Source: Thermoplasmata archaeon
GTDB lineage: Archaea; Thermoplasmatota; Thermoplasmata; Lutacidiplasmatales; UBA184
DNA length: 64,000 nucleotides
Assembly: GCA_035502035.1 (NCBI GenBank)
Contig: DATJUZ010000028.1
Location: forward strand, 1,639-65,638
Direction of reading: 5' to 3'
The notes below the pieces were generated by a model. The model had not been told where the DNA came from. It did not search any database and saw nothing but the letters and a program-made list of their open reading frames with translations. The position numbers and the translations under genes are program-made. Within the stretch, counting starts at the first letter, position 1. Every line of letters starts with the position of its first letter. Positions 1 through 64,000 of this stretch are shown one piece after another.

Positions 1-1096
1 TGGTAGCGGTACGTGCCGTTCTGCAGCAGGAACTGCAGGGTCGTCGTGTTCGAGGTCTGCGCCTCGTGGCGACTGTGGCCGAACGTGTGCGTCGCCGTGA
101 CCCCGACCGACCAGTGCGAGCCGTTCGCAAGGCCCGTCTCGTTGAACGTCACGACGTAGAACGCGCCCGGAGCGAGCGACTGGTACGTGACGTTGATCTG
201 CGAGCCGTTCGGGGCCAGCGTCACCGAACCGCTCACGGAGCCGACGATCGCGAACCCGAGGACCTCCGACAGCGCGTAGCGGTACGTCCCCGCCGGCAGC
301 GAGAAGTTGATCTCGTTCGAGGTCGTCGAGGAGACGTCGTGGACGCGGAGCGCACCGCCGCTCGCGACCCGCGCGCTCCAGTTGGCGCCCGCCGGCAGGC
401 CGGACTCGACGAACGACAGGGTGTAGGCAGGGGGAGTCTCGAAGCCGACGGCGATCGGTGGGATCGAAGCGCCGGCGATGACGAACTTGCCGTGCGACGG
501 ACCGGTGAAGAACGAGCCGGCAACCGGTTCGACCGTGTAGTGGTAGGTGCCGTTGAGCAGGGAGAAGTTCATCGAGGTCCCGTAGGAGGTTTCCGTCACC
601 CGCTGCAGGGCCGCCTCCTGTCCGTGCCCGTTGCCGTGGAGGCTCACGGTCCAGAGCGTGCCGTTCGGCAGTCCGGACTCGGTGAACTCGACCAGGAACG
701 GAATGACGGGGTAGAAGACGAACGTGATCGGAGCGACGGCGGCGCCGGAGACATTCAGAATCCCGGACGCCGAGACGTTCACGAAGTAGCCGTCCACGCG
801 CTGCACACGGAACTGATAGCTCCCGTTCGGGAGCGAGACGGTGATCGACGAGCTCGTCGACTTGACGGTCTTGTGGGGTCCGTTGCACGAGCAGCCGATG
901 TAGGCGTAGTGGACCCCCCAGTTCGTGCCGGCGGGAAGGCCAGTCTCGTTGAACGTCACGCTGTAGGTCGGGGCCGTAGCGGGGCGGACCGCCGCGGGCA
1001 CGGCGGATCCCCCGAGGCTCGCGCTCGCGATCGAAGAGACCAGCAGGCCGACCACGACCACCAGCGTCGCGCTCAAAATTACGGCGAACGGCTTCA
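1..1096 (-). CDS. Secreted/surface repeat protein, 3'-truncated by the left window edge; signal peptide plus at least 4 tandem ~90-aa FxExGLPxGxxW modules
   Basis: Absent from the ORF track because there is no stop in the window. The reverse complement from ATG 1096-1094 reads MKPFAVILSATLVVVVGLLVSSIASASLGG, followed by YSVTFNETGLPAGTNWGV, FLVEFTESGLPNGTLWTV, YTLSFVESGLPAGANWSA and YVVTFNETGLANGSHWSV, with NGSY/NGTY sequons. The frame stays open to position 1. This replaces shadow ORF 66..1133(+). Confidence 0.8.
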
Positions 1097-1226
1097 TCAC
1101 GCGACCGAACCGGCGGTCGTATTTACAGTCTAGAAGTCGAGACGCTATCCGACGCCCGAACGTCACATAACGAGCGCGCGAGCCGGGCCGCTGCGACCGC
1201 TCCGGGCGCCCGGGTAGGAGCCGGCC

Positions 1227-1778
1227 TCATCGGGCCGATGGTCTCCCCTCGAGGAACAGCGACATCAGGATCTCGTCGACCGGCGCCCCGGCGATGATCA
1301 CCTCGCTGCGCAGCCGCCCCTCCTCCTCGAACCCCAGCTTTCGGTAGAGGGCGATCGCGGCCGCGTTGGTCGAGAAGACGCCCAGCTTGAGCTTGGAGAT
1401 GCCCACCGACCGGGCCCACGCAATCCCCTCCTCCATCAACGCGCGGCCGAGACCGAGGTGTCGGTACTCGCTCCGCACCGCGACGCCCAGGCTCGCCGTG
1501 TGGGCGTTCTTGGCGGAAGAGCCTCGCGCCCAGTTCGCGCCGGCAACGACCGTCCCGTCGATCTCCGCGACCAGCCAGAGCTCGCTCGACGGGTTCGCGT
1601 CGCGGAACTGGACGCGGACCTGCTCGAGCGTCCGGTTCAGCCGGTCCAGCATCAGATAGATCCCCTCCGCCCCGATCGCGTTGGTGTTCCGGATCCAGGC
1701 CTCCGCATCCTCCGGCCGCGCCGGACGGATCGTCGCCGCGCGACCGTCCCGGAGGCGGACGCTCCTCGGAAGGGCCAC
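1227..1778 (-). CDS. GNAT family N-acetyltransferase
   Basis: 183 aa. Acetyl-CoA motif A is RHLGLGRALMEEGIAWAR, followed by ALYRKLGFEEEG, a typical GNAT core. Confidence 0.85.
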   Translation of the reverse strand: MALPRSVRLRDGRAATIRPARPEDAEAWIRNTNAIGAEGIYLMLDRLNRTLEQVRVQFRDANPSSELWLVAEIDGTVVAGANWARGSSAKNAHTASLGVAVRSEYRHLGLGRALMEEGIAWARSVGISKLKLGVFSTNAAAIALYRKLGFEEEGRLRSEVIIAGAPVDEILMSLFLEGRPSAR

Positions 1779-1907
1779 GGCGTCCCGGACCGCTGCCGGC
1801 CTTCAACGGTTGCGGTGTGGGCGGCTCTCGTTTCGGCCGCCCGCCCCGGCCGCGTGCGCGGGTCCCAGAGCCGATAGGGGTAAGCCCGAGGGGACCCTGA
1901 GGCGCTC

Positions 1908-2321
1908 GTGACCGCGCTCGCGCCGGGGACCGCCGTGCTGTTCGTCGCGAGCGACCCGGTGCTCGCCGAGCAACGGAGGAACGCGCCCGAGTCGATGTCC
2001 GCGGCCGGCCGCCTCTTCCTGCCGCCCCTCGTGGCGATCCACAGGATCCGCCGCCGTCCCGGCACCGACCCGACGGACGGGCTCGGCATCCCGGCCGCTC
2101 AGCTCCTCTGTGCCCAGCGGGCGATCGACACCGCGGCGAAGCTCCATCGGCAGCTGCGGATCGTCGACGTCAACGACCCGGGCGACGACGCCGACCTCGC
2201 CGGCCGGTTCGTCACCGCGGAGGACGTCCTGCCGGTCCTCGCCCGCGCGGACGGGCAGCGCCTGGTCGGAGAGGAGGCGTTCGCGCCGTCGACGCTGCGA
2301 GTCTTCTTCGAGCGGGCGTGA
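1908..2321 (+). CDS. Hypothetical protein, possibly a glutaredoxin/thioredoxin-fold remnant (single Cys)
   Basis: 137-aa ORF with non-shadow composition. LRIVDVNDPGDDADLAGRFVTAEDVLPVLARADGQRLVGEEAF resembles the C-terminal half of glutaredoxin-like proteins, but no CxxC is present. Confidence 0.35.
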   Translation: MTALAPGTAVLFVASDPVLAEQRRNAPESMSAAGRLFLPPLVAIHRIRRRPGTDPTDGLGIPAAQLLCAQRAIDTAAKLHRQLRIVDVNDPGDDADLAGRFVTAEDVLPVLARADGQRLVGEEAFAPSTLRVFFERA

Positions 2322-2344
2322 GCCGGTCTCGCGCGCGCACCGAA

Positions 2345-2388
2345 AATAGTTAAGTAGCTACATTATTAACGAACATAACCAATAACCC
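2345..2388 (+). promoter_or_regulatory. AT-rich promoter/operator upstream of the marR-MFS pair, containing the palindrome GTAGCTAC
   Basis: aatagttAAGTAGCTACattattaacgaacataaccaataaccc is the only AT-rich stretch for kilobases. The perfect 8-bp palindrome GTAGCTAC sits at 2354-2361 and TTATTAAC is TATA-like. The site lies 28-37 nt upstream of ATG 2389. Confidence 0.45.
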
Positions 2389-2880
2389 ATGCCGGCCCCT
2401 GCGTCCTCCGTTCTGGCGCGTCCCTCGATCGCCGACGAACCGGTCCTGGTCGAGGCGCTGTTCCATGCGACGCGCGCCTTTCGCCACCGGTTGCGTCCGG
2501 AGCTGGAGCGCGAGGGGCTCACCGCCCCGATGTTCTGGACGCTCCACCAGCTCGTCGTGGACGGCCCGAGGAACGTCGGCCAGATCGCGGAGGCGTGCGT
2601 CGTCACCCCGGCGAATGTGAGCTCCTCCGTCGAGCAGCTGAAGCGCTCCGGCCTGGTCGATCGGCAGCCGGGCCCGCGGGACCGGCGCGTGGTGGTCGTC
2701 TCGGCGACGGCCCGCGGCCGCGCGCTCCACCGGACCGTCTGGCGCCGTCTCGGACAGGTGCTCGTCCGCTCGCTCGTCGGCGTCCGCCCGGACGACCTCG
2801 AGGCGACCGCGCGGGTCCTCGGCCGCCTCGCCGCCTCCGGGGCGGAGGCGGTCGTCCTGGCGCCGGAGGCGGGCGCATGA
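2389..2880 (+). CDS. MarR family transcriptional regulator
   Basis: 163 aa. The winged HTH reads VGQIAEACVVTPANVSSSVEQLKRSGLVDRQPGPRDRRVVVVSATARG. The stop overlaps the next start (ATGA at 2877-2880). Confidence 0.9.
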   Translation: MPAPASSVLARPSIADEPVLVEALFHATRAFRHRLRPELEREGLTAPMFWTLHQLVVDGPRNVGQIAEACVVTPANVSSSVEQLKRSGLVDRQPGPRDRRVVVVSATARGRALHRTVWRRLGQVLVRSLVGVRPDDLEATARVLGRLAASGAEAVVLAPEAGA

Positions 2881-4526
2881 CCGGCAACGGACCGCTCCTC
2901 ACGGCGACCGGCCTCACGTACGACCCCGCCCGGGCCCGGGCGCTGCTCGCGATCTTCGCGGTGATGGCGCTCATGGTCACGTACGTCGAGACGATGGTGC
3001 TGCCGGCGTTCCGGCAGTTCCAGACGTTCTTCCAGCTGACCTCGAGCTCGGCCTACAGCACGATCGCCTGGATCCTCGCCGCCTACCTGCTCGTCGGGAC
3101 CGTCATCGTGCCGATCTTCGGCAAGCTCGGCGACCTGTTCGGCAAGAAGCGGATGCTCATGATCGCGATGGGCGTCTACGCGGTCGCGGTCACCCTCGCC
3201 GGGTTCACGCCGAACATCGGCGCGGCGTTCGGGGTCTCCCGCCCGAACCAGATCTACCTGCTGATCGGCGTCCGCGCCGTCCAGGGGATCGGGATGGGGA
3301 TGTTCCCGCTCTCGTTCGCGATGATCCCCGAGGCGTTCCCGGCGTCGCGGGTCGCCCAGGGCCAGGGGATCATCAGCGCGATGTTCGCCGCGGGGGCCGC
3401 ACTCGGCCTCGCCGGCGGGGGCTGGATCGCGCAGGACTACGGCTGGCAGCTGACCTACCACACCGTCGTCCCGGTCGCGATCGCCCTCGTCCTCCTCGCC
3501 GGCTGGAAGCTGACGGAGTCGCCCGTGCACGGCCGCCCGATCCTCGACCTGCCGGGCGTCGGCTCGCTCGGCTTCGGGCTCGCGACCCTGCTCGTCGGGA
3601 CGACCGAGGGCTCGACGTGGGGCTGGGGGAACTTCTCCGCGGTCCACTACGGGGCGCTCCCGTGGGGGGTCCCCGAGTTCTTCGTGCTCGCGCTCGTCGG
3701 CTTCGGGATCTTCGCCGTCTGGGAGCCCCGGGCCCCGAACCCCGTGATCCGGTTCGAGTCGATGCGTCCCCGCAACATCCTCGTCTCGAACATCAACGGC
3801 GTCTTGGTCGGGGCCCTGATGTTCTTCTCGTTCACGACGGTCGTCATCCTCGCGGAGCTCAGCATTCCGGGCAGCCCCGGCCTCGGCGTCAGCGAGTTCA
3901 CGTTCGGCCTGCTCGCGCTCCCGTCGGCCCTGTCGATGCTCGCGTTCGGCCCGTTCCTGGGCCGGGCCGTCTCGAGCCGGGGCCCGAAGCCGGTGACGCT
4001 CCTCGGCTTCGCGCTGATGGCGGTCGGCGGGGTGATGCTCCTCAGCCTCAACCGCACGACGTACGAGCTCGCGGCCGACATGGTGCCGATGATGGTCGGG
4101 AACGTGGCGGTGCTGATCTCGATGTCGAACATGATCGTGCTCAGCGTCGACCGGCGAGAGCTGGGCGTCCAGACCGGGATGAACCAGACGTTCCGGAACC
4201 TCGGGACCGCGATCGCCCCGGTCGCGACGACCGCCCTGCTGGGCTCGTTCCTCGCGACCTACACCGTGCTCTACGGCGGCGTGCCGGTGCCGGTCCGGGC
4301 CTACGACCTCGAGGGGTTCCGGGTCGTCTTCGCCGTCGTGATCGCGCTGTCGCTCGTCGGCTTCGTCGCGAGCCTCGCGCTGAGGAACTACCGGTTCACC
4401 GCGGACGGCACGCGCGAGGGCCATGCCGCCCCCACGGCCGCCCCGGCGCCGGCGTCCCCGCTCGCCCCGGTCGAGGCCGGCTCCCCCGGGGGCGCGACGC
4501 CGCGCACGACGACCGGCGCGCCCTAG
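2877..4526 (+). CDS. MFS transporter, DHA2/EmrB-like drug:H+ antiporter (multi-TMS)
   Basis: Real start is the internal ATG at 2877 of track ORF 2595..4526. MFS motif A is GKLGDLFGKKRMLMIAMG, and hydrophobic helices continue throughout. Translationally coupled to marR. Confidence 0.9.
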   Translation: MTGNGPLLTATGLTYDPARARALLAIFAVMALMVTYVETMVLPAFRQFQTFFQLTSSSAYSTIAWILAAYLLVGTVIVPIFGKLGDLFGKKRMLMIAMGVYAVAVTLAGFTPNIGAAFGVSRPNQIYLLIGVRAVQGIGMGMFPLSFAMIPEAFPASRVAQGQGIISAMFAAGAALGLAGGGWIAQDYGWQLTYHTVVPVAIALVLLAGWKLTESPVHGRPILDLPGVGSLGFGLATLLVGTTEGSTWGWGNFSAVHYGALPWGVPEFFVLALVGFGIFAVWEPRAPNPVIRFESMRPRNILVSNINGVLVGALMFFSFTTVVILAELSIPGSPGLGVSEFTFGLLALPSALSMLAFGPFLGRAVSSRGPKPVTLLGFALMAVGGVMLLSLNRTTYELAADMVPMMVGNVAVLISMSNMIVLSVDRRELGVQTGMNQTFRNLGTAIAPVATTALLGSFLATYTVLYGGVPVPVRAYDLEGFRVVFAVVIALSLVGFVASLALRNYRFTADGTREGHAAPTAAPAPASPLAPVEAGSPGGATPRTTTGAP

Positions 4527-5077
4527 ACGTCCTCGTACGGGCCGGCGGCGGGGACCGGACGCCCCGCGACCGACGGGTGGAGCGCTCCCCGGTGGACGCG
4601 GACCTCGCCCGAGACGGCCTGGACGATGTCCGCGCGGGTCAGGATCCCTGTCAGGCGGCCGCGCGTGTCGACGACCGGCAGGCGCTTGACCCCGTTCACC
4701 CGCATCCGGCGGGCCGCCTCGGCGAGGGGGGCGTCGCGGTCGACCGTCACGACACGTCGGCTCATCACGTCGCGGACCCGGGCGTTCTTGAGGTGGCTGC
4801 GGCAGACCTCCAGCAGGCTCTCGCCCCGGGGCGGGGCCGAGGCGAGGAGGAGATCGAGCAGCCCGCGGGGGCTCTCGATCCCCGTCGCCCGGTCGAGCCC
4901 TCGGACGATGTCGCTCTCGCTCACGATGCCGACGACGTGGTGCAGGGGATCGACGACCGGCAGTCCGGAGATGTGGTGCTCCCGCATGAGCCAGGCCGCC
5001 TCCTCGAGGCGGGTGTCGGGGGACGTCGTCAGGGCGTCCGCCGACATCACGTCGCTCACGCGCCTCCGGGTCTCCAT
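4523..5077 (-). CDS. CBS domain pair protein
   Basis: Two CBS repeats: HISGLPVVDPLHHVVGIVSESDIV and VKRLPVVDTRGRLTGILTRADIV. I prefer the start at METRRRV (5077); the track start at 5131 is also possible. Confidence 0.8.
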   Translation of the reverse strand: METRRRVSDVMSADALTTSPDTRLEEAAWLMREHHISGLPVVDPLHHVVGIVSESDIVRGLDRATGIESPRGLLDLLLASAPPRGESLLEVCRSHLKNARVRDVMSRRVVTVDRDAPLAEAARRMRVNGVKRLPVVDTRGRLTGILTRADIVQAVSGEVRVHRGALHPSVAGRPVPAAGPYEDV

Positions 5078-5161
5078 CGTCGCTCTCCCGGAGGTTCGAA
5101 GGCGTTCGACCCTTCTTAGACGCCCCGTCAAGCCGGCCTGAGCCGGCCCCGGCCGCCCCGT

Positions 5162-8100
5162 CTACGGCCCGCGGGCGGGAGGCCGGGCCGCCGTCGCCCG
5201 AGACGGGGGCCGGCGGGCCGACGCGGAGCGGCCGGTCGCGAGCGCCACTCCGGCGAGGAGCCCGGGGGCGACGAGCGGAACGAGCAGCGGAACGGTCCGG
5301 AGTGTCGCCGCGACCGGTACCGGACGGTAGCGGGCGGTGACCGTCAGCGGCGCGCCGCGGACGTGGATCGACGGGGAGGACCGGGGGACCCGGAATCCGG
5401 TCAGCGCGCCGAGATGGTAGTGGTAGGAGCCGTTCGCGAGGTCGAACGTCACGTTCTGCGAGCCGTTGGAGGCGTGCACGGCCGAGCCGATCGTCACCGA
5501 CCAGTTCGTCCCGTTCGGCAGGCTCGTCTCCGTGAACGTCACGAGGTACTTCGCCCGAACGAAGTGCAGGGCGATCGTCGCGCCGCTGCCGTTGAGCGCG
5601 TAGGTGCCGCTGCTGTTGACGGCGTGCCAGCCCCGGTTCGACTGCACGACGTAGCTGCCGGTGCCGTTCGCGACGCGAACCCGCAGCAGCGGCTTCGCGG
5701 TCCGGTGGCTCGCGCCGTCGACCGTCACCTTCCACCGGTGGCCGTGCGGGAGTCCGCTCTCGGTGAACTCGAGCAGGTAGGCGACCGGCGCGAACCGGAC
5801 CCCCTTCGTGACCGAGGAGCCGCCGACGCTCACGTTGCCGTGGGTCGTGACCGCGTAGCCGGCGACCGGGCTGACGGTGTACGGGTGGCGTCCCGGGTAG
5901 ACCGTCGGGAAGACGACGGTCGTCGTGTTGGAGCACGTCGTGACGCCGAGGCGTACGCACCAGGAGGTCGCGGCGAGCAGGCCGTGCTCGCGGAACGTCA
6001 CGACGTGGGCGACGAGGAGCTGGAAGGTGACGGTCACCGTCACGCCGCGGGCGGCGAGGGTCACCGGGGAGCCGAGCGACGCGCTCTCGGAGTAGTTCTG
6101 GGGGCCGTAGACGGAGAACGCGAAGCTGCCGAGCGGTTCGTCCTGCGTGAGGTGGGTCGCGGTCGTGCTCAGGTTCGCGCCCCCGATCACGACCCCCCAG
6201 GGGAGGCCGGGGCCGAGCCCGACCGCGTCGAACGTCACCGGGAACGCCGAGGGGCTCACGATCGTCACCTGGGCGAGCGCGAGGTCCGGCACGTCGAACC
6301 CCCCGTGCACCGGATCGTAGAGCGGCGAGCTCGGGCTCCCGGAGAGGTTGAGCGTCCCGACGACCCCGGCGATCCCGACGAGCTCGGCCGGTCCGCCGGG
6401 GCCGACCGCCAGCAACAGCCCGTTCGCCAGGTCGAAGCCGAGGCCGCTCGGCACGAGCGGGGCGAGCGGGATCGACCTCAGGACGCCGGCCGGCCCGACC
6501 AGGTCGAGTACCGTAGAACCCGTGAGCGCGACGGCGAGCGCGCCGAGGGGGGGGTCGAACGCGGCGACGGTGGGGACCGCGCTGAGGACGACCGTCCCGA
6601 GGGGCGTCGCGTTCCGGACAAGCGTCAGCTCCGACGCCCCGCCGTCCAGGACGTACGCCGTTCCGCCGCGCGGGTCGACGACGACCGCCGACGGGGCGAG
6701 GCCACCGGGGACGGTCGCCTCGAGCTGCCCGTCCCGCAGAACGCTCACGTTGGCGGAGCCGGCGTTCGGCACGTAGACGGTCCCGTACGCCGGGTCGTAG
6801 ACCGGGGCGCCGGGCCGGACACCGACCGCAACGGTGGACGTCACGTTCGTCCCGCGCAGGACATCCGCGCGGCCGGAGGCCCCTGAGACGACGTACATCG
6901 ACAGGTCCGTGGCGTCGTACGCCAGCGACGAGGGGCCCGGGTCGACCGCGACGGTGGCGACCACGCCGGTCGCGTTCAGCAGCGAGACGTTGGAGGAGCC
7001 GTTGTTGGCGACATAGACGAGCTGGTCGGCCGGGTCGAAGGCGACCGCGGACGGCGCGGAACCGACGGGGATCGTGCCGAGGACGACCCCGTTGTCGAGC
7101 ACGGCGACGGCGTCGATCGACGCCTCGGCGACGAACAGGAGGCCGTCCGCCGGGTCGACGGCCTCCGAAGCGGCCGGCGCGGCGAGGCCGGCCGTGTCGA
7201 GTACCTGGGGGGCGTTCAGCACGGTGACGTTGAGCGACAGCTGGTTCGCGACGTACAGCTCCCCGCTGGACGCGTTGACGGCGAACGCCGCCGGGCGCGT
7301 GCCGACGGCGAGGACACCGACGACCGTTCCGCCGTCCAGGACGCTCACGTTGCCCGAGCCGGAGTTGGCGACGTAGACGTAGCCGTTCGCAGGGTCGTAG
7401 GCCGCCGCGATCGGCGCGGCGCCGACGTCGGCCGAGCCGGCGACCCGGCTCCCGTTGAGTTCGGTGACGTTCCCGCTCAGGACGTTGAGCACGTCCATCG
7501 TGCCGTGGGCCGGGTCGTAGACGAGCGCGGCGGGAGCGTTCCCGACCGTCACGTTAGCGATGAGGGCGCTCCCGGAAAGGAGGCTGACCGTTCCGGAGGC
7601 GTCGTTCGCGACGTACACCTGCGAATCGAGCGGGTCGTAGGCCACGGCGGCCGGCTCGCTGCCGACCGGCACCGTCGCGAGGATCCCGGTCGGGGTCAGC
7701 ACGGTGACCGTGCCGGAACCGGCGTTCGCGACGTACACGGCGCCGTCGGCCGGGTCGAAGGCGAGGGCTTCGGGGTCGGTGCCGACGGCGAAGGACGACA
7801 GCACGGAGGCGTTGTTGAGCACGGCGACCGTTCCGGCGTTGGGCTCGGCGACAAAGACGACGTGCGCCGCCGGGTCGTCGGCGATCGCCCCCGGGGCGGA
7901 GCCGAGAGCGATCGTCCCGACCTTCGTCGTGCCGTGGAGGACTGTGACCGAGCTCGCGCGCGCGTTCGTGACGTAGACGTCGTCGCTGCCGGCGTCCAGG
8001 ACGATGTCCTGGGGGCCGTGGCCGACGGCGACGCTCCCGACGACCCGGTGACCGTCGACGATGCTCACGTTGTTCGACAGCGCATCGGCGACGTAGACGT

Positions 8101-8383
8101 AGCCGGTCGCAGGGTCGAACGTCAGGTTGGAGGGTCGCAGCCCGACCGGCACGACCGCGGCGGTCGCGCGGAGCGACGGCGGTCCGGTGACCGGTGGCGT
8201 GACGCCGCTCGACGCGACCCGGGGCCCGGCGGCCCCGATCCCCGCCGCCGGTCCCGGGGCCGGTGCCCGAGGCGCCGTCGCCGGGAGCCCGGTCGGAAGC
8301 AGGAGGAGGAGCCCGATCGCCGCCCCGACCACGACCGCGAGCCGGCCGGCACGTCCCGGGCCGGCGCGCCCCCCGCGCGCCAC
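5162..8383 (-). CDS. Large cell-surface protein: signal/TM N-terminus, many YVTN-type beta-propeller repeats, four FxExGLPxGxxW modules, C-terminal TM anchor
   Basis: 1073 aa. It carries about 40-aa repeats such as VYVANAGSGTVTVL, YVANDASGTVSLL, YVYVANSGSGNVSVLDG and LVYVANNGSSNVSLL. The C-terminal modules are YLLEFTESGLPHGHRWKV and YLVTFTETSLPNGTNWSV. The protein ends in VAPGLLAGVALATGRSASARR, a PGF-CTERM-like tripartite tail. The start is GTG. Confidence 0.85.
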   Translation of the reverse strand: MARGGRAGPGRAGRLAVVVGAAIGLLLLLPTGLPATAPRAPAPGPAAGIGAAGPRVASSGVTPPVTGPPSLRATAAVVPVGLRPSNLTFDPATGYVYVADALSNNVSIVDGHRVVGSVAVGHGPQDIVLDAGSDDVYVTNARASSVTVLHGTTKVGTIALGSAPGAIADDPAAHVVFVAEPNAGTVAVLNNASVLSSFAVGTDPEALAFDPADGAVYVANAGSGTVTVLTPTGILATVPVGSEPAAVAYDPLDSQVYVANDASGTVSLLSGSALIANVTVGNAPAALVYDPAHGTMDVLNVLSGNVTELNGSRVAGSADVGAAPIAAAYDPANGYVYVANSGSGNVSVLDGGTVVGVLAVGTRPAAFAVNASSGELYVANQLSLNVTVLNAPQVLDTAGLAAPAASEAVDPADGLLFVAEASIDAVAVLDNGVVLGTIPVGSAPSAVAFDPADQLVYVANNGSSNVSLLNATGVVATVAVDPGPSSLAYDATDLSMYVVSGASGRADVLRGTNVTSTVAVGVRPGAPVYDPAYGTVYVPNAGSANVSVLRDGQLEATVPGGLAPSAVVVDPRGGTAYVLDGGASELTLVRNATPLGTVVLSAVPTVAAFDPPLGALAVALTGSTVLDLVGPAGVLRSIPLAPLVPSGLGFDLANGLLLAVGPGGPAELVGIAGVVGTLNLSGSPSSPLYDPVHGGFDVPDLALAQVTIVSPSAFPVTFDAVGLGPGLPWGVVIGGANLSTTATHLTQDEPLGSFAFSVYGPQNYSESASLGSPVTLAARGVTVTVTFQLLVAHVVTFREHGLLAATSWCVRLGVTTCSNTTTVVFPTVYPGRHPYTVSPVAGYAVTTHGNVSVGGSSVTKGVRFAPVAYLLEFTESGLPHGHRWKVTVDGASHRTAKPLLRVRVANGTGSYVVQSNRGWHAVNSSGTYALNGSGATIALHFVRAKYLVTFTETSLPNGTNWSVTIGSAVHASNGSQNVTFDLANGSYHYHLGALTGFRVPRSSPSIHVRGAPLTVTARYRPVPVAATLRTVPLLVPLVAPGLLAGVALATGRSASARRPPSRATAARPPARGP

Positions 8384-8491
8384 GCCGGGCGATGCGGAGC
8401 ACTCGCCATAAGCCTCTCCGGGCCGCGGGGGCCGTCCGCCTCAAGCCGGCTCGAGGGCAGGGCTTTACACCCCCCTCCGCTCCGGGCCGCC

Positions 8492-9817
8492 ATGGCGCCG
8501 AGGAAGCTCGTCATCGTAGGGGCCGCGGGGCGGGATTTCCACAACTTCAACGTCCTGTTCCGGGGGAAGCCCGAGGTCCGGGTCGTCGCGTTCACCGCGG
8601 CGCAGATCCCCGACATCGCCGGTCGGACGTACCCCCCCGAGCTCGCCGGTCCGGGCTATCCGACGGGGATCCCGATCGTGCCCGAGGCCGAGCTGGCCGA
8701 CCTCGTTCGGCGGGAGGAGGTCGACGAGGTGATGCTCGCCTACTCCGACCTCCCCCACACCGAGGTGATGCACAAGGCGTCGATCGCCCTCGCGGCGGGG
8801 GCGAGCTTCTCGCTCGCGGGACCCCGGGCGACGATGCTCCGCTCGTCCCGGCCGGTCGTGAGCGTCTGCGCGGTCCGGACCGGCGCCGGCAAGAGCCCGC
8901 TGACGCGGTACGTCTCGGCCCGGATCCGCGACGCCGGCCGCCGCGTCGTGGTCGTCCGTCACCCCATGCCGTACGGTGACCTGGCGGCCCAGGCGGTCCA
9001 GCGGTTCGCCACCGCGGAGGACCTCGACCGGGCCCATTGCACGATCGAGGAGCGGGAGGAGTACGAACCGCACCTGGCCGAGGGGGTCGTCGTCTACGCG
9101 GGGGTCGACTACGAGCGGATCCTCCGCGCCGCCGAGCAGGAGGCCGACGTCGTCCTCTGGGACGGGGGCAACAACGACCTGCCGTTCTACGCCTCCGACC
9201 TCGAGCTGGTCGTCGCCGACCCCCACCGGGCGGGCCACGAGCTCGCCTACTATCCGGGCGAGGCGAACTTCCGTCGCGCCGACGTGATCGTCGTCAGCAA
9301 GACCGACTCCGCCCCCCCCGAGGGGGTCCGGACCGTCGAGGCGAACGCCCGCGCCGTCAACCCCGGGGCGGAGGTCGTCCGCGGGGCGCTACGGATCACC
9401 GCCGAGCGACCGGAGCGGCTCCGGGGCAAGCGGGTGCTCGTCGTCGAGGACGGTCCGACCCTCACCCACGGCGGCATGGCGTTCGGGGCGGCGACGCTGC
9501 TCGCCCGAGCCCAGGGCGCCGAGATCGTCGACGCCCGCCGGAGCGCCTCCGGCTCGATCGCCGCGGTCTACGCCCAGTACCCTCACCTGACGAACGTGCT
9601 GCCGGCGATGGGCTACTCCCCGCACCAGGTCGCCGAGCTCGAGGCGACGATCCGCGGCTCCGCGGCCGAGCTCGTGCTGGACGGCAGCCCGGTGAACCTC
9701 GCGCGCCTCGTGCACGTCCCTCAGCCGATCGTCAGCGTCCGCTACGATTACGACGACCTCGAGGGGAAGCTCGCGCACCGGCTCCGAACGCTCCTCGAAC
9801 AGCTGCCGACCCGCTGA
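8492..9817 (+). CDS. COG2403-type P-loop protein (usually annotated as predicted GTPase / cyclic 2,3-diphosphoglycerate synthetase-like)
   Basis: Real start is ATG 8492 inside track ORF 7505..9817. Motifs recalled for this family are present: KLVIVGAAGRDFHNFN, AVRTGAGKS (Walker A), VRHPMPYGDL, CTIEEREEYEP and LWDGGNNDLPF. Confidence 0.75.
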   Translation: MAPRKLVIVGAAGRDFHNFNVLFRGKPEVRVVAFTAAQIPDIAGRTYPPELAGPGYPTGIPIVPEAELADLVRREEVDEVMLAYSDLPHTEVMHKASIALAAGASFSLAGPRATMLRSSRPVVSVCAVRTGAGKSPLTRYVSARIRDAGRRVVVVRHPMPYGDLAAQAVQRFATAEDLDRAHCTIEEREEYEPHLAEGVVVYAGVDYERILRAAEQEADVVLWDGGNNDLPFYASDLELVVADPHRAGHELAYYPGEANFRRADVIVVSKTDSAPPEGVRTVEANARAVNPGAEVVRGALRITAERPERLRGKRVLVVEDGPTLTHGGMAFGAATLLARAQGAEIVDARRSASGSIAAVYAQYPHLTNVLPAMGYSPHQVAELEATIRGSAAELVLDGSPVNLARLVHVPQPIVSVRYDYDDLEGKLAHRLRTLLEQLPTR

Positions 9818-9963
9818 GGGGTCGGCCGCCGCTCGAGCCGGCCGGCTCGGACCCGAACGATCGAGGTACCACCCCCGGCAGGAGCACGGCCGTGGTGGGC
9901 CGCGGACCCGCCCCCGCCGGGTCCCGGGTGGCACGTAAACATCCTCGTCGGCATACATAATGA

Positions 9964-9980
9964 TTTGGCGATTCGCCAAA
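9964..9980. terminator. 17-bp palindrome TTTGGCGA-T-TCGCCAAA in a convergent intergenic region (possible bidirectional terminator hairpin)
   Basis: Perfect 8-bp arms flanked by T/A runs, within a locally AT-rich spacer between the 3' ends of the COG2403 gene and the MFS gene. Confidence 0.3.
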
Positions 9981-10046
9981 CGCGCCGGCCGCTTTTCGGG
10001 GTCCACCGGCACGTCGGAAACGCTCCGGCGTACGAACCGAACCGAT

Positions 10047-11495
10047 TTAATCCGCGTCGCCCGCCGCGGGCGCCGGGGCCGCCGGTGTGCCGCCCCGGAG
10101 GACGGACGGGACGAGCGCGCACAGCACGAGGACGGTCGACGCGAGGAAGATCCCGTGGATCGCCTCGAGGAACCGGCCCCCCGCGGCGAACGGCATCCCG
10201 CCCGCCGCCGTGCCCAGGAAGATCGCCTGGATCTCCGGCCGGCTGAGGACGCTCGTCATGATGAGCAGCGTGATCCCGAGGCTGATCGTCGCCCCGGTGT
10301 TCACGAACGTGACGCCGATCCCCGAGGCGACCCCGCGCCGCGTCGGCGGGACCGCGGTCATCATCGCGGCACGGTTCGGTGCGGCGAACAGGCCCATGCC
10401 GGCGCCCACGAGGACCAGCGGGCCGGCCAGCTGCGCGAACGTCGCCGCCGCGCCGATCGTCGAGAGCCAGAGGAACCCGGACGCCGAGACGACCAGGCCG
10501 GTGAGCAGGAACGGCCTCGGCCCGAAGCGGTCCGACAGCCAGCCGCTGATCGGTCCGAACGCCGCGAGCGACGCCGAGACCGGTACCAGGAACAGGCCGG
10601 CGGTCAGCGGGCTCAGGAAGCGGGGCGGCCCCTGGAGGTAGAAGACGAGGATGAACGTGAACGCCCCGCGAGCGAGGGCGTTGAGGAGCGTCGCGAGCGC
10701 GCTCGCCGTGAACTGCCGATTGCGGAAGAGGCTCAGGTCGAGCATCGGGGAGCTCTCGCGCAGCTCGACGACGACGAACGCCGCCAGCAGGGCGAGCCCC
10801 GCGAGCGCCGCCGCGAGCGCCCCCGTGCCCGAGAGCTGGCCGAGCGCCCCGAGCGTCACCCCGACGAGCAGGAGCGTGAGCCCGCCGGCGAAGACGATGT
10901 TCCCGAGCCAGTCGATGCGGGCGGTCCGCTCCGGCCGGGCGATCTCGCGCAGGTCGTAGTGCGCCCGCAGGGTCGCGATGATGCCGATGGGGACGTTGAC
11001 GAAGAAGATCCACCGCCAGCCGATCGTCGAGGTGATCACCCCGCCGAGGACGAGGCCGGCGACCGCCCCCGCGACGATGGAGACCTGGTTGACGCCGAGT
11101 GCCCTCCCGCGCTCGTTCGGGGGGAAGGCGTCCGTGATGATCGCCGCCGAGTTCGAGAAGAGGAATCCGGCGCCGACCGCCTGCACCAGGCGGAACAGGA
11201 CGAGCTCGAGCCCGGTCTGGGAGAGCCCGCAGAGGGCGGAGCCGACGGTGAAGACCGCGAACCCGAGGACGTAGAGCCGGACGCGTCCGAACATGTCGGA
11301 GAGCCGTCCGAAGTTGAGCAGGACGACCGCGGTGAGCAGCGAGTAGCCGAGCAGGATCCAGAGGAGCAGGGTCGCGGTGGTGCCGGCGAGCTGCCGGCCG
11401 ATCGTCGGCAACGAGATCAGCACGATGTTCGCGTCGATCGACGACATCAGCGTCGCGACCGTGGTGTTCGTGAGGACGAGCCACTTGTAGCGCAC
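10047..11495 (-). CDS. MFS transporter, DHA2-like
   Basis: Real product starts at GTG 11495 (VRYKWLVLTNTT...), preceded by GGGAGGG, inside track ORF 10047..12938. Motif A is FGRLSDMFGRVRLYVLG, and the protein has many TMS. Confidence 0.85.
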   Translation of the reverse strand: MRYKWLVLTNTTVATLMSSIDANIVLISLPTIGRQLAGTTATLLLWILLGYSLLTAVVLLNFGRLSDMFGRVRLYVLGFAVFTVGSALCGLSQTGLELVLFRLVQAVGAGFLFSNSAAIITDAFPPNERGRALGVNQVSIVAGAVAGLVLGGVITSTIGWRWIFFVNVPIGIIATLRAHYDLREIARPERTARIDWLGNIVFAGGLTLLLVGVTLGALGQLSGTGALAAALAGLALLAAFVVVELRESSPMLDLSLFRNRQFTASALATLLNALARGAFTFILVFYLQGPPRFLSPLTAGLFLVPVSASLAAFGPISGWLSDRFGPRPFLLTGLVVSASGFLWLSTIGAAATFAQLAGPLVLVGAGMGLFAAPNRAAMMTAVPPTRRGVASGIGVTFVNTGATISLGITLLIMTSVLSRPEIQAIFLGTAAGGMPFAAGGRFLEAIHGIFLASTVLVLCALVPSVLRGGTPAAPAPAAGDAD

Positions 11496-11584
11496 CGTCG
11501 ACCCTCCCGCGACCCGGCGGCTACCGCGACCCCGGCGCCGCCGTCGCCGGCCCCGACCTCGCTGCGAGCCCCACCGCGGTCCCG

Positions 11585-12028
11585 CTAGCCGGCCGGGTTG
11601 GTCCCGGCCTGGTAGCCGGCGATCTGGGAGCTGAGCCGGTCGATGTACTGACGGAAGATCGCGATCACGTGCCGCGACGTGATCACGCCGACGACCTGGT
11701 CCCCCGAGCGCACGACCATCCGTCGGACGCCGAGCTGGGCCATCGTCGAGGCGACCTCGTCGGTCGGCGTCTCGGGGAGGCAGGACTGGACGTTCGCCGA
11801 CGCGATCGTCTTGACGGGGACGCGCGCCGGCTCGCCGCCGGCCCCGACGATCTTCTCGAGATAGTCCCACTCGGTGACGATACCGGCGATGGCGTGCGTC
11901 GGCCCGCGCGTCAGCACGGCGTAGCCCTTGCGCTCGGCGACCATCCGACGCGCGGCCGTCAGGGCATCGGTCTCCTCGTCCAGCGTGAGCGGATGGGGGT
12001 CCATGATCTCCTTCGCCTGGAGGACCAT
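11585..12028 (-). CDS. CBS domain pair protein
   Basis: 147 aa. Supporting sequences are KGYAVLTRGPTHAIAGIVTEWDYL and VRRMVVRSGDQVVGVITSRHVI. Confidence 0.85.
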   Translation of the reverse strand: MVLQAKEIMDPHPLTLDEETDALTAARRMVAERKGYAVLTRGPTHAIAGIVTEWDYLEKIVGAGGEPARVPVKTIASANVQSCLPETPTDEVASTMAQLGVRRMVVRSGDQVVGVITSRHVIAIFRQYIDRLSSQIAGYQAGTNPAG

Positions 12029-12052
12029 GCCCTGGCGAGCCCCGGGGCCCTA

Positions 12053-13237
12053 TCAGGCCTCGCCGGCCGCCGACGGTGCGGACGCCGTCGCCGGGAACCG
12101 GCGCCCGAGGACCGCCTCGAGGCGGTGGACGAGGGCCTCGACACCGGGGGGCGGGGCGGGCGACGGCCCGGAGGGGCTGGGCTCGGCCCAGCGCTCGGGC
12201 GGCTCCCGACCGAAGATGTCGGAAAACCGCTGCCTCCACCCCGGCGGCAGGGGGTCGGCGGCCCCGGGCGACCGCAACCCCCCGAGACGTCGGCCGGTCG
12301 CCGCGAGCCCGCGGCTCACCGACTCGGCCCGATAGCCCCCGCCCCCGGTCACGACGAGCGGGAGCCGCGCCGACCGCGCGAGGTCGAACAGGAGGCGGTC
12401 CGCCTCCGCGTAGCCGCGCGCCGTGTAGCGCAGGCGAGCGAGCGGGTCCCCGTCCTGGCCGTCCAGCCCGTGCTGGACGACCAGCAGCTGGGGCCGGAAC
12501 TCCGCGAGGAGCGGCAGGACGACGCGGCGGAGGAGCGGAAGCAGCCAGGCGTCGCCGCTCCCCGGCGGGAGAGGGAGGTTGACCTTCCGCCCCGCCCCGT
12601 CGCCGTCCCCGATCTCGCCGACGTCGCCCGTCCCCGGGAACAGCGTTCGACCGTCCTGGTGCAGGTCGACGTCCAGGAGGCCGCCGTGGCCGTAGTAGCC
12701 GTACATCACCCCGTCCCCGTGGTGCGCGTCCAGGTCGACATAGGCGACCCGACGCCCCGCCGCCAGCGGTGCCGCCAGCGCGACCGCGACGTCGTTCAGG
12801 ACGCAGAAGCCGCTCGCACCGTCCCGGCGAGCGTGGTGGAGCCCGCCGGCGGGAACGAACCAGACCCCTCCGTCCTCGACCGCGCGCGCGACGGCCGTCG
12901 AGGTCGCCGCGGCGATGCGGGCGGAGGCATCGTAGCACCCGGGGAACGACGGCGTGTCGCCGCGGTCGAGGAGTACCGGACGCCGGAGGACGCTCGCGTG
13001 GCGGAGCCAGGCGAGGTACTCGGCGTCGTGGAACCGCTCGAGCTCCTCGGCCGATGCGGGCTCGACGGCCCGGATCCAGCGGAGGCGCGCGCGCTCGTCC
13101 GGGGAGAGCGATGCTTCGAGGAGTTCCGCCGCCGCGCCCCGGCTCCGCATGTCGAACGGGTGAGAGGGGCCGAAGTCGTAGTCGAGGAAGCGCGGGTCCC
13201 AGACGACCGAGAGGGGGCGCTCGCTAGGCTCGTCCAC
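12053..13237 (-). CDS. Histone deacetylase / acetoin utilization (AcuC) family, class I/II HDAC fold
   Basis: Catalytic motifs GGLHHARRDGASGFCVLNDVAVA and YVDLDAHHGDGV are present. I prefer GTG 13237 as the start (GGGGAGGGGGTTC GTG) over track start 13324. Confidence 0.85.
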   Translation of the reverse strand: MDEPSERPLSVVWDPRFLDYDFGPSHPFDMRSRGAAAELLEASLSPDERARLRWIRAVEPASAEELERFHDAEYLAWLRHASVLRRPVLLDRGDTPSFPGCYDASARIAAATSTAVARAVEDGGVWFVPAGGLHHARRDGASGFCVLNDVAVALAAPLAAGRRVAYVDLDAHHGDGVMYGYYGHGGLLDVDLHQDGRTLFPGTGDVGEIGDGDGAGRKVNLPLPPGSGDAWLLPLLRRVVLPLLAEFRPQLLVVQHGLDGQDGDPLARLRYTARGYAEADRLLFDLARSARLPLVVTGGGGYRAESVSRGLAATGRRLGGLRSPGAADPLPPGWRQRFSDIFGREPPERWAEPSPSGPSPAPPPGVEALVHRLEAVLGRRFPATASAPSAAGEA

Positions 13238-13367
13238 GAACCCCCTCCCCGAGCGCTCGGAGCCCGCCACGGGCCGGTCCGACGGTGGAGGGCGCCATCC
13301 CGAGCCGCCGCACCGCGCAGGCATTATCTATCCGACCGGGTCCGCAGGACCGGAGCGGACAACCCCC

Positions 13368-13592
13368 ATGGCGATCGAGGACGAGGTGTCGGCGAACGCC
13401 GCGAAGGTCTACCGGGCGATGCGCGAGCTCGGCTACCTCGTCGAGGAGAAGATGGGTACCGCCGAACGGATCACGCAGGTCGTCAAGCTCCCGAAGAACA
13501 TGGTGCTCAACGCGCTCCAGGAGCTCCAGACGAAGGGCTGGGCGCGCCGCAAGGTCCGCGAGAAGGCCGCCGGCTACTTCCTTCTCCGCTGA
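13368..13592 (+). CDS. Small winged-helix DNA-binding protein (74 aa)
   Basis: MAIEDEVSANAAKVYRAMRELGYLVEEKMGTAERITQVVKLPKNMVLNALQELQTKGWARRKV has a wHTH-like pattern. A TATA-like CATTATCTAT lies about 40 nt upstream, and the composition is non-shadow. Confidence 0.6.
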   Translation: MAIEDEVSANAAKVYRAMRELGYLVEEKMGTAERITQVVKLPKNMVLNALQELQTKGWARRKVREKAAGYFLLR

Positions 13593-13618
13593 GGGACAGG
13601 CCCCCGGCGTCCCCTGCC

Positions 13619-14590
13619 CTACGCGCCGGCCGACGGGGCCGGGATCTCCCCCGGTGGGGCGGGCCAGACCTTCTCGAGGAGACGGCACGTCGAGCGGAGC
13701 GTCACCTCGGTGACGCTGCTGACGCGCGCGACCTGGGCCCGGGAGCGGTGTTCGCCGTTCCGCTCGGCGGCGAGGTAGATCAGCGCGGCGACCAGGCCGT
13801 GGGGGCTGAGCCCCGAGAGCTCGGGGTCCTCGCGCGTCGCGTCGAGCATCGACTCCACGGTCGCCCGGACCTCGGAGGAGAGGGCGAGCTCCTGCGCGTA
13901 GCGGGCGAGGAACGCCTTCGTGCCGATGCTCGGGATCGCGAGGCGCGCCCCGCGGTGGACCATCTTGAACGTCCGGCCGACCTCCGAACGACGGGCGCCG
14001 ACCGCGGTCGAGACCTCCCCGAGGGTCCGGGGGATCATGTAGCGCCGGCACGAGGCGTAGACCGCCGCGCCGACGCACGCCGCGAGCCCGCGTCCCCGGA
14101 AGACCCCGGCCTCCCGCCCCTGGCGGAAGACCCGGTCGGCCTCGTCGACGACGACCTCCGGCAGCCCCAACCGCTCCCCGGCGGCGAGGATCTCCCCGTG
14201 CGCCGGGGAGCGGTCGACCGACGCGTCGGCGACGCGCGCCGTCTGGCGCTGCATGACGCGGCGCAGGTGCTGGAACTCGTACCGACGGCGCCAAGCGAGC
14301 CGGCGACCCTGCCCGTCGCGCGCCAGCGAGAGCGTCGAACCGAGGGACCGGCGCGGTCCGCCCGGGCGTACGAACGGCCCGATCCCCCGTCCGCTCCCTT
14401 CGGAGGCGGCCTCGGGGTTGGTGACCGGCCCGTCGCTCACGAGCTCGGACGCATCGAAGACGAGACCGCACTCGGCGCAGTGGGTCTCCGAACGGACCGG
14501 GTCCACGATCCGATGGACGCTCCCGCAGAGCGAACAGGGGCGGGAACCGTCGGCCGCCGGCTCGGGGGCCCGAGCGTCGCTCGGTGCCAT
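13619..14590 (-). CDS. tfb: Transcription initiation factor TFB (TFIIB homologue)
   Basis: N-terminal Zn ribbon CSLCGS..x..CAECG plus two cyclin-fold repeats (GLAACVGAAVYASCRR; GLVAALIYLAAE). ATG 14590 sits 24-32 nt downstream of a TATA-like box, suggesting a leaderless transcript. Confidence 0.9.
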   Translation of the reverse strand: MAPSDARAPEPAADGSRPCSLCGSVHRIVDPVRSETHCAECGLVFDASELVSDGPVTNPEAASEGSGRGIGPFVRPGGPRRSLGSTLSLARDGQGRRLAWRRRYEFQHLRRVMQRQTARVADASVDRSPAHGEILAAGERLGLPEVVVDEADRVFRQGREAGVFRGRGLAACVGAAVYASCRRYMIPRTLGEVSTAVGARRSEVGRTFKMVHRGARLAIPSIGTKAFLARYAQELALSSEVRATVESMLDATREDPELSGLSPHGLVAALIYLAAERNGEHRSRAQVARVSSVTEVTLRSTCRLLEKVWPAPPGEIPAPSAGA

Positions 14591-14612
14591 GCGTTCCCTA
14601 AGCACGGCATGC

Positions 14613-14622
14613 GATATTAGGT
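14613..14622 (-). promoter_or_regulatory. TATA-like box for tfb
   Basis: The minus strand reads AACCTAATATCGC, spaced about 25 nt from ATG 14590. Confidence 0.4.
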
Positions 14623-14740
14623 TACGTCCAGCGGTTTCCGGCGCTCCGGGACGGGGTCCGGGCCCAGAGTCGCGCCGCGGGCGCTCGGCGGTTCCCCGCA
14701 GCGGAAGGGGGATAGGGAGCGGCGCGCATCGGCCCCCTCC

Positions 14741-15361
14741 GTGAGGCTAGGCCTGGTCGCCGTCGGGGCGGTGTTCGCGCTCGTCGGCGGTGCCGTCATC
14801 GTCGGAGCGATCATGCCGGTCACCAGCCCCACCTACCTGCGGGAGGGCTCGTCGTCCGTCGAGAACCTCCAGGCGGACGACTCCCGGACGTTCACGATGA
14901 ACACGACCGTCGCGAACTCCGCGTCCCTGGCCGTGAGCTGGTCGTCCAGCAGCGCCGTCTCGGTCTCGTGGTACGCGACGCGGTCGTGCGCGAGCCCGCC
15001 GTACTGGTGCGCGGTGACGCCGGCGATCGTGAGCTGGGCAGGGAAGCTCGCCGGCCACTGGTCCGGGAGCGGCGACGTCGGCGACCGCTACCTTCTGTAC
15101 GTCGAGACCGACGCCGCCGCGAACGGGAGCACGGACGTCTTCGCGAACTTCACGGGGACGTACACCGAGCACTACCACACGCTCACCCACGCAGCGCTCG
15201 CCTACCCGTTCCTGCTGACGATGACCTCCGGCTCGCTGCTCGCGGGCACCGGGGCCGTCGCGCTCTACCTCGGCCTGTTCCTGCCGTCCGGGACGTACGC
15301 TCCCCCGGACGACGAGGAGGGTGAGCCGGACCCGCAGGGTTCCGGCGGCGGCCCGACGTAG
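14741..15361 (+). CDS. Hypothetical membrane protein (N- and C-terminal TM helices, extracellular middle)
   Basis: 206 aa with a GTG start. The TM helices are LGLVAVGAVFALVGGAVIVGAI and LLAGTGAVALYLGLFL, and the tail is acidic. No recognisable family. Confidence 0.5.
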   Translation: MRLGLVAVGAVFALVGGAVIVGAIMPVTSPTYLREGSSSVENLQADDSRTFTMNTTVANSASLAVSWSSSSAVSVSWYATRSCASPPYWCAVTPAIVSWAGKLAGHWSGSGDVGDRYLLYVETDAAANGSTDVFANFTGTYTEHYHTLTHAALAYPFLLTMTSGSLLAGTGAVALYLGLFLPSGTYAPPDDEEGEPDPQGSGGGPT

Positions 15362-15368
15362 GGTCGCC

Positions 15369-17129
15369 TCACTGGCCCCAGAACGGGTGGACCGAGCGAC
15401 GCATCCGCAGGACCTCGTCCAGGATCGCGCGCTCGACCGGGCTCAGCGGCTGGTCCTTCAGGGCGCGCGCCGCGGCCTCCGGCAGGGCGACCCAGAGCAC
15501 GTCCCGCTCCTTCAGGTTCCGGCCGACGACCGCCCCGTCGATCGACGCGGCGAGCTCCGAGCCCTCCGTCGCCTCCGCGACGCTCGAGTTCTCCCGCTGG
15601 AGGCTCTTGAGGGTCCCGACGTCCGACCCGTCCGACCGCATCAGACGGACCCCCGGGCGCAGCACCCCTCCGAGCACGCGCACCCCGACGATCGCCGGCT
15701 TGGAGGCCCGGAAGACGAACCCCTCGAGCACCTCGAGCTTCGCCGGCCGCACGAGCTCGGCCCACCGGGCGAGGTCGACCTCCCGCTGCCGGGCCTGCCG
15801 CCAGGAGGCGTACTCCTCGATCGCCCGGTACATGACGTCGGCGCGGAAGATCCTCACCGTCTCGCCGGCCTCCCCGACGGCATCCGAGAGGACCGGGACG
15901 CCGAACGCGATCACCGCGCGGTGGGTCGGGTCGCGCACCGACGATTGCCGCATCACGGTCGCCCTCGAGACCGGACCGACCCCGGCCTCGTGGACCGGGA
16001 TCTTCTGTTCGCGGCACTCGAAGGCGAGCGCCTCGAGGCCCCCCAGGGTGTCGGCGAGGATCGCGACCCCGCTTTCCGCGAGCTCCGCGACCGGATGGGA
16101 GGCGGCGGCCAGCTCGACGCGCACGCGCTCCGTCTCCTCCGCCCCGTGGACGACCCTCAAGAGGCCCCCCGGCATCGCCTCCTCGATCCCGGGCGCGGCG
16201 AGGTAGACCCCCGCCGCGGCGTCGACCTCGGAGAGCGCCTCGAGCTTGCCCGCGCGCGCCTCGCGCCCCCCCTTCGCCGGCGCCGGCCGATAGAGGCCGC
16301 GGACACGGCTCGCGAACGGCTCGGTGCGGCCGGTGACGACGATCTCGTCGCCGAGCCGGAGGCGGCCGCGGTAGACGATGACGCTCCCGACCGGGCCGAC
16401 GCCCTTCTGGTCGCTCCGTTCGAGGATCGTCGCCTCCCCCCCCTCCCGGACGAGCTCGAGCTCCTCCGCGAGGAACCGCTGGGCGAGCCCGACCAGGAGC
16501 GCGATCAGCTCCGCGACCCCGACCCCGGTCTTCGCCGAGACCGGCACGATCCCGACGTTGCGGGTGAAGTCGCGGACCCGGTCGAAGCGCTCCGCGCTGA
16601 ACCCGAGCCGGTCCAGCTCCTCCGCCACGGCGTAGAGCCGGGCGTCCACGAGCTTCGCGAACTCCGAGCCGCTCCGCGCGATCTGCTCGAGGAGCGGCAC
16701 CGGGGCGGTGACCTTCCGCCAGCCGCTCAGCAGGTCGATCTTCGTGAGCGCGACGGCGAACGGGGTCTTCTCGCGGCGGAGGATCTGGATCGACTCGCGC
16801 GTCTGGGGCATCACCCCCTCGCGCGCGTCGATCACGAGCACCGCGAGGTCGGCGAGCGCCCCGCCGCGTCGCCGCATCGTCTCGAACGAGCGGTGGCCGG
16901 GCGTGTCGACGAACAAGAGGCCGGGGACGGTCAGCTGCGCGTCGCTGAGCACGCCGTGGGCGAGGCGGCGGACCGTCGCGCCGGTGACCTCGATGGCGCC
17001 GATGTGCTGGGTGATCCCGCCGGCCTCGTGGGATGCGCGGACGCTCCCGGCGATGCGGTCGAGGAGCGTCGTCTTGCCGTGGTCGACGTGCCCCAGGAGG
17101 GAGACGATCGGCTCGCGCAGCTCCGCCAC
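15369..17129 (-). CDS. infB: Translation initiation factor aIF5B (IF2 family GTPase)
   Basis: G motifs: GHVDHGKTTLLD, DTPGH, TKID. GTG 17129 (VAELREPIVSLLGHVDHGK) fits the 52-nt gap after the upstream stop. The track ORF's extension to 17849 overlaps the upstream gene. Confidence 0.9.
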   Translation of the reverse strand: MAELREPIVSLLGHVDHGKTTLLDRIAGSVRASHEAGGITQHIGAIEVTGATVRRLAHGVLSDAQLTVPGLLFVDTPGHRSFETMRRRGGALADLAVLVIDAREGVMPQTRESIQILRREKTPFAVALTKIDLLSGWRKVTAPVPLLEQIARSGSEFAKLVDARLYAVAEELDRLGFSAERFDRVRDFTRNVGIVPVSAKTGVGVAELIALLVGLAQRFLAEELELVREGGEATILERSDQKGVGPVGSVIVYRGRLRLGDEIVVTGRTEPFASRVRGLYRPAPAKGGREARAGKLEALSEVDAAAGVYLAAPGIEEAMPGGLLRVVHGAEETERVRVELAAASHPVAELAESGVAILADTLGGLEALAFECREQKIPVHEAGVGPVSRATVMRQSSVRDPTHRAVIAFGVPVLSDAVGEAGETVRIFRADVMYRAIEEYASWRQARQREVDLARWAELVRPAKLEVLEGFVFRASKPAIVGVRVLGGVLRPGVRLMRSDGSDVGTLKSLQRENSSVAEATEGSELAASIDGAVVGRNLKERDVLWVALPEAAARALKDQPLSPVERAILDEVLRMRRSVHPFWGQ

Positions 17130-17181
17130 GCCGGCCGCGAGGGCGCCCCGCCCATAGGGGTTTCGCGCGCGAGGGGGCCGG

Positions 17182-18474
17182 CTAGCCGGAGGGCGGGTCG
17201 GCAGTGAGGTCGGCGAGGCTCGACGCGACCAGCGGGACCGCCAGCTCGTCCGCCTCGACGCCCCCGTGACCTCCGACGAGCCGACGCCAGCTCGGCAGCC
17301 GCCCCGGCACGGTGTAGGTGATCCCTCCCGGGCTCGGCACGAGCACGACCAGGTCGCCGACGCGCTCGCGCAGCTCGGGGTGGTACGGCGGCGGCCCGAA
17401 GAGGCCGCCGTCGATCGCCTCCTCCGCCCGGAAGCACCGGGCACCGGCCGGCAGGCGGGCGAGCACCGCGCGCTCGAGCGCGGCCACCGCGCCCGCGCGC
17501 GCCCGGAGCAGACCGACGCGGCGGTCGCCCGTCGGCGGCCGGGCGAGATGCTCGAGGATCGTCGGCTCCGCGTCCAGCGCGGTCTGGAGGGCGGGGGCGA
17601 CCGGCACCTGCCCGTGGTCGGCGGTGACGAGCACCGTGGTCGAGCGCGCCCGTGCGGGCGGGAGCGCCCGAGCAACGGCGCCGAGCAGCTCCCCGAGCCG
17701 CTCGAGCTCGAAGTCGACCCACGGCGAGCCGGGCCCCCGGAGGTGCTGGACGGTGTCGAGCTCGTCCCAGTAGGCGAGCACCAGCGGCGGCGGGGACTCC
17801 CGCTCGAGCAGCTGGGCGAGGGCGGCGCCGAACTCCGCGAACGTCGCATACGGCTCGAAGGCGGCGCCGTCGTAGAGCAGGCGCGTGAACGCCCGCCCCT
17901 CGAACCGGTCGCGGCTCAAGGCGACCGCGCGCGGGACCGACGCGCGGAAGATCGGGGCGACCCCGAGGACCGCCGACGGGCTCCAGGACGGACCGACGAG
18001 CGCGTCCTCCGCGACGACGCCGATCGGCGACTGCCGGAGCATGTCGACGGTCGCCCCGAACGCGGGGAGGAACTGCCGGTACCCGACCAGGCCGTGACGG
18101 GACGGGGAGCTCGCCGTCGACAGGCTGGCGAGCGCGACCGTCGTCGTCGTCGGGAAGACCGACGTGATCGGCACGGCGGCCCGCAACCACGCGGCGGCGT
18201 GCCGGGCCCCGGCTCGCGCGGCCGCCGAGCGGAGCCGGGTGTAGCCGAGCCCATCGACGACGAACACGACGATCGGACCCTCGAGCCGGCGGCCCCGGAA
18301 CGGGTCGGTCCCGGCGGCGAGCGGGGGCAGCGCGAGCTCGGATGCCTCGCCGCCGAGCGCCTGCACGACCGAGCTCGCGACGTTCGGCAGCGACCGACCC
18401 GCGTACGCCGGCACGCTCACGCCGAGCCGGGGGTCCGGCGCGAGCAGCTCGGCGAGCCGGTCGGTCCCGCTCAT
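17182..18474 (-). CDS. Alkaline-phosphatase superfamily protein (COG1524 / type I phosphodiesterase-nucleotide pyrophosphatase-like)
   Basis: 430 aa. Metal and nucleophile motifs are VVFVVDGLGY, SVFPTTTTVALASL, HGLVGY and LVTADHGQ. The start overlaps the dpo4 stop (ATGA). Confidence 0.8.
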   Translation of the reverse strand: MSGTDRLAELLAPDPRLGVSVPAYAGRSLPNVASSVVQALGGEASELALPPLAAGTDPFRGRRLEGPIVVFVVDGLGYTRLRSAAARAGARHAAAWLRAAVPITSVFPTTTTVALASLSTASSPSRHGLVGYRQFLPAFGATVDMLRQSPIGVVAEDALVGPSWSPSAVLGVAPIFRASVPRAVALSRDRFEGRAFTRLLYDGAAFEPYATFAEFGAALAQLLERESPPPLVLAYWDELDTVQHLRGPGSPWVDFELERLGELLGAVARALPPARARSTTVLVTADHGQVPVAPALQTALDAEPTILEHLARPPTGDRRVGLLRARAGAVAALERAVLARLPAGARCFRAEEAIDGGLFGPPPYHPELRERVGDLVVLVPSPGGITYTVPGRLPSWRRLVGGHGGVEADELAVPLVASSLADLTADPPSG

Positions 18475-19661
18475 CGCTGCCCTGCGCGGGGGCCGCGACC
18501 GGAGGGGAACTCGTCCAGGGAGACCTGCCGCTGGCTTCGTCCGGAGAGGCGCTCGACGCGCACCGTCACGGTCCGCACGCCTCGGCGACGCCGGACGCGC
18601 TCATCAGTCCACAGGCTGCGGGCGAGGCGGTCCGCCTCCTCGACGAGCGCCTCGGAGCCCTCCCGCGCCGCCGGGAGCGCCCGACCCCGCTGGCTGCGCT
18701 CGAAGTCGGTCCATCGGAGCGCGACGACGACCGCACCGTAGCGGAGCCCCTCCTCCTCGAGGGCGCGGGCCAGCTCTCCGGCGAGCGGTCGGACGACCGC
18801 GAGGACCTCGTCCAGCGTGCTCGCGTCGGTCGGAAGGGTCCGGTCCGACGAGCGGCTGCGCGGCTCGCCCCGCTCCTCGACCGCCTCGTGGGGGTTCCCG
18901 CGGGCGAGGTCGATCAGCTCGCGGGCGAAGCCGCCGAGCTCCCGCAGGAGCTCGACCGGCCGCCGGGAGGCGAGCTCGCCGATCGTCCGGACGCCGTGCG
19001 CGTGGAGGATCTCCTCGGTCCGCGGGCCGACGCCCGGGATCGCGCGGACCGGGAGGGGGGCCAGGAACGCGGCGACCTCCGTCGGCGGGACCAGGAGGAC
19101 CCCTCCCGGCTTGGCCCGGTCGCTCGCGATCTTCGCGACGGTGCGCGAGGTCGCCACGCCGATCGACGCCGCGAGCCCGAGCCGGGCGCGGAGCTCCCGC
19201 TGGAGCTCGAGCGCGAGCTCCCGCGCCTGCTCCCCGGAGGGGACCGCGACCAGGAGCAGGCACTCGTCGATGCTGTAGGGGACGAGGACCCGGGCGCGCG
19301 GCCGCAGCAGCTCGCGCACCTCGTGGGCGGCCCGCTCGTACTTCGCGAACGTCGGGGGGACCCAGACGGCATCCGGGCAGAGCCGCGCCGCCTGTCGCAC
19401 CGGCATCGCGCTGCGGACGCCGAACGCCCGGGCCTCGTAGCTCGCGCTCAGCACCACGCCCCGGTTCGGTTCCTCGGACGGCGGCGGACCGACGATCACC
19501 GGCCGGCCCTCGAGCTCGGGGCGCTCGCGCCGCTCGACCGACACGTAGTAGGCGTCCAGGTCGACGTACAGGACCCAGTCCGGCGGCTCGGACCGCGCGG
19601 GCTCGGCGACAAGCCGCCGCGCGCCCCCCGAGGGGCGGGGTTCGGGTCCCGAGCCGGCCAT
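18471..19661 (-). CDS. dinB: Y-family DNA polymerase IV (Dpo4/DinB)
   Basis: Motifs are WVLYVDLDAYYVSVE, YSIDECLL and the HhH region IPGVGPRTEEIL. Confidence 0.9.
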   Translation of the reverse strand: MAGSGPEPRPSGGARRLVAEPARSEPPDWVLYVDLDAYYVSVERRERPELEGRPVIVGPPPSEEPNRGVVLSASYEARAFGVRSAMPVRQAARLCPDAVWVPPTFAKYERAAHEVRELLRPRARVLVPYSIDECLLLVAVPSGEQARELALELQRELRARLGLAASIGVATSRTVAKIASDRAKPGGVLLVPPTEVAAFLAPLPVRAIPGVGPRTEEILHAHGVRTIGELASRRPVELLRELGGFARELIDLARGNPHEAVEERGEPRSRSSDRTLPTDASTLDEVLAVVRPLAGELARALEEEGLRYGAVVVALRWTDFERSQRGRALPAAREGSEALVEEADRLARSLWTDERVRRRRGVRTVTVRVERLSGRSQRQVSLDEFPSGRGPRAGQR

Positions 19662-19707
19662 CGTCGCGATGACGGGAACGCCGGCCAGGGCGCCGACGGG
19701 CGGCCGC

Positions 19708-20427
19708 CTAGCCTCCGAGGTCGACCGCCTTCGCGTCGACGGTGAGACCGCTCGGCCCGATCGCGTACGGCTGGACCGCCCGCAGGTGCGGCGTGCGGCG
19801 CATCTTCAGGATGCGCAGGGCGAGCCCGACGCGGTGACCGTCGCCCGCGGTCCGGTAGCCGAGGACGACGACCCCGTCCGCGACGTACTCGGAGAGGCCG
19901 TCGCGGCTGACCTCCGGATGGAGCGGGTCGGCCTCCGCCGTGAGGACGGTCGTCGCGCCGCTCTCTCGGCAGGCGCCCGTGAGCGCGAACAGCGTCATCC
20001 GCCGGCTCGCCTCGTCCTCGCTCAGCATGTTGAGGAGGGAGACCGAGTCGACCGCGATCCGCTTCGCGCCGAGGCTCGCGAGCTCGCGCGCGAGCTCCCC
20101 CTGGATGCGGTGGAGGCTCTGGCGCGTCTCCTTCGGGTCGAGGCGGAGGACCTTGAGCAGGCCGCTCGCGACCGCGGCGTCGACCGGCCAGCCGAACTGG
20201 CGGGCCGTCTCGAGGAGCTGCGGTACGTCCTCCTCCAGCGACAGGTAGACGGTCTTCTCCCCGCGGCGGGTCCCCTCGAGGAGGAACTGGAGCGCGAGGC
20301 AGGTCTTGCCGGTCCCCGGTAGACCGGTGACGAGGACGACGTGGCCGCTCGGGAATCCTCCGCCGAGCATCTCGTCCAGACCGGCGACGCCGGTCGGGAC
20401 CTTCGGGGCCGGACTAGACGCGCTCAT
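19708..20427 (-). CDS. KaiC-like / RecA-superfamily ATPase (single domain)
   Basis: Motifs are PTGVAGLDEMLGGGFP, Walker A GLPGTGKT and Walker B RIAVDSVS. 239 aa. Confidence 0.85.
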   Translation of the reverse strand: MSASSPAPKVPTGVAGLDEMLGGGFPSGHVVLVTGLPGTGKTCLALQFLLEGTRRGEKTVYLSLEEDVPQLLETARQFGWPVDAAVASGLLKVLRLDPKETRQSLHRIQGELARELASLGAKRIAVDSVSLLNMLSEDEASRRMTLFALTGACRESGATTVLTAEADPLHPEVSRDGLSEYVADGVVVLGYRTAGDGHRVGLALRILKMRRTPHLRAVQPYAIGPSGLTVDAKAVDLGG

Positions 20428-21331
20428 ACTGCGTGGTCACGAGCCCGTTGGAGGCGTTGACCCGGATGACGAAGCGGCCGTGGTACTCCGCCGGCAGGCG
20501 GGAGAGGACCGGCATGAACTTCGGGATCAGCATCGAGCGCTGCCGGTGCGAGTAGTTGGCGCTCGACGTCCAGCGGAACTGCAGGACCCCGTCGACCGAG
20601 TCGGCGACCGCGTGCTCGACCGCGGGAGGGGCGACCCCCTCGCTGAGGAGCAGGTAGACGACCCCGCCCCAGCGCTTCGCGCGCCGTCGCAGGCCCTTGA
20701 GCATCGTGAGGACGTCGTTCGCCTCGATCCCCTGGCGGACGAGCAGGTCGGTCAGCGAGTCGACGACGACCAGGTGGTTCGGGGCGCTGGTATCGAGCGC
20801 GTCGGCGAGCGCCCGCAGCGGTCCGTCGGCCGTCCCGGCGGGCGCCGGCTTCGCCTCCGAGAGGAGGGGGCCGGTGAGCGACGCCCAGGACGACGGGACG
20901 ACCGTGTCGCGGAAGTACGTCGGCGAGAGGTCGTGGAACGAGAGGTGACGCACGAGCACCTCGGGGTAGGAGCCGGTGAACGACGCGCGCATCTCGTCCA
21001 GGACCTGCTCGCGCGAGCGGCTCGTGCTGACGTAGGCGATCCCCTCCGGGTAGACGAACGGCCCGCGGGCGCTCCCGAGGTAGAACCGGTGGAGCTCCGG
21101 GTCGTCGTAGTGGAGCATGAGGTGCACCGCCGACGTCAGGGCGAACTCCTGGTGGCCGGCGCCGGCCTCGCCGACGAGCAGCACGAGCGAGCCGGCCGGC
21201 ACGCCTCCGGTGAGGTAGTCGAAGTCCGGCACGCCGGTCGGGATGCGCGGAGGGGCCCCCTCGAGGTCGACCCGCGTCGGCGCGTGGGTCGCGAGCGGAG
21301 GGTAGAACGGCCGGACGCCTTCGATCGCCAT
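20414..21331 (-). CDS. KaiC/RecA-like paralogue with a degenerate Walker A (predicted inactive)
   Basis: Aligns to its neighbour (IPTGVPDFDYLTGGVPAGSLVLLVGEAGAGHQEF versus VPTGVAGLDEMLGGGFPSGHVVLVTGLPGTGKTCL). The GK[TS] is replaced by GHQ. A Walker-B-like LVVVDSLTDL is retained. Overlaps the downstream gene by 14 nt. Confidence 0.7.
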   Translation of the reverse strand: MAIEGVRPFYPPLATHAPTRVDLEGAPPRIPTGVPDFDYLTGGVPAGSLVLLVGEAGAGHQEFALTSAVHLMLHYDDPELHRFYLGSARGPFVYPEGIAYVSTSRSREQVLDEMRASFTGSYPEVLVRHLSFHDLSPTYFRDTVVPSSWASLTGPLLSEAKPAPAGTADGPLRALADALDTSAPNHLVVVDSLTDLLVRQGIEANDVLTMLKGLRRRAKRWGGVVYLLLSEGVAPPAVEHAVADSVDGVLQFRWTSSANYSHRQRSMLIPKFMPVLSRLPAEYHGRFVIRVNASNGLVTTQYERV

Positions 21332-21362
21332 GAGAGCCGCGCTCGGCGATGCGACTCCGGAC

Positions 21363-22703
21363 TCAGGTATTAGTGTGCTCCGCTCGAAGTGAGGCCGGCT
21401 CGGAGGGCGGGAGCGGGCCCTTCAGGAACTCGCGCAGCAGCACCGTGGCGTAGGCGCCCTTCGGGAGGGCGAAGCGGAACCAGACCCCCGCGTCGTCCGC
21501 CTCGAGGGAGAGCGGCGGGACCGGAAGGAGCAGCGGACGCCACGTCCCGTCGCTCGCGAGCTCGGGGGCGGCCGGGACCCCGAACGCCTCGCTCCGGACC
21601 CCCTCCTCCTCCATCAGGCGGCGGACGAGCGCGCCCGGGGTTCCCGCCGGGAGGTCGGTGCGCAAGCCGACCAGCGGCCCGGCGACGCACGCCCGGCCCC
21701 GGGCGACGAGCTCGACGCACTCCGGGAGGTTCTCCTCCGCCACGCGGGCGGTGTCGCTCCCGCGGAACGTCCCGTCGCGGCCGAGACGGAGCAGGACGTC
21801 GCCCGGAACGGGGCGCCCGAGGGGCCACCCCTCCGCGTGTCGGGTCGTGAGGTAGCGATTGAACAGGTAGGCCTGGAACGCGTGGACGAACAGGCGCCGG
21901 AGCTCGTAGGGGAGCGCCCGGAGCGCCCGCGCCGGGGCGGCGCCGTCGGCCAGCCGCTCGAGGAGGGCGCGCTCGAAGCGGTACTCGGCCGGGAACTCGC
22001 GGAGCGCGCGGGCCGGATCGCGATGCTCGGCGAACGCGGCCCGCGCCGCGTCCCCGGCCCCCGGGCTCCCGGTCGGCGGCCGGTCGACCAGGTACGCCTC
22101 CACGGCCCGCGCCAGATCGCCCCGGACGATCCAGCGGCCGACCTCGTGCGTGATCGGTCGGACCTCCCCGAACCGCTGGGCCCCGAAGAAGTTGGGGAAC
22201 CCGTCGAGCTCGCGCAGCTCGGCGTCGACGCGGCGGAACGCGGCGAGCGCCGCCTCCGGTTCGGCGAGCTCGCTGACGTGGATCTCGAAGGCGTTCGCGT
22301 AGTGCCGGCCGAGCACGAGGCCCTCGCGCGCGCGGTAGGCGTCCAGCAGCCGGACGTCGGCGAGCCCGAGCTCGGCCGTCGGGGGCTCCCCCCGGTAGGA
22401 GAACAGGCGCTCCGCGACCGCGCGGCGGTCCTTCGTCCCCGACCAGGCGACCGACCGGCGGGGGAGCCCGAGACGACGCCCGATCGCGTCGGCGAGCTCG
22501 TGCTGCTCCCAGCCCCGGCTCTCGACGCGCAGGACCGTGTACGCGCCGAGCGGGTCCGGTCGCGGGTAGCTCGAGACCTCGCGGACCCGGAACGCCTCGG
22601 GCGTCGCCTTGAGGCGCCCGGGCGCGCCCGGGCTCCGGGAGAGGTAGAAGCCGAGACCGATCGCGACCTCGGCGGGCGGTGGCGCGAGCTCCCCGCCGGC
22701 CAC
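21363..22703 (-). CDS. truD: tRNA pseudouridine synthase TruD/Pus7 family
   Basis: The catalytic-region motif GTKDRRAVAERLFSY is present. GTG 22703 (preceded by GGAGGTG) sits 21-28 nt downstream of GTAATAAC. The track start at 22808 is unlikely. Confidence 0.85.
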   Translation of the reverse strand: MAGGELAPPPAEVAIGLGFYLSRSPGAPGRLKATPEAFRVREVSSYPRPDPLGAYTVLRVESRGWEQHELADAIGRRLGLPRRSVAWSGTKDRRAVAERLFSYRGEPPTAELGLADVRLLDAYRAREGLVLGRHYANAFEIHVSELAEPEAALAAFRRVDAELRELDGFPNFFGAQRFGEVRPITHEVGRWIVRGDLARAVEAYLVDRPPTGSPGAGDAARAAFAEHRDPARALREFPAEYRFERALLERLADGAAPARALRALPYELRRLFVHAFQAYLFNRYLTTRHAEGWPLGRPVPGDVLLRLGRDGTFRGSDTARVAEENLPECVELVARGRACVAGPLVGLRTDLPAGTPGALVRRLMEEEGVRSEAFGVPAAPELASDGTWRPLLLPVPPLSLEADDAGVWFRFALPKGAYATVLLREFLKGPLPPSEPASLRAEHTNT

Positions 22704-22723
22704 CTCCGCCGGGAATCGGGGGG

Positions 22724-22731
22724 TGTTATTA
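22724..22731. promoter_or_regulatory. Shared AT-rich box (GTTATTAC / GTAATAAC) between divergent truD and a hypothetical gene
   Basis: The only AT-rich octamer in the 68-nt divergent spacer. Confidence 0.3.
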
Positions 22732-22770
22732 CGGGGCGTCCGCCTACCGGCGCCGAGCCGACAGGGTCGG

Positions 22771-23247
22771 ATGATCCAGGCGACCGCGCGTATCCTCAGG
22801 AACGTCATCGAGGTGCAGGTCGGGGACGCGACCTGGCTGGGACGGCCGATCGAGGCGGAGCAGGGGGGTCTCGGGCGTCGCCTCGCGGCGCTGTTCTCGA
22901 CGGAGTACCACCTCTACCGGCCGGACGCCCCCACGGTCGTCGAGTCGACGATCTCCTACCGCGCGAAGAGCGACGAGATCCGCATCCAGTCCGGCGAGCA
23001 GTCCTGGAAGACCCGCTCGTCGGCGTTCGGGCCGATGACGATCGACTACGGCGGGACGACGTACACGATCCACGAGCGGCTCACCGGCCGCTTCGCGATC
23101 CTCCACGGCACCGCGCCGGTCGCCGTCGGCCAGCTCGGCTACCGCTCCTGCTCCCTCCGCGACTACTCCGCGGAGCTCGAGACGTTCCTAGCGCACCTGG
23201 CGCTCGGCTACGTCGTGCGCACCCTCACGTGGGAGATGGTCGGCTAG
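22771..23247 (+). CDS. Hypothetical protein (158 aa)
   Basis: ATG 22771 (MIQATARILRNVIEVQ...). The composition is balanced and non-shadow. No family recognised. Confidence 0.5.
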   Translation: MIQATARILRNVIEVQVGDATWLGRPIEAEQGGLGRRLAALFSTEYHLYRPDAPTVVESTISYRAKSDEIRIQSGEQSWKTRSSAFGPMTIDYGGTTYTIHERLTGRFAILHGTAPVAVGQLGYRSCSLRDYSAELETFLAHLALGYVVRTLTWEMVG

Positions 23248-24657
23248 CGCGGTCGAGCGGTGGCCTCCGAACGGCGGGGGGAGCGCCGCCCGGGCGCTCT
23301 TGACGATCGGTCGGCGGCGGGACGCCGCCCGCGGCGCCTGGAAGACGTGGTAGGGGATCGGCGCGAGGAGGAGCGCCCCGACGACGACCGTTCCGGCGGC
23401 GACGCTGTAGGCGAGGTGGACGCCGTACGTCGCGTACATCCAGCCCCCGAGGAGGATCCCGAGGAGGCTGCCGGCGCCGCCGACGGCGTTGTAGAGGCCG
23501 AGCGCGCGGCCCCGCGCCGAGCGGCCGACCAGGCGGACGAGGAACAGGGTGCTCGCCGTGCTGATGAACGCCCAGGTGACCCCGAGCAGCGCGTTGAGCA
23601 CCGTGAGCCAGGCGAGGAGCAGCGGGCTGCCGAGCCCGAAGACGAAGTACAGCGGCGCCCAGAGGAACAGCACCATGAGGCCGACGCGCGCGTACAGCGA
23701 CTCGGTGAACACCGACTTCGGCGAGTGGGTCTCCACCGCCTTGCCCGAGTGGAAGAACAGCGAGGTCGACGCCGCCGCCGAGCCGAGGTAGACGATGAAG
23801 ACGCCGGCGTCCGAGAAGTGGGCGACCTGCCACAGGAACACCGGGAACGGCCCGTAGAAGATGTCGAAGCCAACGCACATCACGCCGAGCGCGGCGAGGA
23901 ACAGCCACTCGCGGCCCGGCAGACGCTCGGCCGGCGCGCGCGTCAGGTCGATGATCCCGCTGAGCCGGCTGCGGAGGCTGCGCGCCCGCTCGACGATCCC
24001 CCGGTGGAGGTGAAGCAGCTCGGCGACCGAGCGGCGCTCCACGCGCGTGACCGGCTCCTCGATCCACGCCCAGGCGACCCCGGCGGAGAGGAGCGCGAGC
24101 GCGCCGCTGAGGAGGAGGAGCCCGGTCATCACCTCGACCGCCGGGGCGTTGCGGCCGATGCCGAACAGCCAGACGAACCCGAGGCCGAGCCCGACGGTCG
24201 TGCCGATCCCGCTGATCAGCCCGAACAGCCCGATGTCCTGCGGCCACCAGCGCTTGTGGCGCGTCTCGAGCAGCAGCATCGTGCCGATCGGCGCGCTGGC
24301 GGCGGAGGCGAGGCCCTCGATGACGTTCAGCCAGAAGTAGGCGATGAGGTTGTGCGCGAGCGCGATCAGGATGATCGCGACGCCGGTCGCGAGGAACGAG
24401 CCGACCAGGAAGAACTTGCGGTGCGCGACGCGGTCCGAGAGGTTCCCCCAGACGATCGTGAACGGGACCTGGCTCATCGCGCTCGCCGCGACGATGATCG
24501 TCACGACGAACGCGGTCGCCCCGAAGTGCTGGAGCGCGAGGAGCGGGATCAGCGGGGTCGCGATCCCGTCCGAGATCGCGAGCGGAAGGTAAGCGAGGAA
24601 CCAGAGGTCGCTGGTCGAGGGGCGGAGGGGCGTGCGGGCCTTGACGTCGATCGACAC
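23188..24657 (-). CDS. MFS transporter
   Basis: 489 aa with about 12 TMS. The motif-A-like sequence is GNLSDRVAHRKFFLVGSF. Confidence 0.8.
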   Translation of the reverse strand: MSIDVKARTPLRPSTSDLWFLAYLPLAISDGIATPLIPLLALQHFGATAFVVTIIVAASAMSQVPFTIVWGNLSDRVAHRKFFLVGSFLATGVAIILIALAHNLIAYFWLNVIEGLASAASAPIGTMLLLETRHKRWWPQDIGLFGLISGIGTTVGLGLGFVWLFGIGRNAPAVEVMTGLLLLSGALALLSAGVAWAWIEEPVTRVERRSVAELLHLHRGIVERARSLRSRLSGIIDLTRAPAERLPGREWLFLAALGVMCVGFDIFYGPFPVFLWQVAHFSDAGVFIVYLGSAAASTSLFFHSGKAVETHSPKSVFTESLYARVGLMVLFLWAPLYFVFGLGSPLLLAWLTVLNALLGVTWAFISTASTLFLVRLVGRSARGRALGLYNAVGGAGSLLGILLGGWMYATYGVHLAYSVAAGTVVVGALLLAPIPYHVFQAPRAASRRRPIVKSARAALPPPFGGHRSTALADHLPREGAHDVAERQVR

Positions 24658-24736
24658 GCTCCGCGCCCCCGGCCGGAGAGCCGGAGGCCGGGACGCGAGG
24701 GATAAAGGGTCGGTTCGTGAAGCAGACGCCGGGGCG

Positions 24737-25348
24737 CTACGCCCGCTTGCGGCGCCGCGCGGCCGCCGCCTTCGCCGCCGCCGGGACCCCGACCGCGGCG
24801 AGCAGCTGCCGGTGCTCTTTTGCGGAGATCCACTCGACCTTGAGATACTCCCGGAGGTAGTCGTCGGCGACGCCGAGGGCCCGCGCCTCGTCGACGACGA
24901 ACCGGTAGGCGTCGACCTCGGTCCGGCGTTCGACGTAGCTGAGCCCGGGTTCCCAGAGGTTCGCCCCGGCCCGGCGCTGGAGGACGTGGCAGAGCTCGTG
25001 GTAGATGTCGAGGAACAGGATCAGCTCCGGGCTCTCCCGCAGGTGGCCGGCGCCGACGACGATGCAGTCCTGGCCGGGGCTGACGACCGGGTTCCATCCC
25101 CGTCGCCGGGCGAACGCCGGGATCTCCCAGGGGGCGACGTACATCCACATGTCCTGGTCGACGAGCTCGACGCTCGTCTCGCCGAACAGCCGAGACCGCT
25201 CGGTCGGATCGACGACGAGCCGCTCCGCGGGCGGGAGCCGGTCGAGTCCGGGGAACGCCGCGAGGATCGGGTGCCGCCCGACCGAGAGGTCCCGCTGGAC
25301 CCGGAATCCCGGCGGGCACGGGACCGCTCCAGCGGCCGGCGGGTCCAT
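24737..25348 (-). CDS. Hypothetical protein with an HExxH motif (possible zincin-like metallopeptidase)
   Basis: 203 aa. It contains LFLDIYHELCHVLQRR and ends in a lysine/arginine-rich tail. Confidence 0.5.
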   Translation of the reverse strand: MDPPAAGAVPCPPGFRVQRDLSVGRHPILAAFPGLDRLPPAERLVVDPTERSRLFGETSVELVDQDMWMYVAPWEIPAFARRRGWNPVVSPGQDCIVVGAGHLRESPELILFLDIYHELCHVLQRRAGANLWEPGLSYVERRTEVDAYRFVVDEARALGVADDYLREYLKVEWISAKEHRQLLAAVGVPAAAKAAAARRRKRA

Positions 25349-25444
25349 CGACCGCGCGAGACGCCCGGAGGGATAACTCCGCGCGCCCGCGACCGGAACG
25401 GCCGACGAGCGAGCCGCTATGGGCCGGCCCTCGCTGGGCCGAAG

Positions 25445-26404
25445 ATGGCGCCCGCGCGACCGGACCTCTTGGCGGTGCGCGGGGTGAGCGTCGGCCAGGT
25501 CTCCGACCGGGAACGCCCCACGGGGGTCACCGTGGTCGTCTTCGACGACGGGGCTCCGACGGTCGTCGACGTCCGGGGGGGCGCCTCGGGGACGTACGAC
25601 ACCGCCTCGCTCAACCTGGAAGCGACGTTCGGCCGGCGCTGGGCGATCTTCTTCTCCGGCGGGAGCCTGTACGGCCTGGACGCGGGAGGCGGAGTGCGCA
25701 CCGCGCTGGTCGCGGCCGGCCGGGGAACGCGCGGCTTCGGCAGCGACCTCCTGCTCGCGCCGGTCTCGGGGGCCGTCGTCTTCGACCTCGGCCCGGAGCT
25801 CGTGACGCTACCGGACTACGCGGAGCTCGGCCGCCACGCCGTCGAGGGAGCGCGTCGCGACCGGCTCGAGCAGGGTCGCGTGGGGGCCGGCACCGGCGCG
25901 ACGGTCGCGAAGTATCTCGGGCGGGCCGGCGGACGGGCCGGTGGGGTCGGCTCGGCGGCTCGGGGCGTCGCCGGGGGAGGGACCGTCGGGGTCCTGAGCG
26001 TCGTCAACGCCGCGGGGGCCGTCCGCGACCCGTCGACCGGGCGCTGGGTCGCCGTCGCCCGCGGGCCGGACGGACGCGAGGTCGCGCCGGACGACGTTCC
26101 GCCGATTCCGCTCGCCGGGCGCGGCACGACCGTGACGATCGTCGCGACCGATCTCGCGCTCACCCGAGCGGAGCTCGCGCGCGTCGCCGCCATCACGCAC
26201 GCGGGCGTCGGCCGCGCCGTCGTCCCGTACCTGACGAGCGTCGACGGCGACCTCGTCTTCGCGTCGGCGACCGGGGAGGAGGCGGCGAGACCGGTCTCCG
26301 AGCGGCCCGGAGGGGCCGCCGACCTCGTCGGGCGTCTCGCGGCGGAGGCGGCGGTCGAGGCGGTCCTCCGCGCCGTCGCCGAACCGGGGACGGCGTCCGA
26401 CTAG
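25445..26404 (+). CDS. Peptidase family S58 (DmpA/BapA-like, Ntn-hydrolase aminopeptidase)
   Basis: Real start is ATG 25445 inside track ORF 24632..26404. Supporting sequences are GVTVVVFDDGAPTVVDVRGGASGTYDT, and GRGTTVTIVATDLALT at the expected self-cleavage/nucleophile site. Confidence 0.8.
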   Translation: MAPARPDLLAVRGVSVGQVSDRERPTGVTVVVFDDGAPTVVDVRGGASGTYDTASLNLEATFGRRWAIFFSGGSLYGLDAGGGVRTALVAAGRGTRGFGSDLLLAPVSGAVVFDLGPELVTLPDYAELGRHAVEGARRDRLEQGRVGAGTGATVAKYLGRAGGRAGGVGSAARGVAGGGTVGVLSVVNAAGAVRDPSTGRWVAVARGPDGREVAPDDVPPIPLAGRGTTVTIVATDLALTRAELARVAAITHAGVGRAVVPYLTSVDGDLVFASATGEEAARPVSERPGGAADLVGRLAAEAAVEAVLRAVAEPGTASD

Positions 26405-26979
26405 CCGCCGGACGGGCGGCGGAGCGCGATCCCCCGCAGGCCCCGGATCAGGTCCGCCTTCGTGACGATCCCGTCCAGGACCCCCCGGCTCGCGACCAGC
26501 ACCGCGGGGTAGCGGGTGAGCAGCGCCGGCAGGAGGTCGGCGGGAAAGCTCGCGTCCACGACCGGGTAGCTCGGCTCGAGGATGTCGCGCACCCGGACCC
26601 GCCGCGACGCGGGCGTCTGCAACGCGCGCAGCACCGACGCCTCGGAGACGGAGCCGATCGGGCGTCCGTCCTCGACGACCGGCAACTGCGAGAACCCGCC
26701 GGCCTCGAGCCGGCGGCTCGCCTCCGCGAGGGAGGAGGACGGCTCGACGCTGATCAGCGGCCGTCGGAGGACGTCCTGGGTCGTGAGGCGAGGGCTCGCG
26801 AGCGCCTCCCGGCCGTCCAGGTAGGCGACGACCTTCTGGACCAGGTCGTACGACGGCCGGATCCGTCCCCGCTCGATCCGCGAGACCGTCGCGGTGCTCC
26901 GTCCCACGGCGCGGGCGAGCTCGCCGAGCGGGATCCCCAGGGCGAGGCGCCGGCGGCGCAGCTCGGCGAGCGACTCCAC
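26401..26979 (-). CDS. XRE-type HTH regulator fused to a CBS domain pair
   Basis: The HTH is LGELARAVGRSTATVSRIERG, followed by FSQLPVVEDGRPIGSVSEASVL and a second CBS repeat. Confidence 0.8.
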   Translation of the reverse strand: MESLAELRRRRLALGIPLGELARAVGRSTATVSRIERGRIRPSYDLVQKVVAYLDGREALASPRLTTQDVLRRPLISVEPSSSLAEASRRLEAGGFSQLPVVEDGRPIGSVSEASVLRALQTPASRRVRVRDILEPSYPVVDASFPADLLPALLTRYPAVLVASRGVLDGIVTKADLIRGLRGIALRRPSGG

Positions 26980-27095
26980 GGGGGCCGGACCGCTCCGTGG
27001 TCTATCAAGGCCGTCGCTCGGCGCGGTCCCCCGGCAGCCAGGCCGGACGGGCGAAAGGTAAAGGAACCGCCTTGTCCTTGGCCTCCGTCGGGGAC

Positions 27096-27356
27096 ATGGT
27101 CTCGCCGCCGCGCCGGATCTCCTGGATCGCGCCGCCGCCGGAGATCTGCTCGCTCTGCAAGGAGCCGCTCGGCGCCCCGGAGGAGACGAGCTCCTGGAAC
27201 GGACGGCCTGCGCATCGCGACTGCGTCCGGATCCACCTGATGCAGCGCGACCCGGCGTTCCGCGGCTCCGCCGCTGCCGAGGAGCCGACCGAGGAAGCGG
27301 AGGAGTCGTTCGATGGCGTCCTCCCGCGCGACGACGACGACGGCGACTTCGAGTGA
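27096..27356 (+). CDS. Small putative zinc-binding protein with an acidic tail (86 aa)
   Basis: MVSPPRR...CSLC...HRDC...EEPTEEAEESFDGVLPRDDDDGDFE carries a CxxC plus HxxC pair. Divergent from the HTH-CBS gene. Coding status is uncertain. Confidence 0.35.
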   Translation: MVSPPRRISWIAPPPEICSLCKEPLGAPEETSSWNGRPAHRDCVRIHLMQRDPAFRGSAAAEEPTEEAEESFDGVLPRDDDDGDFE

Positions 27357-27704
27357 TCCGCCGCGGACCCGGGCGGCCTGGGGACGGGCCTCAGGGACGG
27401 GCCGGCCGGCTCGACCCCCGCGGTCATCCCTTCCCGCTCTCCGCTTCCACCGTCCGGGACGGTCGCTGCCCGCCGCTCTAGAATCGTCTCGCGACAAGCT
27501 CGGCGAGGGCGTCCGGGTCGAGCCGGTGAGGTGCTCCCCGCCCCACCGCCCTCCCGGGAACGGAGCGGGAGGACGGGGGCCGGCCGTGGGTTCTCGAGCA
27601 GCGGAGGGATGTTCGAGCCGCGCTCGGGGCGCCCCGGTCGAGCCGGGGAGGGAGCAGGAGGCGCCGTAGGGCCGAAGCGGGTGCCCCGCCGACCGAGGCG
27701 AGCA

Positions 27705-27712
27705 CTTTAAAA
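27705..27712 (+). promoter_or_regulatory. TATA box (CTTTAAAA) for the radical SAM gene
   Basis: A strong AT box in a GC-rich spacer. GGGAGGT lies 8-9 nt before ATG 27763. Confidence 0.45.
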
Positions 27713-27762
27713 CCCCGATAGGGTGGATGGAGGAACCCCGCCCTGCGGGGAGGTCGGTATCG

Positions 27763-29355
27763 ATGCCGGAGGTCGTCATCACGTGCGACTGGACGATGAT
27801 GAGCAACCACCACGGGAAGGAGTTCCTCGGCTTCGGCACGACGACGCCCGCCTACGTCTTTCCGGAGTCGGTCTACCAGCGCCTCTTCTACCCGGAGATG
27901 CCGGTCGACGAGCACGGCTACCCGCGCCAGGCGCCATACGGGATGCGGAAGATCGAGGCGTCCCTGCTCGACGCCGGGGTCGATGCGCGGATCGTTCACC
28001 CGGCGCACCTCGAGAAGTACATGCCGGGCGAGGCGAAGGTCCTCCTCGTCTCCGGCCACGACTACTTCGGGCTCAACCCGCCGAGCTCGACGTTCGGCGG
28101 CGTGATGCACAAGGAGACGCTCAACTGCGTGAACTTCAAGCGGATGCTGAGCCAGCCGGCGGTCGTCGAGGCGCGCAAGCGCGGCCTCAAGATCATCGCC
28201 GGGGGGCCGTGCGCCTGGCAGCTGTCGCCCGCGACGCGGACGAAGCTGCCGTGGATCCAGGAGTTCGTCGACTCGATCGGAGGGATCGACTCGGTCGTCG
28301 AGGGCGAGAGCGACCTCTACGTGCGCGACATCGTCGGCAAGGCGCTGCGGGACGAGTTCCTCCCCCCGCACGTCATCCTCACGCCGAAGGACGCGCCGAA
28401 GGTCGAGCAGATCAGCTCGATCCGCTACCCGAGCGTCAACGGGCTCATCGAGATCGGACGCGGCTGCTGCCGCGGGTGCTCGTTCTGCTCGGTGACGACC
28501 CGCCCGACGCGGTGGTATCCGCTCTCCAAGATCGAGGAGGAGCTCAAGATCAACGCCGCGATCGGGGTGCGCAAGGGCCTGCTGCACTCGGACGACGTCT
28601 ACTTCTACGGCAGCCCGAACGTGATGCCCCACGAGGACAAGCTGCTCCCGCTCCTCGCGCTCGCCAAGCGGTACTACGAGCAGGTCGGCTGGAGCCACGT
28701 TGCCGTCGCGAGCCTGATGACGAAGCCGAAGCTGCTCTCGAAGTGCGCCGAGATCCTCATCGACGACAAGCAGAACTGGTGGGGCGTCGAGGTCGGCGTC
28801 GAGACCGGTTCGCCCCGCATGATCACCGCGGCGATGCCCGGGAAGGTCGCGCCGTTCAAGGCCTCCCAGTGGCCGGAGCTCGTCGTCCAGGCGGCCGGCC
28901 TGATGAACGACAACCACGTCTACCCGGCGTGCACGTTCATCGTCGGGCTCCCCCAGGAGACCGAGGAGGACGTCCAGCGGACGATCGACCTCATCGACGA
29001 CCTCTGGGACTTCAAGGCGCTGCTCGTGCCGATGTTCTTCGTGCCGCTCGGCCACCTCAAGTCCAAGGACTGGTTCCGCCGCGACCGCCTCTCTCCCCTG
29101 CAGGAGGAGCTCCTCAAGCGCGCGCTGACCCACGGGCTGCGCCAGTCCAAGGTGATGCTCGAGGACTTCTTCGACTGGGAGGGGAACCACACCCGCCTCT
29201 ACCGCGGGGCGTTCCGCGGGTTCATCGCCTTCCTCGAGGGGATCGCGAAGATGCACGGGCTGCTCAGCCCGTCCGTCCGTCCGGGTCGCGAGATCGTCGA
29301 CCCGAACCGCACGCCCGACCGGCTGCCGGTCCCGACGATCCCGGTCCGCGAGTAG
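27763..29355 (+). CDS. B12-binding-domain-like / radical SAM protein (archaeal orphan family)
   Basis: The CX3CX2C cluster motif is GRGCCRGCSFCS. The N-terminal region is Rossmann-like (KVLLVSGHDYFG, LKIIAGGP). 530 aa. I prefer ATG 27763 over 27727. Confidence 0.85.
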   Translation: MPEVVITCDWTMMSNHHGKEFLGFGTTTPAYVFPESVYQRLFYPEMPVDEHGYPRQAPYGMRKIEASLLDAGVDARIVHPAHLEKYMPGEAKVLLVSGHDYFGLNPPSSTFGGVMHKETLNCVNFKRMLSQPAVVEARKRGLKIIAGGPCAWQLSPATRTKLPWIQEFVDSIGGIDSVVEGESDLYVRDIVGKALRDEFLPPHVILTPKDAPKVEQISSIRYPSVNGLIEIGRGCCRGCSFCSVTTRPTRWYPLSKIEEELKINAAIGVRKGLLHSDDVYFYGSPNVMPHEDKLLPLLALAKRYYEQVGWSHVAVASLMTKPKLLSKCAEILIDDKQNWWGVEVGVETGSPRMITAAMPGKVAPFKASQWPELVVQAAGLMNDNHVYPACTFIVGLPQETEEDVQRTIDLIDDLWDFKALLVPMFFVPLGHLKSKDWFRRDRLSPLQEELLKRALTHGLRQSKVMLEDFFDWEGNHTRLYRGAFRGFIAFLEGIAKMHGLLSPSVRPGREIVDPNRTPDRLPVPTIPVRE

Positions 29356-29368
29356 GCCGGTCCGCCCG

Positions 29369-29887
29369 TTACGGTTCGTCGTCGTCGAGAGGGGGCCGCG
29401 CGCCGGTCGGGAGCGGCCGCACCGGGTAGGTCTGCCTCCGCACGAGCGGGTCCCCGCGGCGGTCGACGACGTCCAGGTGGGTCTCCTCGCCGTTCCCGTC
29501 GTACGCCCGCCAGGAGCCCGGTCCGAACGGCGAGCCGAGGATCAGGTGTCGCCGGCCCCAGCTCCGGAACAGACGAAGGTCGGCGCCGGACGGGTGGAGC
29601 GCGCCGGACGGGTGCGAGTGCACCGAACCGACGACCGTGAGATCGGCCGGCAGCATGTAGAGGTGGAAGTTCGCGTGGCGGCGGCCGGCGGTCCCGCCGG
29701 GGACGAGGAGCAGCTCGGAGATGACCCCGGGAGGGTCGGCGCGGAGCACGCCGCCGAACTCGTTCGGGTAGGCCGAGCGCCCGCTCGCGAGCGCGCTGTC
29801 GAGCGCGTGCCGGGTGATCGCCGTCGGGGTCGCCCCGAGGCGGGGGCCACCGGGAGGGCGCTTACGGCTCGGGCGGAAGAACGGCAA
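29369..29887 (-). CDS. JAMM/MPN+ metalloprotease
   Basis: The JAMM motif GSVHSHPSGALHPSGADL (HxHx7Sx2D) is present, with an upstream E in NEFGG. The start overlaps the nadK 3' end by 26 nt. Confidence 0.8.
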   Translation of the reverse strand: MPFFRPSRKRPPGGPRLGATPTAITRHALDSALASGRSAYPNEFGGVLRADPPGVISELLLVPGGTAGRRHANFHLYMLPADLTVVGSVHSHPSGALHPSGADLRLFRSWGRRHLILGSPFGPGSWRAYDGNGEETHLDVVDRRGDPLVRRQTYPVRPLPTGARPPLDDDEP

Positions 29888-30734
29888 CGCCCCCGACCTC
29901 CGCTTCCTCGCTCCAGGGCAGGATCCGCTTGCCGCGCAGTCGGTCGAAGAACGTCGTGCCGAACCGGACGAGCGAGGCGCGTCGCGGGGAGCGGTAGATC
30001 GTCACCGCGCCGTCCGGGGGGACCGGGAACTCCCCGGCGCCGTCGGCGAGGACAACGCACGTCCCCGCCCCGCCGCGCGAGCGGATCCGCAGCGTCCGCA
30101 GCGAGCCGAGGACCAGCGCCCGCGCCTCGGCGCGGAACGGCGCGATCGCGGTGAGCACGAAGCCGTCGACCTCCGGTTCGACGATCGGGCCGAACGAGCT
30201 GAGCGCGTAGGCCGTCGAGCCGGTCGGCGTCGCGACGATCAGGCCGTCGGCGCGCGTGAAGCCGGCGGGCCGGCCGTCGAAGGCGAGCTCGAAGGCGCCC
30301 ATCTTGCCGACCTGCGTGGCGTGGACGACGTACTCGTTCGTCGCGTCCGGGAGCGGCCGCCCGTCGACCTCGGCGGCGAGCTTCGTCCGCTCCTCGACGA
30401 AGTAGCGGCGCTCGAGCAGCCGGGTCACCGCCCCGTCGACCTCTCCCGGCCGGCGGGCGTCGACCTCGGCGAGGACGCCGAGCGTCCCGGCGTTCACGGG
30501 CAGGAGCGGGAGGCTCGTGCGCCGGAGCGCGTGGAGGAACGTCCCGTCCCCCCCGACCGCGACGACGACCTCCCCCTCGAGCTGCGCCCACGGGAGGTGC
30601 GGCAGCTCCGGAGCGACCGCGCCGAGCTCCTCGGTGAGGGCGACCGACGCCCGGTCCCCGATCGATCGACGGATCTGCTCGACGAGCGCGACCGCGGCGG
30701 GCCGGTTCGGGTTCGCGTGGAGGACGAGCTTCAC
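29862..30734 (-). CDS. nadK: NAD kinase
   Basis: Motifs are GGDGTFLH and NAGTLGVL. GTG 30734 overlaps the upstream stop (GTGA). The track ORF's extension to 31127 is out of context. Confidence 0.85.
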   Translation of the reverse strand: MKLVLHANPNRPAAVALVEQIRRSIGDRASVALTEELGAVAPELPHLPWAQLEGEVVVAVGGDGTFLHALRRTSLPLLPVNAGTLGVLAEVDARRPGEVDGAVTRLLERRYFVEERTKLAAEVDGRPLPDATNEYVVHATQVGKMGAFELAFDGRPAGFTRADGLIVATPTGSTAYALSSFGPIVEPEVDGFVLTAIAPFRAEARALVLGSLRTLRIRSRGGAGTCVVLADGAGEFPVPPDGAVTIYRSPRRASLVRFGTTFFDRLRGKRILPWSEEAEVGGVAVLPPEP

Positions 30735-31543
30735 GACGATCCGGCCCCCCAGACGGTACGGCCGAGCGCGGGGTCTCCCCAGGCAAGGACGGTCGTCCGG
30801 CGCTCGACGCCCAGGGGGAACCCCTCGAGCGAACCTCCGTCGGCGTCGCTCGCGCCTCCGCCGGCCTCGAGGAGGATGCGGTAGGCCGCGGCGATGTCGG
30901 TCGCCCGCAGGTTGCGGCCAGCGTCCGCGTTCTCGAAGACGTAGGCGTCCGCGGCGCCCTCCGCGACCAGGGAGAGCTCGAGGGACGCGCAGCCGATCGC
31001 GCGCACCCGTCGGGCCCGCCCGACGAGCGCGGCCGAGCGGGCGCTCGCGGCCCGGCCGAGGTTGACGAGCAGGAGCTCGCCGCGACCGCTCCACGGCCGG
31101 GTGCGGATCCGTCGGCCGTCGCGCCACGCACCCCCGCCGCGGACCGCCCAGTACGTCGTCCCCCGCGCGAGGTCGCGTACGAGGCCGACCTCGACCCCGG
31201 CCAGGTCGCGGGCACCGAGGGCGAGGGAGACGCTCGAGAACGGGAGGTTGCGCACGGCGTTTGCCGTGCCGTCGATAGGGTCGACGACGAGCGTGCGGGA
31301 GCCTCCACGCGCGACGGACCCGATCTCCTCCGAGACGACGTTCCAGTCGACCCCCTCCGCGTCCAGCGCGGCGAGGATCGCGCTCTCGGCGAGGCGGTCG
31401 ACCTCCTCGGTCGGCGTCCCGGTCGCTCCCATCGCCACGACGTCCCCCCGGTGCGGCGAGCCGGCGCTGTCGCGGACGACGCGCTCGACCGCGAGGCCGA
31501 GGCGGTGGAGGATGCCGAGGTCGCGCTCGGGGTCGGCCGGCAC
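30731..31543 (-). CDS. Inositol monophosphatase / FBPase family phosphatase (candidate NADP phosphatase)
   Basis: Family signatures are VVDPIDGTANA and ATDIAAAYRILLEAGG. 270 aa. Confidence 0.85.
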   Translation of the reverse strand: MPADPERDLGILHRLGLAVERVVRDSAGSPHRGDVVAMGATGTPTEEVDRLAESAILAALDAEGVDWNVVSEEIGSVARGGSRTLVVDPIDGTANAVRNLPFSSVSLALGARDLAGVEVGLVRDLARGTTYWAVRGGGAWRDGRRIRTRPWSGRGELLLVNLGRAASARSAALVGRARRVRAIGCASLELSLVAEGAADAYVFENADAGRNLRATDIAAAYRILLEAGGGASDADGGSLEGFPLGVERRTTVLAWGDPALGRTVWGAGSS

Positions 31544-31635
31544 GGGCCGGTCGAGCCGGCCGGGGGCAAAAAGCGGCCGGGTCGCCGCGTCGGCCGCGAG
31601 GCCAGCGTTATCTCGGCGGGCCGTTCCGCCGCGCG

Positions 31636-32868
31636 ATGGAACTCCGATTCCTCGGGGGCGCCTCGGAGGTCGGCTCGCTCGGGCTGGTCGTCCGCGACCA
31701 GGGCCGCACGCTCCTGTTCGACTACGGCATGACCCCGACCGACCCGCCGACGTACCCGCGGCCGGCCCCGACGAACATCGACGTCGCCTTCCTCTCCCAC
31801 GCCCACCTCGACCACTCCGGCATGACGCCCCTCCTGAGCCGGCTCCCGCGCAGCAAGATCGTCGCCACCCCCGTGACGGGGGCGGTCGCCGACCTCCTGA
31901 CCAAGGACGCGCTGAAGGTCGCCCGGCTCGAGGGCTACCTCCCGCCGTACTCGCCGAGCGACATCCACGCGCTGCACAGCCGGTTCACCGCGCTCGACCG
32001 CCACGCGACCTTCCGCCAGCGGGGCATGGAGGTCGAGCTGACCCCGGCGGGTCACATCCCCGGCGCGACGATGGCCCTCTACCGGGGCGAGAAGGACCTC
32101 CTGTTCACCGGCGACCTGCAGACGATCCCGACCCACCTGGTCGGGGGGGCCGAGCCGCTCGAGTGCGACGTGCTCGTCATGGAGTCGACCTACGCCGGTC
32201 GGGAGCATCCGGACCGCCGCGAGACCGAGCGGAAGTTCCGGGACAAGGTCGCGGAGACCGTCGAGCGCGGCGGCAAGGCGATCGTCCCCGCGTTCGCCGT
32301 CGGCCGGGCCCAGGAGGTGCTGATGACGCTCGCCCACTCCGGCTACACGACCTACCTCGACGGGATGGCCCGGGCGGTCAACGAGATCTACCTCGCCGCC
32401 CCGGAGTACCTCGCCGACGCCCGCCGCTTCCGCCAGGCGCTCGAGGGAGTGCACGTCGTCGAGCACTCGGGCGAGCGGCGGCACGCCCTCCAGGACGCGG
32501 AGGTGATCGTGACGACCGGCGGCATGCTCGACGGCGGGCCGGTCCTGTACTACCTCGGCGAGCTCTACCGCGACCCGCGCACGTCGATCCTGCTCACCGG
32601 TTACCAGGTCGAGGGGTCGAACGGCCGGCAGCTGCTCGAGGAGGGGACGCTCACGATCGACGACACGACGATCCGCCCGCTCGGGGACGTCGTGAAGTAC
32701 GACTTCTCCGCCCACGCCGGCCACTCCGACCTCGTGCGCCTCGCGAAGGAGTCGCGCGCGCGCACCGTCGTGCTCATGCACGGCGACCAGCGCGAGGCTC
32801 TGCGCACGTCGCTCGAGCCGTTCTGCGAGGTCCTGCTGCCGGCGAACGGCCGACCGTTCACCCTGTGA
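31636..32868 (+). CDS. Metallo-beta-lactamase / beta-CASP ribonuclease (short, aCPSF2-like, no KH domains)
   Basis: Motifs are HAHLDHSG, VMESTYAG and SAHAGHSDL. 410 aa. Confidence 0.85.
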   Translation: MELRFLGGASEVGSLGLVVRDQGRTLLFDYGMTPTDPPTYPRPAPTNIDVAFLSHAHLDHSGMTPLLSRLPRSKIVATPVTGAVADLLTKDALKVARLEGYLPPYSPSDIHALHSRFTALDRHATFRQRGMEVELTPAGHIPGATMALYRGEKDLLFTGDLQTIPTHLVGGAEPLECDVLVMESTYAGREHPDRRETERKFRDKVAETVERGGKAIVPAFAVGRAQEVLMTLAHSGYTTYLDGMARAVNEIYLAAPEYLADARRFRQALEGVHVVEHSGERRHALQDAEVIVTTGGMLDGGPVLYYLGELYRDPRTSILLTGYQVEGSNGRQLLEEGTLTIDDTTIRPLGDVVKYDFSAHAGHSDLVRLAKESRARTVVLMHGDQREALRTSLEPFCEVLLPANGRPFTL

Positions 32869-33658
32869 CGGCGCGGCCGCCGACGGCCGCCGGCTCCCAG
32901 AGCGAGGGCTCGAGGAGCTCGTCCAGGCGGTCGATCACGCGGACCGCGCTCGTTCCCGGGAGGGGGTCCGGGACGCTCGGATACAGCCCCTCCGGGTACC
33001 GGTGCCAGAGCCCCCGGTAGAGCACGGCGCCGCAACCGGCGGCGATCGCCCCCTCGACGTCGAGCTCCCACCGGTCCCCCACGTGCAGGATCCTCTCGAC
33101 CGGGACCCCGAGGCAGCGCGCCGCCTCCCGGAAGATCTTCGGGTCCGGCTTGCGTACCCCGAGGTCCGCGGACGAGACGATCGCCCGGAACGTCGGACGC
33201 CCCGCGCCCCGGAGGAAGGCGGCCCAGGAGGAGGCCCGTCGGCCGGAGTTCGTGACGAGGACGGAGGGGACCCCTCGGCGACCGAGCTCCTCGACGACCC
33301 GGGCCGCCTCGGGATTCATCTCGGGCGGCAGCTCGTGAAGGCCGGCCGAGGAGAACGCCTCGACCGCCGCGGCCGGGTCCCCTACGACGCTCTCCTCGAG
33401 CCGCCCGGCGACCGCCCCGAGGAGCTCGGCGGGATCGGTCGCGACGAGGTCGCCCCCGGCCGCGGAGATGCGCTCGCGGGCGCCGGCGAGCGCGCCGTCG
33501 ATCTCCTCGGGGGAGAGCGCGCGCCCCTCGCGCCGGAGCAGCCGGCCGAGGACCTCGCGACGGGCCGCCTCCCATCGGTCGTCGAAGTCCCCGTCGTGGT
33601 AGACCGTCGTGAACCAGAGGTCGAGGGAGAGCGCGCGGAACGGGCCCGGGGCGGCCAC
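32858..33658 (-). CDS. HAD superfamily hydrolase
   Basis: Motif I-like LSLDLWFTT, plus LVTNSG and HVGDRWELDVEGA. Confidence 0.75.
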   Translation of the reverse strand: MAAPGPFRALSLDLWFTTVYHDGDFDDRWEAARREVLGRLLRREGRALSPEEIDGALAGARERISAAGGDLVATDPAELLGAVAGRLEESVVGDPAAAVEAFSSAGLHELPPEMNPEAARVVEELGRRGVPSVLVTNSGRRASSWAAFLRGAGRPTFRAIVSSADLGVRKPDPKIFREAARCLGVPVERILHVGDRWELDVEGAIAAGCGAVLYRGLWHRYPEGLYPSVPDPLPGTSAVRVIDRLDELLEPSLWEPAAVGGRAVTG

Positions 33659-33714
33659 GGCCCCCGAGCGGCCGGAGGCAGATAACGCGGGAGTCCCGCT
33701 CGGGGCGACCGTCC

Positions 33715-34047
33715 CTACAGGTCGACCTCGACCTCGCCGTCGGCGACGCGCACCGGGTAGACCCGCAGCGGCTCGACCGCCCCCTCGGGCGGGGCGACCC
33801 CGAACGGGTCCGCGCGCACCGCCCCGGTCGCGAGGTCGAACGTCGCGCCGTGGAGCGGGCAGCTCAGCTTGCCGAGGTCGACCGTGCCGTCGGCGAGGTC
33901 CCCCCCGATGTGCGGGCAGGAGCCCTGGACGGCGCGGACCGCCCCGGCGGCCCTGACCAGGACGATCGGGACGTCGCCGAGCGCGACCCCGCGGGGCGCG
34001 TTCTCCGCGAGCTCGGCCTCCGGAACGCCCGTGCGTCGCCAGGTCAT
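33715..34047 (-). CDS. Rieske [2Fe-2S] domain ferredoxin
   Basis: Cluster ligands are CPHIGG ... CPLHGATF. 110 aa. Confidence 0.85.
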   Translation of the reverse strand: MTWRRTGVPEAELAENAPRGVALGDVPIVLVRAAGAVRAVQGSCPHIGGDLADGTVDLGKLSCPLHGATFDLATGAVRADPFGVAPPEGAVEPLRVYPVRVADGEVEVDL

Positions 34048-34067
34048 CGTCCGCCGACCCCGCCCGA

Positions 34068-35153
34068 CTACTTAGGGCGTCGCGAGCGACGCGCGCGCGG
34101 CTCGACCGGCTCGGGAGCGGCAGGCGGCTCCTCCTCGAGCGCCTCCTGCATCGCGGGCATCGGCCCGCGCGGCCGAAGGCGACGCCTCAGCTCCAGCCAG
34201 AGCGCCTCGAGACCCTCGCCGGTCTTCGCCGAGACCTGCAACCGGTCGGACGGGCGCCGCTCGAGGTCGGACTTGGTCTCGACCGGCAGGATGTCGAGGT
34301 CGGGGAACTCCTCACGCCAGCGTGCGAGCAGCGCCTCCTGCTCGTCGAGGGGGTAGCCGGAGCTCCCGCTCGGGTCGAGAACGAACAGCACGACGCTCGC
34401 CACCCGCCGGACGGTCGTTTCCGCCTCGACCTCGGCGGCGTTCGCCCGGCCGCGGCGGCCGAGGACCCCTGGGGTATCGACGACCTGGAGCCGGTCGAAC
34501 CCGAGGTCCGCGTGGCCGACCGCGATCGCCATCGTCGTGAACGGGTACTCGGCGACCTTCGGCCGTGCGCTCGAGAGGCACGCGACCAGGGAGGATTTGC
34601 CGACGTTCGGGAAGCCGGCGACCACGAGACGCGGCAGGTCGATGTCCAGATGCGGTCGCCGACGCAGGTAGCCGCGCGCGGCGCGCAACCCGAGCAGGTC
34701 GGGCTCGACCTCGCGGACGAAGCTCGCGAGCCGGCCGTAGAACTGGCGGACGACCTCGCCGTACTCCTCCGCCCCGGCTCCCTGCTGGATCGCCCGTTCG
34801 GCCTCCTGCTCGATGCCTCGGATCCGCTCCTCCGCCCGACGCAGGCGGTTGAGGTGGCGGTCGACGCGCCCCGGCCCGAGGTGCTGCTCGAGCAGCTCCC
34901 GCTCGAAATCCCCGACCGCCGGCGGCCGCAGGTCCCGCGCCTCGAAGCGCAGCTGCCGGCCCACGGTCGCGGCCGCCCGGACGACCTTGAGCTGCGCCCG
35001 TCGGCGGTCCCGCTCGGGCTTCGTGCGGCCGTGGGGATTGACGAGCGACGCGCGGTGGAAGGCGACCTCCAGCAGCTCCTGGGCTGCCGACGGCGGCGGC
35101 CGCGGGCGGGGAGGGCGCGGCGGGGGGCGGGCGCGAGGAGCTCGGCGTCGCAT
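34068..35153 (-). CDS. NOG1-family GTP-binding protein
   Basis: Motifs are GFPNVGKSS (G1), DTPG (G3) and TKSD (G4), with a NOG1-like helical N-domain. ATG 35153 lies inside track ORF 34068..36245. The exact start is uncertain. Confidence 0.8.
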   Translation of the reverse strand: MRRRAPRARPPPRPPRPRPPPSAAQELLEVAFHRASLVNPHGRTKPERDRRRAQLKVVRAAATVGRQLRFEARDLRPPAVGDFERELLEQHLGPGRVDRHLNRLRRAEERIRGIEQEAERAIQQGAGAEEYGEVVRQFYGRLASFVREVEPDLLGLRAARGYLRRRPHLDIDLPRLVVAGFPNVGKSSLVACLSSARPKVAEYPFTTMAIAVGHADLGFDRLQVVDTPGVLGRRGRANAAEVEAETTVRRVASVVLFVLDPSGSSGYPLDEQEALLARWREEFPDLDILPVETKSDLERRPSDRLQVSAKTGEGLEALWLELRRRLRPRGPMPAMQEALEEEPPAAPEPVEPRARRSRRPK

Positions 35154-35291
35154 CGGGCGCGCGAGGCAGCCGCGGCGGAAGAAGGCGCGCGTCCGGCCCC
35201 GCGGGCACCTCTCGCTCCGTGCGACGGTCCCGCGCGGCCCGACCAACCGATTTATGCGCGAGCCCCGTCGCGCGCCCGGGGGCTGACGGCG

Positions 35292-36671
35292 TTGGTCCGC
35301 TGGATCTCGGACGAGGCCGGCGAGGAGGCGGCGCTGCTCCAGGCGCTCGGGCTTCCCTCGACCGAGGAGCTGTTCCGGGACGTCCCGAAGAAGGCCCGCC
35401 TCGGGCGTCTCGGGGTCGGGGCGGCCCGCGAGGAGGAGGAGGTCGTCGCGGAGGTCGACCGCCTGCTCGAGCGCAACCGGCCGCTCGGCCGGTTCGCGAA
35501 CTTCCTCGGCGGGCGCATCGCCTCGAGGTACCTGCCGGCCGCGGTCGACGCGATCGTCGCGCGGAGCGAGTTCTACACCTCGTACACTCCGTACCAGGCC
35601 GAGGCGAGCCAGGGGATGCTTCGGGCGCTCTTCGAGTTCCAGAGCCTCTGGGTCGAGCTCTCCGGCGTGGACGTCGCGAACGCCTCGCTGTACGACGGGG
35701 CGAGCGCCGCCGGCGAGGCGCTCCTGTTCTGCCGACGTCTGCACGAGGGTCGACGGTTCCTCGTGCCGGCGAGCCTCCCGTGGGAGGAGAAGAGCGTCCT
35801 CGCCAACTACGCGAGTGGCCCGGGCCTCGTCGTCGAGGAGGTCCCGTACGACGACCGGACCGGTCTCCTCGACCTCGGCTTCGTGCGCAACGCCGTGGGG
35901 AAGGGCGACGTCTTCGGTCTCCTCGCCGACGTGCCGAACGGCTTCGGCATCCTGGACGAGCAGCTCTTCGAGCTGAAGGCGACGCTCGGGGAGGTCCCGT
36001 ACGTCGTGGCGGCCGACCCCCTCGCGCTCAGCGTCCTGGAGCCCCCCGGGGCCTACGGCGCGGACGTCGTCGTGGGCGAGGGCCAGGGGTTCGGCATCCC
36101 GCCGTCGTTCGGCGGCCCCCTGCTCGGCCTGTTCGCCTGCCGGCGCGAGCACCTGCGCCAGCTCCCCGGACGGGTCGTCGGGGCGACGGTGGACGCCTAC
36201 GGCCGTCCGGCCTACACCCTGACGCTCCAGACCCGGGAGCAGCACATCCGTCGCAGCCGGGCGACCTCGAACATCTGCACGAACGAGTCGCTCATGGCGC
36301 TCGCGTTCGTCGTCTACGCGAGCGTCGTCGGCCCGAAAGGGCTCGCGTCGCTCGAGACGTCCCTCGCGGAGAAGGCGAGGACCCTCGCCTCGGCGCTCGG
36401 TTCGATCAGCGGCCTTAGGGCCCCGCGGTTCGACGCGCCGTACCTCGGCGAGTTCACGCTCGAGCTCGGCCGCGGCACGACGGCGGCCTTCGTCGACCGC
36501 CTGCGGCGGCGGCGCATCCTGGCGGGGACCCCGCTCGGCGACCCGCGCCCGGGTTCGCCGAAGGGCCCGGAGCGGCTCCTGGTCGCGCCGTCGCCTTCGG
36601 TCGGGGAGAAGGAGATCGCCCGGTACGCCACCGCCGCGAAGGCCTGGTCGGCCTCCTCGGGAGGCTCATGA
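35292..36671 (+). CDS. gcvPA: Glycine dehydrogenase (decarboxylating) subunit 1
   Basis: Supporting sequences are SYTPYQAEASQGMLRALFEFQ and ATSNICTNESL. I propose a TTG start at 35292 (VRWISDEAGEE...), downstream of the TATA-like GATTTATG. The start is uncertain. Confidence 0.85.
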   Translation: MVRWISDEAGEEAALLQALGLPSTEELFRDVPKKARLGRLGVGAAREEEEVVAEVDRLLERNRPLGRFANFLGGRIASRYLPAAVDAIVARSEFYTSYTPYQAEASQGMLRALFEFQSLWVELSGVDVANASLYDGASAAGEALLFCRRLHEGRRFLVPASLPWEEKSVLANYASGPGLVVEEVPYDDRTGLLDLGFVRNAVGKGDVFGLLADVPNGFGILDEQLFELKATLGEVPYVVAADPLALSVLEPPGAYGADVVVGEGQGFGIPPSFGGPLLGLFACRREHLRQLPGRVVGATVDAYGRPAYTLTLQTREQHIRRSRATSNICTNESLMALAFVVYASVVGPKGLASLETSLAEKARTLASALGSISGLRAPRFDAPYLGEFTLELGRGTTAAFVDRLRRRRILAGTPLGDPRPGSPKGPERLLVAPSPSVGEKEIARYATAAKAWSASSGGS

Positions 36672-38137
36672 GCTACCGCCAAGCGCGCTGGGAAGAACCG
36701 GCGCTCTGGGACCTCGCCCACGCCCACGCTCCGGAGGCCGCGCCGGCGATCCCCGGGGTGCCGGATCGGTTCCGCCGCCGGCAGGCGTTGCGCTGGCCCG
36801 AGCTCAGCGAGCCGACCGTCGTGCGTCACTACACCCGTCTCTCGCAGATGAACTTCGGGATCGACTCCGGCGTCTATCCGCTCGGCTCGTGCACGATGAA
36901 GTACAACCCGAAGGTCTCCGAGCTCCTCGCCCGGCGTCCGGGGGCGGCCCAGCTCCACCCGTACCAGCCGGAGGCGACGGTCCAGGGCTCGCTCGAGATC
37001 AGCTGGCGCCTCGAGCGCCTGCTCGCGAAGATCACCGGCTTCCACGAGGTCTCCCTGCAGCCGGCCGCCGGCGCGCACGGCGAGTACACCGCGCTGCTGA
37101 TGGTGAAGGCCCACTTCCGCGAGCTCGGCGAGCCCGAGCGGAGGACGGAGGTCCTCCTGCCGGACACCGCCCACGGCACGAACCCGGCGTCGGCGAGCAT
37201 GGCCGGCTTCGTCACCCGGGAGATCCCGTCGAAGGACGGATGCGTCGACCTCGGCGCGCTGAAGGCCGCGCTCTCCGAGCGGACGGCGTGCTTCATGCTC
37301 ACGAACCCGAACACGGCCGGCCTGTTCGAGAGCGAGATCCTCGAGATCGCCGAGGCGGTCCACGGCGCCGGGGCGATGCTCTACTACGACGGCGCGAACC
37401 TCAACGCGATCCTCGGGGTCACGAATCCCGGCCGGATGGGGTTCGACATCGCCCACCTGAACCTCCACAAGACGTTCGCGACGCCGCACGGGGGCGGCGG
37501 GCCCGGCGCGGGCGTGATCGGCGCCGGCGAGACGCTCGCGCCGTACCTTCCCGTCCCCCGCGTGGCGAAGGCCGGCCGGCGCTTCCGTCTCGACTACGAC
37601 CGGCCCCGCTCGATCGGCAAGGTGAAGCTCGCCTACGGGAACTTCGGCCTCGACCTCCGAGCGTACGCGTTCATCCTCGCGCACGGCGAGGAGGGGCTCA
37701 AGCACATCGCGCGGCGCGCCGTGCTGAACTCGAACTACCTCGGCGCGCGCCTGGGCCGCCGGCTCCCCCGGCCGTTCCGTACCCTCGTGAAGCACGAGTT
37801 CGTGCTCTCCGGAGCGCCGCTGCGCGAGAAGGGGGTGCGCACGCTCGACCTCGCGAAGCGCCTCCTGGACGAGGGAGTCCACGCGCCGACCGTCTACTTC
37901 CCGACGCTGGTCGAGGAGGCGCTGATGATCGAGCTGCCCGAGACCGAGTCCAAGCGGGAGCTCGACGAGTTCGCCGCGGCGGTCGAGCGGGCGCTCGACG
38001 ACAGCCCCGAGCACCTCCGGGCCGCGCCGACCTCCTGCAGCGTCGCTCGGATCGACGAGGTGCGCGCCGCGCGCGAGCCGGTCCTCTCCTGGAAGGACGT
38101 GCGGGCGGCCGGCTCCGCAAAGGTTGAAACCCCGTAG
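36668..38137 (+). CDS. gcvPB: Glycine dehydrogenase (decarboxylating) subunit 2
   Basis: NLHKTFATPHGGGGPG marks the PLP-lysine region. ATGA overlap with gcvPA. Confidence 0.9.
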   Translation: MSYRQARWEEPALWDLAHAHAPEAAPAIPGVPDRFRRRQALRWPELSEPTVVRHYTRLSQMNFGIDSGVYPLGSCTMKYNPKVSELLARRPGAAQLHPYQPEATVQGSLEISWRLERLLAKITGFHEVSLQPAAGAHGEYTALLMVKAHFRELGEPERRTEVLLPDTAHGTNPASASMAGFVTREIPSKDGCVDLGALKAALSERTACFMLTNPNTAGLFESEILEIAEAVHGAGAMLYYDGANLNAILGVTNPGRMGFDIAHLNLHKTFATPHGGGGPGAGVIGAGETLAPYLPVPRVAKAGRRFRLDYDRPRSIGKVKLAYGNFGLDLRAYAFILAHGEEGLKHIARRAVLNSNYLGARLGRRLPRPFRTLVKHEFVLSGAPLREKGVRTLDLAKRLLDEGVHAPTVYFPTLVEEALMIELPETESKRELDEFAAAVERALDDSPEHLRAAPTSCSVARIDEVRAAREPVLSWKDVRAAGSAKVETP

Positions 38138-38152
38138 CCTTTCGCGCCGCCG

Positions 38153-39259
38153 ATGAAGGAGCGCGTGCTCAAGGTCTTCGCCGGGATCGACCCGTCCATC
38201 GACACCCTCGTGGTCGCGAACGCCGTCGAGCCCCACCTCGATCAGACGTTCTTCTACCTGTTCGACGTCCCCAGCGGGCTCTTCGAGGGCTCGGTCGCCA
38301 TCGCGCATCGCGACGGGGGCCTGGACGTCCTCACGACGCCGCTCGAGGCGCAGAGCGCGCAGGAGGCGGCGAAGCGCGACCCGTCGGTGCGCGTCCACAC
38401 GGTCGAGCGCGACGGCGCCGACCCGTTCGTCGACAAGATCCTTGCCGGGACCGGGTCGGTCGCGCTCAACTTCGCCGAGCTGACCCACGGCTGGTACACG
38501 CGGCTCGAGAAGCTGCGGCCGAAGACGAAGTGGGTCGACGCCTCCGCCGCCCTGCGGAAGGCACGGGCGACGAAGGACGCCGAGGAGATCGCCCGCCTGC
38601 GCAAGGCGGCGGAGATCGGCTCGCAGGTCGGCGGCGAGATCCCCTCGATGCTGCGGACCGGCATCACCGAGCTCGAGCTCGCGGCGGAGATCGAGTACCG
38701 CATGAACCGCCTCGGAGCGAGCGGCCGCTCGTTCGGCACCATCGTCGGCTTCGGGCCCCACGGCGCCGAGCCGCACTACCAGCCGGACGGGACGCCGCTG
38801 CGGCCGGGGCAGTCGATCGTCTGCGACTACGGGGCGTTCTACCGGCGGTACGCGAGCGACATCACGCGCTCGTTCCGCTTCGGCCCGCGGGACGCCGAGC
38901 TCAAGGAGGCGCACGAGACGGTCGAGCGCGCCCAGCGGGCGGCGCTCGACACGATCCGGCCGGGCGTCCCGGCGCGGGACGTCCACCTCGCCGCCGCCGC
39001 GGTGATCGACGCGTCGAAGTTCAAGGGGCGCCTCATCCACGGCGTGGGCCACTCGATCGGGCTCGCCGTCCACGACGGGTGGTACTACGGTCCGAAGATC
39101 GACGACCCGCTCGAGGTCGGCATGGTCTTCACCGTAGAGCCCGGTGTCTACCTGCCCGGCAAGGGCGGCGTCCGCATCGAGGACGACGTCGTGGTCACCC
39201 CCGGCGGCTTCGAGTTCCTTTCCACGACCCCCCGGGGCTACCTCGAGGTCGCCTCGTGA
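38153..39259 (+). CDS. pepQ: M24B family Xaa-Pro peptidase
   Basis: Metal-ligand motifs are HGVGHSIGLAVHD and EPGVYLPGKGGVRIEDDVVVT. Confidence 0.85.
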   Translation: MKERVLKVFAGIDPSIDTLVVANAVEPHLDQTFFYLFDVPSGLFEGSVAIAHRDGGLDVLTTPLEAQSAQEAAKRDPSVRVHTVERDGADPFVDKILAGTGSVALNFAELTHGWYTRLEKLRPKTKWVDASAALRKARATKDAEEIARLRKAAEIGSQVGGEIPSMLRTGITELELAAEIEYRMNRLGASGRSFGTIVGFGPHGAEPHYQPDGTPLRPGQSIVCDYGAFYRRYASDITRSFRFGPRDAELKEAHETVERAQRAALDTIRPGVPARDVHLAAAAVIDASKFKGRLIHGVGHSIGLAVHDGWYYGPKIDDPLEVGMVFTVEPGVYLPGKGGVRIEDDVVVTPGGFEFLSTTPRGYLEVAS

Positions 39260-40278
39260 GGTTCGGGGTCCTCACCGGGGGCGGCGACTGCCCCGGGCTG
39301 AACCCGGCGATCCGGGCGGTCGTGCGCCGGGCCGCCGCGGGCGGCCACGCCACGCTCGGGTTCCTGGACGGCTGGAAGGGGCTGCGCGACGACCGCTCCA
39401 GGCCTCTCGGCGCGGAGGAGGTCGTCGGCCTCGAGCGGCGGGGCGGCACGATCCTCGGCACGTCCCGGACGAACCCGTTCAAGAGCCCGGTGGACGCCGG
39501 GAAGGTCGTCGCGACGCTCGAGCACCACGCGATCGACGCCCTGGTCGCCATCGGGGGGGACGACACCCTGGGGGCCGCCCGGGAGCTCCACCGGCGAGGC
39601 AAGGCGGTCGTCGGCGTCCCGAAGACGATGGACAACGACGTTGGGGGGACCGACTGGACGTTCGGCTTCCACTCCGCGGTCGCCGTCGCGGTCGACGCCC
39701 TCGAGCGCCTCCGAGACACCGCGGCGAGCCACCATCGGGCGATCGTCCTCGAGGTGATGGGACGGGACGCGGGCTGGGTCGCGCTCGCGACCGGGCTGGC
39801 CGGCGGCGCGGACGCGACGCTGGTCCCCGAGGAGGCGTACGACGAGGCGGCGCTCCTCGCCAAGGTCCGTCGGGCGCTCGCCGCCCGTACCTACGCGGTC
39901 GTCGTCGCGAGCGAGGGCGTCGACCTCGGCCTCGCCGCCGGTTCGACCGGGGCGAAGGATGAGTTCGGGCACGAGCTGCTCGGCGAGCGTGGGGTCGGGG
40001 CCGAGCTCGCCCGCCGCATCGCCTCGGCGACCGGCGCGGAGAGCCGCAGCGCCCAGATCGGGCACATCCAGCGGGGAGGGGCGCCCGAGCTGTTCGACCG
40101 GCTCCTCGCGAGCCGGCTCGGGGCGGCCGCGGTCGACCTCGCCCTCGCCGGGCGGTTCGGCGAGGTCGCGGTCCTGCGCGGACGGGAGATCGTCGGGATC
40201 CCCCTGGACGAGGCGCTCCGGGAGAATCGGCGCGTGAGCGCCGACTGGCTCGACCTCCTGCACACGTTCGACGCCTAG
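39256..40278 (+). CDS. pfp: PfkA-family 6-phosphofructokinase, predicted pyrophosphate-dependent
   Basis: Motifs are GGGDCPGLN, IGGDDTLGAA, VPKTMDNDV and MGRDAGW. The GGDD Asp and the PKT Lys correspond to the residues that distinguish PPi- from ATP-dependent PfkA enzymes. GTG 39256 overlaps the pepQ stop (GTGA). Confidence 0.85.
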   Translation: MRFGVLTGGGDCPGLNPAIRAVVRRAAAGGHATLGFLDGWKGLRDDRSRPLGAEEVVGLERRGGTILGTSRTNPFKSPVDAGKVVATLEHHAIDALVAIGGDDTLGAARELHRRGKAVVGVPKTMDNDVGGTDWTFGFHSAVAVAVDALERLRDTAASHHRAIVLEVMGRDAGWVALATGLAGGADATLVPEEAYDEAALLAKVRRALAARTYAVVVASEGVDLGLAAGSTGAKDEFGHELLGERGVGAELARRIASATGAESRSAQIGHIQRGGAPELFDRLLASRLGAAAVDLALAGRFGEVAVLRGREIVGIPLDEALRENRRVSADWLDLLHTFDA

Positions 40279-40286
40279 GAGCCGCG

Positions 40287-41291
40287 ATGGCGGTCCGGGC
40301 GCTCTGGTGGGACCGCGGCGCCCTCGCCCTGCTCGACCAGCGGGCGCTCCCCCGGCGCGCGGTCGTGCTGCGGCTGCGTCGGCTCGAGGCCGTCGCCGAC
40401 GCGATCCGGACCATGGCGGTCCGCGGGGCGCCGGCGATCGGCGTGGCGGCCGCCTACGGCATGGCGTTGGGGGCCCGCGAGGGCCTCGCGCCGGACGTGG
40501 CGGCGGCGCGGCTCGGCTCGACCCGCCCCACCGCGGTCGACCTGTTCGTCGGCATCGACGCCGTCCGCCAGGCCTGGGAGGCCGGCGACGACCCGCTCGA
40601 GGCGGCTCACGGCTACCGTGCGCGCGTGGTCGAGGAGTGCCACCGGATCGGTGAGGCCGGCGCCCCGCTCCTCCGGCGGGCGCACGGCGTGCTGACGCAC
40701 TGCAACGCCGGCGCCCTCGCGACGGTCGAGTGGGGGACGGCGCTCGCGCCGATCCGCGTCGCCCGGCAGCGCGGCGCGGACCTGTTCGTCTTCGTGGACG
40801 AAACGCGACCGCTGCTGCAGGGGGCGCGCCTCACGGCCTGGGAGCTCGCTCGGGAGCGGATCCCGCACGCGGTGATCGCCGACAATGCGGCCGGACACTA
40901 TCTGGCGCGCGGGGAGGTCGATGCCGTGATCGTCGGCGCCGACCGGATCGCCCGGAACGGCGACTTCGCCAACAAGATCGGGACGTACGAGAAGGCGGTC
41001 GTCGCCCGGGAGAACGGCGTGCCGTTCTACGTCGCCGCCCCGTGGACGACGTTCGATCACCGGAGACCCACCGGCCGGTCGATCCCGGTGGAGGAGCGTG
41101 CACCGGAGGAGGTGCTCGAGCTCGCCGGACGTGCGGTCGCCCCGAAGGCGAGCCCTGCCCGCAACCCGGCGTTCGACGTCACGCCGGCGAAGTTCGTGAG
41201 CGCGTTCGTCACACCGGACGGTGTCGTCCGGCCCGGCGAGCTCGCCGCACGTCTCGCTGTGCGCTCGCGCAGGCGGCCCGCCGCCCGCTAG
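40287..41291 (+). CDS. mtnA: Methylthioribose-1-phosphate isomerase (eIF-2B alpha/beta/delta-like, MtnA type)
   Basis: LALLDQRALP ... MAVRGAPAIGVAAAYG is an MtnA-type N-terminal extension, which short ribose-1,5-bisphosphate isomerases lack. Confidence 0.8.
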   Translation: MAVRALWWDRGALALLDQRALPRRAVVLRLRRLEAVADAIRTMAVRGAPAIGVAAAYGMALGAREGLAPDVAAARLGSTRPTAVDLFVGIDAVRQAWEAGDDPLEAAHGYRARVVEECHRIGEAGAPLLRRAHGVLTHCNAGALATVEWGTALAPIRVARQRGADLFVFVDETRPLLQGARLTAWELARERIPHAVIADNAAGHYLARGEVDAVIVGADRIARNGDFANKIGTYEKAVVARENGVPFYVAAPWTTFDHRRPTGRSIPVEERAPEEVLELAGRAVAPKASPARNPAFDVTPAKFVSAFVTPDGVVRPGELAARLAVRSRRRPAAR

Positions 41292-41309
41292 GGGGCACGG
41301 CCCCTTCCC

Positions 41310-41462
41310 TCACGAGGGGAGAAGGGGCTGGCCGAGAAAGAGTTCCGCGTCGCGTACGGCCGCCCCGACGCCGGCGCTGATGTCGACGCCGAGGTGGTGG
41401 AGCGCGAGGACGAGGCCGAGAACGGCCACGACCGTGACGAACCAGCCGGTTGCTGCGCTCAT
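41310..41462 (-). CDS. Possible small membrane protein (50 aa)
   Basis: MSAATGWFVTVVAVLGLVLALHHLG forms one TM helix. Weak evidence only. Confidence 0.2.
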   Translation of the reverse strand: MSAATGWFVTVVAVLGLVLALHHLGVDISAGVGAAVRDAELFLGQPLLPS

Positions 41463-41794
41463 CGCTCTCACCGCCGAAGGCAGGGGCCGCTTCGGACGAC
41501 GCGGTACAAAAACGTCGGGGTCCAAGCGCAGCGCAGGCCGACCCTAGCCCTCGGTTGAGCTCCCGCCGAACGCGCGCGCCCGCGCGCGTGCCCCGGCGAG
41601 GGGGCGGATCGAGCCGCGAGGGGCCGCAGGGGCGACGGTCGCGGGGTCTTGCTGCGCCGGGCCCCGAGGTCCTTGCCGCGAGACCGGCGGCGCGCCGGCC
41701 GGTCCGTCGGGGGCCTCATCCCCCGCCCCCTCGGAGCGGGAGCCCCGCGGCGCGGGTAATCCTCATAGCGTGGAGCGGATACGCCGGCGGGCGT

Positions 41795-41897
41795 GCCCTG
41801 GTAGTCTAGCGGTCTAGGATCTAGGTCTGTCGAGCCTGGGACTCGGGTTCGAACGTTCGGAGGTCTCCCCTCCGGACCGGAACTCCCGACCAGGGCG
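41795..41897 (+). tRNA. tRNA-Asp (GUC) interrupted by a ~30-nt intron in the T-loop; no encoded CCA
   Basis: Acceptor stem GCCCTGG/CCAGGGC is a perfect 7 bp. The D-arm is GTCT-AGCGGTCTA-GGAT. The anticodon arm is TAGGT-CTGTCGA-GCCTG, with GTC at 41829-41831. The T-stem is TCGGG/CCCGA. TTCGAA (41848-41853) is separated from T+CCCGA (41884-41889) by CGTTCGGAGGTCTCCCCTCCGGACCGGAAC. Confidence 0.8.
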
Positions 41898-41954
41898 CTC
41901 CCCCGGGCTGACGACCCCGCCGGGTTATCCTCGGCGCGCCCCTACGACCGGGTC

Positions 41955-42776
41955 GTGAGTCGCTCCGCCGAGAACGACGGGTCCCGCAAGGCGGCGAGCC
42001 CGTACCTTTCCCACATCGTCGGCGACGCGCTCCGGGGGCTCACGGAGAAGCGCCTGCTGGAGCTCGTCCGTGCCGAGCCGGTCCCGGCGCACCTCGCGAT
42101 CATCATGGACGGCAACCGTCGCTTCGCCCGGACCCAGGGGCTCGGGATCAAGGACGGCCACGCGCGTGGCCGTGACACGCTCGAGGAGCTGCTCAACTGG
42201 TGCCTCGACCTGCAGATCCGCATCCTCACCGTCTACGCGCTCTCGACCGAGAACCTCCTGCGCGCCCCGGACGAGGTGGAGGGACTGATGGAGCTGTTCG
42301 ACCGGGCGCTCCGGGACATCGCGACGGACGAGCGCGTGCACCGCCATCAGATCCGGGTCCGCGTCCTCGGCAACCGGGATCTGCTGCCGGCCCGGGTCCG
42401 GGAGGCGGTCGAGATCGCGGAGTCGGCGACCCGCCACTACGACGCCTACCACTACAACGTCGCCCTCGGCTACGGGGGCCGCGACGAGATCGTCCAGGCG
42501 ATCCGGGCGATCGCCGAGGAGGTCAGGGTCGGCGGGCTCGACCCGCAGCGGATCGACTCGGCGATGGTCGCCCGACACCTGTACACGGCGGACCTGCCGG
42601 ACCCGGACCTCATCCTCCGGACAAGCGGCGAGGAGCGGATCTCCAACTTCCTGCTCTGGCAGTCGGCCTACAGCGAGCTCTACTTCTCGGACGTCCTGTG
42701 GCCGGGGCTCACGCGTCTCGAGTTCCTGCGGGCGATCCGGACGTTCCAGTTGCGGCGGCGCCGCTACGGGGAGTAG
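41955..42776 (+). CDS. uppS: cis-prenyltransferase (undecaprenyl diphosphate synthase family)
   Basis: Motifs are HLAIIMDGNRRFAR and RTSGEERISNFLLWQSAYSELYF. The start is GTG. Confidence 0.9.
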   Translation: MSRSAENDGSRKAASPYLSHIVGDALRGLTEKRLLELVRAEPVPAHLAIIMDGNRRFARTQGLGIKDGHARGRDTLEELLNWCLDLQIRILTVYALSTENLLRAPDEVEGLMELFDRALRDIATDERVHRHQIRVRVLGNRDLLPARVREAVEIAESATRHYDAYHYNVALGYGGRDEIVQAIRAIAEEVRVGGLDPQRIDSAMVARHLYTADLPDPDLILRTSGEERISNFLLWQSAYSELYFSDVLWPGLTRLEFLRAIRTFQLRRRRYGE

Positions 42777-44022
42777 GCCCGGGGGGCCGGTAGCCGAGCC
42801 GGCGCAGCGCCCGGGGGACGAGGAAGACGACCCCGGTGACGACCCAGAGCAGCCCGACCGCGAGGTACGTCGTGCGCGGTCCGTACCCCGAGACGAGCAG
42901 CGCGCCGCCGAGCTGGGCCGCCGGGAGGATCGCGATGCTCCCGAAACTGTCGACGCCGAAGTAGCGGCCCTGCATCTCGGTCGGGACGAGGAGCTGCGCG
43001 GCCGTCAGCCACGCGGTGCCGGCGAAACCGGCGAGGCCCCCCAGGGCAAACAGCGCCGCGAAGGCGACCGGGAGCGACGGCCAGGCAGCGAGGACGACCA
43101 CCACGGCGCCGGACGCGACCCCGTACGGGACCGTCCACGCCGCGCCCGCCCAGCGTACCGCCCCGAGCCGGCCGACGAGCAGCGAGCCCAGCCCCGTGCC
43201 GGCGACCTCGGCGGCCAGCAACAGGGCGTAGGTGAGCGCCCCGCTGTGCAGCACGAGCGTCGCGAAGAAGACGAGGAACGTCCCGACGACCCCGGAGCAG
43301 AAGTTGAAGAACGTGGCGGAGACCGTCAGCTGGAGGAACCCTTTCGCGCCCCAGAGCCAGCGGAAGCCGGCCGCGAGGTCGGCGAAGTACGACGGCAGGA
43401 CCGCACCGCCCGGCCGCGGCCTCGCCGGACCGATGCGCATGCCCGTGATCAGCGAGGCGGAGAGCGCGAAGGTGATCGCGTTCGCCCCGAGTCCCCAGAC
43501 CGGCCCGACCGAGACGAGCAGGACCCCGGCGACGGCCGCGCCGACGAACTGGAGCGCCGAGCGGCTCGACCGCACGAGACCGTTCGCGTCGGCGACGTGC
43601 TCTCCGGGGACGATCTGGGGAACGAGCGCCTGCTCCGCCGGGTTGAAGACCGTCGTGAACGCGCCGACGACCGCGTACGCCGCGAGGAGCGAGGCGAGGT
43701 CGAACCCGCGTACCGCGAGCTCGATGGTCACCGAGGCCATGGCCGCCGCCCGCGCGACGTCCGCGAGGATCATCAGGCGGCGGCGGTCGTACCGGTCGAC
43801 GAGCGCGCCCCCGAAGACGCTGAACGCGAGCGCGGAGCCGACCCAGGCGACGGCGAGGAGGCCCACGTCCAGCGCCGAGCCGGTCCGCTCCGCGACGATC
43901 CAGACCAGGCAGACGCTGGCGATCGCCGAGCCGGCGACCGAGCCGAGCCCCGCCGCGAAGACCCGAACGTAGTTCGCGTTCCGCATCAACGCGGCGTACG
44001 ACGCGGCGGAGCGCTCGGTCAT
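42709..44022 (-). CDS. MFS transporter (MFS_3/EntS-like)
   Basis: ATG 44022 (MTERSAASYAALMRNANYVRVF...) lies inside track ORF 42709..44556. Supporting sequence is GGALVDRYDRRRLMILAD, with about 12 TMS. The 3' end overlaps uppS convergently. Confidence 0.8.
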   Translation of the reverse strand: MTERSAASYAALMRNANYVRVFAAGLGSVAGSAIASVCLVWIVAERTGSALDVGLLAVAWVGSALAFSVFGGALVDRYDRRRLMILADVARAAAMASVTIELAVRGFDLASLLAAYAVVGAFTTVFNPAEQALVPQIVPGEHVADANGLVRSSRSALQFVGAAVAGVLLVSVGPVWGLGANAITFALSASLITGMRIGPARPRPGGAVLPSYFADLAAGFRWLWGAKGFLQLTVSATFFNFCSGVVGTFLVFFATLVLHSGALTYALLLAAEVAGTGLGSLLVGRLGAVRWAGAAWTVPYGVASGAVVVVLAAWPSLPVAFAALFALGGLAGFAGTAWLTAAQLLVPTEMQGRYFGVDSFGSIAILPAAQLGGALLVSGYGPRTTYLAVGLLWVVTGVVFLVPRALRRLGYRPPGPTPRSGAAATGTSGSPAGTRDA

Positions 44023-44038
44023 CGGCGGTCGGTCCGCG

Positions 44039-45229
44039 CTACCCGCGCCGACGCGCCCCCGGGGGCTCCCGAGGGAGGGAGGCCGGGGGCGTGCCGGACG
44101 GTCCGACCGCCGAGCGGCGGACCTCCTTCGGCGAGGCGCATCCGAGCAGCAGCATCGAGTTGGCGACCTCCGTCCCCAGGAGGCGCAGGTAGCGGTCGAC
44201 GCCGGCCGCACCGCCGACGGCGAGCGCCCAGAGAACCGGACGCCCGACCCCGACCCCCCGTGCGCCGAGCGCGAGGGCGACCAGGACGTCGCTCCCACGG
44301 CGCACCCCGCCGTCGAGGTAGACCTCGGCCCGGCGTCCGACCGCCCGGGCGACGGCCGGAAGGGCATGCAGGCTCGCGGGCGCGCGGTCGAGCTGGCGGC
44401 CGCCGTGGTTCGAGACGATGACGGCTTGAGCGCCGGCGTCCACGGCGCGTCCGGCCTCCTCTGCCGACAGCACTCCCTTGACGACGAGCGGGAGGGAGGT
44501 CGAGCCGGCGAGCCGCTCGACGACCGTCCAAGAGAGCTCGGCCGCCTCGCTCCCAAGCGCGTACACCCCGCCGTTCCACTCCGGCCCGCGGGCCGGGGTG
44601 GCGACGCCCGACCCGTTCCCTACGCGGGGCTGCCGGCGGAGGGCGAACCCGCTCTCGATCTGCCGGTCCCTCGAACCGAGCACGGGCGTGTCGATCGTGA
44701 GCACGAGCGCGGTGTAGCCGGCCCGTTCCGCCCGGCGGACGAGCGCGAGCGAGGCTCGCCACTCCGGCTGCGGATAGAGCTGGAACCAGCGGGGCCCTGC
44801 TCCCGCGGCGGCGCCGATCGCCTCGAGGGAGTCGGACGACAGGGTGCTGTAGACGCCGAGCACCCGGAGGCGGCCGGCGGCGCGCGCCGTGCCGCGCTCC
44901 CCGTCGGGGTGGAGCTCCCGCTGGTAGGCGGTCGGCGCCACGAAGAACGGAGCCCGGACCTCCGTGCCGAGGAAGGTGGTGGCGAGGCTCACTTCGCGCA
45001 GCCCCCGCAGGGCCCGGGGACGAAGCGACCACGCCGAGAATGCGTCGACGTTCGCCTCTCGGGTCCGTTCCGCACCGGCGCCCCCGTCGACGTAGCCGCG
45101 CACCGCGGGGGAAAGGACGCGCCGGGCGAGTCCCTCCAGCTCCCCGAGGGTGCGGAACGGTGGCGACCGGGGGGAGCGACGGACCATCGGGGGACCGACG
45201 AGCGTTCCGCCCCGCGGATTTGACGCCAT
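44039..45229 (-). CDS. FMN-dependent alpha-hydroxy acid dehydrogenase (L-lactate dehydrogenase / glycolate oxidase family)
   Basis: Family signature IVSNHGGRQLD is present, together with WFQLY and VKGV. The start could be at M15. Confidence 0.85.
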   Translation of the reverse strand: MASNPRGGTLVGPPMVRRSPRSPPFRTLGELEGLARRVLSPAVRGYVDGGAGAERTREANVDAFSAWSLRPRALRGLREVSLATTFLGTEVRAPFFVAPTAYQRELHPDGERGTARAAGRLRVLGVYSTLSSDSLEAIGAAAGAGPRWFQLYPQPEWRASLALVRRAERAGYTALVLTIDTPVLGSRDRQIESGFALRRQPRVGNGSGVATPARGPEWNGGVYALGSEAAELSWTVVERLAGSTSLPLVVKGVLSAEEAGRAVDAGAQAVIVSNHGGRQLDRAPASLHALPAVARAVGRRAEVYLDGGVRRGSDVLVALALGARGVGVGRPVLWALAVGGAAGVDRYLRLLGTEVANSMLLLGCASPKEVRRSAVGPSGTPPASLPREPPGARRRG

Positions 45230-45373
45230 CGCCGGGGCGGCCGGCCGCCCCGCGGCGCGCAGCCTCCATATAGCGCGGCCGCCGTCCGACCCTCGGCTGT
45301 GGGGTCAGCCATCGGGTCCCGGTTCGGGACCCGAGAATCGCAGCCCGGCTGCCAATGACCCCTGGGAGGATCG

Positions 45374-45856
45374 ATGCCCAGGGAGGGAGCGACAGGAGGG
45401 CGGACCGACGAGCCAGGTACGACGGGAACGCGCCCGAGCCGCCGCCCGGTCGTCCTCGAGCTGACCGACGAGCTCGCGGCGGCGCTCCGTCCGTGGCTGG
45501 ACGTCACGGAGGTCGGTGCCGTCGGCGTGCGGGCGTGGCTCCTCTCCGTGCTGCCACTCCTGCCGAAGCCCGGCTCGGGGGACCACGTCCTCGACCGGGA
45601 CTCCTCGCGCGGGAGCGCCGAGGAGAGGCTGGAGCGGCTCGCCCGCGCCCTCGCCGAGTGCGCCGGGGACCGGGCCCGCTCCCACTTCCAGGCAGCGGAG
45701 TACTTCCGCGAGAACCGCGTCCTCGCCCGGCGGGTGAAGGCGCTCGAGGCGATCGTCCGGACGCGCGCGGAGGCGACCGGCTCGCGTCCGGCCGGGCTCG
45801 ACGACCCGGAGGCGACCGCGGCGACGGAACGGTACCTGCCGGCGGTGCGCAAGTGA
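45374..45856 (+). CDS. Hypothetical protein (coiled-coil-like C-terminus)
   Basis: 160 aa. Its stop overlaps the GTG start of the USP gene (GTGA), which supports translation. No family recognised. Confidence 0.4.
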   Translation: MPREGATGGRTDEPGTTGTRPSRRPVVLELTDELAAALRPWLDVTEVGAVGVRAWLLSVLPLLPKPGSGDHVLDRDSSRGSAEERLERLARALAECAGDRARSHFQAAEYFRENRVLARRVKALEAIVRTRAEATGSRPAGLDDPEATAATERYLPAVRK

Positions 45857-46290
45857 TCGCCGACGGGACCGGGCCGGTCTCTCGGCTGGTCGTCGGCTTC
45901 GACGGTTCGCCTCCGGCGGCCCGCGCCGCCCGATTGGCGATCGATCTCAGCCGGGGCGGTCGGGCGCAGGTATGGCTCGTGTACGCCCATCGGCCGGACC
46001 CCCGGCTCGCCGAGCCGCGGACCGAGGAGGAGGTCCGCTCCCCCGCGGTCGCGACCGAGCGGGCGATGGAGCTGCTCGTCCGGGAGGGGCGCTCGCGCGG
46101 CGTCGAGGTCCTCCCCGTGCTCCGGGACGGCGACCCGGCGACGGTCGTGCTCGCCGTCTCTCGGGAGGTCGGCGCCGGCATGATCATGGTCGGCACGCGG
46201 GGGCTCGGCGCGGCGGCCCGCGTCCTGCTCGGCGCGGTCTCCTCCCGCATCGTCTCCGCGTCGACGGTGCCGGTGACGGTCGTGCCGTAG
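45853..46290 (+). CDS. Universal stress protein (UspA family)
   Basis: Supporting sequences are RLVVGFDGS and MIMVGTRGLGAAARVLLGAVSSRIVSASTVPVTVV. GTG 45853 lies inside track ORF 45355..46290. Confidence 0.8.
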   Translation: MIADGTGPVSRLVVGFDGSPPAARAARLAIDLSRGGRAQVWLVYAHRPDPRLAEPRTEEEVRSPAVATERAMELLVREGRSRGVEVLPVLRDGDPATVVLAVSREVGAGMIMVGTRGLGAAARVLLGAVSSRIVSASTVPVTVVP

Positions 46291-46346
46291 GGCGCGCCGA
46301 TGGCGTCCCCCTCCCCGGTCGTCGGTCGCCGACCGCGCGCCCGGTC

Positions 46347-48359
46347 CTAGGCGAAGGCGGCGGCGACGTAGACCACGACGAGCAGCACCACGAGCAGGAT
46401 GTAGGCGAGGTAGCGTCCGAGGCGGCCGGTCATCACCCCACCCTTCAGCACGGAGGAGATCGCTTCCGCCGCGCGGACGAGGTCGTCGTAGAACAGCTTG
46501 AACACGTCCAGCACCTCGAGCTCGACGCTGTACGGGACCGGCGTGGCGAGCTCGGCCTGGCGCACGGGACCCGCGCCCGAACGGATCTCGCGCGTGCCGA
46601 GCACGCTGCTCATCATCAGGCGGAGGCCGGTGCTGTAGCCGAACGACGTGAAGACCTCCCCCGGCTGGCCCGGGGCGCTCCCGGCCATCCAGGGCGGGCT
46701 CCGTCGGACCCCGCGGCGGTGCCGTCGGCCGAGCAGATGGTAGCCGACCGCCACCATCGCCCCGGCGGCGAGCGCGATCGGCACCATCGGGGGCGACAGG
46801 ATCCCGAACGGTGCCCCGGAGAGGATCGACCAGCCGTTCGGCACGCTGAGGAGCCCTCCGACCGGAGCGCTCGCCGGCCGTCCCGCGAACGCCGAGACCG
46901 CCGGGGCGAGGAAGCGCAGGACCCACGGCGCACCGACCCCGAGCCCGAGGACGACCGCGCCCACGGCCCCGATCGGCACCGACAGCCCACGCGAACGCCT
47001 CGCCGAGACGGCCCCCCGCGGGTCCCAGAGCACCGCGAAGCCGACGAACTTGACCATCGCGATCACGATCAGCCCGGCGGCGAGGGCGACCGCAGCACCG
47101 GCGACCAGCCCCAGGAACTGGACCCAGGCCGGAACGAACTGGTAGGACTGGAAGAGCGACTCGAGGATCATCCACTCGCTGACGAATCCCGCGAGCGGCG
47201 GGGCGGCCGCGAGGCTCAGGGCCGCGGCGAGCGTGCCGGCGAACCCCGCCCTTTCGTCCCGCTTGACCCCCCCCTGGACCGACGTGAGGTCGAACGAACC
47301 GGTGGCGTGCTCGGTCCAGCCGGCCGCGAGGAACAGGGCGGTCTTGGCGACCGCATGGGCGAGCGCCTGGAAGAACGCGGCGAACAGCGCAAAGACGTAG
47401 AGGTCGGTCAGCCCCTCCGCGCGGGCGAGCATCGCGACCCCGAGGGCGACCAGGATGAGCCCGTTGTTCTCGATGGTGCTGTAGGCGGGAAGCCCCTTGG
47501 TGTGTTCGCTGACCGCGGCGAACAGCGCGCCGAGGAGGGCGGAGATCGCCCCGATCGCGAGCGTCACGGCGCCCCACCAGAGGGGGGGCGAGCCGAGGAG
47601 GCTCAGCACGCGGAACAGCCCGTAGGCCCCCGCGAGCGTCAGCGTGGAGCTGAGGACCGCCGAGGCGTTGGACGGGGCCGAGGAGTGGGCGATCGGCAGC
47701 CACTCGCTCATGTGGAACGGTGCGACGCCCATCTTGAGCGCGAACCCGAGCAGCGCCGCGACGAAGACGAGCGTAGGCAGCACCCCGCCTGCCGTGAGCG
47801 GGCTCTCGGCGAACGTGCCCGTGCCGACCCTCAGGCCGGCGAAGGCGACGAGGACGAACAACGTGCTCGCCTCGCCGAACGTGAGGAAGACGAACCCGGC
47901 GGAGAAGACCCGGTCCGGCCGTCCGCGCGCCTGGAGGATCATCCCGTAGGAGGCGACGGTCATCGTCTCCCATGCGAGGAGGAACAGCAGCAGGCTGGTC
48001 GACGCGACCAGCAGCGCGATCGAGCCGAGCGTGAGCGAGAAGCAGATCGCGAGGAGCGGGGACCGACGGTCGTCGTAGGCGATCGAGTAGCCGGAGGTGG
48101 CGATCCAGACGACGGAGGCGGCGAGTGCGAAGAATCCGGAGAGGCCGTCCAGCGCGAGCCCCTCCGGGTCGCTGAGGGGGCCGCTCCACGCGAGCCCATG
48201 GACCGCGCCGCCCGCGAGCGCCTCGACCGCTGCCGCGAACAGCAGCAGCGACGCGGCGAGCGAGACCGCGTAGCCCAGCTTCGGCCGCACGACCGCGAGG
48301 ACGGCGGCGGCGAAGAAGCCGGCGACGGCCGCGGAGAGGACCACGCCCCCAGCATCCAT
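46347..48359 (-). CDS. NuoL/HyfB/MrpA-like proton-translocating antiporter-type subunit
   Basis: 670 aa and polytopic. FHMSEWLPIAHSSAPSNASAVLS is the antiporter-like conserved segment. Confidence 0.85.
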   Translation of the reverse strand: MDAGGVVLSAAVAGFFAAAVLAVVRPKLGYAVSLAASLLLFAAAVEALAGGAVHGLAWSGPLSDPEGLALDGLSGFFALAASVVWIATSGYSIAYDDRRSPLLAICFSLTLGSIALLVASTSLLLFLLAWETMTVASYGMILQARGRPDRVFSAGFVFLTFGEASTLFVLVAFAGLRVGTGTFAESPLTAGGVLPTLVFVAALLGFALKMGVAPFHMSEWLPIAHSSAPSNASAVLSSTLTLAGAYGLFRVLSLLGSPPLWWGAVTLAIGAISALLGALFAAVSEHTKGLPAYSTIENNGLILVALGVAMLARAEGLTDLYVFALFAAFFQALAHAVAKTALFLAAGWTEHATGSFDLTSVQGGVKRDERAGFAGTLAAALSLAAAPPLAGFVSEWMILESLFQSYQFVPAWVQFLGLVAGAAVALAAGLIVIAMVKFVGFAVLWDPRGAVSARRSRGLSVPIGAVGAVVLGLGVGAPWVLRFLAPAVSAFAGRPASAPVGGLLSVPNGWSILSGAPFGILSPPMVPIALAAGAMVAVGYHLLGRRHRRGVRRSPPWMAGSAPGQPGEVFTSFGYSTGLRLMMSSVLGTREIRSGAGPVRQAELATPVPYSVELEVLDVFKLFYDDLVRAAEAISSVLKGGVMTGRLGRYLAYILLVVLLVVVYVAAAFA

Positions 48360-48366
48360 CGGACGC

Positions 48367-49104
48367 TCACTCCCCCGCTCGCGCGCGACCGAGCACGTCG
48401 AGCAGCGCGTCGAGGATCTGGATCGGGGTCGGCGGGCAGCCGGGAACGAAGCGGTCGACCGGGACGATCCCCTCGAGCGTCGGTCGAAGCCCCGGGTTGC
48501 CGCGGAACGCGCCTCCGCTGATCGGGCAGGCCCCGACGGCGATCACCGCCTTCGGTTCGGGAAGCGCGTCGTAGGCCCGTCGCAGCGGCTCGACCATCGC
48601 CTCGGTCGGCACGCCGACGACGAGCAGGACGTCGGCGTGCCGCGGAGAGTTCGTCAGGAACACGCCGAGGCGCTGCGAGTCGTAGTACGGGCTCGCGAGC
48701 GCGAGGACCTCGAGGTTGCAGGCGTTGCAGCTCCCGACGTCGACTAGGAAGACGTGCAGGGAGCGGCCCAGCTCGCGCAGCGGCGCGGCCGCCTCGTCGC
48801 CCGCTCCGTGCGGGGCGCCGGGGTGCTCGAGCTCCTCGCGACGTGCGACCGCCGCCTCGACCGGCCCGGCGGCGCGGAAGCCGTGGGCGAGGCATCGCGC
48901 GCAGCGGATGCACCGGCCCTGGTCGACCGCACGGTCGGAGATCGCGCCGACCGGACAGGCGTCGATCGCCGCGGGGGGGACCGTTCCCGCCGGCGGGAGC
49001 GGGGCGCGCGCGGTGAGGGGCGTCTCGTCCTCCGTCGCGGGGACACGGGGGTAGTGGGTCGTGACGATCCCCCGACGGAACGACTGGCCGATCCAGCTGG
49101 GCAT
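48367..49104 (-). CDS. NuoB/HycG-like small subunit with an N-terminal single [4Fe-4S] ferredoxin-like extension
   Basis: ATG 49104 lies inside track ORF 48367..49656. The NuoB core is VDVGSCNACNLE, SPRHADVLLVVG, AVGACPISGG and VPGCPPTP. The N-terminal part has ACPVGAI plus CIRCARC. Confidence 0.85.
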   Translation of the reverse strand: MPSWIGQSFRRGIVTTHYPRVPATEDETPLTARAPLPPAGTVPPAAIDACPVGAISDRAVDQGRCIRCARCLAHGFRAAGPVEAAVARREELEHPGAPHGAGDEAAAPLRELGRSLHVFLVDVGSCNACNLEVLALASPYYDSQRLGVFLTNSPRHADVLLVVGVPTEAMVEPLRRAYDALPEPKAVIAVGACPISGGAFRGNPGLRPTLEGIVPVDRFVPGCPPTPIQILDALLDVLGRARAGE

Positions 49105-49108
49105 ACGA

Positions 49109-50431
49109 TCAGCCGTCCGTTTCGGCGAAGACGAGGCCGAAGCTCTCGAGGGCGAAGTGAAAGTCGGTGAAGACCGCATCCCGCATGCCGGCGGCGAACA
49201 GCGGCCAGTTCGCCTGGCTGCTCGTCCGACCCGAGAGCGCGACGACCGTTCCGTCGCGCACCGTGACGTCGTAGACCAGGTCGCCGCTCGGTCCCTCGAC
49301 CCGACCGAGTCCCCGGCCCGCGGCGACGGACGGCGGCGCCGGCTCGACGCCGGCCCCGCTCCCCGGCCAGCGCTCGAGCATCTGCTCGAGCAGGAGCAGG
49401 CTGGCGCGGACTTCCTGCTCGCGGACCAGCAGGCGCGCCAAGGCGTCTCCGCCCTTCTCGTCCGGCAGGGCGAGGAACAGGTCGGTGTACGGGAGGCCGG
49501 GGACGCGCAGCCGGTCGTCCCAGGCGACCCCGCACGCGCGCAGCGTCGGACCGACCCCACCCCATCGCACGGCGGTGTCGCGGGGCACGGGGCAGGTCCC
49601 CTGGATCCGGTCGACGAACGTCCGGCTGTCGAGGAACAGCCCCCACAGCTCGTCAAACGTCCGCGACGCGGCGGCGAGCGCCTCCGCGAGCCACGAGCGC
49701 CCGCCCCGGTCGAGGCGCGGCGCCGGCCCCCCGGCGACGAGCGCCCCGAACAGCCAGCGGTGCCCGAAGACGTGCCCCTGGACGCGCAGCAGCTGCTCGG
49801 CGAGCGCCTGCGCCTGGGCCGCCCCCACGTTCTGCGATGCGGCCTCCGCGATGCGCGCGAGCACGTGGACGTGGTTGTAGACCCGCTGGAGCTCCTGGGC
49901 GAGCGCGCGGACCCACAGCGCCTCGACGGCGACCTCGGCTCCCTGCGCGCTCTCCGCTGCGGCGAGGAATGCCGAGACGTGGGATGCGGAGAAGTTTCCG
50001 GCGAGGCGTTCGATGCGGAGCGCCGCGTCGCGGACCGTCGCGCCGGTCACGGACTCGAGGACGTGGCGCGCCTTGTAGCCACCGATCGGGGTGAGCTCGA
50101 GGATCCGCTCGCCGTAGGTGAGGACGTCGAACCGACCGGATTCGGGTACGCCCATCGAGATCGGCCCGTAGGGGAACGTGAACGTTCCGTAGCCCTCGAC
50201 CGGCCTCCGCGGCGCGAGCGGCCGGAGCTCGCCGACCCGCGCCGTCGAGCTCCACGCAGCCCGGAGCTCGTCGTCGACGTCCGGCGGCGAGCCGTGGACG
50301 AGCACCGCTTCGCCGGTCGCGAGGTCGTTGTAGAGGACGAGCTCCCCCGCCGGATCGACGTAGGCGGGGCTCAGCTCCGGCGTGCGCGTGAAGTCGTCGC
50401 GCGCGACAAGGCGCCAGCCGGCCCTCGTCAT
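49109..50431 (-). CDS. NuoD/HycE-like large subunit lacking all [NiFe] cysteine ligands
   Basis: ATG 50431 lies inside track ORF 49109..51484. It reads RIERLAGNFSASH where hydrogenases have RxCGxCxxxH, and the C-terminus ...ALESFGLVFAETDG replaces DPCxxCxxR/H. The protein has only 2 Cys in total (GTCPVP, RACGV). Confidence 0.8.
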   Translation of the reverse strand: MTRAGWRLVARDDFTRTPELSPAYVDPAGELVLYNDLATGEAVLVHGSPPDVDDELRAAWSSTARVGELRPLAPRRPVEGYGTFTFPYGPISMGVPESGRFDVLTYGERILELTPIGGYKARHVLESVTGATVRDAALRIERLAGNFSASHVSAFLAAAESAQGAEVAVEALWVRALAQELQRVYNHVHVLARIAEAASQNVGAAQAQALAEQLLRVQGHVFGHRWLFGALVAGGPAPRLDRGGRSWLAEALAAASRTFDELWGLFLDSRTFVDRIQGTCPVPRDTAVRWGGVGPTLRACGVAWDDRLRVPGLPYTDLFLALPDEKGGDALARLLVREQEVRASLLLLEQMLERWPGSGAGVEPAPPSVAAGRGLGRVEGPSGDLVYDVTVRDGTVVALSGRTSSQANWPLFAAGMRDAVFTDFHFALESFGLVFAETDG

Positions 50432-51864
50432 GGGGCTCCTCCCCCGAACAGCGCCGCGGCCGCGCGGATCGCCGACGAGAGGTAGGGGAGGCTCGCGACC
50501 CCGAGGACGAGCGCGAAGGCGACGTTCAGGAGTGCGACACCGGCCCCCCGTTCCTCGCGGGCCGGAGCCGGCTCGGACCCGGTGGTCGCCGGCCCGAGGA
50601 CCATGCGGCCGACCTGCCCGTTCACCCCGACGAACGCCACGAGGATCGCGAGCACGAACAGGGCGGCGACCGCGTACTGCCCGAGGGCCACGGCGCCGAC
50701 GACGATCAGGAGCTCGCCGAGGAACGTGCCGAACGGCGGAGCCCCGGTCACCGCGAGGGCGGAGACCAGCCACGTTCCGCCCGTGACCGGCATCGTCGAC
50801 CGAAGGTCGCGGACGGCGTCGATCCGGGTCGTGCCGGTCGACCCGAGGACGTTCCCGGCGCAGTAGAACGCGGCGGACTTCGCGAACGCGTGCGCGACGA
50901 GGAGGAGGAGCGCCCCGTAGAGCGCGATCCCTCCGACCGCGATCCCGACGACGGCAAGCCCCATCACCTCCATGCTCGAGTAGGCGAGCATGCGCTTGTA
51001 CGAGCGCTGCCGCTGGAGCAGGAAGGCGCCGACCAGCGCCGTCGCGAGCCCGAAGACGACGACCAGCTCGCGGATCGGGGCGGGGGCTGGAGTGCCGAGC
51101 ACGCGGTAGACACGCAGGAACGCGTAGAGCGCGGTCGGCAGCAGCACCCCCGAGAACATCGCAGAGACCGGCGACGGGGCCTCCGAGTGGGCGTCCGGCA
51201 GCCACGTGTGCATCGGGAACAGCCCGACCTTCGTCCCGTAGCCGACGAGCGCGAGCGCGGCGGCCATCTCGACCGGCAGGGTCACGGCGGGAGGCGCGCT
51301 CGCGAGGCGATAGGCGTCGAGCGTCCCCGTATCCGTGTACAGGAGCAGCAGCGCGAAGAGGGCGATCGTGAGGCCGGCGGAGGCGATCAGCGTGTAGCGC
51401 CAGGCCGCCTCGACGCTCGTCGGCCGCCGCTCCAGCACGATCAGGAGCGCGCTCGAGACCGTCGTCGCCTCGATGCCGATCCACATCAGCCCGAGGTCGG
51501 TGACGACCAGCGCGCCGATCATCGTGAACGCGAACGCGCCCAGGAGCGCGTAGTAGAGCTGCGGGGTGAGGAACGGCCGGTGCACCGAGCGCAGGTAGCC
51601 GTCCGAGAACCAGACGGAGGTCGCATAGATGCTCGTGACGGTGAACAGCAGCACGTCGCTAAGCGCGTCCACGCCAAGGAACGACCCCCAACGCTCGTCC
51701 GCGGCCGCCCCTAGCAGCACGAGCGACGCGCCGACCGTGAGCAACGAGGCGACGCGCGCGACGGCACGGGTGACGGCCGGGTAGGGGACGAGCGCGAGCA
51801 CCGCGCCGGTCGACGGAGCGGCGAGGAGGACGAACAGCGCGAGCGTGCTTGGCGCGTCGATCAT
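50428..51864 (-). CDS. NuoM/NuoN/HyfF-like antiporter-type subunit
   Basis: 478 aa. Supporting sequence is KVGLFPMHTWLPDAHSEAPSPVSAMFSGVL. ATGA overlaps at both ends. Confidence 0.85.
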   Translation of the reverse strand: MIDAPSTLALFVLLAAPSTGAVLALVPYPAVTRAVARVASLLTVGASLVLLGAAADERWGSFLGVDALSDVLLFTVTSIYATSVWFSDGYLRSVHRPFLTPQLYYALLGAFAFTMIGALVVTDLGLMWIGIEATTVSSALLIVLERRPTSVEAAWRYTLIASAGLTIALFALLLLYTDTGTLDAYRLASAPPAVTLPVEMAAALALVGYGTKVGLFPMHTWLPDAHSEAPSPVSAMFSGVLLPTALYAFLRVYRVLGTPAPAPIRELVVVFGLATALVGAFLLQRQRSYKRMLAYSSMEVMGLAVVGIAVGGIALYGALLLLVAHAFAKSAAFYCAGNVLGSTGTTRIDAVRDLRSTMPVTGGTWLVSALAVTGAPPFGTFLGELLIVVGAVALGQYAVAALFVLAILVAFVGVNGQVGRMVLGPATTGSEPAPAREERGAGVALLNVAFALVLGVASLPYLSSAIRAAAALFGGGAP

Positions 51865-52508
51865 CCGGAGAGCTCCTCGAGCGCGGTCTGCTCCGGCGTC
51901 CCGGTGACGTCACGCTGGATCGACAGGATCACGCCGACCAGGACGACGCCGAGGACGTCCAGGAACACCACGACCTCGACGAAGAGCGGGAAGCTCGGGG
52001 CGAAGAGCGCCCCGGCGTACACGACGGCGTTCTCCTCCTCCAGGTAGCCGATCACCTGGACGATCGTGTTCGAGCGGGTCGCGAGCATCAGGAGTCCCTC
52101 GACGAGGAGCACGAACGGCAGGGCGCCGCCGGGCTGGGGGAAGATCGTCGCGAGCGTCTCCTGGAAGACGAACCAGGCGACGATCGCGAGCGCCACGGCG
52201 GCGAGCGCGTGCCCCGTGACCCGCTGCGCGGCGTGCACCTCGCGGACCCGCCAGCGGAACGCGCGTATCTGGCGGTCGAGGACCCACGGGATCAGGCCCG
52301 CACGGACGGCGACCGCGAGGCCGGCCAGGAGCGCGAGGTCCACGCTGCGCTGGCTCCAGGCGAGCCAGCCGAGCAGCGCGCCGAGGAGCAGCGACTGGAG
52401 AGCGATCCCGCGCACGAGCGGACCGACGAACGACTCCGACTGCAGGAACAGCGCCGTGAGGAGGATCCCGACCCCCACGAGCGCGACGAGCTCGGCGCCG
52501 GGGTCCAC
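51861..52508 (-). CDS. HyfE-like small membrane subunit
   Basis: 215 aa, about 6-7 TMS, with size and position as in hyf/ehr-type operons. The start is GTG, abutting the upstream stop. Confidence 0.65.
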   Translation of the reverse strand: MDPGAELVALVGVGILLTALFLQSESFVGPLVRGIALQSLLLGALLGWLAWSQRSVDLALLAGLAVAVRAGLIPWVLDRQIRAFRWRVREVHAAQRVTGHALAAVALAIVAWFVFQETLATIFPQPGGALPFVLLVEGLLMLATRSNTIVQVIGYLEEENAVVYAGALFAPSFPLFVEVVVFLDVLGVVLVGVILSIQRDVTGTPEQTALEELSG

Positions 52509-53465
52509 CTAGGGCACCCCCAGCACGACGAACGCGAAGATCGAAAGGATCGCGAGCGAGAACGACAGCGCGAGGAAGTCGCGGATCTTGAACAGCCGCA
52601 CCTTCGCGAGCGTCGCCTCCAGCAGGACGACCAGGGCGACCAGCGCGAGCAGCTTGCCGAGCAGCACGCCGATGTTCAGGACCGCCCCGACGAGCGACGG
52701 CTCGGCGAACATCCCCCACGGGAGCAGGAAGACGTTGACGAAGACCGAGTAGAGCAGGAACTGCTTCATCCAGCCGTTCCAGCGAAGGACGCCGAGCAGT
52801 CGGCCGGAGTGCTCGAAGATCCGACCGTCCTCGAGCATGCCGAACTCCATGAGTCCGGCGCTCTCGACCGGGAGCTTGCCGGTCTCGACGAGCAGGAGCA
52901 GGAAGAACGCGGCGGTGACGAGCAGGTGCGTCGGCGAGACGTACGCCGACATCGACGACGAGAGCAGGTTGTTCGTGACGTACGGGTTGTTCGTTCCCGT
53001 GATCACCGCGACGGCGAAGAACACGATGATCAGCGTCGGCTCGGCGAACGCGGCGAAGGAGACGGTGCGGCTGGCGCCCAGGACCGCGTAGTTGCTACCG
53101 GAGTCGATCGCGACGAGCAGGGTGAGTATGCCGGCGAGGCCGAACAGCAGCCCTCCGCCGAGGAAGTCGACGGTGGAGGCGAACGGGATCGGGTAGGGAG
53201 TGATCACCGGTACCACCACGGCGATCACGAGGTAGGCGCCGAAGGCGACGAACGGCGCGACGCTGAAGACCCGGGAGGCGGAGGACGGGAGGACCGTCTC
53301 CTTGCGGAGGTACTTCCTCAGGTCGCGGTACGGCTGGAGGATCGACGGACCCGTGCGGGACTCGGTCCACGCCTTCCCCCGCGCGGCGATCCCGGCGAGC
53401 AACGGGGCGAGGAGCAGAACGGTCGCGGCCTGGAGAACGTTGACGACCTGAGCCGTTGCGTCCAC
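52509..53465 (-). CDS. NuoH/HycD/HyfC-like membrane subunit
   Basis: 318 aa. Supporting sequences are ILQPYRDLRKYLRKE and LVETGKLPVESAGLMEFGMLED, typical of the HycD/NuoH family. First gene of the operon. Confidence 0.85.
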   Translation of the reverse strand: MDATAQVVNVLQAATVLLLAPLLAGIAARGKAWTESRTGPSILQPYRDLRKYLRKETVLPSSASRVFSVAPFVAFGAYLVIAVVVPVITPYPIPFASTVDFLGGGLLFGLAGILTLLVAIDSGSNYAVLGASRTVSFAAFAEPTLIIVFFAVAVITGTNNPYVTNNLLSSSMSAYVSPTHLLVTAAFFLLLLVETGKLPVESAGLMEFGMLEDGRIFEHSGRLLGVLRWNGWMKQFLLYSVFVNVFLLPWGMFAEPSLVGAVLNIGVLLGKLLALVALVVLLEATLAKVRLFKIRDFLALSFSLAILSIFAFVVLGVP

Positions 53466-53620
53466 TGCTGCCCACTCCGGTGTTCGGGAGCAGGCGTCAT
53501 TGGCCCGTGGGGCGGTTCGCCGGCAGGGCCGGCCGGCGGACGCCTCCGCCTGCCCGGTGGGGAGAGGGCGAGGTACTTAGCCATGCCGACGGGAGCGCAG
53601 CGGGGACCCCTACGACCGAC

Positions 53621-53631
53621 GGCCCCTCGGG
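53621..53631 (+). repeat. Left copy of the 11-bp direct repeat GGCCCCTCGGG bracketing the low-GC island
   Basis: Exact match to 59486-59496. Both copies are followed by a T-rich/TATA-like sequence (cTTTGGGATTTATG versus TTTCTTTAAATA). Confidence 0.35.
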
Positions 53632-53700
53632 CTTTGGGATTTATGTCCTGCAACAGGAACCTTGGGAAAAAATTCAACTTTGCGGGATTTTTTGAGTCTC

Positions 53701-53960
53701 GCCGGTCCCGACATCGGTCGCGCATTAGCGCCCGGAGAAGGGCGTAAGGTTCCAGGCAGCGAAACTGACTGCTTCGTCTCGAGTAATCAGCCGGATGGGA
53801 GAGCGTGCCCCTGCTCTGTAACCGAAGGGGCTTCACCCCTGGGATTGACAACCTTCCCGCCGACGCAGACGAAACCGGTTGCCGCCAATGGAGTCACCCC
53901 CGGGCTAGCCCCGAACTAGTGGGCAGACCGTAGCACCTGGCCGTCGAGCTGCTGGCCGGC
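53701..53960. ncRNA. Candidate structured non-coding region of unknown class (strand unresolved)
   Basis: About 260 nt with no convincing ORF and about 63% GC, higher than its island neighbours. Local hairpins: GCGCCC-GGAGAA-GGGCGT (53728-45), AGAGC-GTGCCCCT-GCTCT (53800-17), AGGGG-CTTCA-CCCCT (53826-40), GCTAG-CCCCGAA-CTAGT (53904-20). The ends are complementary: GCCGG (53701-05) and CCGGC (53956-60). The region is preceded by A/T boxes GAAAAAATTCAAC and GATTTTTTGAG. Confidence 0.2.
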
Positions 53961-53970
53961 TGCTCATGGC

Positions 53971-54327
53971 CTACAAACCGAATCTCTTTCGTAAGAACCC
54001 GAATGCCGTCTTCCCCTTCGAGGATCCAAAGCTAATCTGGGGAGCCGGACTTGAGGGGACCTTTGTTCTGTCCCTCGTTGTCAGTGCGGCCCCGAGCTGT
54101 GAGTCGGTCCATAGGACCAGAACGTCGTACTGCACGGGCGTTCCGGGCTTTGCGATCGCGACGCCTTGTGGGTCGACAACAAGCGTGGCGGATCCTGACT
54201 CGGTTCGGAAGACCCAGATTTGGGGGAGGTACCCTCTTATGATTCCGCCGAAGATTCCCTTTAGGTGAGGCTGTAGCTCCTGCGATATCTGCGGGCACAG
54301 TGCACCCAAGAGCTCGACATCGGTCAT
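53971..54327 (-). CDS. Small protein (118 aa), possibly an SCP2-like fold, partner of the upstream ATPase
   Basis: ATGA overlap with the ATPase stop. TLVVDPQGVAIAKPGTPVQYDVLVLWTDSQLGAALT ... KGKTAFGFLRKRF loosely resembles the SCP2 layout. Confidence 0.55.
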   Translation of the reverse strand: MTDVELLGALCPQISQELQPHLKGIFGGIIRGYLPQIWVFRTESGSATLVVDPQGVAIAKPGTPVQYDVLVLWTDSQLGAALTTRDRTKVPSSPAPQISFGSSKGKTAFGFLRKRFGL

Positions 54328-55496
54328 CGTGAGTCGATTGAGTCCCCTTCAGTGGCTCTCGGAAGAACGAGCCGCTCGATTAAGCGTCTGCGGATTACAT
54401 GATAGTAGGCGATGACCGGGGCCTTCCGTAGCTCGTAGTGCCCATAGGAGACCTTCAGGAGTATACCCTGCGCGACAAGTCTGCCTATGTACGGCGCTTG
54501 GATTGCCAGTTCTTCGATGATCTCAGAGCTACGGAGGTGACCCTTACCCGAGCTCGCAATCTTCGCGAAGGCCAGGATGTCGTTATCAGAGGCTCTCGCA
54601 CACTCTCGATTGAGCCAGCCCGCAGCGCTCTCAAGGGCAGTCCCTAGACGGGTGTTCACCGCCTCAGCGTCAAGGATGGCGTTTTCGCGATAGGTCGCTC
54701 TAGCGATGCAGTGGACGAGGTACGGGTAACCATGTGACAGGCGAAAAACAGTCTCAACTCCACTGTCACTCCACGTGGACCTCGAGTCGACTCTTCGTAG
54801 GGGATTGTCTAGGGCGTCTCTCGTCTCCGCGGCAGAGAGCTCGCCGACGTCGAAGCTAGAGTCGGTAAACACTCTGGCGACCGGCGAAGAGTCATGAGTC
54901 GCGAGTCGGTCTGAGAACTCGACCCCCCCGGTTACGACAAGGAAGACCGGCGTCGGCGAGTTGGCCTCCGCAATCGTCTTCAAGGCGCCGAGGCCGGATC
55001 GATCGAGCTGCTCTGCGTCGTCAATGGACACCATAAGCAGGGGAATCCCATCCAGGGAGTCCATACAGTCACGCCAGATCGAGATTGCTTGACTGGCCGG
55101 CCCCGCCTCTCGTGGCGAGATTGTAACGCCCGTACCGGCGACGTTTACGCCGCTGAACCGACGAAGGAAGGCCTTGAACTTCTCGCCAACGGTCGCACGG
55201 GTAGAAAGCTGCCGAGCGACCTCTGCGACGATAGTCCTGTACAATCGATCCTCGGAGGTTTCGCTCTGTAATGGTATGTCCACGGCGACTGCCTCGGACA
55301 GCCTTGATGTCACTTCGGCCCGGACCTTCCGCAGGATCGAGGTCTTACCGCTGCCACGGTATCCGTGGAACAGCATGGGGGTGGTACGCGTTAATCGCCT
55401 AGCAGACTCGACGGCCTCCTCCGACTTTGCCAGAATTTCGCGCCGCCCGGCAAAAACAGCTGGGTCCGCCGGCTGGCCCGGCGCGTAAGGGTTCAC
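54324..55496 (-). CDS. AAA+/archaeal-ATPase-type NTPase with a C-terminal winged helix (Arch_ATPase/ORC-like architecture)
   Basis: N-terminal NPYAPGQPADPAVFAGRREIL, Walker A GYRGSGKTS, Walker B LLMVSIDDAEQL, and a C-terminal wHTH-like ILAFAKIASSGKGHLRSSEIIEELAIQAPYIGRLVAQGILLKV. Confidence 0.8.
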   Translation of the reverse strand: MNPYAPGQPADPAVFAGRREILAKSEEAVESARRLTRTTPMLFHGYRGSGKTSILRKVRAEVTSRLSEAVAVDIPLQSETSEDRLYRTIVAEVARQLSTRATVGEKFKAFLRRFSGVNVAGTGVTISPREAGPASQAISIWRDCMDSLDGIPLLMVSIDDAEQLDRSGLGALKTIAEANSPTPVFLVVTGGVEFSDRLATHDSSPVARVFTDSSFDVGELSAAETRDALDNPLRRVDSRSTWSDSGVETVFRLSHGYPYLVHCIARATYRENAILDAEAVNTRLGTALESAAGWLNRECARASDNDILAFAKIASSGKGHLRSSEIIEELAIQAPYIGRLVAQGILLKVSYGHYELRKAPVIAYYHVIRRRLIERLVLPRATEGDSIDSR

Positions 55497-55554
55497 CCTT
55501 GCGGGTAAGTTCCACTTCTGATAAGCGTTCTGACGCGCTTGCCGTGGGACTCCA

Positions 55555-55572
55555 GTTTAATCGAAATTAAAC
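55555..55572. promoter_or_regulatory. Inverted repeat GTTTAAT-CGAA-ATTAAAC in the AT-rich spacer upstream of the ATPase gene
   Basis: Perfect 7-bp arms with a 4-nt spacer, 59-76 nt upstream of the ATPase ATG. It could be a TATA/operator for the ATPase or a terminator for the disrupted ORF. Confidence 0.3.
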
Positions 55573-55576
55573 GATT

Positions 55577-56151
55577 CTATACGGGTCGCTCCCCGTAACC
55601 TCCTGCAAGGCTCGCGATGCGCGACATCGTTCCCGCAGCGTACGACACACCGTCGGTCAAGAACTGCCTCGCTCGGGGAGTCATCTCCTGCCCGGCCGGG
55701 CTCACGGGTATGTCTGAGCCGCCGTAAACTGGCTCGAGAGTCGCAATCGGGAAGAGGGGGCCAGCTTCGAGTGTCTCAAAGTAGGTTCGGACCAGTTCGT
55801 GGCATCCCCCAAAGGGATCGGTATTCTGAAGGCGCGTGAGGTCGGGCCACCACTACTCCCTCCTAGTCCCGACCGCTACACCAGCCTGCCGCATCCTCGA
55901 GTGGATGTCAGAAAGGAGACCCCGGGCCGCCACAACGTCGACCTCGGCAGAGTGCCAGTCGTCAGCATGCAGAGCTGTCTGGAAATATAACCCAGGACCG
56001 CCGCGGTGACGTTGCCGTCGGATACGGTTGTCCCAAGGTCAAACCAGAGACGGCCACCTGGGGTTTCAGTCCAAATTTGGACCATGCCAGTCTCGTTGCC
56101 CAGGTAGGGGCCGCGACCACTGAAGTCGAAATCCCGGCGCGGCGTCCCCAT
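55577..56151 (-). pseudogene. Disrupted ORF: one frameshift plus one in-frame TAG
   Basis: Frame A starts at ATG 56151 (MGTPRRDFDFSGRGPYLGNETGMVQIWTETPGGRLWFDLG...GYIS). Protein-like sequence then continues in another frame (ALHADDWHSAEVDVVAARGLLSDIHSRMRQAGVAVGTRRE) up to TAG 55855-55853. The same frame stays open beyond the TAG (WWPDLTRLQNTDPFGGCHELVRTYFETLEAGPLFP...GYGERPV) to the stop at 55579-55577. Confidence 0.4.
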
Positions 56152-56261
56152 CGACTCGTCCTCTGCTTGGTCGTGGACTGGCAGGCAGCAGTGCTACGGA
56201 CTCATACCACCTAGCCTCATATCCTTGGGATGGCTTAGGAAAAGTAGCTACGCTATGAACC

Positions 56262-57878
56262 ATGCCTGAGTGGGTTTTGATAAGCGGTGCGCCGTATGTG
56301 ACAGTTTCTGCCATTGGCCTAGCACAGGGTAGGCCGCCCAACAATGGCGCGAATTTTGGCCCCGACACCCCTGGGACCGTAACGACCGGAATACAGGAAG
56401 CCCTCAACTTCATAGCCACGACAGGAGGGAGGGTACACTGCATACAAGGAGCGTACCTGGCGTCCGCTACTATCTCGTTCACAGGATCGAACCAACTGCT
56501 TTGGTTTGAGCCGGGGAGCTCCCTTACCTTTGCGAATGGGATATCGGGAGCAGTCCCTGCCTGGTTCGACCCGGAGGGATACTACTCGAAGAGCGACTCC
56601 CGGCTGATTCATATGGGATCCGACCTCGCAGATCCCATTGTTTACTCGCATCAGTGGCTAGTCGGGAACGGGCTCGTGGTAAACTGGGGGAGCAATACGA
56701 CACCAACGCTAAACAATGGGGTTTGCGTGACCGTGCCTGGGCAAGCCTCGGACCCGGCCTACACCGGCCCTGGAGGCTCCGACTACCTGATTGAGGGCTT
56801 GGTCTGCAGTGGCAAGATATTCTGTACCATCCTTGTGATGGCAGAGAACTTCAGCGCCTCCTCGCCAGTGCTGCTGACAGAGCCGCAGCGCACGAGGTTC
56901 ATTCGAGTTCGAAGAGTCTCCGCAACCTACTCCCTCGATGCCAACGCCGCGAAAATGAGCGCCATCCTGCTCCGGTGCAGCTCGGATGTTCTCGTCTCCG
57001 ACTGTTATGTCGACTGCTCCGCTCTCGGCAACGTAGACTACGATACGATCAACGTCACGGGCCACACCGGAGAGCTCGCCCAGGTCGAGGTCCGAAGATC
57101 CTATTTCCGCGGAAACGGCGTCTCGGGCCAGTGTTTGGAAGTTCAAGGCGGAGTAAGCCCCTCAACCGCAACATCGAGCACGGTGGGACTGCACGACGTC
57201 AGGTTTTCCCAGTGTACGTTCGATACTGGTGCCGCCACCGGAGCGCCGGTGGCTGGGCTCTCGGGCGCGTTTATTGACGATAACAACAGCACCACGGCCC
57301 TTGCGCAGCTCTGGAACGTCGAATTCTACCAGTGTCGCTGGATCAACTGCGGGGTCTCGATTCAGAGCACTTCGATAGCTATAACGGTCGGAGCGAGCCC
57401 GTTCACCTACACTAATGGGACTCCCGACCCTCAGGAGGTTACCGTTACGGGGGGGACTGTCTCAGCCATCACAGTTGGCGGTGTGTCGGTCCCCGTTGCA
57501 TCGCCCACGAGACTGTTGGTCAGACCCGGGGTCTCGGTGGTGGTTACCTACTCGTCGAGCCCGACGATGACCTGGAACGCATTTGGCTACCTGCGGTTCA
57601 GCGGGCAGTTGCCCTCAGCCATCGGCACCGCGGGCTCCTTGCAGGCGCGAGGTCCGAACGACAAAGGACCTCTGATGGCGGTCGGTTCTAGTCCCTTTAC
57701 CTACCAGAACGTAGACGGATTCGACGAGGTGGTCGTCGTGGACGGAGGATCGGTTTCGAGCATCTCCTTCAACGGTGCAGCGACCCCTCGAACCGGCGGC
57801 GATTTCAAGCTGGTCGCAGGTGACACCATCACCGTGTCTTACTCATCCGCACCCTCCATCAATGTTCAGGGCAAGTAG
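56262..57878 (+). CDS. Right-handed beta-helix (pectate-lyase-3 / tailspike-like) protein with two C-terminal repeat domains
   Basis: N-terminal GPDTPGTVTTGIQEALNFIATTGGRVHCIQGAY matches the pectate_lyase_3 entry motif. The middle has periodic Cys/Asn/Val-rich coils. No signal peptide. 538 aa. Confidence 0.8.
   Translation: MPEWVLISGAPYVTVSAIGLAQGRPPNNGANFGPDTPGTVTTGIQEALNFIATTGGRVHCIQGAYLASATISFTGSNQLLWFEPGSSLTFANGISGAVPAWFDPEGYYSKSDSRLIHMGSDLADPIVYSHQWLVGNGLVVNWGSNTTPTLNNGVCVTVPGQASDPAYTGPGGSDYLIEGLVCSGKIFCTILVMAENFSASSPVLLTEPQRTRFIRVRRVSATYSLDANAAKMSAILLRCSSDVLVSDCYVDCSALGNVDYDTINVTGHTGELAQVEVRRSYFRGNGVSGQCLEVQGGVSPSTATSSTVGLHDVRFSQCTFDTGAATGAPVAGLSGAFIDDNNSTTALAQLWNVEFYQCRWINCGVSIQSTSIAITVGASPFTYTNGTPDPQEVTVTGGTVSAITVGGVSVPVASPTRLLVRPGVSVVVTYSSSPTMTWNAFGYLRFSGQLPSAIGTAGSLQARGPNDKGPLMAVGSSPFTYQNVDGFDEVVVVDGGSVSSISFNGAATPRTGGDFKLVAGDTITVSYSSAPSINVQGK
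57378..57866 (+). repeat. Protein-level tandem duplication (~64 aa x2) at the C-terminus of the beta-helix protein
   Basis: VGASPFTYTNGTPDPQEVTVTGGTVSAITVGG...VVVTYSSSPTMTW (57378-57575) aligns with VGSSPFTYQNVDGFDEVVVVDGGSVSSISFNG...ITVSYSSAPSINV (57675-57866). Confidence 0.7.
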
Positions 57879-58139
57879 CTCCTGGCCGAGTGGCCAGCAG
57901 CCGAGGCGGCGTGCTCCCAGTCCCCGTTCTGACCAGTCTTGAGATTGGGGTCACGAAGGAGGCTCGCCGAGTGGAAGGGCTGGGTCCGAGTTCCCCCCCC
58001 ACTGATTCAGCAAGCTCTCTTGCGATTGAGGGCGAGTCAAACGAACTCGACGTGACATCATCACTGGGCGAGTGGAGACCCCGTTGTCACCAACAAACCG
58101 ATGAGCCGTCAAGCGCCCAACCCAAGGGCGCGCCCCTCG

Positions 58140-58796
58140 CTACTCTCTTGATATCAAGAACTGGTGTCGTCCGAGGTACGTCAACCTAGTGCAGTGGACC
58201 GCTGAAAAATTGTCCACCGCCCTAGTTACTCCGTCGTCCCAATCGCTCTGAGGCAAGTCGTAGTCGTCCCCTGCAAGGGCCCCCCCTGCCTTTACTTTTG
58301 GCCACCACGCGGAAAGGTCTGCCAGAACGGCATGATATCGGTGGTCTGCATCGAGGTAGACGAAGTCTACTGAACCGTCCGGAAACTCCTTCGCGGCGTC
58401 GACTGACGGATTGCGATGTATCACCACCCGCCCCGCGCGCGTCTCGGCGTGCAGACGCACAGTGGCGCTCTTGTAGGCCTGCTCAATCTTGGCCTGACTA
58501 GTATTCCCGTTACCGCCCCATCGACGTGAGGGATGGCCCGGAACCTGTTTCCACTGATCCACTAGATGAAGGAATCTCGGCTGGACAATCCTAAGTATCC
58601 TCTCAGAAAACTCCCCGGCCCACACTCCAACCTCGACGCCAATCCCTCCTCGTGGGAGGCGCTCGAGGATGGGGTCACGGTACCACAGGGGTCTCCAGTG
58701 TAGCTGCATCCTACCCTGAGACGCGGGGTTGAAAGCCGAGTACCCCTTGCTTGTCAGAGATTTGACCTTGACGCCGACACCCTGCGGTGAAGACAA
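58140..58796 (-). CDS. Class I SAM-dependent methyltransferase (Methyltransf_24-like)
   Basis: Motif I is GVEVGVWAGEFS. VDFVYLDADHRYHAVLADLSAWWPKVKAGGALAGDDY follows. The start could be the internal M30. Confidence 0.8.
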   Translation of the reverse strand: MSSPQGVGVKVKSLTSKGYSAFNPASQGRMQLHWRPLWYRDPILERLPRGGIGVEVGVWAGEFSERILRIVQPRFLHLVDQWKQVPGHPSRRWGGNGNTSQAKIEQAYKSATVRLHAETRAGRVVIHRNPSVDAAKEFPDGSVDFVYLDADHRYHAVLADLSAWWPKVKAGGALAGDDYDLPQSDWDDGVTRAVDNFSAVHCTRLTYLGRHQFLISRE

Positions 58797-59040
58797 CTAC
58801 CTCGGTTGATAGGTGTCCATCGGGGTGACCGACACGGACTCGTAGCTTGCGGCCCAGCGTGACTGTCCGCGGCCCCGCCTTACATCTCGCCTAGCCCGCC
58901 ATTGGTCGACGCCTGAGGGAAGATAGTAGTAGGTCGCAGTCGGGCGGCGCCTTCCGCAGCTGGCCAGAAGAGGAGGCGTTAACGCGCAGCCATGACGATT
59001 TAACCGTGCTCGAGTGCCCGCGCGAGGGAGAAGCATAGAG

Positions 59041-59505
59041 ATGACAGCGCACCCCATCAAGAGAGGCTCGAGAAGGGTGGTGGTGCGGCCCATGAGGGTG
59101 GAGGATATTTCAGAGGTCTATCACCTCGGCGAGCGCATCTACAACGTGGGCGAAGCACCGCTCCTTTATCGCACCTGGGACCCCTATGAGGTTGCGGCCC
59201 AGTTCGCTGCAGAGACCGAACTCTCAATCGTTGCGACCGTTTCTGGGAGATTGGTGGGTTTCTGCCTCTCTACAACAATCGAGAAGCCGGGAAAGCCGTG
59301 GCGCTACGGCTACCTCATCTGGCTCGGTGTAGACCCCAGCTACCGCCTCAGGCATGTGGGCCGCAAACTCGCTCAGCGAACCCTCCGCCTCATGAAGCAA
59401 CGAAGGGCTCAGTCGATCCTCGTTGACACACCCGAGGACAACAGGGGCGCGATCAACTTCTTCGAGCGGCAGGGGTATCGTCGCCGGCCCCTCGGGTTTC
59501 TTTAA
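59041..59505 (+). CDS. GNAT family N-acetyltransferase
   Basis: ATG 59041 (MTAHPIK...). Supporting sequences are LGVDPSYRLRHVGRKLAQRTL and NRGAINFFERQGY. About 50% GC. Confidence 0.8.
   Translation: MTAHPIKRGSRRVVVRPMRVEDISEVYHLGERIYNVGEAPLLYRTWDPYEVAAQFAAETELSIVATVSGRLVGFCLSTTIEKPGKPWRYGYLIWLGVDPSYRLRHVGRKLAQRTLRLMKQRRAQSILVDTPEDNRGAINFFERQGYRRRPLGFL
59486..59496 (+). repeat. Right copy of the direct repeat GGCCCCTCGGG
   Basis: Identical to 53621-53631. It lies in the last codons of the GNAT gene, immediately before the thermosome TATA box. Confidence 0.35.
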
Positions 59506-59508
59506 ATA
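59501..59508 (+). promoter_or_regulatory. TATA box (TTTAAATA) of the thermosome gene
   Basis: A canonical archaeal TATA 55-62 nt upstream of ATG 59563. Confidence 0.6.
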
Positions 59509-59535
59509 CAACCGCATTTCTACCTCGGCCGAACG

Positions 59536-59551
59536 CCGAGAGTACTCTCGG
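59536..59551 (+). promoter_or_regulatory. Perfect 16-bp palindrome CCGAGAGTACTCTCGG in the thermosome leader, overlapping the SD-like GGAGGA
   Basis: Located about 28-43 nt downstream of the TATA box and 12 nt upstream of the ATG. The right arm ...CTCGG runs into GGAGGA (59550-59555). Confidence 0.4.
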
Positions 59552-59562
59552 AGGATAGAACG

Positions 59563-61230
59563 ATGCTGACAGGACAGACCCCGATCTTGGTGCTGAAGGA
59601 AGGAACGAAGCGCGAGAAGGGCCGCGGCGCCCTCTCGAACAACATCCAGGCGGCGAAGGCGATCGCGGACTCGGTCCGCTCGACGCTGGGGCCGCGCGGG
59701 CTCGACAAGATGCTGGTCGACTCGATGGGCGACGTCGTCGTGACCAACGACGGCGTGACGATCCTCAAGGAGATGGACGTCGAGCACCCGGCCGCGAAGA
59801 TGCTGGTCGAGGTCGCGAAGACCCAGGACCAGGAGGCCGGGGACGGCACGACGACCGCCGTCATCCTCGCCGGCGAGCTGCTCAAGCGCGCCGAGGAGCT
59901 CATCGAGCAGAACATCCACCCGACGATCATCTCGCAGGGCTACCGCCTCGCGGCGACCAAGTCGCTCGAGCTCCTCCAGCAGGACAGCCACCCGGTCGCG
60001 ATCGCCGACCACGACACCCTCCAGCGCATCGCCGTGACGTCGATGAGCTCGAAGTCGGTCTCGTTCAACCGGGAGATGCTCGGTGAGATCGCCGTGAAGG
60101 CGGTCACCGCGGTCGCCGAGAAGAAGGGGAGCGCCTACAACGTCGACCTCGACAACATCCAGCTGATCAAGAAGCAGGGCGGTTCGATGGCCGACACCCA
60201 ACTGATCGAAGGCGTCATCGTCGACAAGGAGAAGGTCCACTCCGGGATGCCGTCGCGCGTCGAGAACCCGAAGATCGCGCTCCTGGACGCCGCGCTCGAG
60301 ATCAAGAAGACGGAGATCGACGCGAAGATCGAGATCAACGACCCGAACCAGCTGAACGCCTTCCTCCAGGAGGAGGAGAACATGCTGCGGCGGATGGTCG
60401 ACCAGGTGAAGAAGTCCGGCGCGAACGTCGTCCTCTGCCAGAAGGGGATCGACGACCTCGCCCAGCATTTCCTCGCGAAGGAAGGGATCTACGCGGTCCG
60501 GCGCGTCAAGAAGTCGGACATGGAGAAGCTCGCGAAGGCGACGGGCGCGAACGTCGTCTCGAAGGTGAGCGAGCTCACCCCCGAGGACGTCGGCACGGCC
60601 GGCGCCGTCGAGGAGCGGAAGATCGGCGAGGACGCCCTCACGTTCGTGACGGGCGCGAAGAAGGCCCGCGCGGTGTCGATCCTGATCCGCGGCGGGACCG
60701 AGCACGTCATCGACGAGATCGAGCGGTCGCTGGACGACGCGCTCAACGTGGTGGCGGTCGCGGTCGAGGACGGCCGGTACGTCTTCGGCGGCGGCGCGAC
60801 GGCGGTGGAGCTCGCGATGCGGCTCCGGGACGAGGCGGCGAAGGTCGGCGGGCGCGAGCAGATCGCGTTCGAGAGCTTCGCGGACGCGCTCGAGACCGTG
60901 CCGCGGACCCTCGCGGAGAACGCCGGGCTCGACCCGATCGACATCCTGATCGAGCTGCGGAAGGCGCACAAGGCCGGCCAGAAGATGGCGGGCGTGAACG
61001 TGCACTCCGGCAAGGTCGACAACATGCAGACGCTCAACGTCATCGAGCCGATCCGCGTCGGACGGCAGGCGATCGAGAGCGCGACGGACGCGGCCGTCAT
61101 GATCCTCCGGATCGACGACGTGATCGCGTCGAAGTCGTCCCCGCCCCCGTCGGGCGGCCCCGGTGGCGGGCCCGGCGGCGGGATGGGCGGCATGGGCGGG
61201 ATGGGCGGCGGGGACTTCGGCGACGACTAG
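59563..61230 (+). CDS. ths: Thermosome subunit (group II chaperonin)
   Basis: Motifs are [26 protein letters not shown] and [12 protein letters not shown], with the [13 protein letters not shown]-terminal tail. 555 aa. Confidence 0.95.
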
Positions 61231-61262
61231 GCGCCCCCGCGCGACCGACCGAACCGTTTCCT

Positions 61263-61293
61263 CGCCTCCCGCGGGCTGCCCCCGCGGGAGGCG
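61263..61293. terminator. Strong hairpin between the convergent thermosome and rdgB genes
   Basis: CGCCTCCCGCGGG-ctgcc-CCCGCGGGAGGCG forms a perfect 13-bp stem, followed on the plus strand by GTTCGATTTCT. Confidence 0.5.
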
Positions 61294-61309
61294 GTTCGAT
61301 TTCTCGAGG

Positions 61310-61894
61310 CTATCGCGAGCGGGACGGGCGCCCCGCCCGACGACGCAGGAACTCCCCGACCTGGGTCGCCGCCCGAGCCCGATGCGAGATCGCGTTCTTT
61401 TCCGCGGCCGGCGCCTGGGCGAACGTCCGGTCCCACCCGTCGGGGACGAAGATCGGATCGTAGCCGAACCCCCCGGAGCCCGCGGCCTTTCGTGCGATGC
61501 GTCCGTGCACCTCGCCCGAGAACGTCCAGGTCGACCGGCCGCGCCGGAGCCCGGCGACCGTCTGGAAGTACGCCGTCCGGTTCCGCCGCCGGAGCAGCTC
61601 GAGCATCGGCCCGAACCCCCAGAGCTCGAGGAAGTGGGCGGAGTAGACGCCCGGGAATCCGGCGAGCGAAGGGATGAACAGCCCCGAGTCCTCGACGAGC
61701 ACGTAGCCGTCCAGGTCCGCTACGGCGTCCAGCTTCGCCTTCACGACCTCGGCGAGGGTCGGCGCCTGCGGCTCGGGCAGGACGCGCCGCTTCCAGCGCG
61801 TGCTCACCCCGTACGGGGCGAGGACGGCCCGGATCTCCCGGAACTTCCCGGGGTTGGTACTGACGAAGGTGACGTCGGCCACCGCCGCGGTCAC
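61310..61894 (-). CDS. rdgB: Non-canonical purine NTP pyrophosphatase (RdgB/HAM1 family)
   Basis: Motifs are FVSTNPGKFRE, VEDSGLFI, GFGYDPIF and ISHRARA. GTG 61894 overlaps the upstream stop (GTGA). Confidence 0.85.
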   Translation of the reverse strand: MTAAVADVTFVSTNPGKFREIRAVLAPYGVSTRWKRRVLPEPQAPTLAEVVKAKLDAVADLDGYVLVEDSGLFIPSLAGFPGVYSAHFLELWGFGPMLELLRRRNRTAYFQTVAGLRRGRSTWTFSGEVHGRIARKAAGSGGFGYDPIFVPDGWDRTFAQAPAAEKNAISHRARAATQVGEFLRRRAGRPSRSR

Positions 61895-62430
61895 CAGGGG
61901 TAGGCGTCGTAGGCGATGATCTCGTCGGGGCTTTTCCGCCCGTCCTCGGCGGCCGCCTTCGCGGAGCCGTTCCCTTCGGCCGGGAACCCGATCGGGATGA
62001 TCGCGATCGGATGGATCCCTTCCGGCACCCGGAGGACCGACCGGACCTTCTCCTCGTTGAACTCGATCAGCCAGTTCGTCCCGAGGCCGGAAGCGGTCGC
62101 CGCCAGCTGGAGGTGGTCGACCGCCACGGCGACGTCCAGCGGGTAGGCGGAGATGTAGCCGCCGATCGTGATCGGGATGTCCTCCTCGACGGCGAAGGCG
62201 ACGATCGCCGCGGGGGCTTCCGCGATCAGCTTCCCCCGGGGCGACGCCTGGGCGAGGAGGCGCTTCCGCTCGTCGTCCTGGACGACCACGAACCGCCACG
62301 GCTGCAGGTTCCGATGGCTGTGCGCGAGCCGGGCAGCGGAGAGGACCGTCTTGAGCGTCTCGGGCGAGAGCGGCCGCGACTGGAAGGCGACGCAGGGGCG
62401 GTAGCCGCGAATGGCTTCGAGAACGTCCAT
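61891..62430 (-). CDS. Nitroreductase family protein
   Basis: ATG 62430 (MDVLEAIRGYRP...). Supporting sequences are RLAHSHRNLQPWRFVVV and IIPIGFPA. Confidence 0.8.
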   Translation of the reverse strand: MDVLEAIRGYRPCVAFQSRPLSPETLKTVLSAARLAHSHRNLQPWRFVVVQDDERKRLLAQASPRGKLIAEAPAAIVAFAVEEDIPITIGGYISAYPLDVAVAVDHLQLAATASGLGTNWLIEFNEEKVRSVLRVPEGIHPIAIIPIGFPAEGNGSAKAAAEDGRKSPDEIIAYDAYPW

Positions 62431-62610
62431 CCAGCCGACCCGGAAGCAAGCGCGCGGAGGGGGCCCGAACGGGCCTATCCCTCGACCCCGAAGAGAGTCA
62501 TCTGGGGGTACGACGCACCTCCCCACCTAAAAGCGTTTGTGCGCGGCCGACCGATGCGCTCGAGCGTTCCCCGCCGGGAGGCCGGGGCGGGGTCCGGGAC
62601 GGTGCCCGGC

Positions 62611-64000
62611 TCACGCCGCCGGCGGGCCGCCGCTCTCGACCCAGTCGCGGATCTGTCGCTCGAGGATCTCGAGGGGGAGCGCGCCCGAGCCGAGCGCCCG
62701 GTCGTGGAACGCGCGCACGTCGAACCGGTCCCCGAGGGACCGCTCGGCGCCCGTCCGCAACTCCCGGAACCTAAGCTGGCCGAGCTTGTAGGCGAGCGCC
62801 TGGCCCGGCCAGACGATGTACCGGTCGACCTCGACCGCGATGTCGAGGTCGCTCTTCCCCGTGTTCTCGCGGAAGAAGTCGATCGCCCGCTCCCGCGACC
62901 AGCCGAGCGCGTGCATCCCGGTATCGACGACGAGCCGGATCGATCGCCACATGTCGAACGTCAGCTGTCCGAACTTGGAGTACGGGTCGGCCAACAGGCC
63001 GAGCTCCTCTCCGAGGCTCTCCGCGTACAGTCCCCAGCCCTCGACGAACGCGCTGTAGCCCGCGAACCTCCGGAACTGCGCGTCGGTCGCGGCCTCCTGC
63101 GCGAGGCTGAGCTGCAGGTGGTGACCGGGCACCGCCTCGTGGAGCGCGAGGGCCTCCATCTCCCACCGGGGGCGCTTGCCGATGTCGTAGGTGTTGGCGT
63201 AGAAGTATCCCGGTCGTCCGACCGCCGGCGACCCCGGATTGTAGTAGGCCGACGGTGACGACTTCGCGCGGAACTCCGGGACGGGGAGCACGCCGTAGGG
63301 AAGGCGCGGAAGGCGGCCGAACAGTCGAGCGAGCGCCGGGTCGATCCGCTTGCAGACGGCCCGGTAGCCGTCGATCAGCTCCTCGGGCCGGTCGAAGTAG
63401 AACCGTCGCTCCGTCCGGAGCATCTCGTTGAACTCGCGCAGCGAGCCGGCGAATCCCGTCGACCGGGCGATCGCCTCCATCTGGCGGCGGATGCGTTCGA
63501 CCTCGGCGAGCCCCACCGCATGGATCTGCTCCGGCGTCAGCGTCGTCGTCGTCTGCCACCGGACGTGGTGGGCGTACGCGGCGGGCCCGTCCGGGAGGGC
63601 GGAGGCCGCGACCGTCTCCCGGCACGCGGGCAGATACTCCCGCTCCACGAACTCGCGGAGCCGCTCGAACGCCGGGGCGACCGCGGCCGTGTACAGATCG
63701 CGGCCGCGGGCGATCGACTCCTCGCGGGAGCGGGCGTCGATCCGGTCCGATACCTCGAGGAGCGGGCGGAGGAGCGGGCTCTCGGCCGGGTCGGCCGGCT
63801 TGAGACCGCGAAGCTGGTCGGCGAGCCCGCGCATCGCGATGCGCGGGGGCGTGAACCCTCGCGCGGCCCCCGCGCGCAGGAGCGCGATCTGCTGGTCGAC
63901 CGCGCGCGGCAGCGACGCCAGTCGGGCGAGCAGGTCTGTGACGTCCCCGGGCCGTTCCTTCGGCTGGAGGTCGAGGGTCTCGGTGGCCGAGATGTGGACC
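62611..64000 (-). CDS. DUF885 family protein (putative metallopeptidase), 5'-truncated by the right window edge
   Basis: Contains the HEAVPGHHLQ motif. The frame stays open upstream of the track start (63834) to position 64000 (...LRAGAARGFTPPRIAMRGLADQL). Confidence 0.8.
   Translation of the reverse strand, partial: VHISATETLDLQPKERPGDVTDLLARLASLPRAVDQQIALLRAGAARGFTPPRIAMRGLADQLRGLKPADPAESPLLRPLLEVSDRIDARSREESIARGRDLYTAAVAPAFERLREFVEREYLPACRETVAASALPDGPAAYAHHVRWQTTTTLTPEQIHAVGLAEVERIRRQMEAIARSTGFAGSLREFNEMLRTERRFYFDRPEELIDGYRAVCKRIDPALARLFGRLPRLPYGVLPVPEFRAKSSPSAYYNPGSPAVGRPGYFYANTYDIGKRPRWEMEALALHEAVPGHHLQLSLAQEAATDAQFRRFAGYSAFVEGWGLYAESLGEELGLLADPYSKFGQLTFDMWRSIRLVVDTGMHALGWSRERAIDFFRENTGKSDLDIAVEVDRYIVWPGQALAYKLGQLRFRELRTGAERSLGDRFDVRAFHDRALGSGALPLEILERQIRDWVESGGPPAA

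Follow-up and report, generated by a model that had tools for sequence, protein, structure and literature searches.

What purpose is served by a membrane complex that resembles the group-4 [NiFe]-hydrogenases but has lost the residues that hold their metal site? Such complexes, named Ehr for energy-converting (or Ech) hydrogenase related and reportedly defined as a class by Marreiros et al. in 2013, raise this question wherever they occur. They are described as group-4-like but without Ni/Fe ligands (PMC6349859, PMC10284858), are known from Geobacter sulfurreducens (GSU0739-45), M. tuberculosis (Rv0082-87), Nitrospira and ammonia-oxidising archaea (PMC7894505, PMC6349859, PMC10284858, PMC10432482, PMC6728331), and have a function that is stated to be unknown (PMC6349859, PMC10284858, PMC10432482, PMC6728331). 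Here the question is posed for an operon within a 64,000-nucleotide stretch of DNA (termed here the window, and analysed as a whole) from an acid-soil Thermoplasmata archaeon, probably of the order Lutacidiplasmatales; the host has a GC content of 73%, the window encodes the archaeal markers TFB, aIF5B and thermosome, and the homologues found all come from Thermoplasmata MAGs. The operon (46347-53465, minus strand) consists of six contiguous genes:

52509 to 53465, minus strand: EhrB, NuoH/HyfC/HycD-like membrane subunit, 318 aa (PF00146, 2.7e-31; best E. coli match HyfC)
51861 to 52508, minus strand: EhrC, HyfE-like membrane subunit, 215 aa (NCBIfam NF008556, 4.5e-10, below its cut-off; HyfE by blastp, 2e-4)
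50428 to 51864, minus strand: EhrD, HyfF/NuoM/N-like antiporter-like subunit, 478 aa (PF00361, 1e-55)
49109 to 50431, minus strand: EhrL, NuoD/HyfG-like large subunit, 440 aa (alignments, AF2 model, fold search)
48367 to 49104, minus strand: EhrS, small subunit, half HycF/NuoI-like fused to HycG/NuoB-like (invariant Cys, profile matches, AF2 model)
46347 to 48359, minus strand: EhrA, HyfB/NuoL-like antiporter-like subunit with a long C-terminal extension, 670 aa (full-length matches to NCBIfam HyfB models)

From 5' to 3' the genes are joined by a TAG followed directly by GTG (0 nt), by ATGA twice, and by gaps of 4 and 7 nt, with coordinates and junctions exactly as given in a preliminary description of this DNA. 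The subunit families assigned there are upheld as well: Pfam and NCBIfam support the calls for all six proteins, whose best E. coli matches are, respectively, HyfC, E, F, G, I and B of hydrogenase 4/FHL-2 (hyfABCDEFGHIJ), which like hydrogenase 3/FHL-1 (PDB 7Z0S) is a group 4a [NiFe]-hydrogenase.

The lost metal site is seen in the large subunit, where only two cysteines were described and only two occur, C280 and C300, neither at a ligand position. In alignments to PDB sequences, the L1 motif reads ERMCGICSFSH in MbhL and DRVCGICGFAH in HycE versus ERLAGNFSASH in EhrL (Cys to A144 and Cys to F147), and the L2 motif reads SLDPCYSCTDR in HycE versus SFGLVFAETDG in EhrL (Cys to V434 and Cys to E437). 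These alignments contain no intact CxxC pair, which rules out misregistration as the source of the apparent loss; the L1 register proposed earlier was nevertheless off by 3, the R of RxCGxC being R142 (ER-L-A-G-N-F) rather than the R of 'RIER'. Among 52 family members (EhrL and 51 aligned relatives), none has Cys at the four NiFe ligand positions, and the 91 invariant columns of the same alignment are indicative of purifying selection. EhrL stops at the L2-equivalent motif and lacks the C-terminal extension for endopeptidase processing. At that motif it resembles complex I NuoD, in which Val and an acidic residue likewise replace two Cys; yet the quinone ligands of complex I are gone, Thermus Nqo4 H38, Y87 and D139 (E. 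coli NuoCD H224 and Y273) aligning with P96, G145 and A197. The fold is retained: a search with the AF2 model (pLDDT 90.5) gave HycE and NuoCD as top matches, with a TMq of 0.80 against fused NuoCD/HycE and 0.72 against plain NuoD, on which basis the beta-rich N-terminal extension of 85 aa, which stands in place of the full NuoC domain of known Ehr complexes, may be a NuoC remnant.

The small subunit does keep the four cysteines of the proximal cluster, as had been noted, but a fused half-ferredoxin with four more invariant Cys had been overlooked. Residues 1-100 of EhrS correspond to half of a HycF/NuoI ferredoxin domain (C50-P and C65xxC68xxC71; profile match to HycF, 7z0s_F, E=4.8e-5, starting at residue 1), and the remainder is HycG/NuoB-like (C126xxC129, C193 and GC223PP); the AF2 model has a pLDDT of 87. 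All eight Cys are invariant in 121 sequences, and two [4Fe-4S] clusters are therefore predicted: exactly one of ferredoxin type (motif 1, CP; motif 2, CxxCxxC) and a proximal, N2-like one. The former we take to be the counterpart of complex I cluster N6b, which adjoins N2 in the Thermus structure. The CxxC...C...GCPP motif of the second half is shared with E. coli hydrogenases 3 and 4, in contrast to the CC of NuoB. Two proteins, EhrL and EhrS, make up the compacted peripheral arm, and the earlier statement that NuoA, C, I and J are absent fails for NuoI, which is represented by the half-HycF domain, though the scan of about 50 ORFs across the window found no further nuo genes. A relative that has all four NiFe Cys (CCCC) carries a separate ferredoxin gene and small subunit, unlike the fused EhrS.

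The membrane arm retains the hallmark Glu and Lys residues of ion translocation. EhrB has the equivalent (E142) of NuoH E157 and shares R37, D48, K51, K55, E56, R133, K271 and R290 with NuoH; the C-terminal half of EhrC is NuoK-like, with invariant E157/E159 and E178/D184 lying near NuoK E36/E72 in an approximate alignment. As in complex I, conservation extends to the TM5 Glu, the TM7 Lys and the TM12 Glu/Lys: E132, K212 and E384 of EhrD are invariant in 46 sequences, and E131, K209, H335/K339 and E395 of EhrA in 48. The central TM8 Lys is missing from both antiporter-like subunits, being Pro in EhrD. Conservation is 79% in the membrane subunits versus 62% in the peripheral ones.

Taken by composition, the operon agrees with the EhrA/B/C/D/L/S scheme (PMC7894505): like known Ehr complexes, it has six subunit types (NuoL-, NuoH-, HyfE- and NuoM/N-like, large and small) and a large subunit without the CxxC ligands. 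It shares the gene order C-E-F-G-(H::I) with E. coli hyf, but without NiFe ligands, HyfA, HyfD, HyfJ, formate dehydrogenase or maturation genes, with HyfH halved and fused to HyfI, and with hyfB moved to the 3' end. With complex I/NDH-1 (Nuo, Nqo) it shares homologous NuoB, D, H, K, L and M/N modules, but it has an N2 motif of CxxC rather than CC, only two antiporter-like subunits, and no NuoA, no separate NuoC/I/J and no NuoEFG. The best PDB matches are Pyrococcus MBH (6CFW) and MBX/MBS (6U8Y), with MbhL at 6.9e-24 for EhrL and MbhJ at 1.2e-42 for EhrS; those complexes, however, have 13-14 subunits, including a full Mrp module, MbhK and an MbhN that is separate and holds two clusters, versus six genes and one ferredoxin-type cluster here. 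MBS sets a precedent: it descends from group 4, gave up hydrogenase chemistry and still pumps ions. Only 22 of the 150 nearest 50%-identity cluster representatives (out of 1.84 billion proteins) carry all four NiFe Cys, and in a rough NJ tree these form one distant clade, while EhrL lies outside the bona fide hydrogenases and nests among ligand-less lineages. The Thermoplasmata clade of EhrL is distinct from known Ehr, collapsing to about three clusters at 50% identity and having at most 44% identity outside; the distant ligand-less lineages examined share with it the H-E-F-L-S-B gene order and the fused small subunit.

Two readings may be weighed against this evidence. That the operon encodes a genuine [NiFe]-hydrogenase or formate hydrogenlyase is suggested by the homology to HycE/HyfG and MbhL, and by the database names ('Ni,Fe-hydrogenase III large subunit', 'formate hydrogenlyase subunit') that most such proteins bear; but the ligands are missing throughout the family, EhrL has no extension to be processed, and hyp, hycI and fdh are absent both from the window, as first reported, and from every neighbourhood examined, so that this reading is highly improbable. 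Equally little credence is due to a fragment of a canonical nuo/fpo cluster that continues elsewhere, or to a decaying pseudogene cluster. Complex I does have 11-14 genes rather than six; yet the same six, with identical order and bounds, recur in the Thermoplasmata genomes of more than 50 species and also in distant lineages, the operon is self-contained (a promoter-like box and leader of its own upstream, a convergent operon downstream), EhrS has the hydrogenase-type CxxC, and no ORF is broken, GC3 bias being strong and many residues invariant. The class named in the preliminary description thus stands: given the ligand loss, the layout and the published scheme and definition (PMC7894505, PMC6349859, PMC10284858), the operon almost certainly encodes a six-subunit Ehr-type membrane complex, a derivative of Hyd-4/group-4 hydrogenases without a NiFe site.

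That description also held, correctly, that the class has no known role, but it overlooked fluoride-riboswitch-type leaders that bear on the role. The leader of the Ehr operon is about 85 nt long (53463-53552, minus strand). Listed with the promoter-like box that precedes it, its parts are:

53573 to 53580, minus strand: TATA-like box CTAAGTAC, the putative promoter, which precedes the leader RNA by about 27 nt (geometry)
53484 to 53552, minus strand: aptamer of fluoride-riboswitch type, a crcB motif variant (Rfam RF01734, clade CM, covariation)
53550-53535, minus strand: aptamer P1
53544-53540 and 53497-53493, minus strand: 5' and 3' strands of the aptamer pseudoknot
53533-53519, minus strand: inserted hairpin of the aptamer
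53513-53503, minus strand: aptamer P3
53466 to 53495, minus strand: expression platform, hairpin GCCUGCUCC (53495-53487) / GGAGUGGGC (53478-53470) (covariation, MFE fold)

Of 38 orthologous leaders, 35 have an AT-rich box that begins 27-31 nt before the aptamer, and from archaeal promoter geometry we take this box to be the promoter and to set the transcription start. The leader matches RF01734 over its full length at 21 bits, below the gathering score of 34 bits (E=0.001 locally, 0.22 for the whole window), and this is the only match with E<=1 to any of 4,227 Rfam families in the 64 kb; the clade CM (R1) scores it at 90.6 bits and 39 orthologous Ehr leaders at 64-102 bits. The aptamer helices covary: base pairing holds in 96.7% of cells, against 77.9% in shuffles, both partners vary in 12 of the 18 pairs, and the covariation score is 0.380 versus 0.092, a value reached by none of 500 shuffles. 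The pseudoknot, which lies outside the CM, is 99.7% paired (one position being CG:43, GC:23, AU:5). The expression-platform hairpin, which has GCC(U) in common with the pseudoknot 3' strand and contains an SD-like GGAG just 5' of the GTG start (53465-53463), is 98.6% paired in 33 sequences, with compensatory changes and a score of 0.204 versus 0.175 in shuffles (0/500) and at most 0.065 when slid. Like the fluoride riboswitch (crcB, RF01734), the leader has P1, an 8-nt loop, P3, a loop-to-3'-tail pseudoknot, an AUGA-type 3' motif and the architecture of a translational ON switch. It differs in being GC-rich, in its inserted hairpin of 14-15 nt and in substitutions at normally conserved positions (loop GA for AU; CCAAUGA for CUGAUGA); the window's aptamer may have an altered ligand specificity.

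In nine loci of distant Ehr lineages, the first Ehr gene is immediately preceded by an Rfam match that exceeds the gathering score (L067, 55.0 bits; L090, 50.7; L087, 49.5; L068, 46.6; L086, 42.3; L063, 40.2; L106, 38.4; L069, 37.7; L109, 36.5), and of 75 independent Ehr loci from metagenomes at least 26 have a riboswitch in this position, the EST/EGTG-type lineages being mostly without one. A second copy of the element heads a convergent operon:

45293 to 45390, plus strand: second fluoride-riboswitch-type leader (R1 40.1 bits, E=3.6e-6 over 748 kb)
45374 to 45856, plus strand: p160, 160 aa, uncharacterised, in convergent orientation to the Ehr operon (ORF)
45853 to 46290, plus strand: Usp, a universal stress protein (PF00582, 1.1e-22)

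This copy, which Rfam's model does not detect, has P1 (GGCU/AGCC), a GGGGU:ACCCC pseudoknot and a hairpin (CCCUGGG/CCCAGGG) enclosing the SD GGAGG and the p160 ATG (45374), and R1 matches at its position in about 30 loci. Usp overlaps p160 by 4 nt and ends 56 nt from the end of EhrA. A search of Pfam found no match for p160, and similarity searches gave coiled-coil-like matches only; it occurs in 32 of 38 loci and its paralogues are preceded by riboswitch copies of their own, as expected of a family under fluoride-riboswitch control. A convergent Usp lies within 2 kb of the Ehr operon in 33 of 38 loci, and in L009 by Pfam. Neither such a leader nor a co-regulated p160-Usp pair is mentioned for Ehr in the searchable literature. 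The Ehr operon is, on these grounds, very probably under fluoride-riboswitch control, with a structure that the covariation documents and a ligand that is deduced.

How might fluoride and an ion pump be connected? One account (PMC11139923, citing Baker et al. 2012) connects fluoride stress with pH homeostasis by way of HF permeation and ranks Na+/H+ antiporters second among the gene classes associated with fluoride riboswitches; the commonest classes include, besides these, 'formate hydrogen lyase' (also PMC8004769), whereas the complex so regulated here is demonstrably no hydrogenlyase but Ehr. At low external pH, HF would diffuse into the cell and release H+ and F- in the cytoplasm, in response to which the complex would be made: the pseudoknotted aptamer lies at the start of the Ehr mRNA, and because the 3' strand of its pseudoknot overlaps the SD-sequestering hairpin, fluoride binding would free the ribosome-binding site and turn translation on, with the same ON-switch logic in the p160-Usp operon's own copy. 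A soluble donor of low potential, most plausibly ferredoxin, would dock at the now-exposed N6b-like cluster and supply electrons, which would pass via the two clusters to an acceptor where the remodelled L, S and H subunits meet, perhaps a quinone bound in a pocket of non-canonical type (the alignments show neither hydrogenase nor quinone ligands at the putative acceptor site). This flow would drive proton or cation translocation, independently of fluoride-sensitive glycolysis and ATPases, and bring back both the pH of the cytoplasm and the membrane potential on which fluoride export depends. None of the loci examined has a linked gene for an electron donor or acceptor, and neither crcB nor CLC-F was found within the window.

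The redox-driven pump is the tentative part of this scheme. The complex might instead be a redox-independent, Mrp-like cation/proton antiporter under fluoride or acid stress, its clusters being structural or a redox sensor without net catalysis; the better conservation of the membrane subunits, the antiporters among riboswitch-associated genes, the want of a recognisable acceptor site and the riboswitch-bearing L068 all speak for it, the last having kept the six-gene layout and lost every Fe-S Cys of its small subunit, so that the fluoride-linked function does not involve redox drive in every lineage. Yet eight invariant Fe-S Cys and 91 invariant EhrL columns would be costly if purely structural, and the two-cluster chain has a geometry inherited from HycF/HycG, which makes the antiporter unlikely for the window's complex. 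A housekeeping mini-complex-I, that is, a routine oxidoreductase passing electrons from ferredoxin or another donor to quinone in the respiratory chain, with a leader that has diverged from the fluoride riboswitch and senses something else or nothing, is a poorer prospect. It would suit the window's two aptamers, which are sub-threshold or undetected by Rfam and have substitutions at conserved positions, the conserved Fe-S Cys and pump residues, and the description of Lutacidiplasmatales as aerobic respirers with complexes III and IV (PMC9287336). It is opposed by the above-threshold, canonical riboswitches that related Ehr operons carry in this place, by a pseudoknot and helices that covary exactly as in the crcB motif, by the lost quinone ligands, and by the same RNA element's co-regulation of Usp and p160. 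We put the probability of the overall explanation, in which fluoride induces an ion pump that is driven through Fe-S clusters and serves pH and ion homeostasis, at roughly 0.55; its specific component, redox-driven pumping in the service of fluoride and pH homeostasis, is somewhat doubtful.

The link to fluoride would nonetheless give a testable clue to the purpose of the enigmatic Ehr class, whose function it would open to experiment.

The operon at 46347-53465 encodes an energy-converting-hydrogenase-related (Ehr) complex; the locus is real, its assignment in the preliminary description is correct, and it does not represent a new kind of system. Genes in the window (about 73% GC) were placed by GC3 frame analysis and ORF listing, and these gene calls were scanned against Pfam. 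The result is six contiguous minus-strand genes with coordinates identical to those first reported, and with the same junctions: a TAG followed directly by a GTG, ATGA twice, a 4-nt gap and a 7-nt gap.

Genes of the Ehr operon (coordinates, strand, subunit type and family match)
52509-53465, minus strand, NuoH-like subunit (PF00146)
51861-52508, minus strand, HyfE-like subunit (weak match)
50428-51864, minus strand, HyfF/NuoM/N-like subunit (PF00361)
49109-50431, minus strand, NuoD-like large subunit, EhrL (PF00346)
48367-49104, minus strand, NuoB-like small subunit, EhrS (PF01058)
46347-48359, minus strand, HyfB/NuoL-like subunit (Pfam/NCBIfam assignment)

All six proteins score below the NCBIfam equivalog cut-offs, and their top matches among fetched E. 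coli K-12 reference sequences are HyfC, HyfE, HyfF, HyfG, HyfI and HyfB, respectively; relative to hyf, hyfB is shifted to the end, hyfA, hyfD and hyfJ are missing, and hyfH is fused to hyfI. A single operon thereby combines homologues of the group 4 hydrogenase large and small subunits with NuoH-, HyfE- and antiporter-like (NuoL/M/N) membrane subunits, as is characteristic of Ehr, in an order (NuoH-, HyfE-, HyfF-like, large, small, HyfB-like; H-E-F-L-S-B) that is common to distant ligand-less lineages. In the literature, Ehr complexes are described as group-4-like, without Ni/Fe ligands and with EhrA (NuoL-like), EhrC (HyfE-like), EhrL and EhrS, and their function is given as unknown (PMC7894505, PMC6349859, PMC10284858, PMC10432482, PMC6728331). 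Complex I (NDH-1), by comparison, has eleven core subunits (NuoA-D and NuoH-N) rather than six; additional nuo genes were found neither in the window nor beside the operon at any of the loci inspected. The Mrp antiporter has seven subunits (MrpA-G), none of them redox subunits; it shares with the operon only the MrpA/D-like (antiporter-like) and NuoK/MrpC-like elements, whereas the operon encodes NuoH-, NuoD- and NuoB-like subunits with Fe-S motifs besides.

The loss of the NiFe ligands from EhrL, as originally claimed, is borne out both by PDB alignments and by 52 relatives. Within the L1 region (RxCGxCxxxH), ERLAGNFSASH of the window protein lies opposite ERMCGICSFSH of MbhL and DRVCGICGFAH of HycE; within the L2 region (DPCxxCxxR/H), its C-terminal SFGLVFAETDG lies opposite SLDPCYSCTDR of HycE. 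(At L1 the preliminary description was right about the loss, although its register needs a shift of three residues.) A144, F147, V434 and E437 occupy the four ligand positions, and EhrL accordingly lacks the intact L1 and L2 CxxC motifs of a group 4 [NiFe]-hydrogenase or formate hydrogenlyase (FHL). Because none of the 52 aligned relatives (56-71% identity) has a Cys at any of these positions and 91 alignment columns are invariant, the conservation pattern looks like purifying selection on a non-hydrogenase protein rather than decay. EhrL likewise differs from complex I in its quinone ligands: E. coli NuoCD H224, Y273 and the D139-equivalent align with P96, G145 and A197, and the positions of Thermus Nqo4 H38 and Y87 are occupied by P96 in 49 and by G145 in all 52 of the relatives. 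The best structural matches of an AlphaFold model (pLDDT 90.5) are to HycE and to the fused E. coli NuoCD (TMq 0.80) rather than to plain NuoD chains (about 0.72), which hints that the 85-residue, beta-rich N-terminal extension could be a reduced NuoC-like domain; a profile search of residues 1-92 against the PDB yielded no significant match.

The window clade corresponds to roughly three clusters in an exhaustive search of 1.84 billion representatives. Only 22 of the 150 nearest representatives retain all four Cys (termed here CCCC). In a neighbor-joining tree of 147 large-subunit representatives, which is rough and lacks support values, these 22 form a single distant clade, and the query falls among ligand-less lineages, with sister groups that are ligand-less to a depth of eight. 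The tree thus agrees with the proposed placement outside both bona fide group 4 hydrogenases and NuoD. Ligand loss, this placement, the shared gene order and the match to the published definition therefore support the Ehr interpretation. The absence from the window of maturation genes (hyp, hycI) and of formate dehydrogenase, also noted previously, holds in a Pfam scan of the window ORFs: no hypA-F, hycI or other endopeptidase, or fdh genes were found either in the 64-kb window or in more than 10 annotated Ehr neighbourhoods.

The small subunit, EhrS, carries a 110-residue N-terminal extension, and all eight of its Cys are invariant in 121 sequences. A profile of residues 1-100 matches HycF (FHL subunit 6, a NuoI homologue; E = 4.8e-5) in an alignment that starts at residue 1. 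NuoI was earlier stated to be absent, yet a NuoI-like module is thus present in the window as the HycF-homologous N-terminal part of EhrS. Relative to a two-cluster ferredoxin, the first CxxCxxC is gone and its CP kept, whereas the second CxxCxxC is kept and its CP gone; exactly one [4Fe-4S] site is predicted to be left, which we take to be the equivalent of cluster N6b, adjacent to N2 in the Thermus structure. The C-terminal part of EhrS is a hydrogenase-type small subunit (CxxC, C, GCPP) with best matches to MbhJ and HycG; where NuoB of complex I has a tandem-Cys (CC) N2 motif, EhrS has CxxC (C126, C129), as hydrogenases do. The window Ehr complex thus has two predicted [4Fe-4S] sites. The same eight-Cys fusion occurs in distant relatives of the SSSG and EASG types (the letters denote residues at the four ligand positions), whereas a CCCC relative has a separate ferredoxin gene and small subunit; fusion of a half-ferredoxin to the small subunit appears to be a general Ehr trait.

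The membrane arm is of a conserved pump type. Family alignments from 43-48 loci show three residues (TM5 Glu, TM7 Lys, TM12 Glu) to be invariant in both antiporter-like subunits (50428-51864 and 46347-48359), to which the HyfB-like subunit adds a His/Lys pair (H335/K339) that is invariant as well. Neither subunit has the central TM8 Lys of NuoM/HyfB; the clade-invariant Pro243 and Leu242 take its place. In the NuoH-like subunit, E142 (equivalent to NuoH E157) is retained, as are a number of conserved Arg, Lys and Asp residues. The HyfE-like protein, for which a PDB search gave no match, aligns approximately with NuoK in its C-terminal half, which has invariant acidic residues. Across the clade, conservation is higher in the membrane subunits (H 79%, E 79%, F 70%, B 67%) than in the peripheral subunits (62% each).

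When upstream regions are aligned, essentially all loci prove to carry an element of about 85 nt immediately before the first Ehr gene; in 35 of 38 leaders a TATA-like CTAAGTA box precedes it, 27-31 nt upstream. The window's element (53463-53552, minus strand) matches the Rfam fluoride riboswitch model (RF01734, the crcB motif) over its full length at 21.0 bits, below the gathering score of 34 (E = 0.001 locally and 0.22 for the whole window); among 4,227 families this is the sole match with E ≤ 1. With the Rfam model, relatives reach 35.5-57.7 bits for the element that occupies this position. The window copy has a 14-15-nt hairpin insertion between P1 and P3, and insertions at this site also occur in above-threshold copies at two distant loci (L068 and L069). 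With a covariance model trained on 33 leaders of the clade, every clade locus scores 64-102 bits.

Because the single-sequence fold is insignificant in so GC-rich a background (z = -1.6), the argument for this structure rests on covariation. Over 72 confident copies, 96.7% of cells are paired, versus 77.9 +/- 0.8% in shuffles; 12 of 18 pairs have changed on both sides; and covariation amounts to a score of 0.380, a value attained by 0/500 shuffles (0.092), slid partners giving at most 0.08. The pseudoknot, which was not part of the model's structure, is 99.7% paired, one position being CG in 43, GC in 23 and AU in 5 copies; its variants include GGCGU:ACGCC (Ehr leader), GGGGU:ACCCC (p160 leader), GGAGU:ACUCC, GAUAU:AUAUC and GGAAU:AUUCC. 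P1, P3 and the pseudoknot between P1 loop and 3' tail--the defining structure of the crcB motif--are thus all present and backed by covariation. The 3' strand of the pseudoknot has GCC(U) in common with a 9-bp hairpin farther downstream, which is 98.6% paired and shows compensatory changes; this hairpin also holds an SD-like GGAG just before the GTG start, an architecture that suggests a translational ON switch.

A conserved convergent pair lies immediately downstream of the Ehr operon: p160 (45374-45856), a 160-aa protein that is uncharacterised, and a universal stress protein, Usp (45853-46290). Among 38 loci with enough flank, Usp occurs within 2 kb in 33, and p160 is present in 32. Directly upstream of p160, at 45293-45390 on the plus strand, the clade model finds a second copy of the leader (40 bits, E = 3.6e-6 over 748 kb), as it does at this position in about 30 other loci; the RF01734 model does not detect this copy. 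In the p160 leader a hairpin that encloses the SD (GGAGG) and the ATG competes with the pseudoknot, an arrangement like that of the Ehr leader. A pseudoknotted crcB-type leader therefore precedes both convergent operons; for these sub-threshold variants, fluoride is the likely ligand and translational, ON-type control the likely mode.

Proteins of the p160 family share the motif LRRRLxAWVDVDEVGxxGFWLWLRAxxPLLP ... RDNxxLxRRLKALE ... ERYL, and its members, including extra paralogues (in related loci L017 at ~4229, L042 at ~808, L030 at ~3671, L022 at ~3947, and L040 at ~8177 on the minus strand) and a member at L067 13242-13700, each lie behind their own fluoride-riboswitch copy. The protein has no Pfam family; a role as a ribbon-helix-helix regulator was considered and not confirmed, as profile searches of Pfam and the PDB turned up nothing beyond coiled-coil or designed-helical matches. 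In L040, an Ehr-leader-type copy (8535-8625) precedes an ORF for an MFS-like transporter (~8626, 429 aa), which suggests that such transporters could be further members of the fluoride regulon.

Other neighbours are less conserved. Beyond p160, the minus strand encodes an FMN-dependent alpha-hydroxy-acid dehydrogenase (44039-45187) and an MFS transporter (42709-44022). As a partner module for the complex, this pair (42709-45187) was rejected: the dehydrogenase keeps this position in a single relative (L014, 64% identity) and so is probably unrelated to Ehr. Directly upstream of the Ehr promoter is a low-GC island (54000-59500; 0.60 versus 0.73) encoding a STAND/AAA_16 NTPase (54324-55496), a 538-aa protein without a family (56262-57878), small ORFs and a methyltransferase (58140-58796); relatives carry different genes at this position, and the island may be an inserted defence or mobile element.

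Association with fluoride riboswitches extends well beyond this clade. In distant lineages, too, RF01734 at or above its gathering score places a riboswitch immediately before the first Ehr gene.

Fluoride riboswitches directly upstream of Ehr operons in distant lineages (locus, RF01734 score, type)
L067, 55.0 bits, NFWE-type
L090, 50.7 bits, SSSG
L087, 49.5 bits, SSSG
L068, 46.6 bits, CFSD-type; small subunit without Fe-S Cys
L086, 42.3 bits, SSSG
L063, 40.2 bits, AT-rich Thermoplasmatota
L106, 38.4 bits, NHWE
L069, 37.7 bits, SSSG
L109, 36.5 bits, NHWE

A set of 80 metagenome loci was retrieved via the conserved H subunit, the 34-sequence large-subunit alignment being too divergent for this purpose; where readable, none encodes a CCCC large subunit. 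Upstream sequence is available for 75 of them, and in at least 26 the element occupies the operon-start position; as Rfam was run on just 12 loci, this count is a minimum. (Calls are from Rfam and covariance-model searches; a strict regex/pseudoknot detector missed the SSSG and NHWE types.) Copies of the element fall mainly in the query-like, NFWE, NHWE, SSSG, AFSD, CFND and STIE/STVE types, and the EST/EGTG types essentially lack them. In some lineages, above-threshold riboswitches lie on the same strand 0.8-4 kb upstream of the first Ehr gene (L111 4624-4686 and 997-1060; L118 4410-4471; L080 4209-4281; L120 1285-1345), where one or more extra genes may have been inserted in between. About 2 kb upstream of the Ehr operon on the AT-rich L063 contig, a match to HEARO RNA (RF02033; 2842-3072; 72.5 bits, gathering score 83) points to a possible IS605/OMEGA-type element.

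In a 2024 review (PMC11139923, citing Baker et al. 2012), 'formate hydrogen lyase', taken to be a true FHL, is among the enzymes most often linked to fluoride riboswitches, and Na+/H+ antiporters are the second most common class after exporters. A literature search found no paper connecting Ehr with fluoride. The window complex may be a fluoride-induced ion translocator, in which electrons would enter at the exposed N6b-like cluster, ferredoxin being the obvious donor in Thermoplasmata, and in which ion translocation would offset the acidification caused by HF and maintain the membrane potential on which fluoride export depends. A redox-independent antiporter is kept alive as an alternative: the membrane subunits are more conserved than the peripheral ones, and the L068 lineage bears a riboswitch yet has no Fe-S Cys. 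In that lineage (ENA ERZ27247594 k141_206776, 10227-10697) the six-gene layout is kept, and the complex is apparently redox-dead because its 156-aa small subunit, with only two Cys and no GCPP, has lost every Fe-S Cys. The broader proposal that many Ehr complexes are ion pumps or antiporters induced by fluoride or acid stress, with or without redox drive, is given a probability slightly short of one half.

The host is tentatively placed within the Lutacidiplasmatales. Nearly all large- and small-subunit homologues come from metagenome-assembled genomes labelled 'Thermoplasmata archaeon', the locus occurring in 54 species-representative genomes, and the window encodes TFB, aIF5B, TruD and thermosome. 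High GC and acid-soil or peat sources fit this placement, which is supported by an ATP-dependent phosphofructokinase (PF00365; 39256-40278), an enzyme highlighted as an acquisition in this order (PMC9287336); the main text of that paper does not mention the Ehr complex.

The preliminary description assigned the class correctly, and the fused half-ferredoxin and riboswitch leaders were absent from it; the riboswitch link, the fusion and the co-regulated p160-Usp pair together provide a testable physiological hypothesis for an orphan enzyme class. Ehr complexes, which have been proposed to connect hydrogenases and complex I in evolution, are found in Geobacter, M. tuberculosis, Nitrospira, ammonia-oxidising archaea and candidate phyla, and here in soil Thermoplasmata, where the operon and its conserved Usp/p160 neighbour lie behind fluoride-riboswitch-type leaders, an arrangement that recurs in several distant Ehr lineages and that makes the question of Ehr function experimentally addressable. 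At least at the window locus, 'formate hydrogen lyase' cannot be a hydrogenlyase, which corrects the reading of one riboswitch-associated gene class. If the broader proposal is true, that class of the fluoride regulon would really be Ehr, nickel-free and making no hydrogen; p160 and Usp would be further members of the archaeal fluoride regulon; and the riboswitch would give a widespread orphan relative of complex I its missing physiological context. HF influx is strongest in acid soil and acid mine settings, which suggests a possible reason why archaea there keep the Ehr complex.

Follow-up and report, generated by a model that had tools for sequence, protein, structure and literature searches.

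A 5.9-kb islet of horizontally acquired genes in the gap between two divergent promoters of a soil Thermoplasmata archaeon

Horizontally acquired islets are atypical in GC content, codon usage and oligonucleotide signature and are lineage-specific; they carry accessory or orphan genes, have a short flanking direct repeat and are located in intergenic regions. Classical genomic islands adjoin a tRNA gene and carry an integrase. In archaea, casposons encode Cas1 and PolB and are bounded by terminal inverted repeats, and a flanking repeat of 15–18 bp falls within the range of their target duplications. Integrated elements of the SSV and pNOB8 type have direct repeats at their borders, an integrase and a tRNA gene as target, and the attachment site of SSV lies inside its integrase gene. 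ORC/Cdc6-like AAA+-wHTH genes are often carried by archaeal extrachromosomal elements. Finally, cell-surface and glycan variable islands are low-GC flexible blocks with carbohydrate-binding-type proteins, methyltransferases and acetyltransferases as well as glycosyltransferase, flippase and S-layer genes.

The locus described here, 5.9 kb of genes gained by horizontal transfer, lies in the gap between two divergent promoters of a soil Thermoplasmata archaeon. It comprises positions 53632–59485 of a 64-kb stretch of genomic DNA (the window) and is the sole compositionally deviant block within it. In 500-nt windows the GC content is 0.57–0.61 from ∼53750 to 59500 as compared to 0.70–0.78 across the remaining 58 kb, and every 1-kb bin of the window outside the islet has a GC content of at least 0.66. 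The tetranucleotide deviation, normalized for base composition, reaches 0.40–0.49 between 53 and 60 kb, about twice the background; the mean over the window is 0.25 (sd 0.07), and no other stretch exceeds it by more than 2 sd. Codon usage changes as well, with a GC3 of 0.65–0.73 in the six island ORFs versus 0.94–0.96 in the flanking hyf-like genes and 0.98 in the thermosome gene. Both GC (about 0.57–0.62) and GC3 are even over all six ORFs. The low-GC island that had been proposed in the first-pass annotation from counts of single lines is thus borne out by window analysis of GC, GC3 and tetranucleotides. The first kilobase of the thermosome gene also has a rather low raw GC content (0.62–0.66), but this value is common to all relatives and, given the GC3 of 0.98, is due to amino-acid composition, so that the thermosome gene is outside the island. 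By composition and codon usage the islet is foreign, and it is lineage-specific. Both junctions were found again with identical junction sequences in independent assemblies (L081/L087, L082, L137, L138, L140 and L141), therefore the islet is not an assembly artefact.

With the known islets the block shares all the properties listed above, namely the atypical GC content, codon usage and oligonucleotide signature, the restriction to one lineage, the accessory and orphan genes, the short flanking direct repeat and the intergenic location. In contrast to classical islands there is no adjoining tRNA gene and no integrase, and one end lies in a truncated cargo gene; unlike the usual islets it sits tightly between two divergent core promoters. 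Lacking mobility genes, the block is non-autonomous and a fragment, and represents an ordinary kind of genomic islet. Searches with Pfam, PHROGs and NCBIfam revealed no integrase, transposase or Cas1 in the island, ARAGORN detected no tRNA gene in the 64 kb, the islet has no Rfam match, and the scanned spacer ORFs match no family that could represent an integrase or transposase remnant. This agrees with the first-pass annotation, which had seen no integrase, transposase or tRNA, and the same three protein collections support its gene identifications, including the beta-helix fold. Thus, the signs of a genomic island that were found are the deviant composition, the absence of the locus in the closest relative and the flanking direct repeats, with no tRNA gene or integrase. 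The signs of a transposon or IS element, that is inverted repeats at the borders and a transposase domain, were not found. The possibility of an anti-phage defence island was rejected, as PADLOC gave no significant defence-system match for the proteins of the window.

An empty site was predicted for relatives, with the NuoH-like and the thermosome genes as direct neighbours and a single copy of the border 11-mer. In the closest syntenic relative (L003) the two genes are in fact adjacent, 652 bp apart and with none of the island genes between them; however, the two promoters are separated by ∼410–490 bp of unrelated GC-rich DNA without the 11-mer. L003 is the single syntenic comparator and belongs to a different species with 81–89% nucleotide identity. 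With a single comparator whose spacer does not count as a clean empty site, the distinction between insertion here and loss there rests on composition. Genome and metagenome scans showed that the 118-aa ORF, the ATPase, the methyltransferase and the GNAT are absent from all 126 related loci, and synteny at the islet junction was seen neither in 38 JGI metagenome loci nor in 79 other genome loci. A donor or a second genomic context for the island was not found. Exact look-ups of the thermosome and of P0026 gave no match.

On the left side, the neighbour is a hyf/mbh-like operon led by a fluoride riboswitch. The TATA-like box CTAAGTAC of this operon (53573–53580, minus strand) is the last left host sequence conserved among relatives, and in an alignment of 22 relatives there is no conservation distal to it. 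The direct-repeat copy CGACGGCCCCTCGGGCTT (53617–53634, plus strand) follows with its exact 11-bp core at 53621–53631. A two-segment maximum-likelihood analysis places the GC change point at 53632–53633 for all three window sizes, i.e., 1–2 nt past the core. The contigs of two assemblers begin at 53630, within this repeat copy. The island then starts with a non-coding A+T-rich end (53632–53970) with T/A runs at 53640–53695 and a local GC content of 0.35–0.40, which lies downstream of the transcription unit of the 118-aa ORF and the ATPase. An 85-aa ORF in this end has no Pfam or PHROG match.

The 118-aa orphan ORF p118 (53971–54327, minus strand, GC3 0.67) and the ATPase gene overlap by 4 nt (ATGA) at the stop of the latter. 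No family was found for p118, and it has no homologue beside the ATPase homologues of L127–L133 and L139. The ATPase (390 aa, 54324–55496, minus strand, GC3 0.67) is an ORC/Cdc6-like AAA+ protein (AAA_16/AAA_22, Pfam match above cut-off) with a C-terminal AbiEi-type winged helix. It has 58 homologues, the nearest being 57% identical. With the family profile the top PDB matches are Cdc6 and ORC4 (E 9e-5), whereas the similarity to the TniB/TnsC AAA+ proteins is only sub-threshold. The AbiEi wHTH is detected at the family level only and is present in 20 of 27 family members. These proteins define an ORC/Cdc6-like AAA+–AbiEi-wHTH family. A spacer (55497–56261) with an A+T-rich promoter-like stretch follows. 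It includes a 91-aa orphan ORF (55876–56151, minus strand), which is the ORF formerly described as disrupted; searched at E values up to 10, it gave one noise match and no family.

The largest gene of the islet (56262–57878, plus strand) codes for a 538-aa right-handed parallel beta-helix protein with a pectate-lyase-like fold. It has two beta-sandwich repeats at the C-terminus and lacks a signal peptide. The AF2 model, calculated with an alignment, has a pLDDT of 81.6 and a pTM of 0.84. Apart from this protein, 24 others were found, about a dozen of them full-length relatives with 30–49% identity. Those full-length relatives with a named source are from Thermoplasmata MAGs, while the weaker matches span a short segment only and include bacterial proteins. 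The protein is a member of a Thermoplasmata family that always resides in low-GC3 islets. We infer entirely from such comparisons that its function is of the glycan- or carbohydrate-binding type. Together with the methyltransferase, the acetyltransferase and the low GC content, this is reminiscent of cell-surface and glycan variable islands, and two other genomes have a beta-helix homologue next to a Kelch/PKD surface protein. In contrast to these islands, the islet has no glycosyltransferase, flippase or S-layer gene, and its beta-helix protein has no signal peptide.

The right half of the islet contains a class I SAM methyltransferase (Methyltransf_24, TylF-like, Pfam E 1.9e-17) at 58140–58796 on the minus strand; the true start likely gives 189 aa (58140–58709). 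Its nearest relative shares 51% identity with it, and proteins of soil bacteria come next with 41–46%. Assemblies from at least four samples show that the island is monomorphic except for a patch in this gene (58428–58548) with 13 nucleotide changes, of which 12 are synonymous and one changes an amino acid. The enzyme is of bacterial type and under purifying selection. The flanks of the island are polymorphic, and recombination patches surround the monomorphic island in the population data; two assemblers break at a patch at 53568–53629. One contig (L082) had been considered as an instance of the island in a second, 8%-diverged genome. This was rejected: the left-flank contig of that sample agrees with the window at 99.4% identity, and therefore the divergent tract is better read as a recombination patch within the thermosome gene.

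The last gene of the islet (59014–59505, plus strand, with the likely start M27 at 59092) encodes a C-terminally truncated RimI-like GNAT acetyltransferase. Homology to the family stops at about residue 157 (59484): the alignments with all 594 homologues end at query residues 155–158, and an HMM built from 79 homologues reaches residue 157 only. The homologues run on past the end of the query into a conserved H-x-Y-L-S-K-x-L strand. This strand, which completes the fold after the FFxxxGF motif, is absent here, as the protein ends eight residues past the motif while the aligned homologues go on for 12–38 residues or more. The right direct-repeat copy CGCCGGCCCCTCGGGTTT (59482–59499, plus strand, exact core 59486–59496) covers the point where the GNAT fragment meets the host promoter. 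Its 11-mer is not in a non-coding spacer but within the GNAT reading frame (codons R158–G161), and the GNAT gene is cut exactly at this repeat copy. The final residues and the stop codon (59503–59505) are supplied by the promoter of the thermosome gene, the right neighbour; the stop codon lies inside its TATA box TTTAAATA (59501–59508, plus strand). This box is kept in 15 relatives, and the conservation of the promoter begins just upstream of it, from 59494 in comparison to L003. The left border is thus resolved within 2 nt and the right one within 16 nt, and the foreign DNA abuts the thermosome TATA box with one end and comes to ∼50 bp from the hyf-like one with the other. Since the GNAT gene has lost its 3′ end at the right joint, the remaining islet is a fragment and does not end in an intact element terminus.

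The direct repeat GGCCCCTCGGG noticed earlier is indeed present at both borders on the plus strand, at 53621–53631 and 59486–59496, and can be extended to 16 of 18 matching positions (53617–53634 and 59482–59499). It is rare: the window contains one further copy (21816–21826, minus strand), i.e., three copies versus 0.49 expected, a number reached in 2 of 100 shuffles, and only three copies were found in ∼1.9 Mb of fetched related loci when copies of the same contig were excluded.

Taking these results together, we consider it likely that 53632–59485 is a horizontally acquired, non-autonomous islet of accessory genes that fills the spacer between the two divergent promoters. The islet would have arrived after this lineage and that of L003 had separated. 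We infer a single acquisition event, and the evenness of composition would fit an arrival as one piece from a source of ∼59% GC and a GC3 near 0.7, with an unrelated cargo of an AAA+-wHTH protein and its orphan partner, a beta-helix protein, a bacterial-type methyltransferase and a GNAT. The direct repeat (11 bp, 16/18 extended) would mark two recombination joints. These could have arisen when the distal part of an integrated element, together with any integrase, was deleted up to the joint, or when a staggered or microhomologous break captured a piece of foreign DNA. Joints would have survived only if they spared both promoters, which would explain why foreign DNA abuts both TATA boxes. The islet is therefore best read as a foreign DNA fragment or decayed element which became fixed between two essential promoters.

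A possible, if doubtful, alternative is that a discrete mobile element of transposon, casposon or integrase type integrated just ahead of the thermosome promoter, with duplication of an 11–15-bp target, and that its mobility gene was lost or acts in trans. A rare direct repeat exactly on both borders would be expected from such an event, and casposons, whose host group is archaeal as well, come to mind because the imperfect extended repeat of 15–18 bp is close to their target duplications. Casposons are also present in related archaea: a genuine Cas1/PolB casposon in L139 adjoins the closest homologue of the island ATPase. This homologue, however, lies 68 bp outside the 106-nt inverted repeats of the casposon and is not part of its cargo, and the islet has no Cas1, PolB or terminal inverted repeats; we therefore rejected a link to casposons. 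A repeat search detected no terminal inverted repeats at the islet borders, and there is likewise no transposase, integrase or tRNA. In addition, the right end is a break inside the truncated GNAT gene, the single-copy 11-mer is missing from L003, and no border repeats were found at other beta-helix islets (L134, L002). The simple insertion with target duplication put forward in the first-pass annotation does not agree with a broken gene at the right end and borders devoid of terminal inverted repeats.

It is conceivable to a similar extent that the repeat at the borders is a coincidence and that the islet was joined by ordinary illegitimate recombination, the 11-mer having no mechanistic meaning. 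The repeat came to notice post hoc, ten further 11-mers recur inside the 6.5-kb region, an exact match of 11 nt or more is shared by random pairs of 80-nt zones of the window in 1.3% of trials, and the other islets of the same gene pool have no border repeats. On the other hand, the two copies match borders that were defined independently: the maximum-likelihood change point lies within 2 nt of the left copy, and the GNAT truncation and the promoter conservation confine the right border to a 16-nt window. Depending on the zone width, the probability of a chance occurrence is ∼3e-4 to 1e-2, and the lower value applies to zones as narrow as these.

Much less probable is that the islet is one insertion of a hitherto unrecognised mobile gene pool in high-GC soil Thermoplasmata, which has no integrase, is mobilised in trans and lands preferentially beside thermosome genes. 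Low-GC3 islets with a beta-helix homologue at most 10 kb from a thermosome gene occur in three lineages (the window, L084 and L002), and the one of L084 directly abuts the thermosome gene. Such a pool would have ∼59% GC and a GC3 near 0.7 and would bear the lineage-specific beta-helix family, and its mobiliser, for example casposases or another staggered-cutting enzyme, would leave 11–15-bp duplications.

It also appears very improbable that the islet is the remnant of an integrated archaeal provirus with the beta-helix protein as tailspike or receptor-binding protein and the methyltransferase as DNA methyltransferase. Such a role is suggested by a PHROG tail-spike match (E 1e-7), which covers residues 363–440 in the C-terminal repeats, and by a PHROG "DNA methyltransferase" match. 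In Foldseek the tailspikes of HK620, Sf6 and CBA120 are the best structural matches of the beta-helix protein, yet the TM-scores are just ∼0.3, and cellular polygalacturonases, the AlgE epimerase and an adhesin match too. The earlier label "tailspike-like" holds only at the level of the fold; the homologues are found in cellular gene contexts, twice next to a membrane-anchored Kelch/PKD surface protein. The methyltransferase is, by its family assignment, predicted to be a small-molecule or sugar O-methyltransferase. There is no capsid, portal, terminase or integrase gene, the PHROG matches being the tail-spike C-terminal repeat and generic enzymes. No relative was detected in phage, plasmid or viral collections (INPHARED, PLSDB, IMG/VR) at the protein or DNA level.

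The border repeats and the ORC/Cdc6-like AAA+-wHTH gene are also in common with SSV-type and pNOB8-type integrated elements, and as in SSV the repeat lies inside a gene, here the GNAT. Unlike these elements, the islet has no integrase, its target is not a tRNA gene and it has no virus or plasmid relatives. It is hardly credible that a circular DNA recombined by a Campbell-type integration through an 11–18-bp sequence in its GNAT gene and thereby split the gene. The repeat copies are identical at both joints and the hypothetical fusion of right and left end has a frame that is open for 96 further codons; nevertheless, the conserved C-terminal strand of the GNAT is not regained with the peptide encoded past the left repeat copy, and the match to the full-family HMM is not extended. 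With a tail-specific HMM the fusion scores 7.6 bits versus a mean of 8.1 in 5000 random controls, 90% of which score at least as high. On these two HMM tests, a circular permutation was rejected as origin of the truncated GNAT.

The least credible reading, namely that the region is ancestral, was lost from L003 by deletion and has a low GC content for functional reasons, can draw on the single syntenic comparator and its non-homologous spacer but is at odds with the low GC3 relative to every neighbouring host gene (0.94–0.98), with a tetranucleotide signature that remains deviant after correction for base composition, with the lack of the p118, ATPase, methyltransferase and GNAT genes in the related loci and with the bacterial relatives of the methyltransferase.

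By itself, a horizontally acquired islet of this kind is routine flexible-genome DNA of an uncultured soil archaeon. It represents, however, a cleanly delimited acquisition in the Thermoplasmata, in which foreign DNA is tolerated up to the core promoter of an essential chaperonin. Its value lies also in the definition of a Thermoplasmata beta-helix family which always travels in low-GC3 islets. Should such islets recur close to thermosome genes more often than by chance, this would suggest an insertion hot spot or an unrecognised mobilisation system in these archaea.

The low-GC island between the NuoH-like gene and the thermosome gene (window 53632–59485) is separated from its surroundings by every composition measure that we applied. 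In 500-nt windows the GC content is 0.57–0.61 from ∼53.7 to 59.5 kb and 0.70–0.78 outside, and nowhere else in the 64 kb does a 1-kb bin fall below 0.66. The base-composition-normalised tetranucleotide deviation reaches 0.40–0.49, compared with a mean of 0.25 (sd 0.07) over the whole window, and the island region is the sole stretch of the window more than 2 sd above this mean. The sharpest measure is GC3, which is 0.65–0.73 for the six island ORFs, 0.94–0.96 for the hyf-like genes, and 0.98 for the thermosome gene. The raw GC content of the first kilobase of the thermosome gene is also reduced, as it is in all relatives; given the GC3 of this gene, the reduction is an amino-acid effect and lies outside the island. 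A two-segment likelihood analysis placed the left border at 53632–53633 for every window size used. Thus, the compositional break reported in the first-pass annotation is confirmed by GC, GC3, tetranucleotides, and the maximum likelihood change point.

The window comes from a Thermoplasmata MAG of soil origin. Near-identical contigs are present in ENA, JGI, and Logan assemblies, and the sequences of both junctions reappear unaltered in independently made assemblies, which excludes an assembly chimera. With the thermosome as query, 80 loci were recovered from 185,579 species genomes, and among the loci compared only L003 (MFD03399.bin.2.20; 81–89% nucleotide identity) has the same arrangement. 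In L003 the NuoH-like gene and the thermosome gene are 652 bp apart and the island genes are absent. On the left, homology to the window is clear to ∼53580 and weak to 53631; on the right, it restarts at 59494. The clean empty site with a single 11-mer expected earlier was not found: the two genes of L003 are neighbors without the island genes, but their spacer contains ∼410–490 bp of unrelated GC-rich DNA and no 11-mer. In 38 metagenome loci with NuoH-like relatives, neither synteny at this junction nor an island gene was found.

The leftward NuoH-like gene (52509–53465) is the first of a group-4 hydrogenase/Mrp-like operon and is followed by genes for a 215-aa membrane protein, Proton_antipo_M, Complex1_49kDa, Oxidored_q6, and a second Proton_antipo_M. 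On this side a structured leader of ∼95 nt and a TATA-like box (53573–53580) are kept in 22 relatives and nothing is conserved beyond. The leader (53484–53559, minus strand) gives a full-model match to the Rfam fluoride riboswitch RF01734 with 21 bits, below the gathering threshold of 34 bits because a 14-nt extra hairpin sits after P1. Its pseudoknot reads GGCGU/ACGCC in the window versus GGaGU/ACUCC, and the element is kept in 21 relatives with compensatory changes in 7 of 24 pairs. Fluoride riboswitches have been linked to formate-hydrogen-lyase-type operons before (PMC11139923), so the leader belongs to an established class, as a variant that scores below the threshold. On the other side, the TATA box TTTAAATA (59501–59508) of the thermosome gene (59563–61230; Cpn60_TCP1, E 3e-191) is kept in 15 relatives, and conservation is absent upstream of the box. 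The longer element TTTAAATA(C/G)AACCGC together with a 5′-UTR hairpin is kept in most of 15 related genomes; in the window the hairpin CCGAGAGTACTCTCGG and the following GGAGG (59536–59554) lie immediately ahead of the start codon. Since conservation ends at both promoters, foreign DNA occupies essentially the whole gap between two divergent core promoters.

The right border lies inside a gene. The RimI-like GNAT (59014–59505, plus strand) has 594 homologues in an exhaustive search, and all alignments end at query residues 155–158, whereas the homologues extend further, through a conserved strand of consensus H-V-Y-L-S-K-N-L and then a tail. An HMM built from 79 homologues likewise aligns the island GNAT to residue 157 only. 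The right repeat copy encodes R157–F162, and the stop codon is a TAA within the thermosome TATA box. The predicted protein is without a core strand and probably inactive. As the gene is broken at the repeat, the right end of the island is not an element terminus.

The 11-bp direct repeat GGCCCCTCGGG described previously does bracket the island (53621–53631 and 59486–59496, both plus strand) and can be extended to 16 of 18 matches. A third copy (21816–21826, minus strand) is inverted and distant from the island, making three in the window against 0.49 expected; in ∼1.9 Mb of fetched related DNA the 11-mer occurs only three times, copies of this contig excluded. An exact match of 11 nt or more between two 80-nt zones of the window arises in 1.3% of trials, and with narrower, independently defined borders the chance of a shared repeat is ∼3e-4. 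In addition, the monomorphic block begins at 53630, within 2 nt of the compositional border and of the end of the left copy. Most likely the repeat marks recombination joints, and we regard its position at the borders as unlikely to be a coincidence, although the beta-helix islets of two related loci (L134 and L002, see below) have no border repeats.

GC and GC3 are uniform over all ORFs and argue for arrival in one piece. We judge it likely that this DNA was acquired horizontally in a single event, from a source of ∼59% GC and after the L003 lineage had diverged. The un-ameliorated GC3, seen beside the heavy divergence of the window and L003 at synonymous sites, suggests that the arrival may have been recent. 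With a gene cut off at the right joint, only a fragment is left. An integrated element would have decayed, with its distal part deleted up to the right joint, or else foreign DNA could have been caught at a staggered or microhomologous break. Selection to keep the two promoters intact accounts for foreign sequence running right up to each TATA box. The stricter proposal of the first-pass annotation, an inserted element with a duplicated target, accounts for the repeat at both borders; however, the right end lies inside a truncated gene and L003 is without the 11-mer, and we consider this model doubtful. We consider a provirus, a Campbell-type integration, and an ancestral region all very improbable. 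For a single-crossover circle, the reading frame is open across the hypothetical GNAT/left-repeat fusion, but the peptide after the left copy does not lengthen the GNAT family alignment and a tail-specific HMM scores the fusion peptide below random controls, and we reject this model.

The absence of an integrase, a transposase, and a tRNA, already remarked on, holds: domain searches revealed no integrase, transposase, or Cas1 in the island, its borders have no inverted repeats, and tRNA genes as well as Rfam families that reach their gathering thresholds are absent from the window. Searching INPHARED, PLSDB, and IMG/VR, as suggested earlier, returned no relatives of the island.

The gene content was largely described correctly. 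The AAA+ ATPase (54324–55496, minus strand) matches AAA_16 and AAA_22 above the Pfam cut-offs and nSTAND1 and nSTAND6 slightly under them. Its family (∼375 aa) has members in Thermoplasmata and Micrarchaeota as well as in some bacteria, and the nearest member is 57% identical. With a profile of 27 members the nearest solved AAA+ modules are Cdc6/ORC4 (E 9e-5), and 20 of the 27 have an AbiEi-type winged helix at the C-terminus. The protein appears akin to the initiator/regulator ATPases of archaeal extrachromosomal elements. Its closest homologue, in another MAG (L139; GCA_037025365.1, JBAIHP010000003.1), lies 68 bp upstream of a ∼9.8-kb casposon (11208–20989) with 106-nt terminal inverted repeats (96% complementary) and genes for Cas1, a protein-primed-type PolB (DNA_pol_B_2), an N6_N4 methylase with endonuclease domain, and SIR2_2. 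Being outside the left inverted repeat, the homologue is a neighbor and not cargo; at least six contigs, drawn from different samples, share this arrangement. The 118-aa ORF overlapping the ATPase belongs to no family and has no homologue adjoining the ATPase homologues inspected, and a 91-aa ORF (55876–56151) is an orphan.

For the product of the next gene (56262–57878, plus strand), AF2 run on an alignment of 14 sequences gives a right-handed beta-helix that carries two beta-sandwich repeats at its C-terminus (pLDDT 81.6). The top structural matches are the phage tailspikes HK620, Sf6, and CBA120, but the claimed tailspike likeness amounts to TM-scores of only ∼0.3, and cellular folds match too (polygalacturonases, the AlgE epimerase, the PfbA adhesin). 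Homologues are at most 49% identical, and the full-length ones are all unnamed or from Thermoplasmata MAGs. The protein may be of a carbohydrate-binding or -cleaving type. The methyltransferase (58140–58796, minus strand; Methyltransf_24) has one relative at 51% and then relatives from soil bacteria at 41–46%. Nothing ties the island genes into one pathway.

Across assemblies of at least four samples the island is identical save for 120 nt within the methyltransferase gene (58428–58548), a patch that differs between assemblies by 13 substitutions. A diverged allele therefore exists in the population; it is carried by the contig L081 and probably L140 (15 mismatches), and L083 ends and L141 starts exactly at the patch edges. 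As only one of the 13 changes alters the protein, purifying selection and recombination with the diverged allele are indicated, and the methyltransferase appears to be under selection. Contig ends bracket polymorphic patches at 53567|53630 (two assemblers, one sample), 58427|58549, and 59524/59593. In ERZ27256501/SRR8881341 the left-flank contig stops at 53567 and the island contigs of both assemblers begin at 53630; three other assemblies are continuous through 53568–53629 and agree with the window. By analogy with the methyltransferase patch, these 62 nt of host-side spacer probably occur in a second allele too. The contig L082 matches the window exactly through the island and on to nucleotide 274 of the thermosome gene, after which it is 8% diverged; positions 6208–6927 (window 59837–60556) carry 57 nucleotide and 20 amino acid changes and are about equidistant from the window and L003. 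As the left-flank contig of this sample is 99.4% window-like, we read L082 as a recombination tract and not as the island in a second species; the mosaic gene would reflect either recombination with a third lineage or an assembly that switched between strains.

Homologues of the beta-helix protein always reside in low-GC3 islets (0.51–0.76) amid backgrounds of 0.86–0.98, namely in the related loci L084 (3500–15200), L002 (6000–10600), L134 (2500–6700), and L085 (1–1300). The low-GC3 DNA of L084 spans at least 11 kb and directly adjoins a thermosome gene that shares 60% identity with the one in the window; in L002, whose ascertainment is biased because it was found via the thermosome, the islet is 7 kb downstream of its thermosome gene. 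A Kelch+PKD membrane-anchored surface protein adjoins the homologue in L002 and L134. The island is a small horizontally acquired genomic islet without mobility genes, a well-known kind which would not surprise specialists. The only notable points are the clean borders, a stop codon that falls within the TATA box of a chaperonin gene, and the repeated occurrence of beta-helix islets near thermosome genes, in the window, L084, and L002.

Follow-up and report, generated by a model that had tools for sequence, protein, structure and literature searches.

Two Arch_ATPase proteins, PABY2304 from Pyrococcus abyssi (2qen) and SSO1545 from Sulfolobus solfataricus (2fna), are the best whole-length structural matches to the ATPase described here. 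Both are functionally uncharacterised, as is the protein of this study. The Orc1/Cdc6 proteins (1fnn, 2v1u, 2qby; TIGR02928) likewise join an AAA+ core and a lid to a winged helix at the C-terminus, and they carry a sensor-2 arginine in the lid. The conflict-system architectures of the nSTAND1 NTPases are defined by an effector domain together with sensor repeats (Kaur et al. 2021, PMC8195603). For the second protein considered here, the closest structures are those of UbiJ-SCP2 (6h6o), AF1534 (3cnu/3bn8) and rabbit SCP2 (1c44).

In the 64,000-nucleotide stretch of a Thermoplasmata archaeon genome that was analysed (the window), an ATPase gene runs with an overlap into a gene for a small protein (Table 1). 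A first-pass annotation had read the two as an orphan cassette on a foreign island, possibly a conflict module made of an NTPase sensor and a small effector. We find that the pair is a one-off juxtaposition in the window genome and not a conserved two-gene defence cassette.

Table 1. Position of the two genes, their motifs and the surrounding elements in the window
Feature	Position	Strand	Basis and description
Low-GC island, 5.9 kb	53620..59496		GC profile, homology break, direct repeat; carries both genes
Small gene	53971..54327	minus	ORF, 118 aa, ATG start; SCP2-fold, accessory clade of a Thermoplasmata-wide family
ATPase gene	54324..55496	minus	ORF, 390 aa, GTG start; stand-alone AAA+/STAND-like protein with C-terminal winged helix
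ATGA overlap of ATPase stop codon and small-gene start codon	54324..54327	minus	Sequence read
C-terminal tail of the ATPase, about 15-16 residues (…RLVLPRATEGDSIDSR)	54327..54374	minus	Absent from the ATPase family; reaches the small-gene start codon
Basic winged-helix domain, residues 301-372	54381..54596	minus	AlphaFold2 secondary structure, family charge
Walker B LLMVSIDDAE, residues 153-162	55011..55040	minus	Read from translation
Walker A (P-loop) GYRGSGKTS, residues 45-53	55338..55364	minus	Read from translation
AT-rich 18-nt palindrome GTTTAATCGAAATTAAAC	55555..55572		Sequence read only; 59-76 nt upstream of the ATPase start

Domain architecture and fold of the ATPase

The motifs attributed to the ATPase beforehand were all borne out: the lead-in NPYAPGQP...FAGRRE (residues 2-20) and both Walker motifs can be read from the translation, and the C-terminal winged helix is seen in the AlphaFold2 model (mean pLDDT 91.1). 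In an alignment of 45 family members, G45, R47, G50, K51, T52 and S53 of Walker A are invariant, and so are D159 and D160 of Walker B across the family. The helical lid has a STAND-type G-x-P motif (SHGYPYLV). In the winged helix, three helices (304-315, 323-329 and 334-342) are followed by a beta-hairpin (346-356). Among the 45 members the median pI of this domain is 10.3 and its net charge is +7, with Y336, R339, L340, G352, Y354, P360 and R370 invariant. NTPase core, lid and winged helix cover the whole 390 aa of the model.

Among the Pfam families that had been proposed for the protein, AAA_16 (PF13191) was matched with 36.3 bits (cut-off 32.6), whereas ATPase_2 (PF01637; cut-off 33.2 bits) and DUF234 gave no match at E<=0.1, and a PF01637 search of the window genome did not recover the ATPase locus. 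AAA_22 (PF13401) was matched as well, with 34 bits against a cut-off of 27. The scores for nSTAND1 (24.9 bits, cut-off 27.1) and nSTAND6 (25.6 bits, cut-off 27.7) fell just below threshold. NCBIfam and PHROGs yielded weak generic matches alone. The best matches in PADLOC-DB 2.0 were an AbiEi winged-helix model and TnsC (both E 1e-3), the AbiEi models matching residues 317-361 weakly.

The first-pass annotation had also proposed an Arch_ATPase/ORC-like architecture, and this is supported by Foldseek. The top two PDB matches were 2qen (E 6e-11) and 2fna (E 2e-10), followed by Cdc6/Orc1, ORC4, MuB, RuvB and the NLR ZAR1. Human Cdc6 was matched by the family profile at E 7e-5. As one part of the explanation that we favor below, the ATPase is a minimal stand-alone member of the AAA_16 / Arch_ATPase / ORC-STAND P-loop group with Walker A and B intact.

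Distribution and genomic neighbours of the ATPase family

The search for homologues of the ATPase returned 58 at E<=1e-53. Clustered at 50% identity, the tight family to which the protein belongs has about 35 members. As the small protein, too, has a sizeable family, the label "orphan" is literally wrong. The ATPase family is patchy: it occurs in Thermoplasmatota and DPANN archaea, with a few bacterial bins among about 50 loci, and in just three of the 36 other genomes of the genus. The gene always stands by itself, without a fixed partner, and in 37 of 47 loci its GC content is below that of the flanks. Close homologues carry the annotation PF20703. PF01637 was matched only by P0054 and by more remote relatives, about 380 aa long, in which both ATPase_2 and nSTAND1 score above their cut-offs. 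The superfamily has roughly 1,150 members at E<=1e-10. Fusions to receiver and kinase domains occur among relatives and point to roles in signaling, and 27 bacterial plasmids carry distant relatives as solo genes.

When the genes around the ATPase at 50 loci were clustered all against all, no partner family recurred; the sole repeat was large PKD/beta-propeller surface proteins at six loci. A variable effector slot downstream of the ATPase was considered and rejected: the close co-directional genes found there elsewhere, judged by eye from their translations, seem to encode pilin-like, metallo-beta-lactamase-fold, thermosome, PurS-like and membrane proteins. Housekeeping genes flank the homologues at most loci, without integrase or other mobile-element genes. 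Defence-type neighbours (e. g. AbiE, HerA, mads, type II methyltransferase) are present at a few.

A possible interpretation is that the ATPase regulates transcription of a neighbour in an ordinary, ATP-dependent way, as a miniature of the MalT/LAL type (AAA_16 plus HTH). In the window the target could be either the SCP2 gene transcribed with it or the Ehr operon farther downstream. The joining of AAA_16 to a basic winged helix and the receiver and kinase fusions of relatives would fit this role, as would the common direction of ATPase, small gene and Ehr operon in the window. Moreover, a homologue with 53% identity in the sister genome G020 lies less than 3 kb from the orthologous Ehr operon, which could mean that the gene has been at this site for longer than a simple recent insertion would imply. 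The genes between the two in G020 are not common to the window. However, the orientation in G020 differs from that in the window, most relatives with the Ehr operon are without the ATPase, no target neighbour is conserved in the ATPase family, and the protein is without the sensor repeats of MalT/LAL regulators. We therefore regard a role as a neighbour's regulator as unlikely.

The low-GC island

The foreign composition ascribed to the surroundings of the pair is supported by the GC profile, by a homology break at the edges and by a direct repeat. GC is 0.57-0.60 in both genes compared with about 0.73 in the window. Nucleotide homology to relatives is interrupted between about 53590 and about 59500, two independent contigs terminate at 53630, and a 12-bp direct repeat, CGGCCCCTCGGG, bounds the island at 53620-53631 and 59485-59496. 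Besides the pair, the island contains a broken ORF, the gene of a 538-aa tailspike-like protein (PHROG tail spike match, E 1e-7) and genes for a Methyltransf_24 and a GNAT protein. No integrase was found within it, either among the ORFs or with Pfam. Rfam (gathering threshold) and ARAGORN returned nothing across the window; hence there is no tRNA integration site in it. Over the island, four independent contigs (two from ENA, two from Logan) are identical to the window, and thus the locus is no assembly artefact.

The island could be the remnant of a degraded integrated virus or plasmid, and the ATPase its replication or maintenance protein, either an Orc1/Cdc6-like initiator or a partition protein. 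The ORC/Cdc6-like fold speaks for this, as do the tailspike-like protein, the methyltransferase, the broken gene and the repeats at the bounds, the plasmid-borne distant relatives, and one homologue that lies 190 bp from a casposon-like block of Cas1 and PolB. Yet IMG/VR contained no relatives of the ATPase and a structural search of BFVD gave generic AAA+ matches alone. The housekeeping surroundings of most homologues and the missing integrase also speak against a replicon remnant. Scores with the Orc1/Cdc6 models remain far short of the thresholds (14 bits versus 181 for TIGR02928, 13 versus 354 for NF001624), and a bona fide Orc1/Cdc6 is encoded elsewhere in the window genome (388.9 bits). 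A replication or maintenance function is thus improbable.

Fold and family of the small protein

An SCP2-like fold had been suggested for the small protein and was confirmed. Its AlphaFold2 model (pLDDT 90.7) matched SCP2 structures in Foldseek with E 1.5e-4 to 8e-4, TM 0.5-0.65 and a probability of 1.0. SCP2 proteins or domains accounted for all nine PDB matches at E<=1e-3 and for most of the first thirty, with UbiJ-SCP2, AF1534 and rabbit SCP2 at the top. Pfam showed no family at E<=0.1, including SCP2, SCP2_2 and Alkyl_sulf_C; PADLOC had no match, NCBIfam and PHROGs gave nothing informative, and the family alignment, run as a sequence profile against the PDB, produced only noise (ClpS, OspA; E>0.5). 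The statement that the protein has no recognisable nuclease or toxin domain holds in the Pfam, PADLOC and NCBIfam searches.

The family has at least 300 members at E<=1e-3, is confined to Thermoplasmata and has an invariant motif of its own, YLPQxWxFxT. In the host genus it is near-universal (34 of 36 genomes), and the window genome has a second copy, the core paralogue at G000:C24:17151-17480. Core copies adjoin genes for acyl-CoA carboxylase (carboxyltransferase/PYC) and riboflavin genes (RibH/RibB). The small gene of the window belongs to an accessory clade, whose split is supported by 96/89 in the tree and whose genes stand alone. A conserved trio found beside accessory SCP2 genes, which includes an atypical kinase-like protein, is absent from the window and from the window genome. 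Judging from the modeled fold, the small protein is probably a carrier of hydrophobic ligands. The core copy of its family is a housekeeping gene of the genus.

Both proteins of the window retain every family-invariant residue in the family alignments. Together with the number of homologues, this indicates that the two ORFs are real genes and not chance frames.

The gene pair and its junction

Six-frame translations of 49 recovered genome loci of the ATPase (about 50 distinct) were searched with an HMM of the small protein. The HMM scored in the window alone, i. e. at none of the about 50 distinct loci is there a small-gene homologue within 5 kb of the ATPase. Conversely, the flanks of about 35 small-gene loci were inspected, over no less than about 1.5 kb per side unless the contig was shorter, and at none of them does the ATPase adjoin the small gene. 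The pair is thus not conserved. ATPase homologues that never lie beside the small gene had been named in advance as the observation that would speak against a sensor-plus-effector conflict module, and such a module is not supported by our data. The near-core status of the small-protein family in the genus and its housekeeping synteny lead to the same conclusion. PADLOC, which had been suggested as a further check, gave no convincing model match to either protein.

The overlap of the two genes is present exactly as claimed: TCAT on the plus strand, hence ATGA on the minus strand, makes a 4-nt stop/start overlap. This is the classic signature of translational coupling. Nevertheless the junction looks secondary, since an extra ATPase tail runs into the ATG of the small gene. 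Most ATPase homologues stop about 3-7 residues past the conserved RRxL. The tail is predicted to be disordered (pLDDT of about 55 in the last block of the AlphaFold2 model), and this low pLDDT further supports a secondary junction. Further support comes from the upstream region of the small gene: by eye, no TATA-like box is found 25-40 nt upstream of its ATG, whereas stand-alone homologues have an AAATA/TAATATA box at this distance. As the ATPase frame continues for about 15 codons beyond its usual end and into the small-gene ATG, the two genes are probably co-transcribed in the window genome. The palindrome upstream of the ATPase is a candidate promoter or operator, or else a candidate terminator of the upstream broken gene.

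Interpretation

We consider it likely that the locus combines a mobile solo ATPase, acting as an ATP-gated nucleic-acid-binding switch, with a captured SCP2-like gene, and that the two were joined secondarily. By analogy to Orc1/Cdc6, MuB/TnsC and DNA-binding STAND proteins, nucleotide binding would drive oligomerisation of the ATPase. The winged helix, judging from its charge and fold, would then bind nucleic acid in an ATP-gated manner, and the output may be either regulation or the exclusion of DNA. A winged helix of STAND and Arch_ATPase proteins can, however, be an intramolecular latch instead. ATPase and small gene would have been brought together inside the horizontally acquired island and would not form an evolved functional module. 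What counts against the one-off reading is that a unique pairing in the window strain could still function. The coupling signature of the overlap, the missing PF01637 match of the ATPase, the G020 homologue near the Ehr operon and the defence-type neighbours at a few homologous loci also weigh against the preferred explanation.

It is also conceivable, albeit improbable, that the solo ATPase family is a self-contained single-protein immunity or exclusion factor, a "minimal STAND", and that the window strain captured the SCP2-like, lipid-binding gene, which is translated together with the ATPase and gives rise to a new variant with two components. The basic winged helix would then be sensor and effector in one, for example by coating or occluding foreign DNA in an ATP-dependent way, as MuB/TnsC filaments do. 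A genuine two-gene defence or addiction module, in which the ATPase senses an invader and the SCP2-fold protein is the effector or adaptor, e. g. by targeting membrane lipids, is very unlikely: the gene overlap, the small gene without a promoter-like box of its own, the foreign island with its adjoining tailspike-like gene, the near-threshold nSTAND1 and nSTAND6 scores and the patchy, fast-diverging ATPase family would suit it, but the pair does not recur at the about 50 ATPase loci and about 35 small-gene loci examined, the small-protein family is near-core with housekeeping synteny, the small protein is without a toxin or nuclease motif or a PADLOC match, and the junction is created by an atypical disordered ATPase tail.

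With the secondary joining of a solo ATPase and an SCP2-like gene as the preferred reading, a false lead is removed: the tidy island cassette of an NTPase plus a small partner is a one-off juxtaposition and no new defence system. What remains are two uncharacterised, well-defined families, a solo Arch_ATPase/ORC-STAND-like ATPase and a Thermoplasmata-wide SCP2-fold protein. Either is a reasonable biochemical target, and neither would surprise a specialist.

Comparison with described systems

2qen and 2fna resemble the ATPase in their domain order (AAA+ core, then helical lid, then winged helix) and in size (about 350-390 aa), but TM-scores are just about 0.5 and identity is 16-19%. The ATPase has no match to the Arch_ATPase family PF01637, whereas distant members of the same superfamily pass the cut-off, and its own family is a separate tight clade limited to Thermoplasmatota and DPANN archaea.

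With Orc1/Cdc6 the ATPase has in common, besides the domain order, an N-terminal "F.GRE.E" lead-in preceding Walker A, and Orc1/Cdc6 structures match it in Foldseek with E of about 1e-8. In place of the sensor-2 arginine, however, its lid has the STAND-type GxP (SHGYPYLV). It further differs by its patchy, accessory distribution, and the window genome has its own Orc1/Cdc6. The STAND NTPases resemble it in the near-cut-off nSTAND1 and nSTAND6 scores, in the GxP lid motif and in the structural similarity to ZAR1. Unlike the nSTAND1 conflict systems, it consists of core and winged helix only, without effector domain, sensor repeats or conserved neighbour.

UbiJ-SCP2, AF1534 and rabbit SCP2 match the small protein along its entire length (about 115 residues), with an identity of 14-19% and no match to Pfam SCP2. 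The small-protein family differs from the other SCP2 proteins in its confinement to Thermoplasmata and in its own YLPQxWxFxT motif.

Reality of the gene pair and its locus

The first-pass annotation had described a 390-aa AAA+ ATPase with a C-terminal winged helix and an overlapping downstream gene for a 118-aa protein (the small protein), and this observation was confirmed. Stop and start overlap by four nucleotides (TCAT on the plus strand at 54324-54327, i.e. ATGA on the coding strand). The motifs quoted for the ATPase (NPYAPGQP...FAGRRE, GYRGSGKTS and LLMVSIDDAE) were all found, and judged by motif the enzyme is catalytically intact. Homologues were recovered for the ATPase (n=58, 34-57% identity) and for the small protein (at least 300, alignment-seeded search), and both window proteins retain all family-invariant residues; both ORFs are real genes. 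They lie on a low-GC island, whose sequence has zero differences between the window and four independent contigs (ENA ERZ27256501 and ERZ27256617; Logan SRR8881341 and SRR8881005). Because these contigs also span both island junctions, the locus is not an assembly artefact.

The ATPase and the small protein are not a module

Co-occurrence was searched in six-frame translations of 49 loci with ATPase relatives (scan with one genome per species), including flanks of up to 5 kb, shorter where a contig ended, and in five loci fetched earlier. The 49 loci came from Thermoplasmata, Micrarchaeota, Woese- and Nanoarchaeia, Iainarchaeum, bins labelled Methanosarcinales and three bacterial bins. The small-protein HMM scored in the window alone and in no other locus. 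Thus the reading of the pair as a conflict (defence or addiction) cassette, which its author had made dependent on ATPase homologues occurring together with the small gene, is unsupported: the two genes are not a module. The ATPase loci have no shared neighbour family except large PKD/propeller surface proteins, present in six of them. Their 147 neighbouring ORFs were mostly a housekeeping mix in Pfam and PADLOC scans (including tRNA deacylase, seryl-tRNA synthetase, peroxiredoxin, Rpp21, GHMP kinases and MFS transporters), with few defence-type genes (AbiE, HerA, mads and one type II methyltransferase). By eye, the close co-directional follower of the ATPase varies by locus (pilin-like, metallo-beta-lactamase-fold, thermosome, PurS-like). 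The ATPase is a solo accessory gene.

At its C-terminus the window ATPase extends some 15 residues further than almost all relatives, and this extra tail, predicted by AlphaFold2 to be disordered, reaches the ATG of the small gene. In stand-alone accessory homologues of the small gene, an AAATA/TAATATA box precedes the ATG by about 30-40 nt; no such box was seen upstream of the window copy (both by eye). For these two reasons the genes are probably co-transcribed in the window, where two transcription units seem to have been fused secondarily.

Fold and possible activity of the ATPase

The AlphaFold2 model of the ATPase (45 homologues as input) is confident (pLDDT 91.1), and only loop 121-131 and the last ~15 residues are disordered. 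Its closest folds in the PDB, as ranked by Foldseek, are the two solved Arch_ATPase proteins, PABY2304 (2qen, E 6e-11) and SSO1545 (2fna, E 2e-10), followed by archaeal Cdc6/Orc1, eukaryotic ORC4/Cdc6, MuB, RuvB, clamp loaders and the ZAR1 NLR. This ranking supports the Arch_ATPase/ORC-like architecture originally claimed. Among PDB sequences, the family profile also matched human Cdc6 (E 7e-5).

Of the Pfam families proposed for checking, AAA_16 matched (36.3 bits vs a cut-off of 32.6), and ATPase_2 and DUF234 gave no match. AAA_22 was passed as well (34 vs 27 bits), nSTAND6 and nSTAND1 were missed slightly, and TniB, ORC-CDC6-like and KAP matched weakly. The PADLOC check, likewise proposed, returned only AbiEi winged-helix and TnsC models at E ~1e-3. 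The NCBIfam Orc1/Cdc6 models reached 13-14 bits at cut-offs of 181-354. A function as replication initiator was rejected, since a bona fide Orc1/Cdc6 (388.9 bits) is present elsewhere in the same genome.

When 1.84 billion representatives were searched with the family profile, 35 clusters were found at E<=1e-30 (the tight family) and 1,157 at E<=1e-10, mostly of 375-400 aa and matching end to end. Some distant relatives exceed the ATPase_2 and nSTAND1 cut-offs, and a few have a Ser/Thr kinase, receiver or T2SSE domain as fusion partner. Across the family the winged helix (residues 301-372) is strongly basic (median pI 10.3, net charge +7), in contrast to the lid, which is acidic. The lid carries the sequence SHGYPYLVxC, which we take to be the STAND/Arch_ATPase GxP motif (Leipe et al. 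2004).

With its Arch_ATPase/ORC-like fold and conserved basic winged helix, the ATPase would act as a switch that oligomerises under the control of ATP and binds nucleic acid. Possibly, its output is regulation, foreign-DNA exclusion or mobile-element maintenance.

Distribution of the ATPase

The ATPase tree consists of a Thermoplasmatota clade, in which the three "bacterial" bins are nested, and a DPANN clade; the window protein forms a long branch inside the former. In 37 of 47 loci the gene has a lower GC content than the flanking DNA (median difference -4 points, window -14). Some genomes have two paralogues (scan with one genome per species), and within the host genus only 3 of 36 other genomes have the gene. 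No relatives were found in the IMG/VR viral collection. On 27 bacterial plasmids, from Clavibacter, Rhodococcus, Gordonia, Massilia, Pandoraea and other genera (PLSDB H1-H15), distant full-length relatives (~390 aa, 23-25% identity) are encoded by solo genes annotated "ATP-binding protein". In the four inspected, the neighbours are unrelated.

The closest homologue, P0002 (57% identity; L008:5001-9907, GCA_037025365.1, JBAIHP010000003.1), lies 190 bp from a convergent block encoding a Nuc_deoxyrib_tr-like protein, Cas1 and a family-B DNA polymerase; this Cas1/PolB block may be a casposon. In the congeneric genome G020 (L039, G020:C171, 574-5347) the ATPase is located 2.7 kb from the orthologous Ehr operon in opposite orientation, with a 661-aa ORF (cyclase/TPR-like by eye) in between. 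It is convergent with the Rpp21 gene, an arrangement retained in two more genomes (L047, L049).

Limits and contents of the island

GC is about 73% window-wide vs 58-61% at ~53.6-59.5 kb. Nucleotide homology to the relatives' orthologous Ehr-type operon stops at about 53590; at about 59500 homology restarts, there with the stretch upstream of the thermosome gene. By a rough estimate, the chance expectation of a 12-bp repeat such as CGGCCCCTCGGG between the two boundary stretches is ~0.04. Two independent contigs (L095 and L096) both terminate at 53630, inside the left repeat copy, which fits a branch point in the population.

Features of the window and of related loci
Feature	Position	Strand	Remarks
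12-bp direct repeat CGGCCCCTCGGG	53620-53631 and 59485-59496		where homology to relatives stops/resumes
Small gene	53971..54327	-	118-aa ORF
ATPase gene	54324..55496	-	390-aa ORF, GTG start
Palindrome GTTTAATCGAAATTAAAC	55555-55572		AT-rich, 18 nt; 59-76 nt upstream of ATPase GTG, just downstream of broken ORF
Broken ORF	55577-56151	-	directly upstream of ATPase; pieces in two frames, internal stops
538-aa protein gene	56262-57878	+	C-terminal repeats match PHROG 11182 "tail spike protein", E 1e-7
Methyltransf_24 gene, GNAT gene			other island genes (Pfam)
ATPase in host genus			G020 intact, 53% identity; G035 43% identity; G025 split
Plasmid-borne ATPase relative (example)	NZ_CP123383.1 35925-37109		PLSDB
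Accessory SCP2-fold gene with trio	L001:3625-6360; L103:310-3052; L099:201-1916; L027:5840-8935

Neither piece of the broken ORF has a Pfam family, nor does the tail-spike-like protein match one. Neither an integrase nor a tRNA was found within the island. From its sequence and position, the palindrome could be a promoter/operator or a terminator hairpin.

The fluoride riboswitch model (RF01734) matched below threshold at 53484-53559 (minus strand; 21 bits, gathering score 34; E 0.003 in a search of 801 nt), at a site between the island's left repeat and the Ehr-type operon's first gene. A gathering-threshold scan of the entire window gave no match. The genome has four thermosome matches vs two in relatives, and the copies at 59563-61230 of the window and at C8:117664-119328 are 88% identical. 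Contig L095 is exact to the window across the island, and about 8% of positions differ from 59837 onward, within the thermosome gene. This divergence and the extra copies could reflect mixed strains, chimerism in the assembly or a recent duplication.

The small protein

The small protein has no family match in Pfam, NCBIfam, PADLOC or PHROG. Its AlphaFold2 model (111 sequences as input) is confident (pLDDT 90.7), and SCP2 proteins or domains make up all nine fold matches at E<=1e-3 (E 1.5e-4 to 8e-4, TM 0.5-0.65) and the majority of the top thirty. The SCP2-like fold was thus guessed correctly in the first-pass annotation.

The family is present in 34 of the 36 genomes of the host genus, vs 3 of 36 for the ATPase. 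Its tree splits into a core and an accessory clade (support 96/89). Core copies are syntenic with genes for acyl-CoA carboxyltransferase, PYC/OADA-type carboxylase, biotin ligase and RibH/RibB; accessory genes, to which the window copy belongs, are solitary and lie in low-GC regions. A second family copy in this genome (C24:17151-17480) lies in 74%-GC DNA. Given the modelled fold and the synteny of the core paralogues with acyl-CoA carboxylase genes, binding of a hydrophobic ligand is the most likely activity of the small protein.

At four independent accessory loci the SCP2-fold gene (119 aa) is divergent from a conserved three-gene block, which is absent from this genome. The trio encodes products of ~195, ~165 and ~280 aa, the last being atypical-kinase-like (weak Pkinase, APH, RIO1 and ABC1 matches). 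In fold, the small protein resembles UbiJ-SCP2, Archaeoglobus AF1534, rabbit SCP2 and the SCP2 domain of alkylsulfatase. In bacteria, UbiJ (SCP2) is associated with UbiB (ABC1 kinase), and the SCP2 gene with its kinase-like trio recalls this association.
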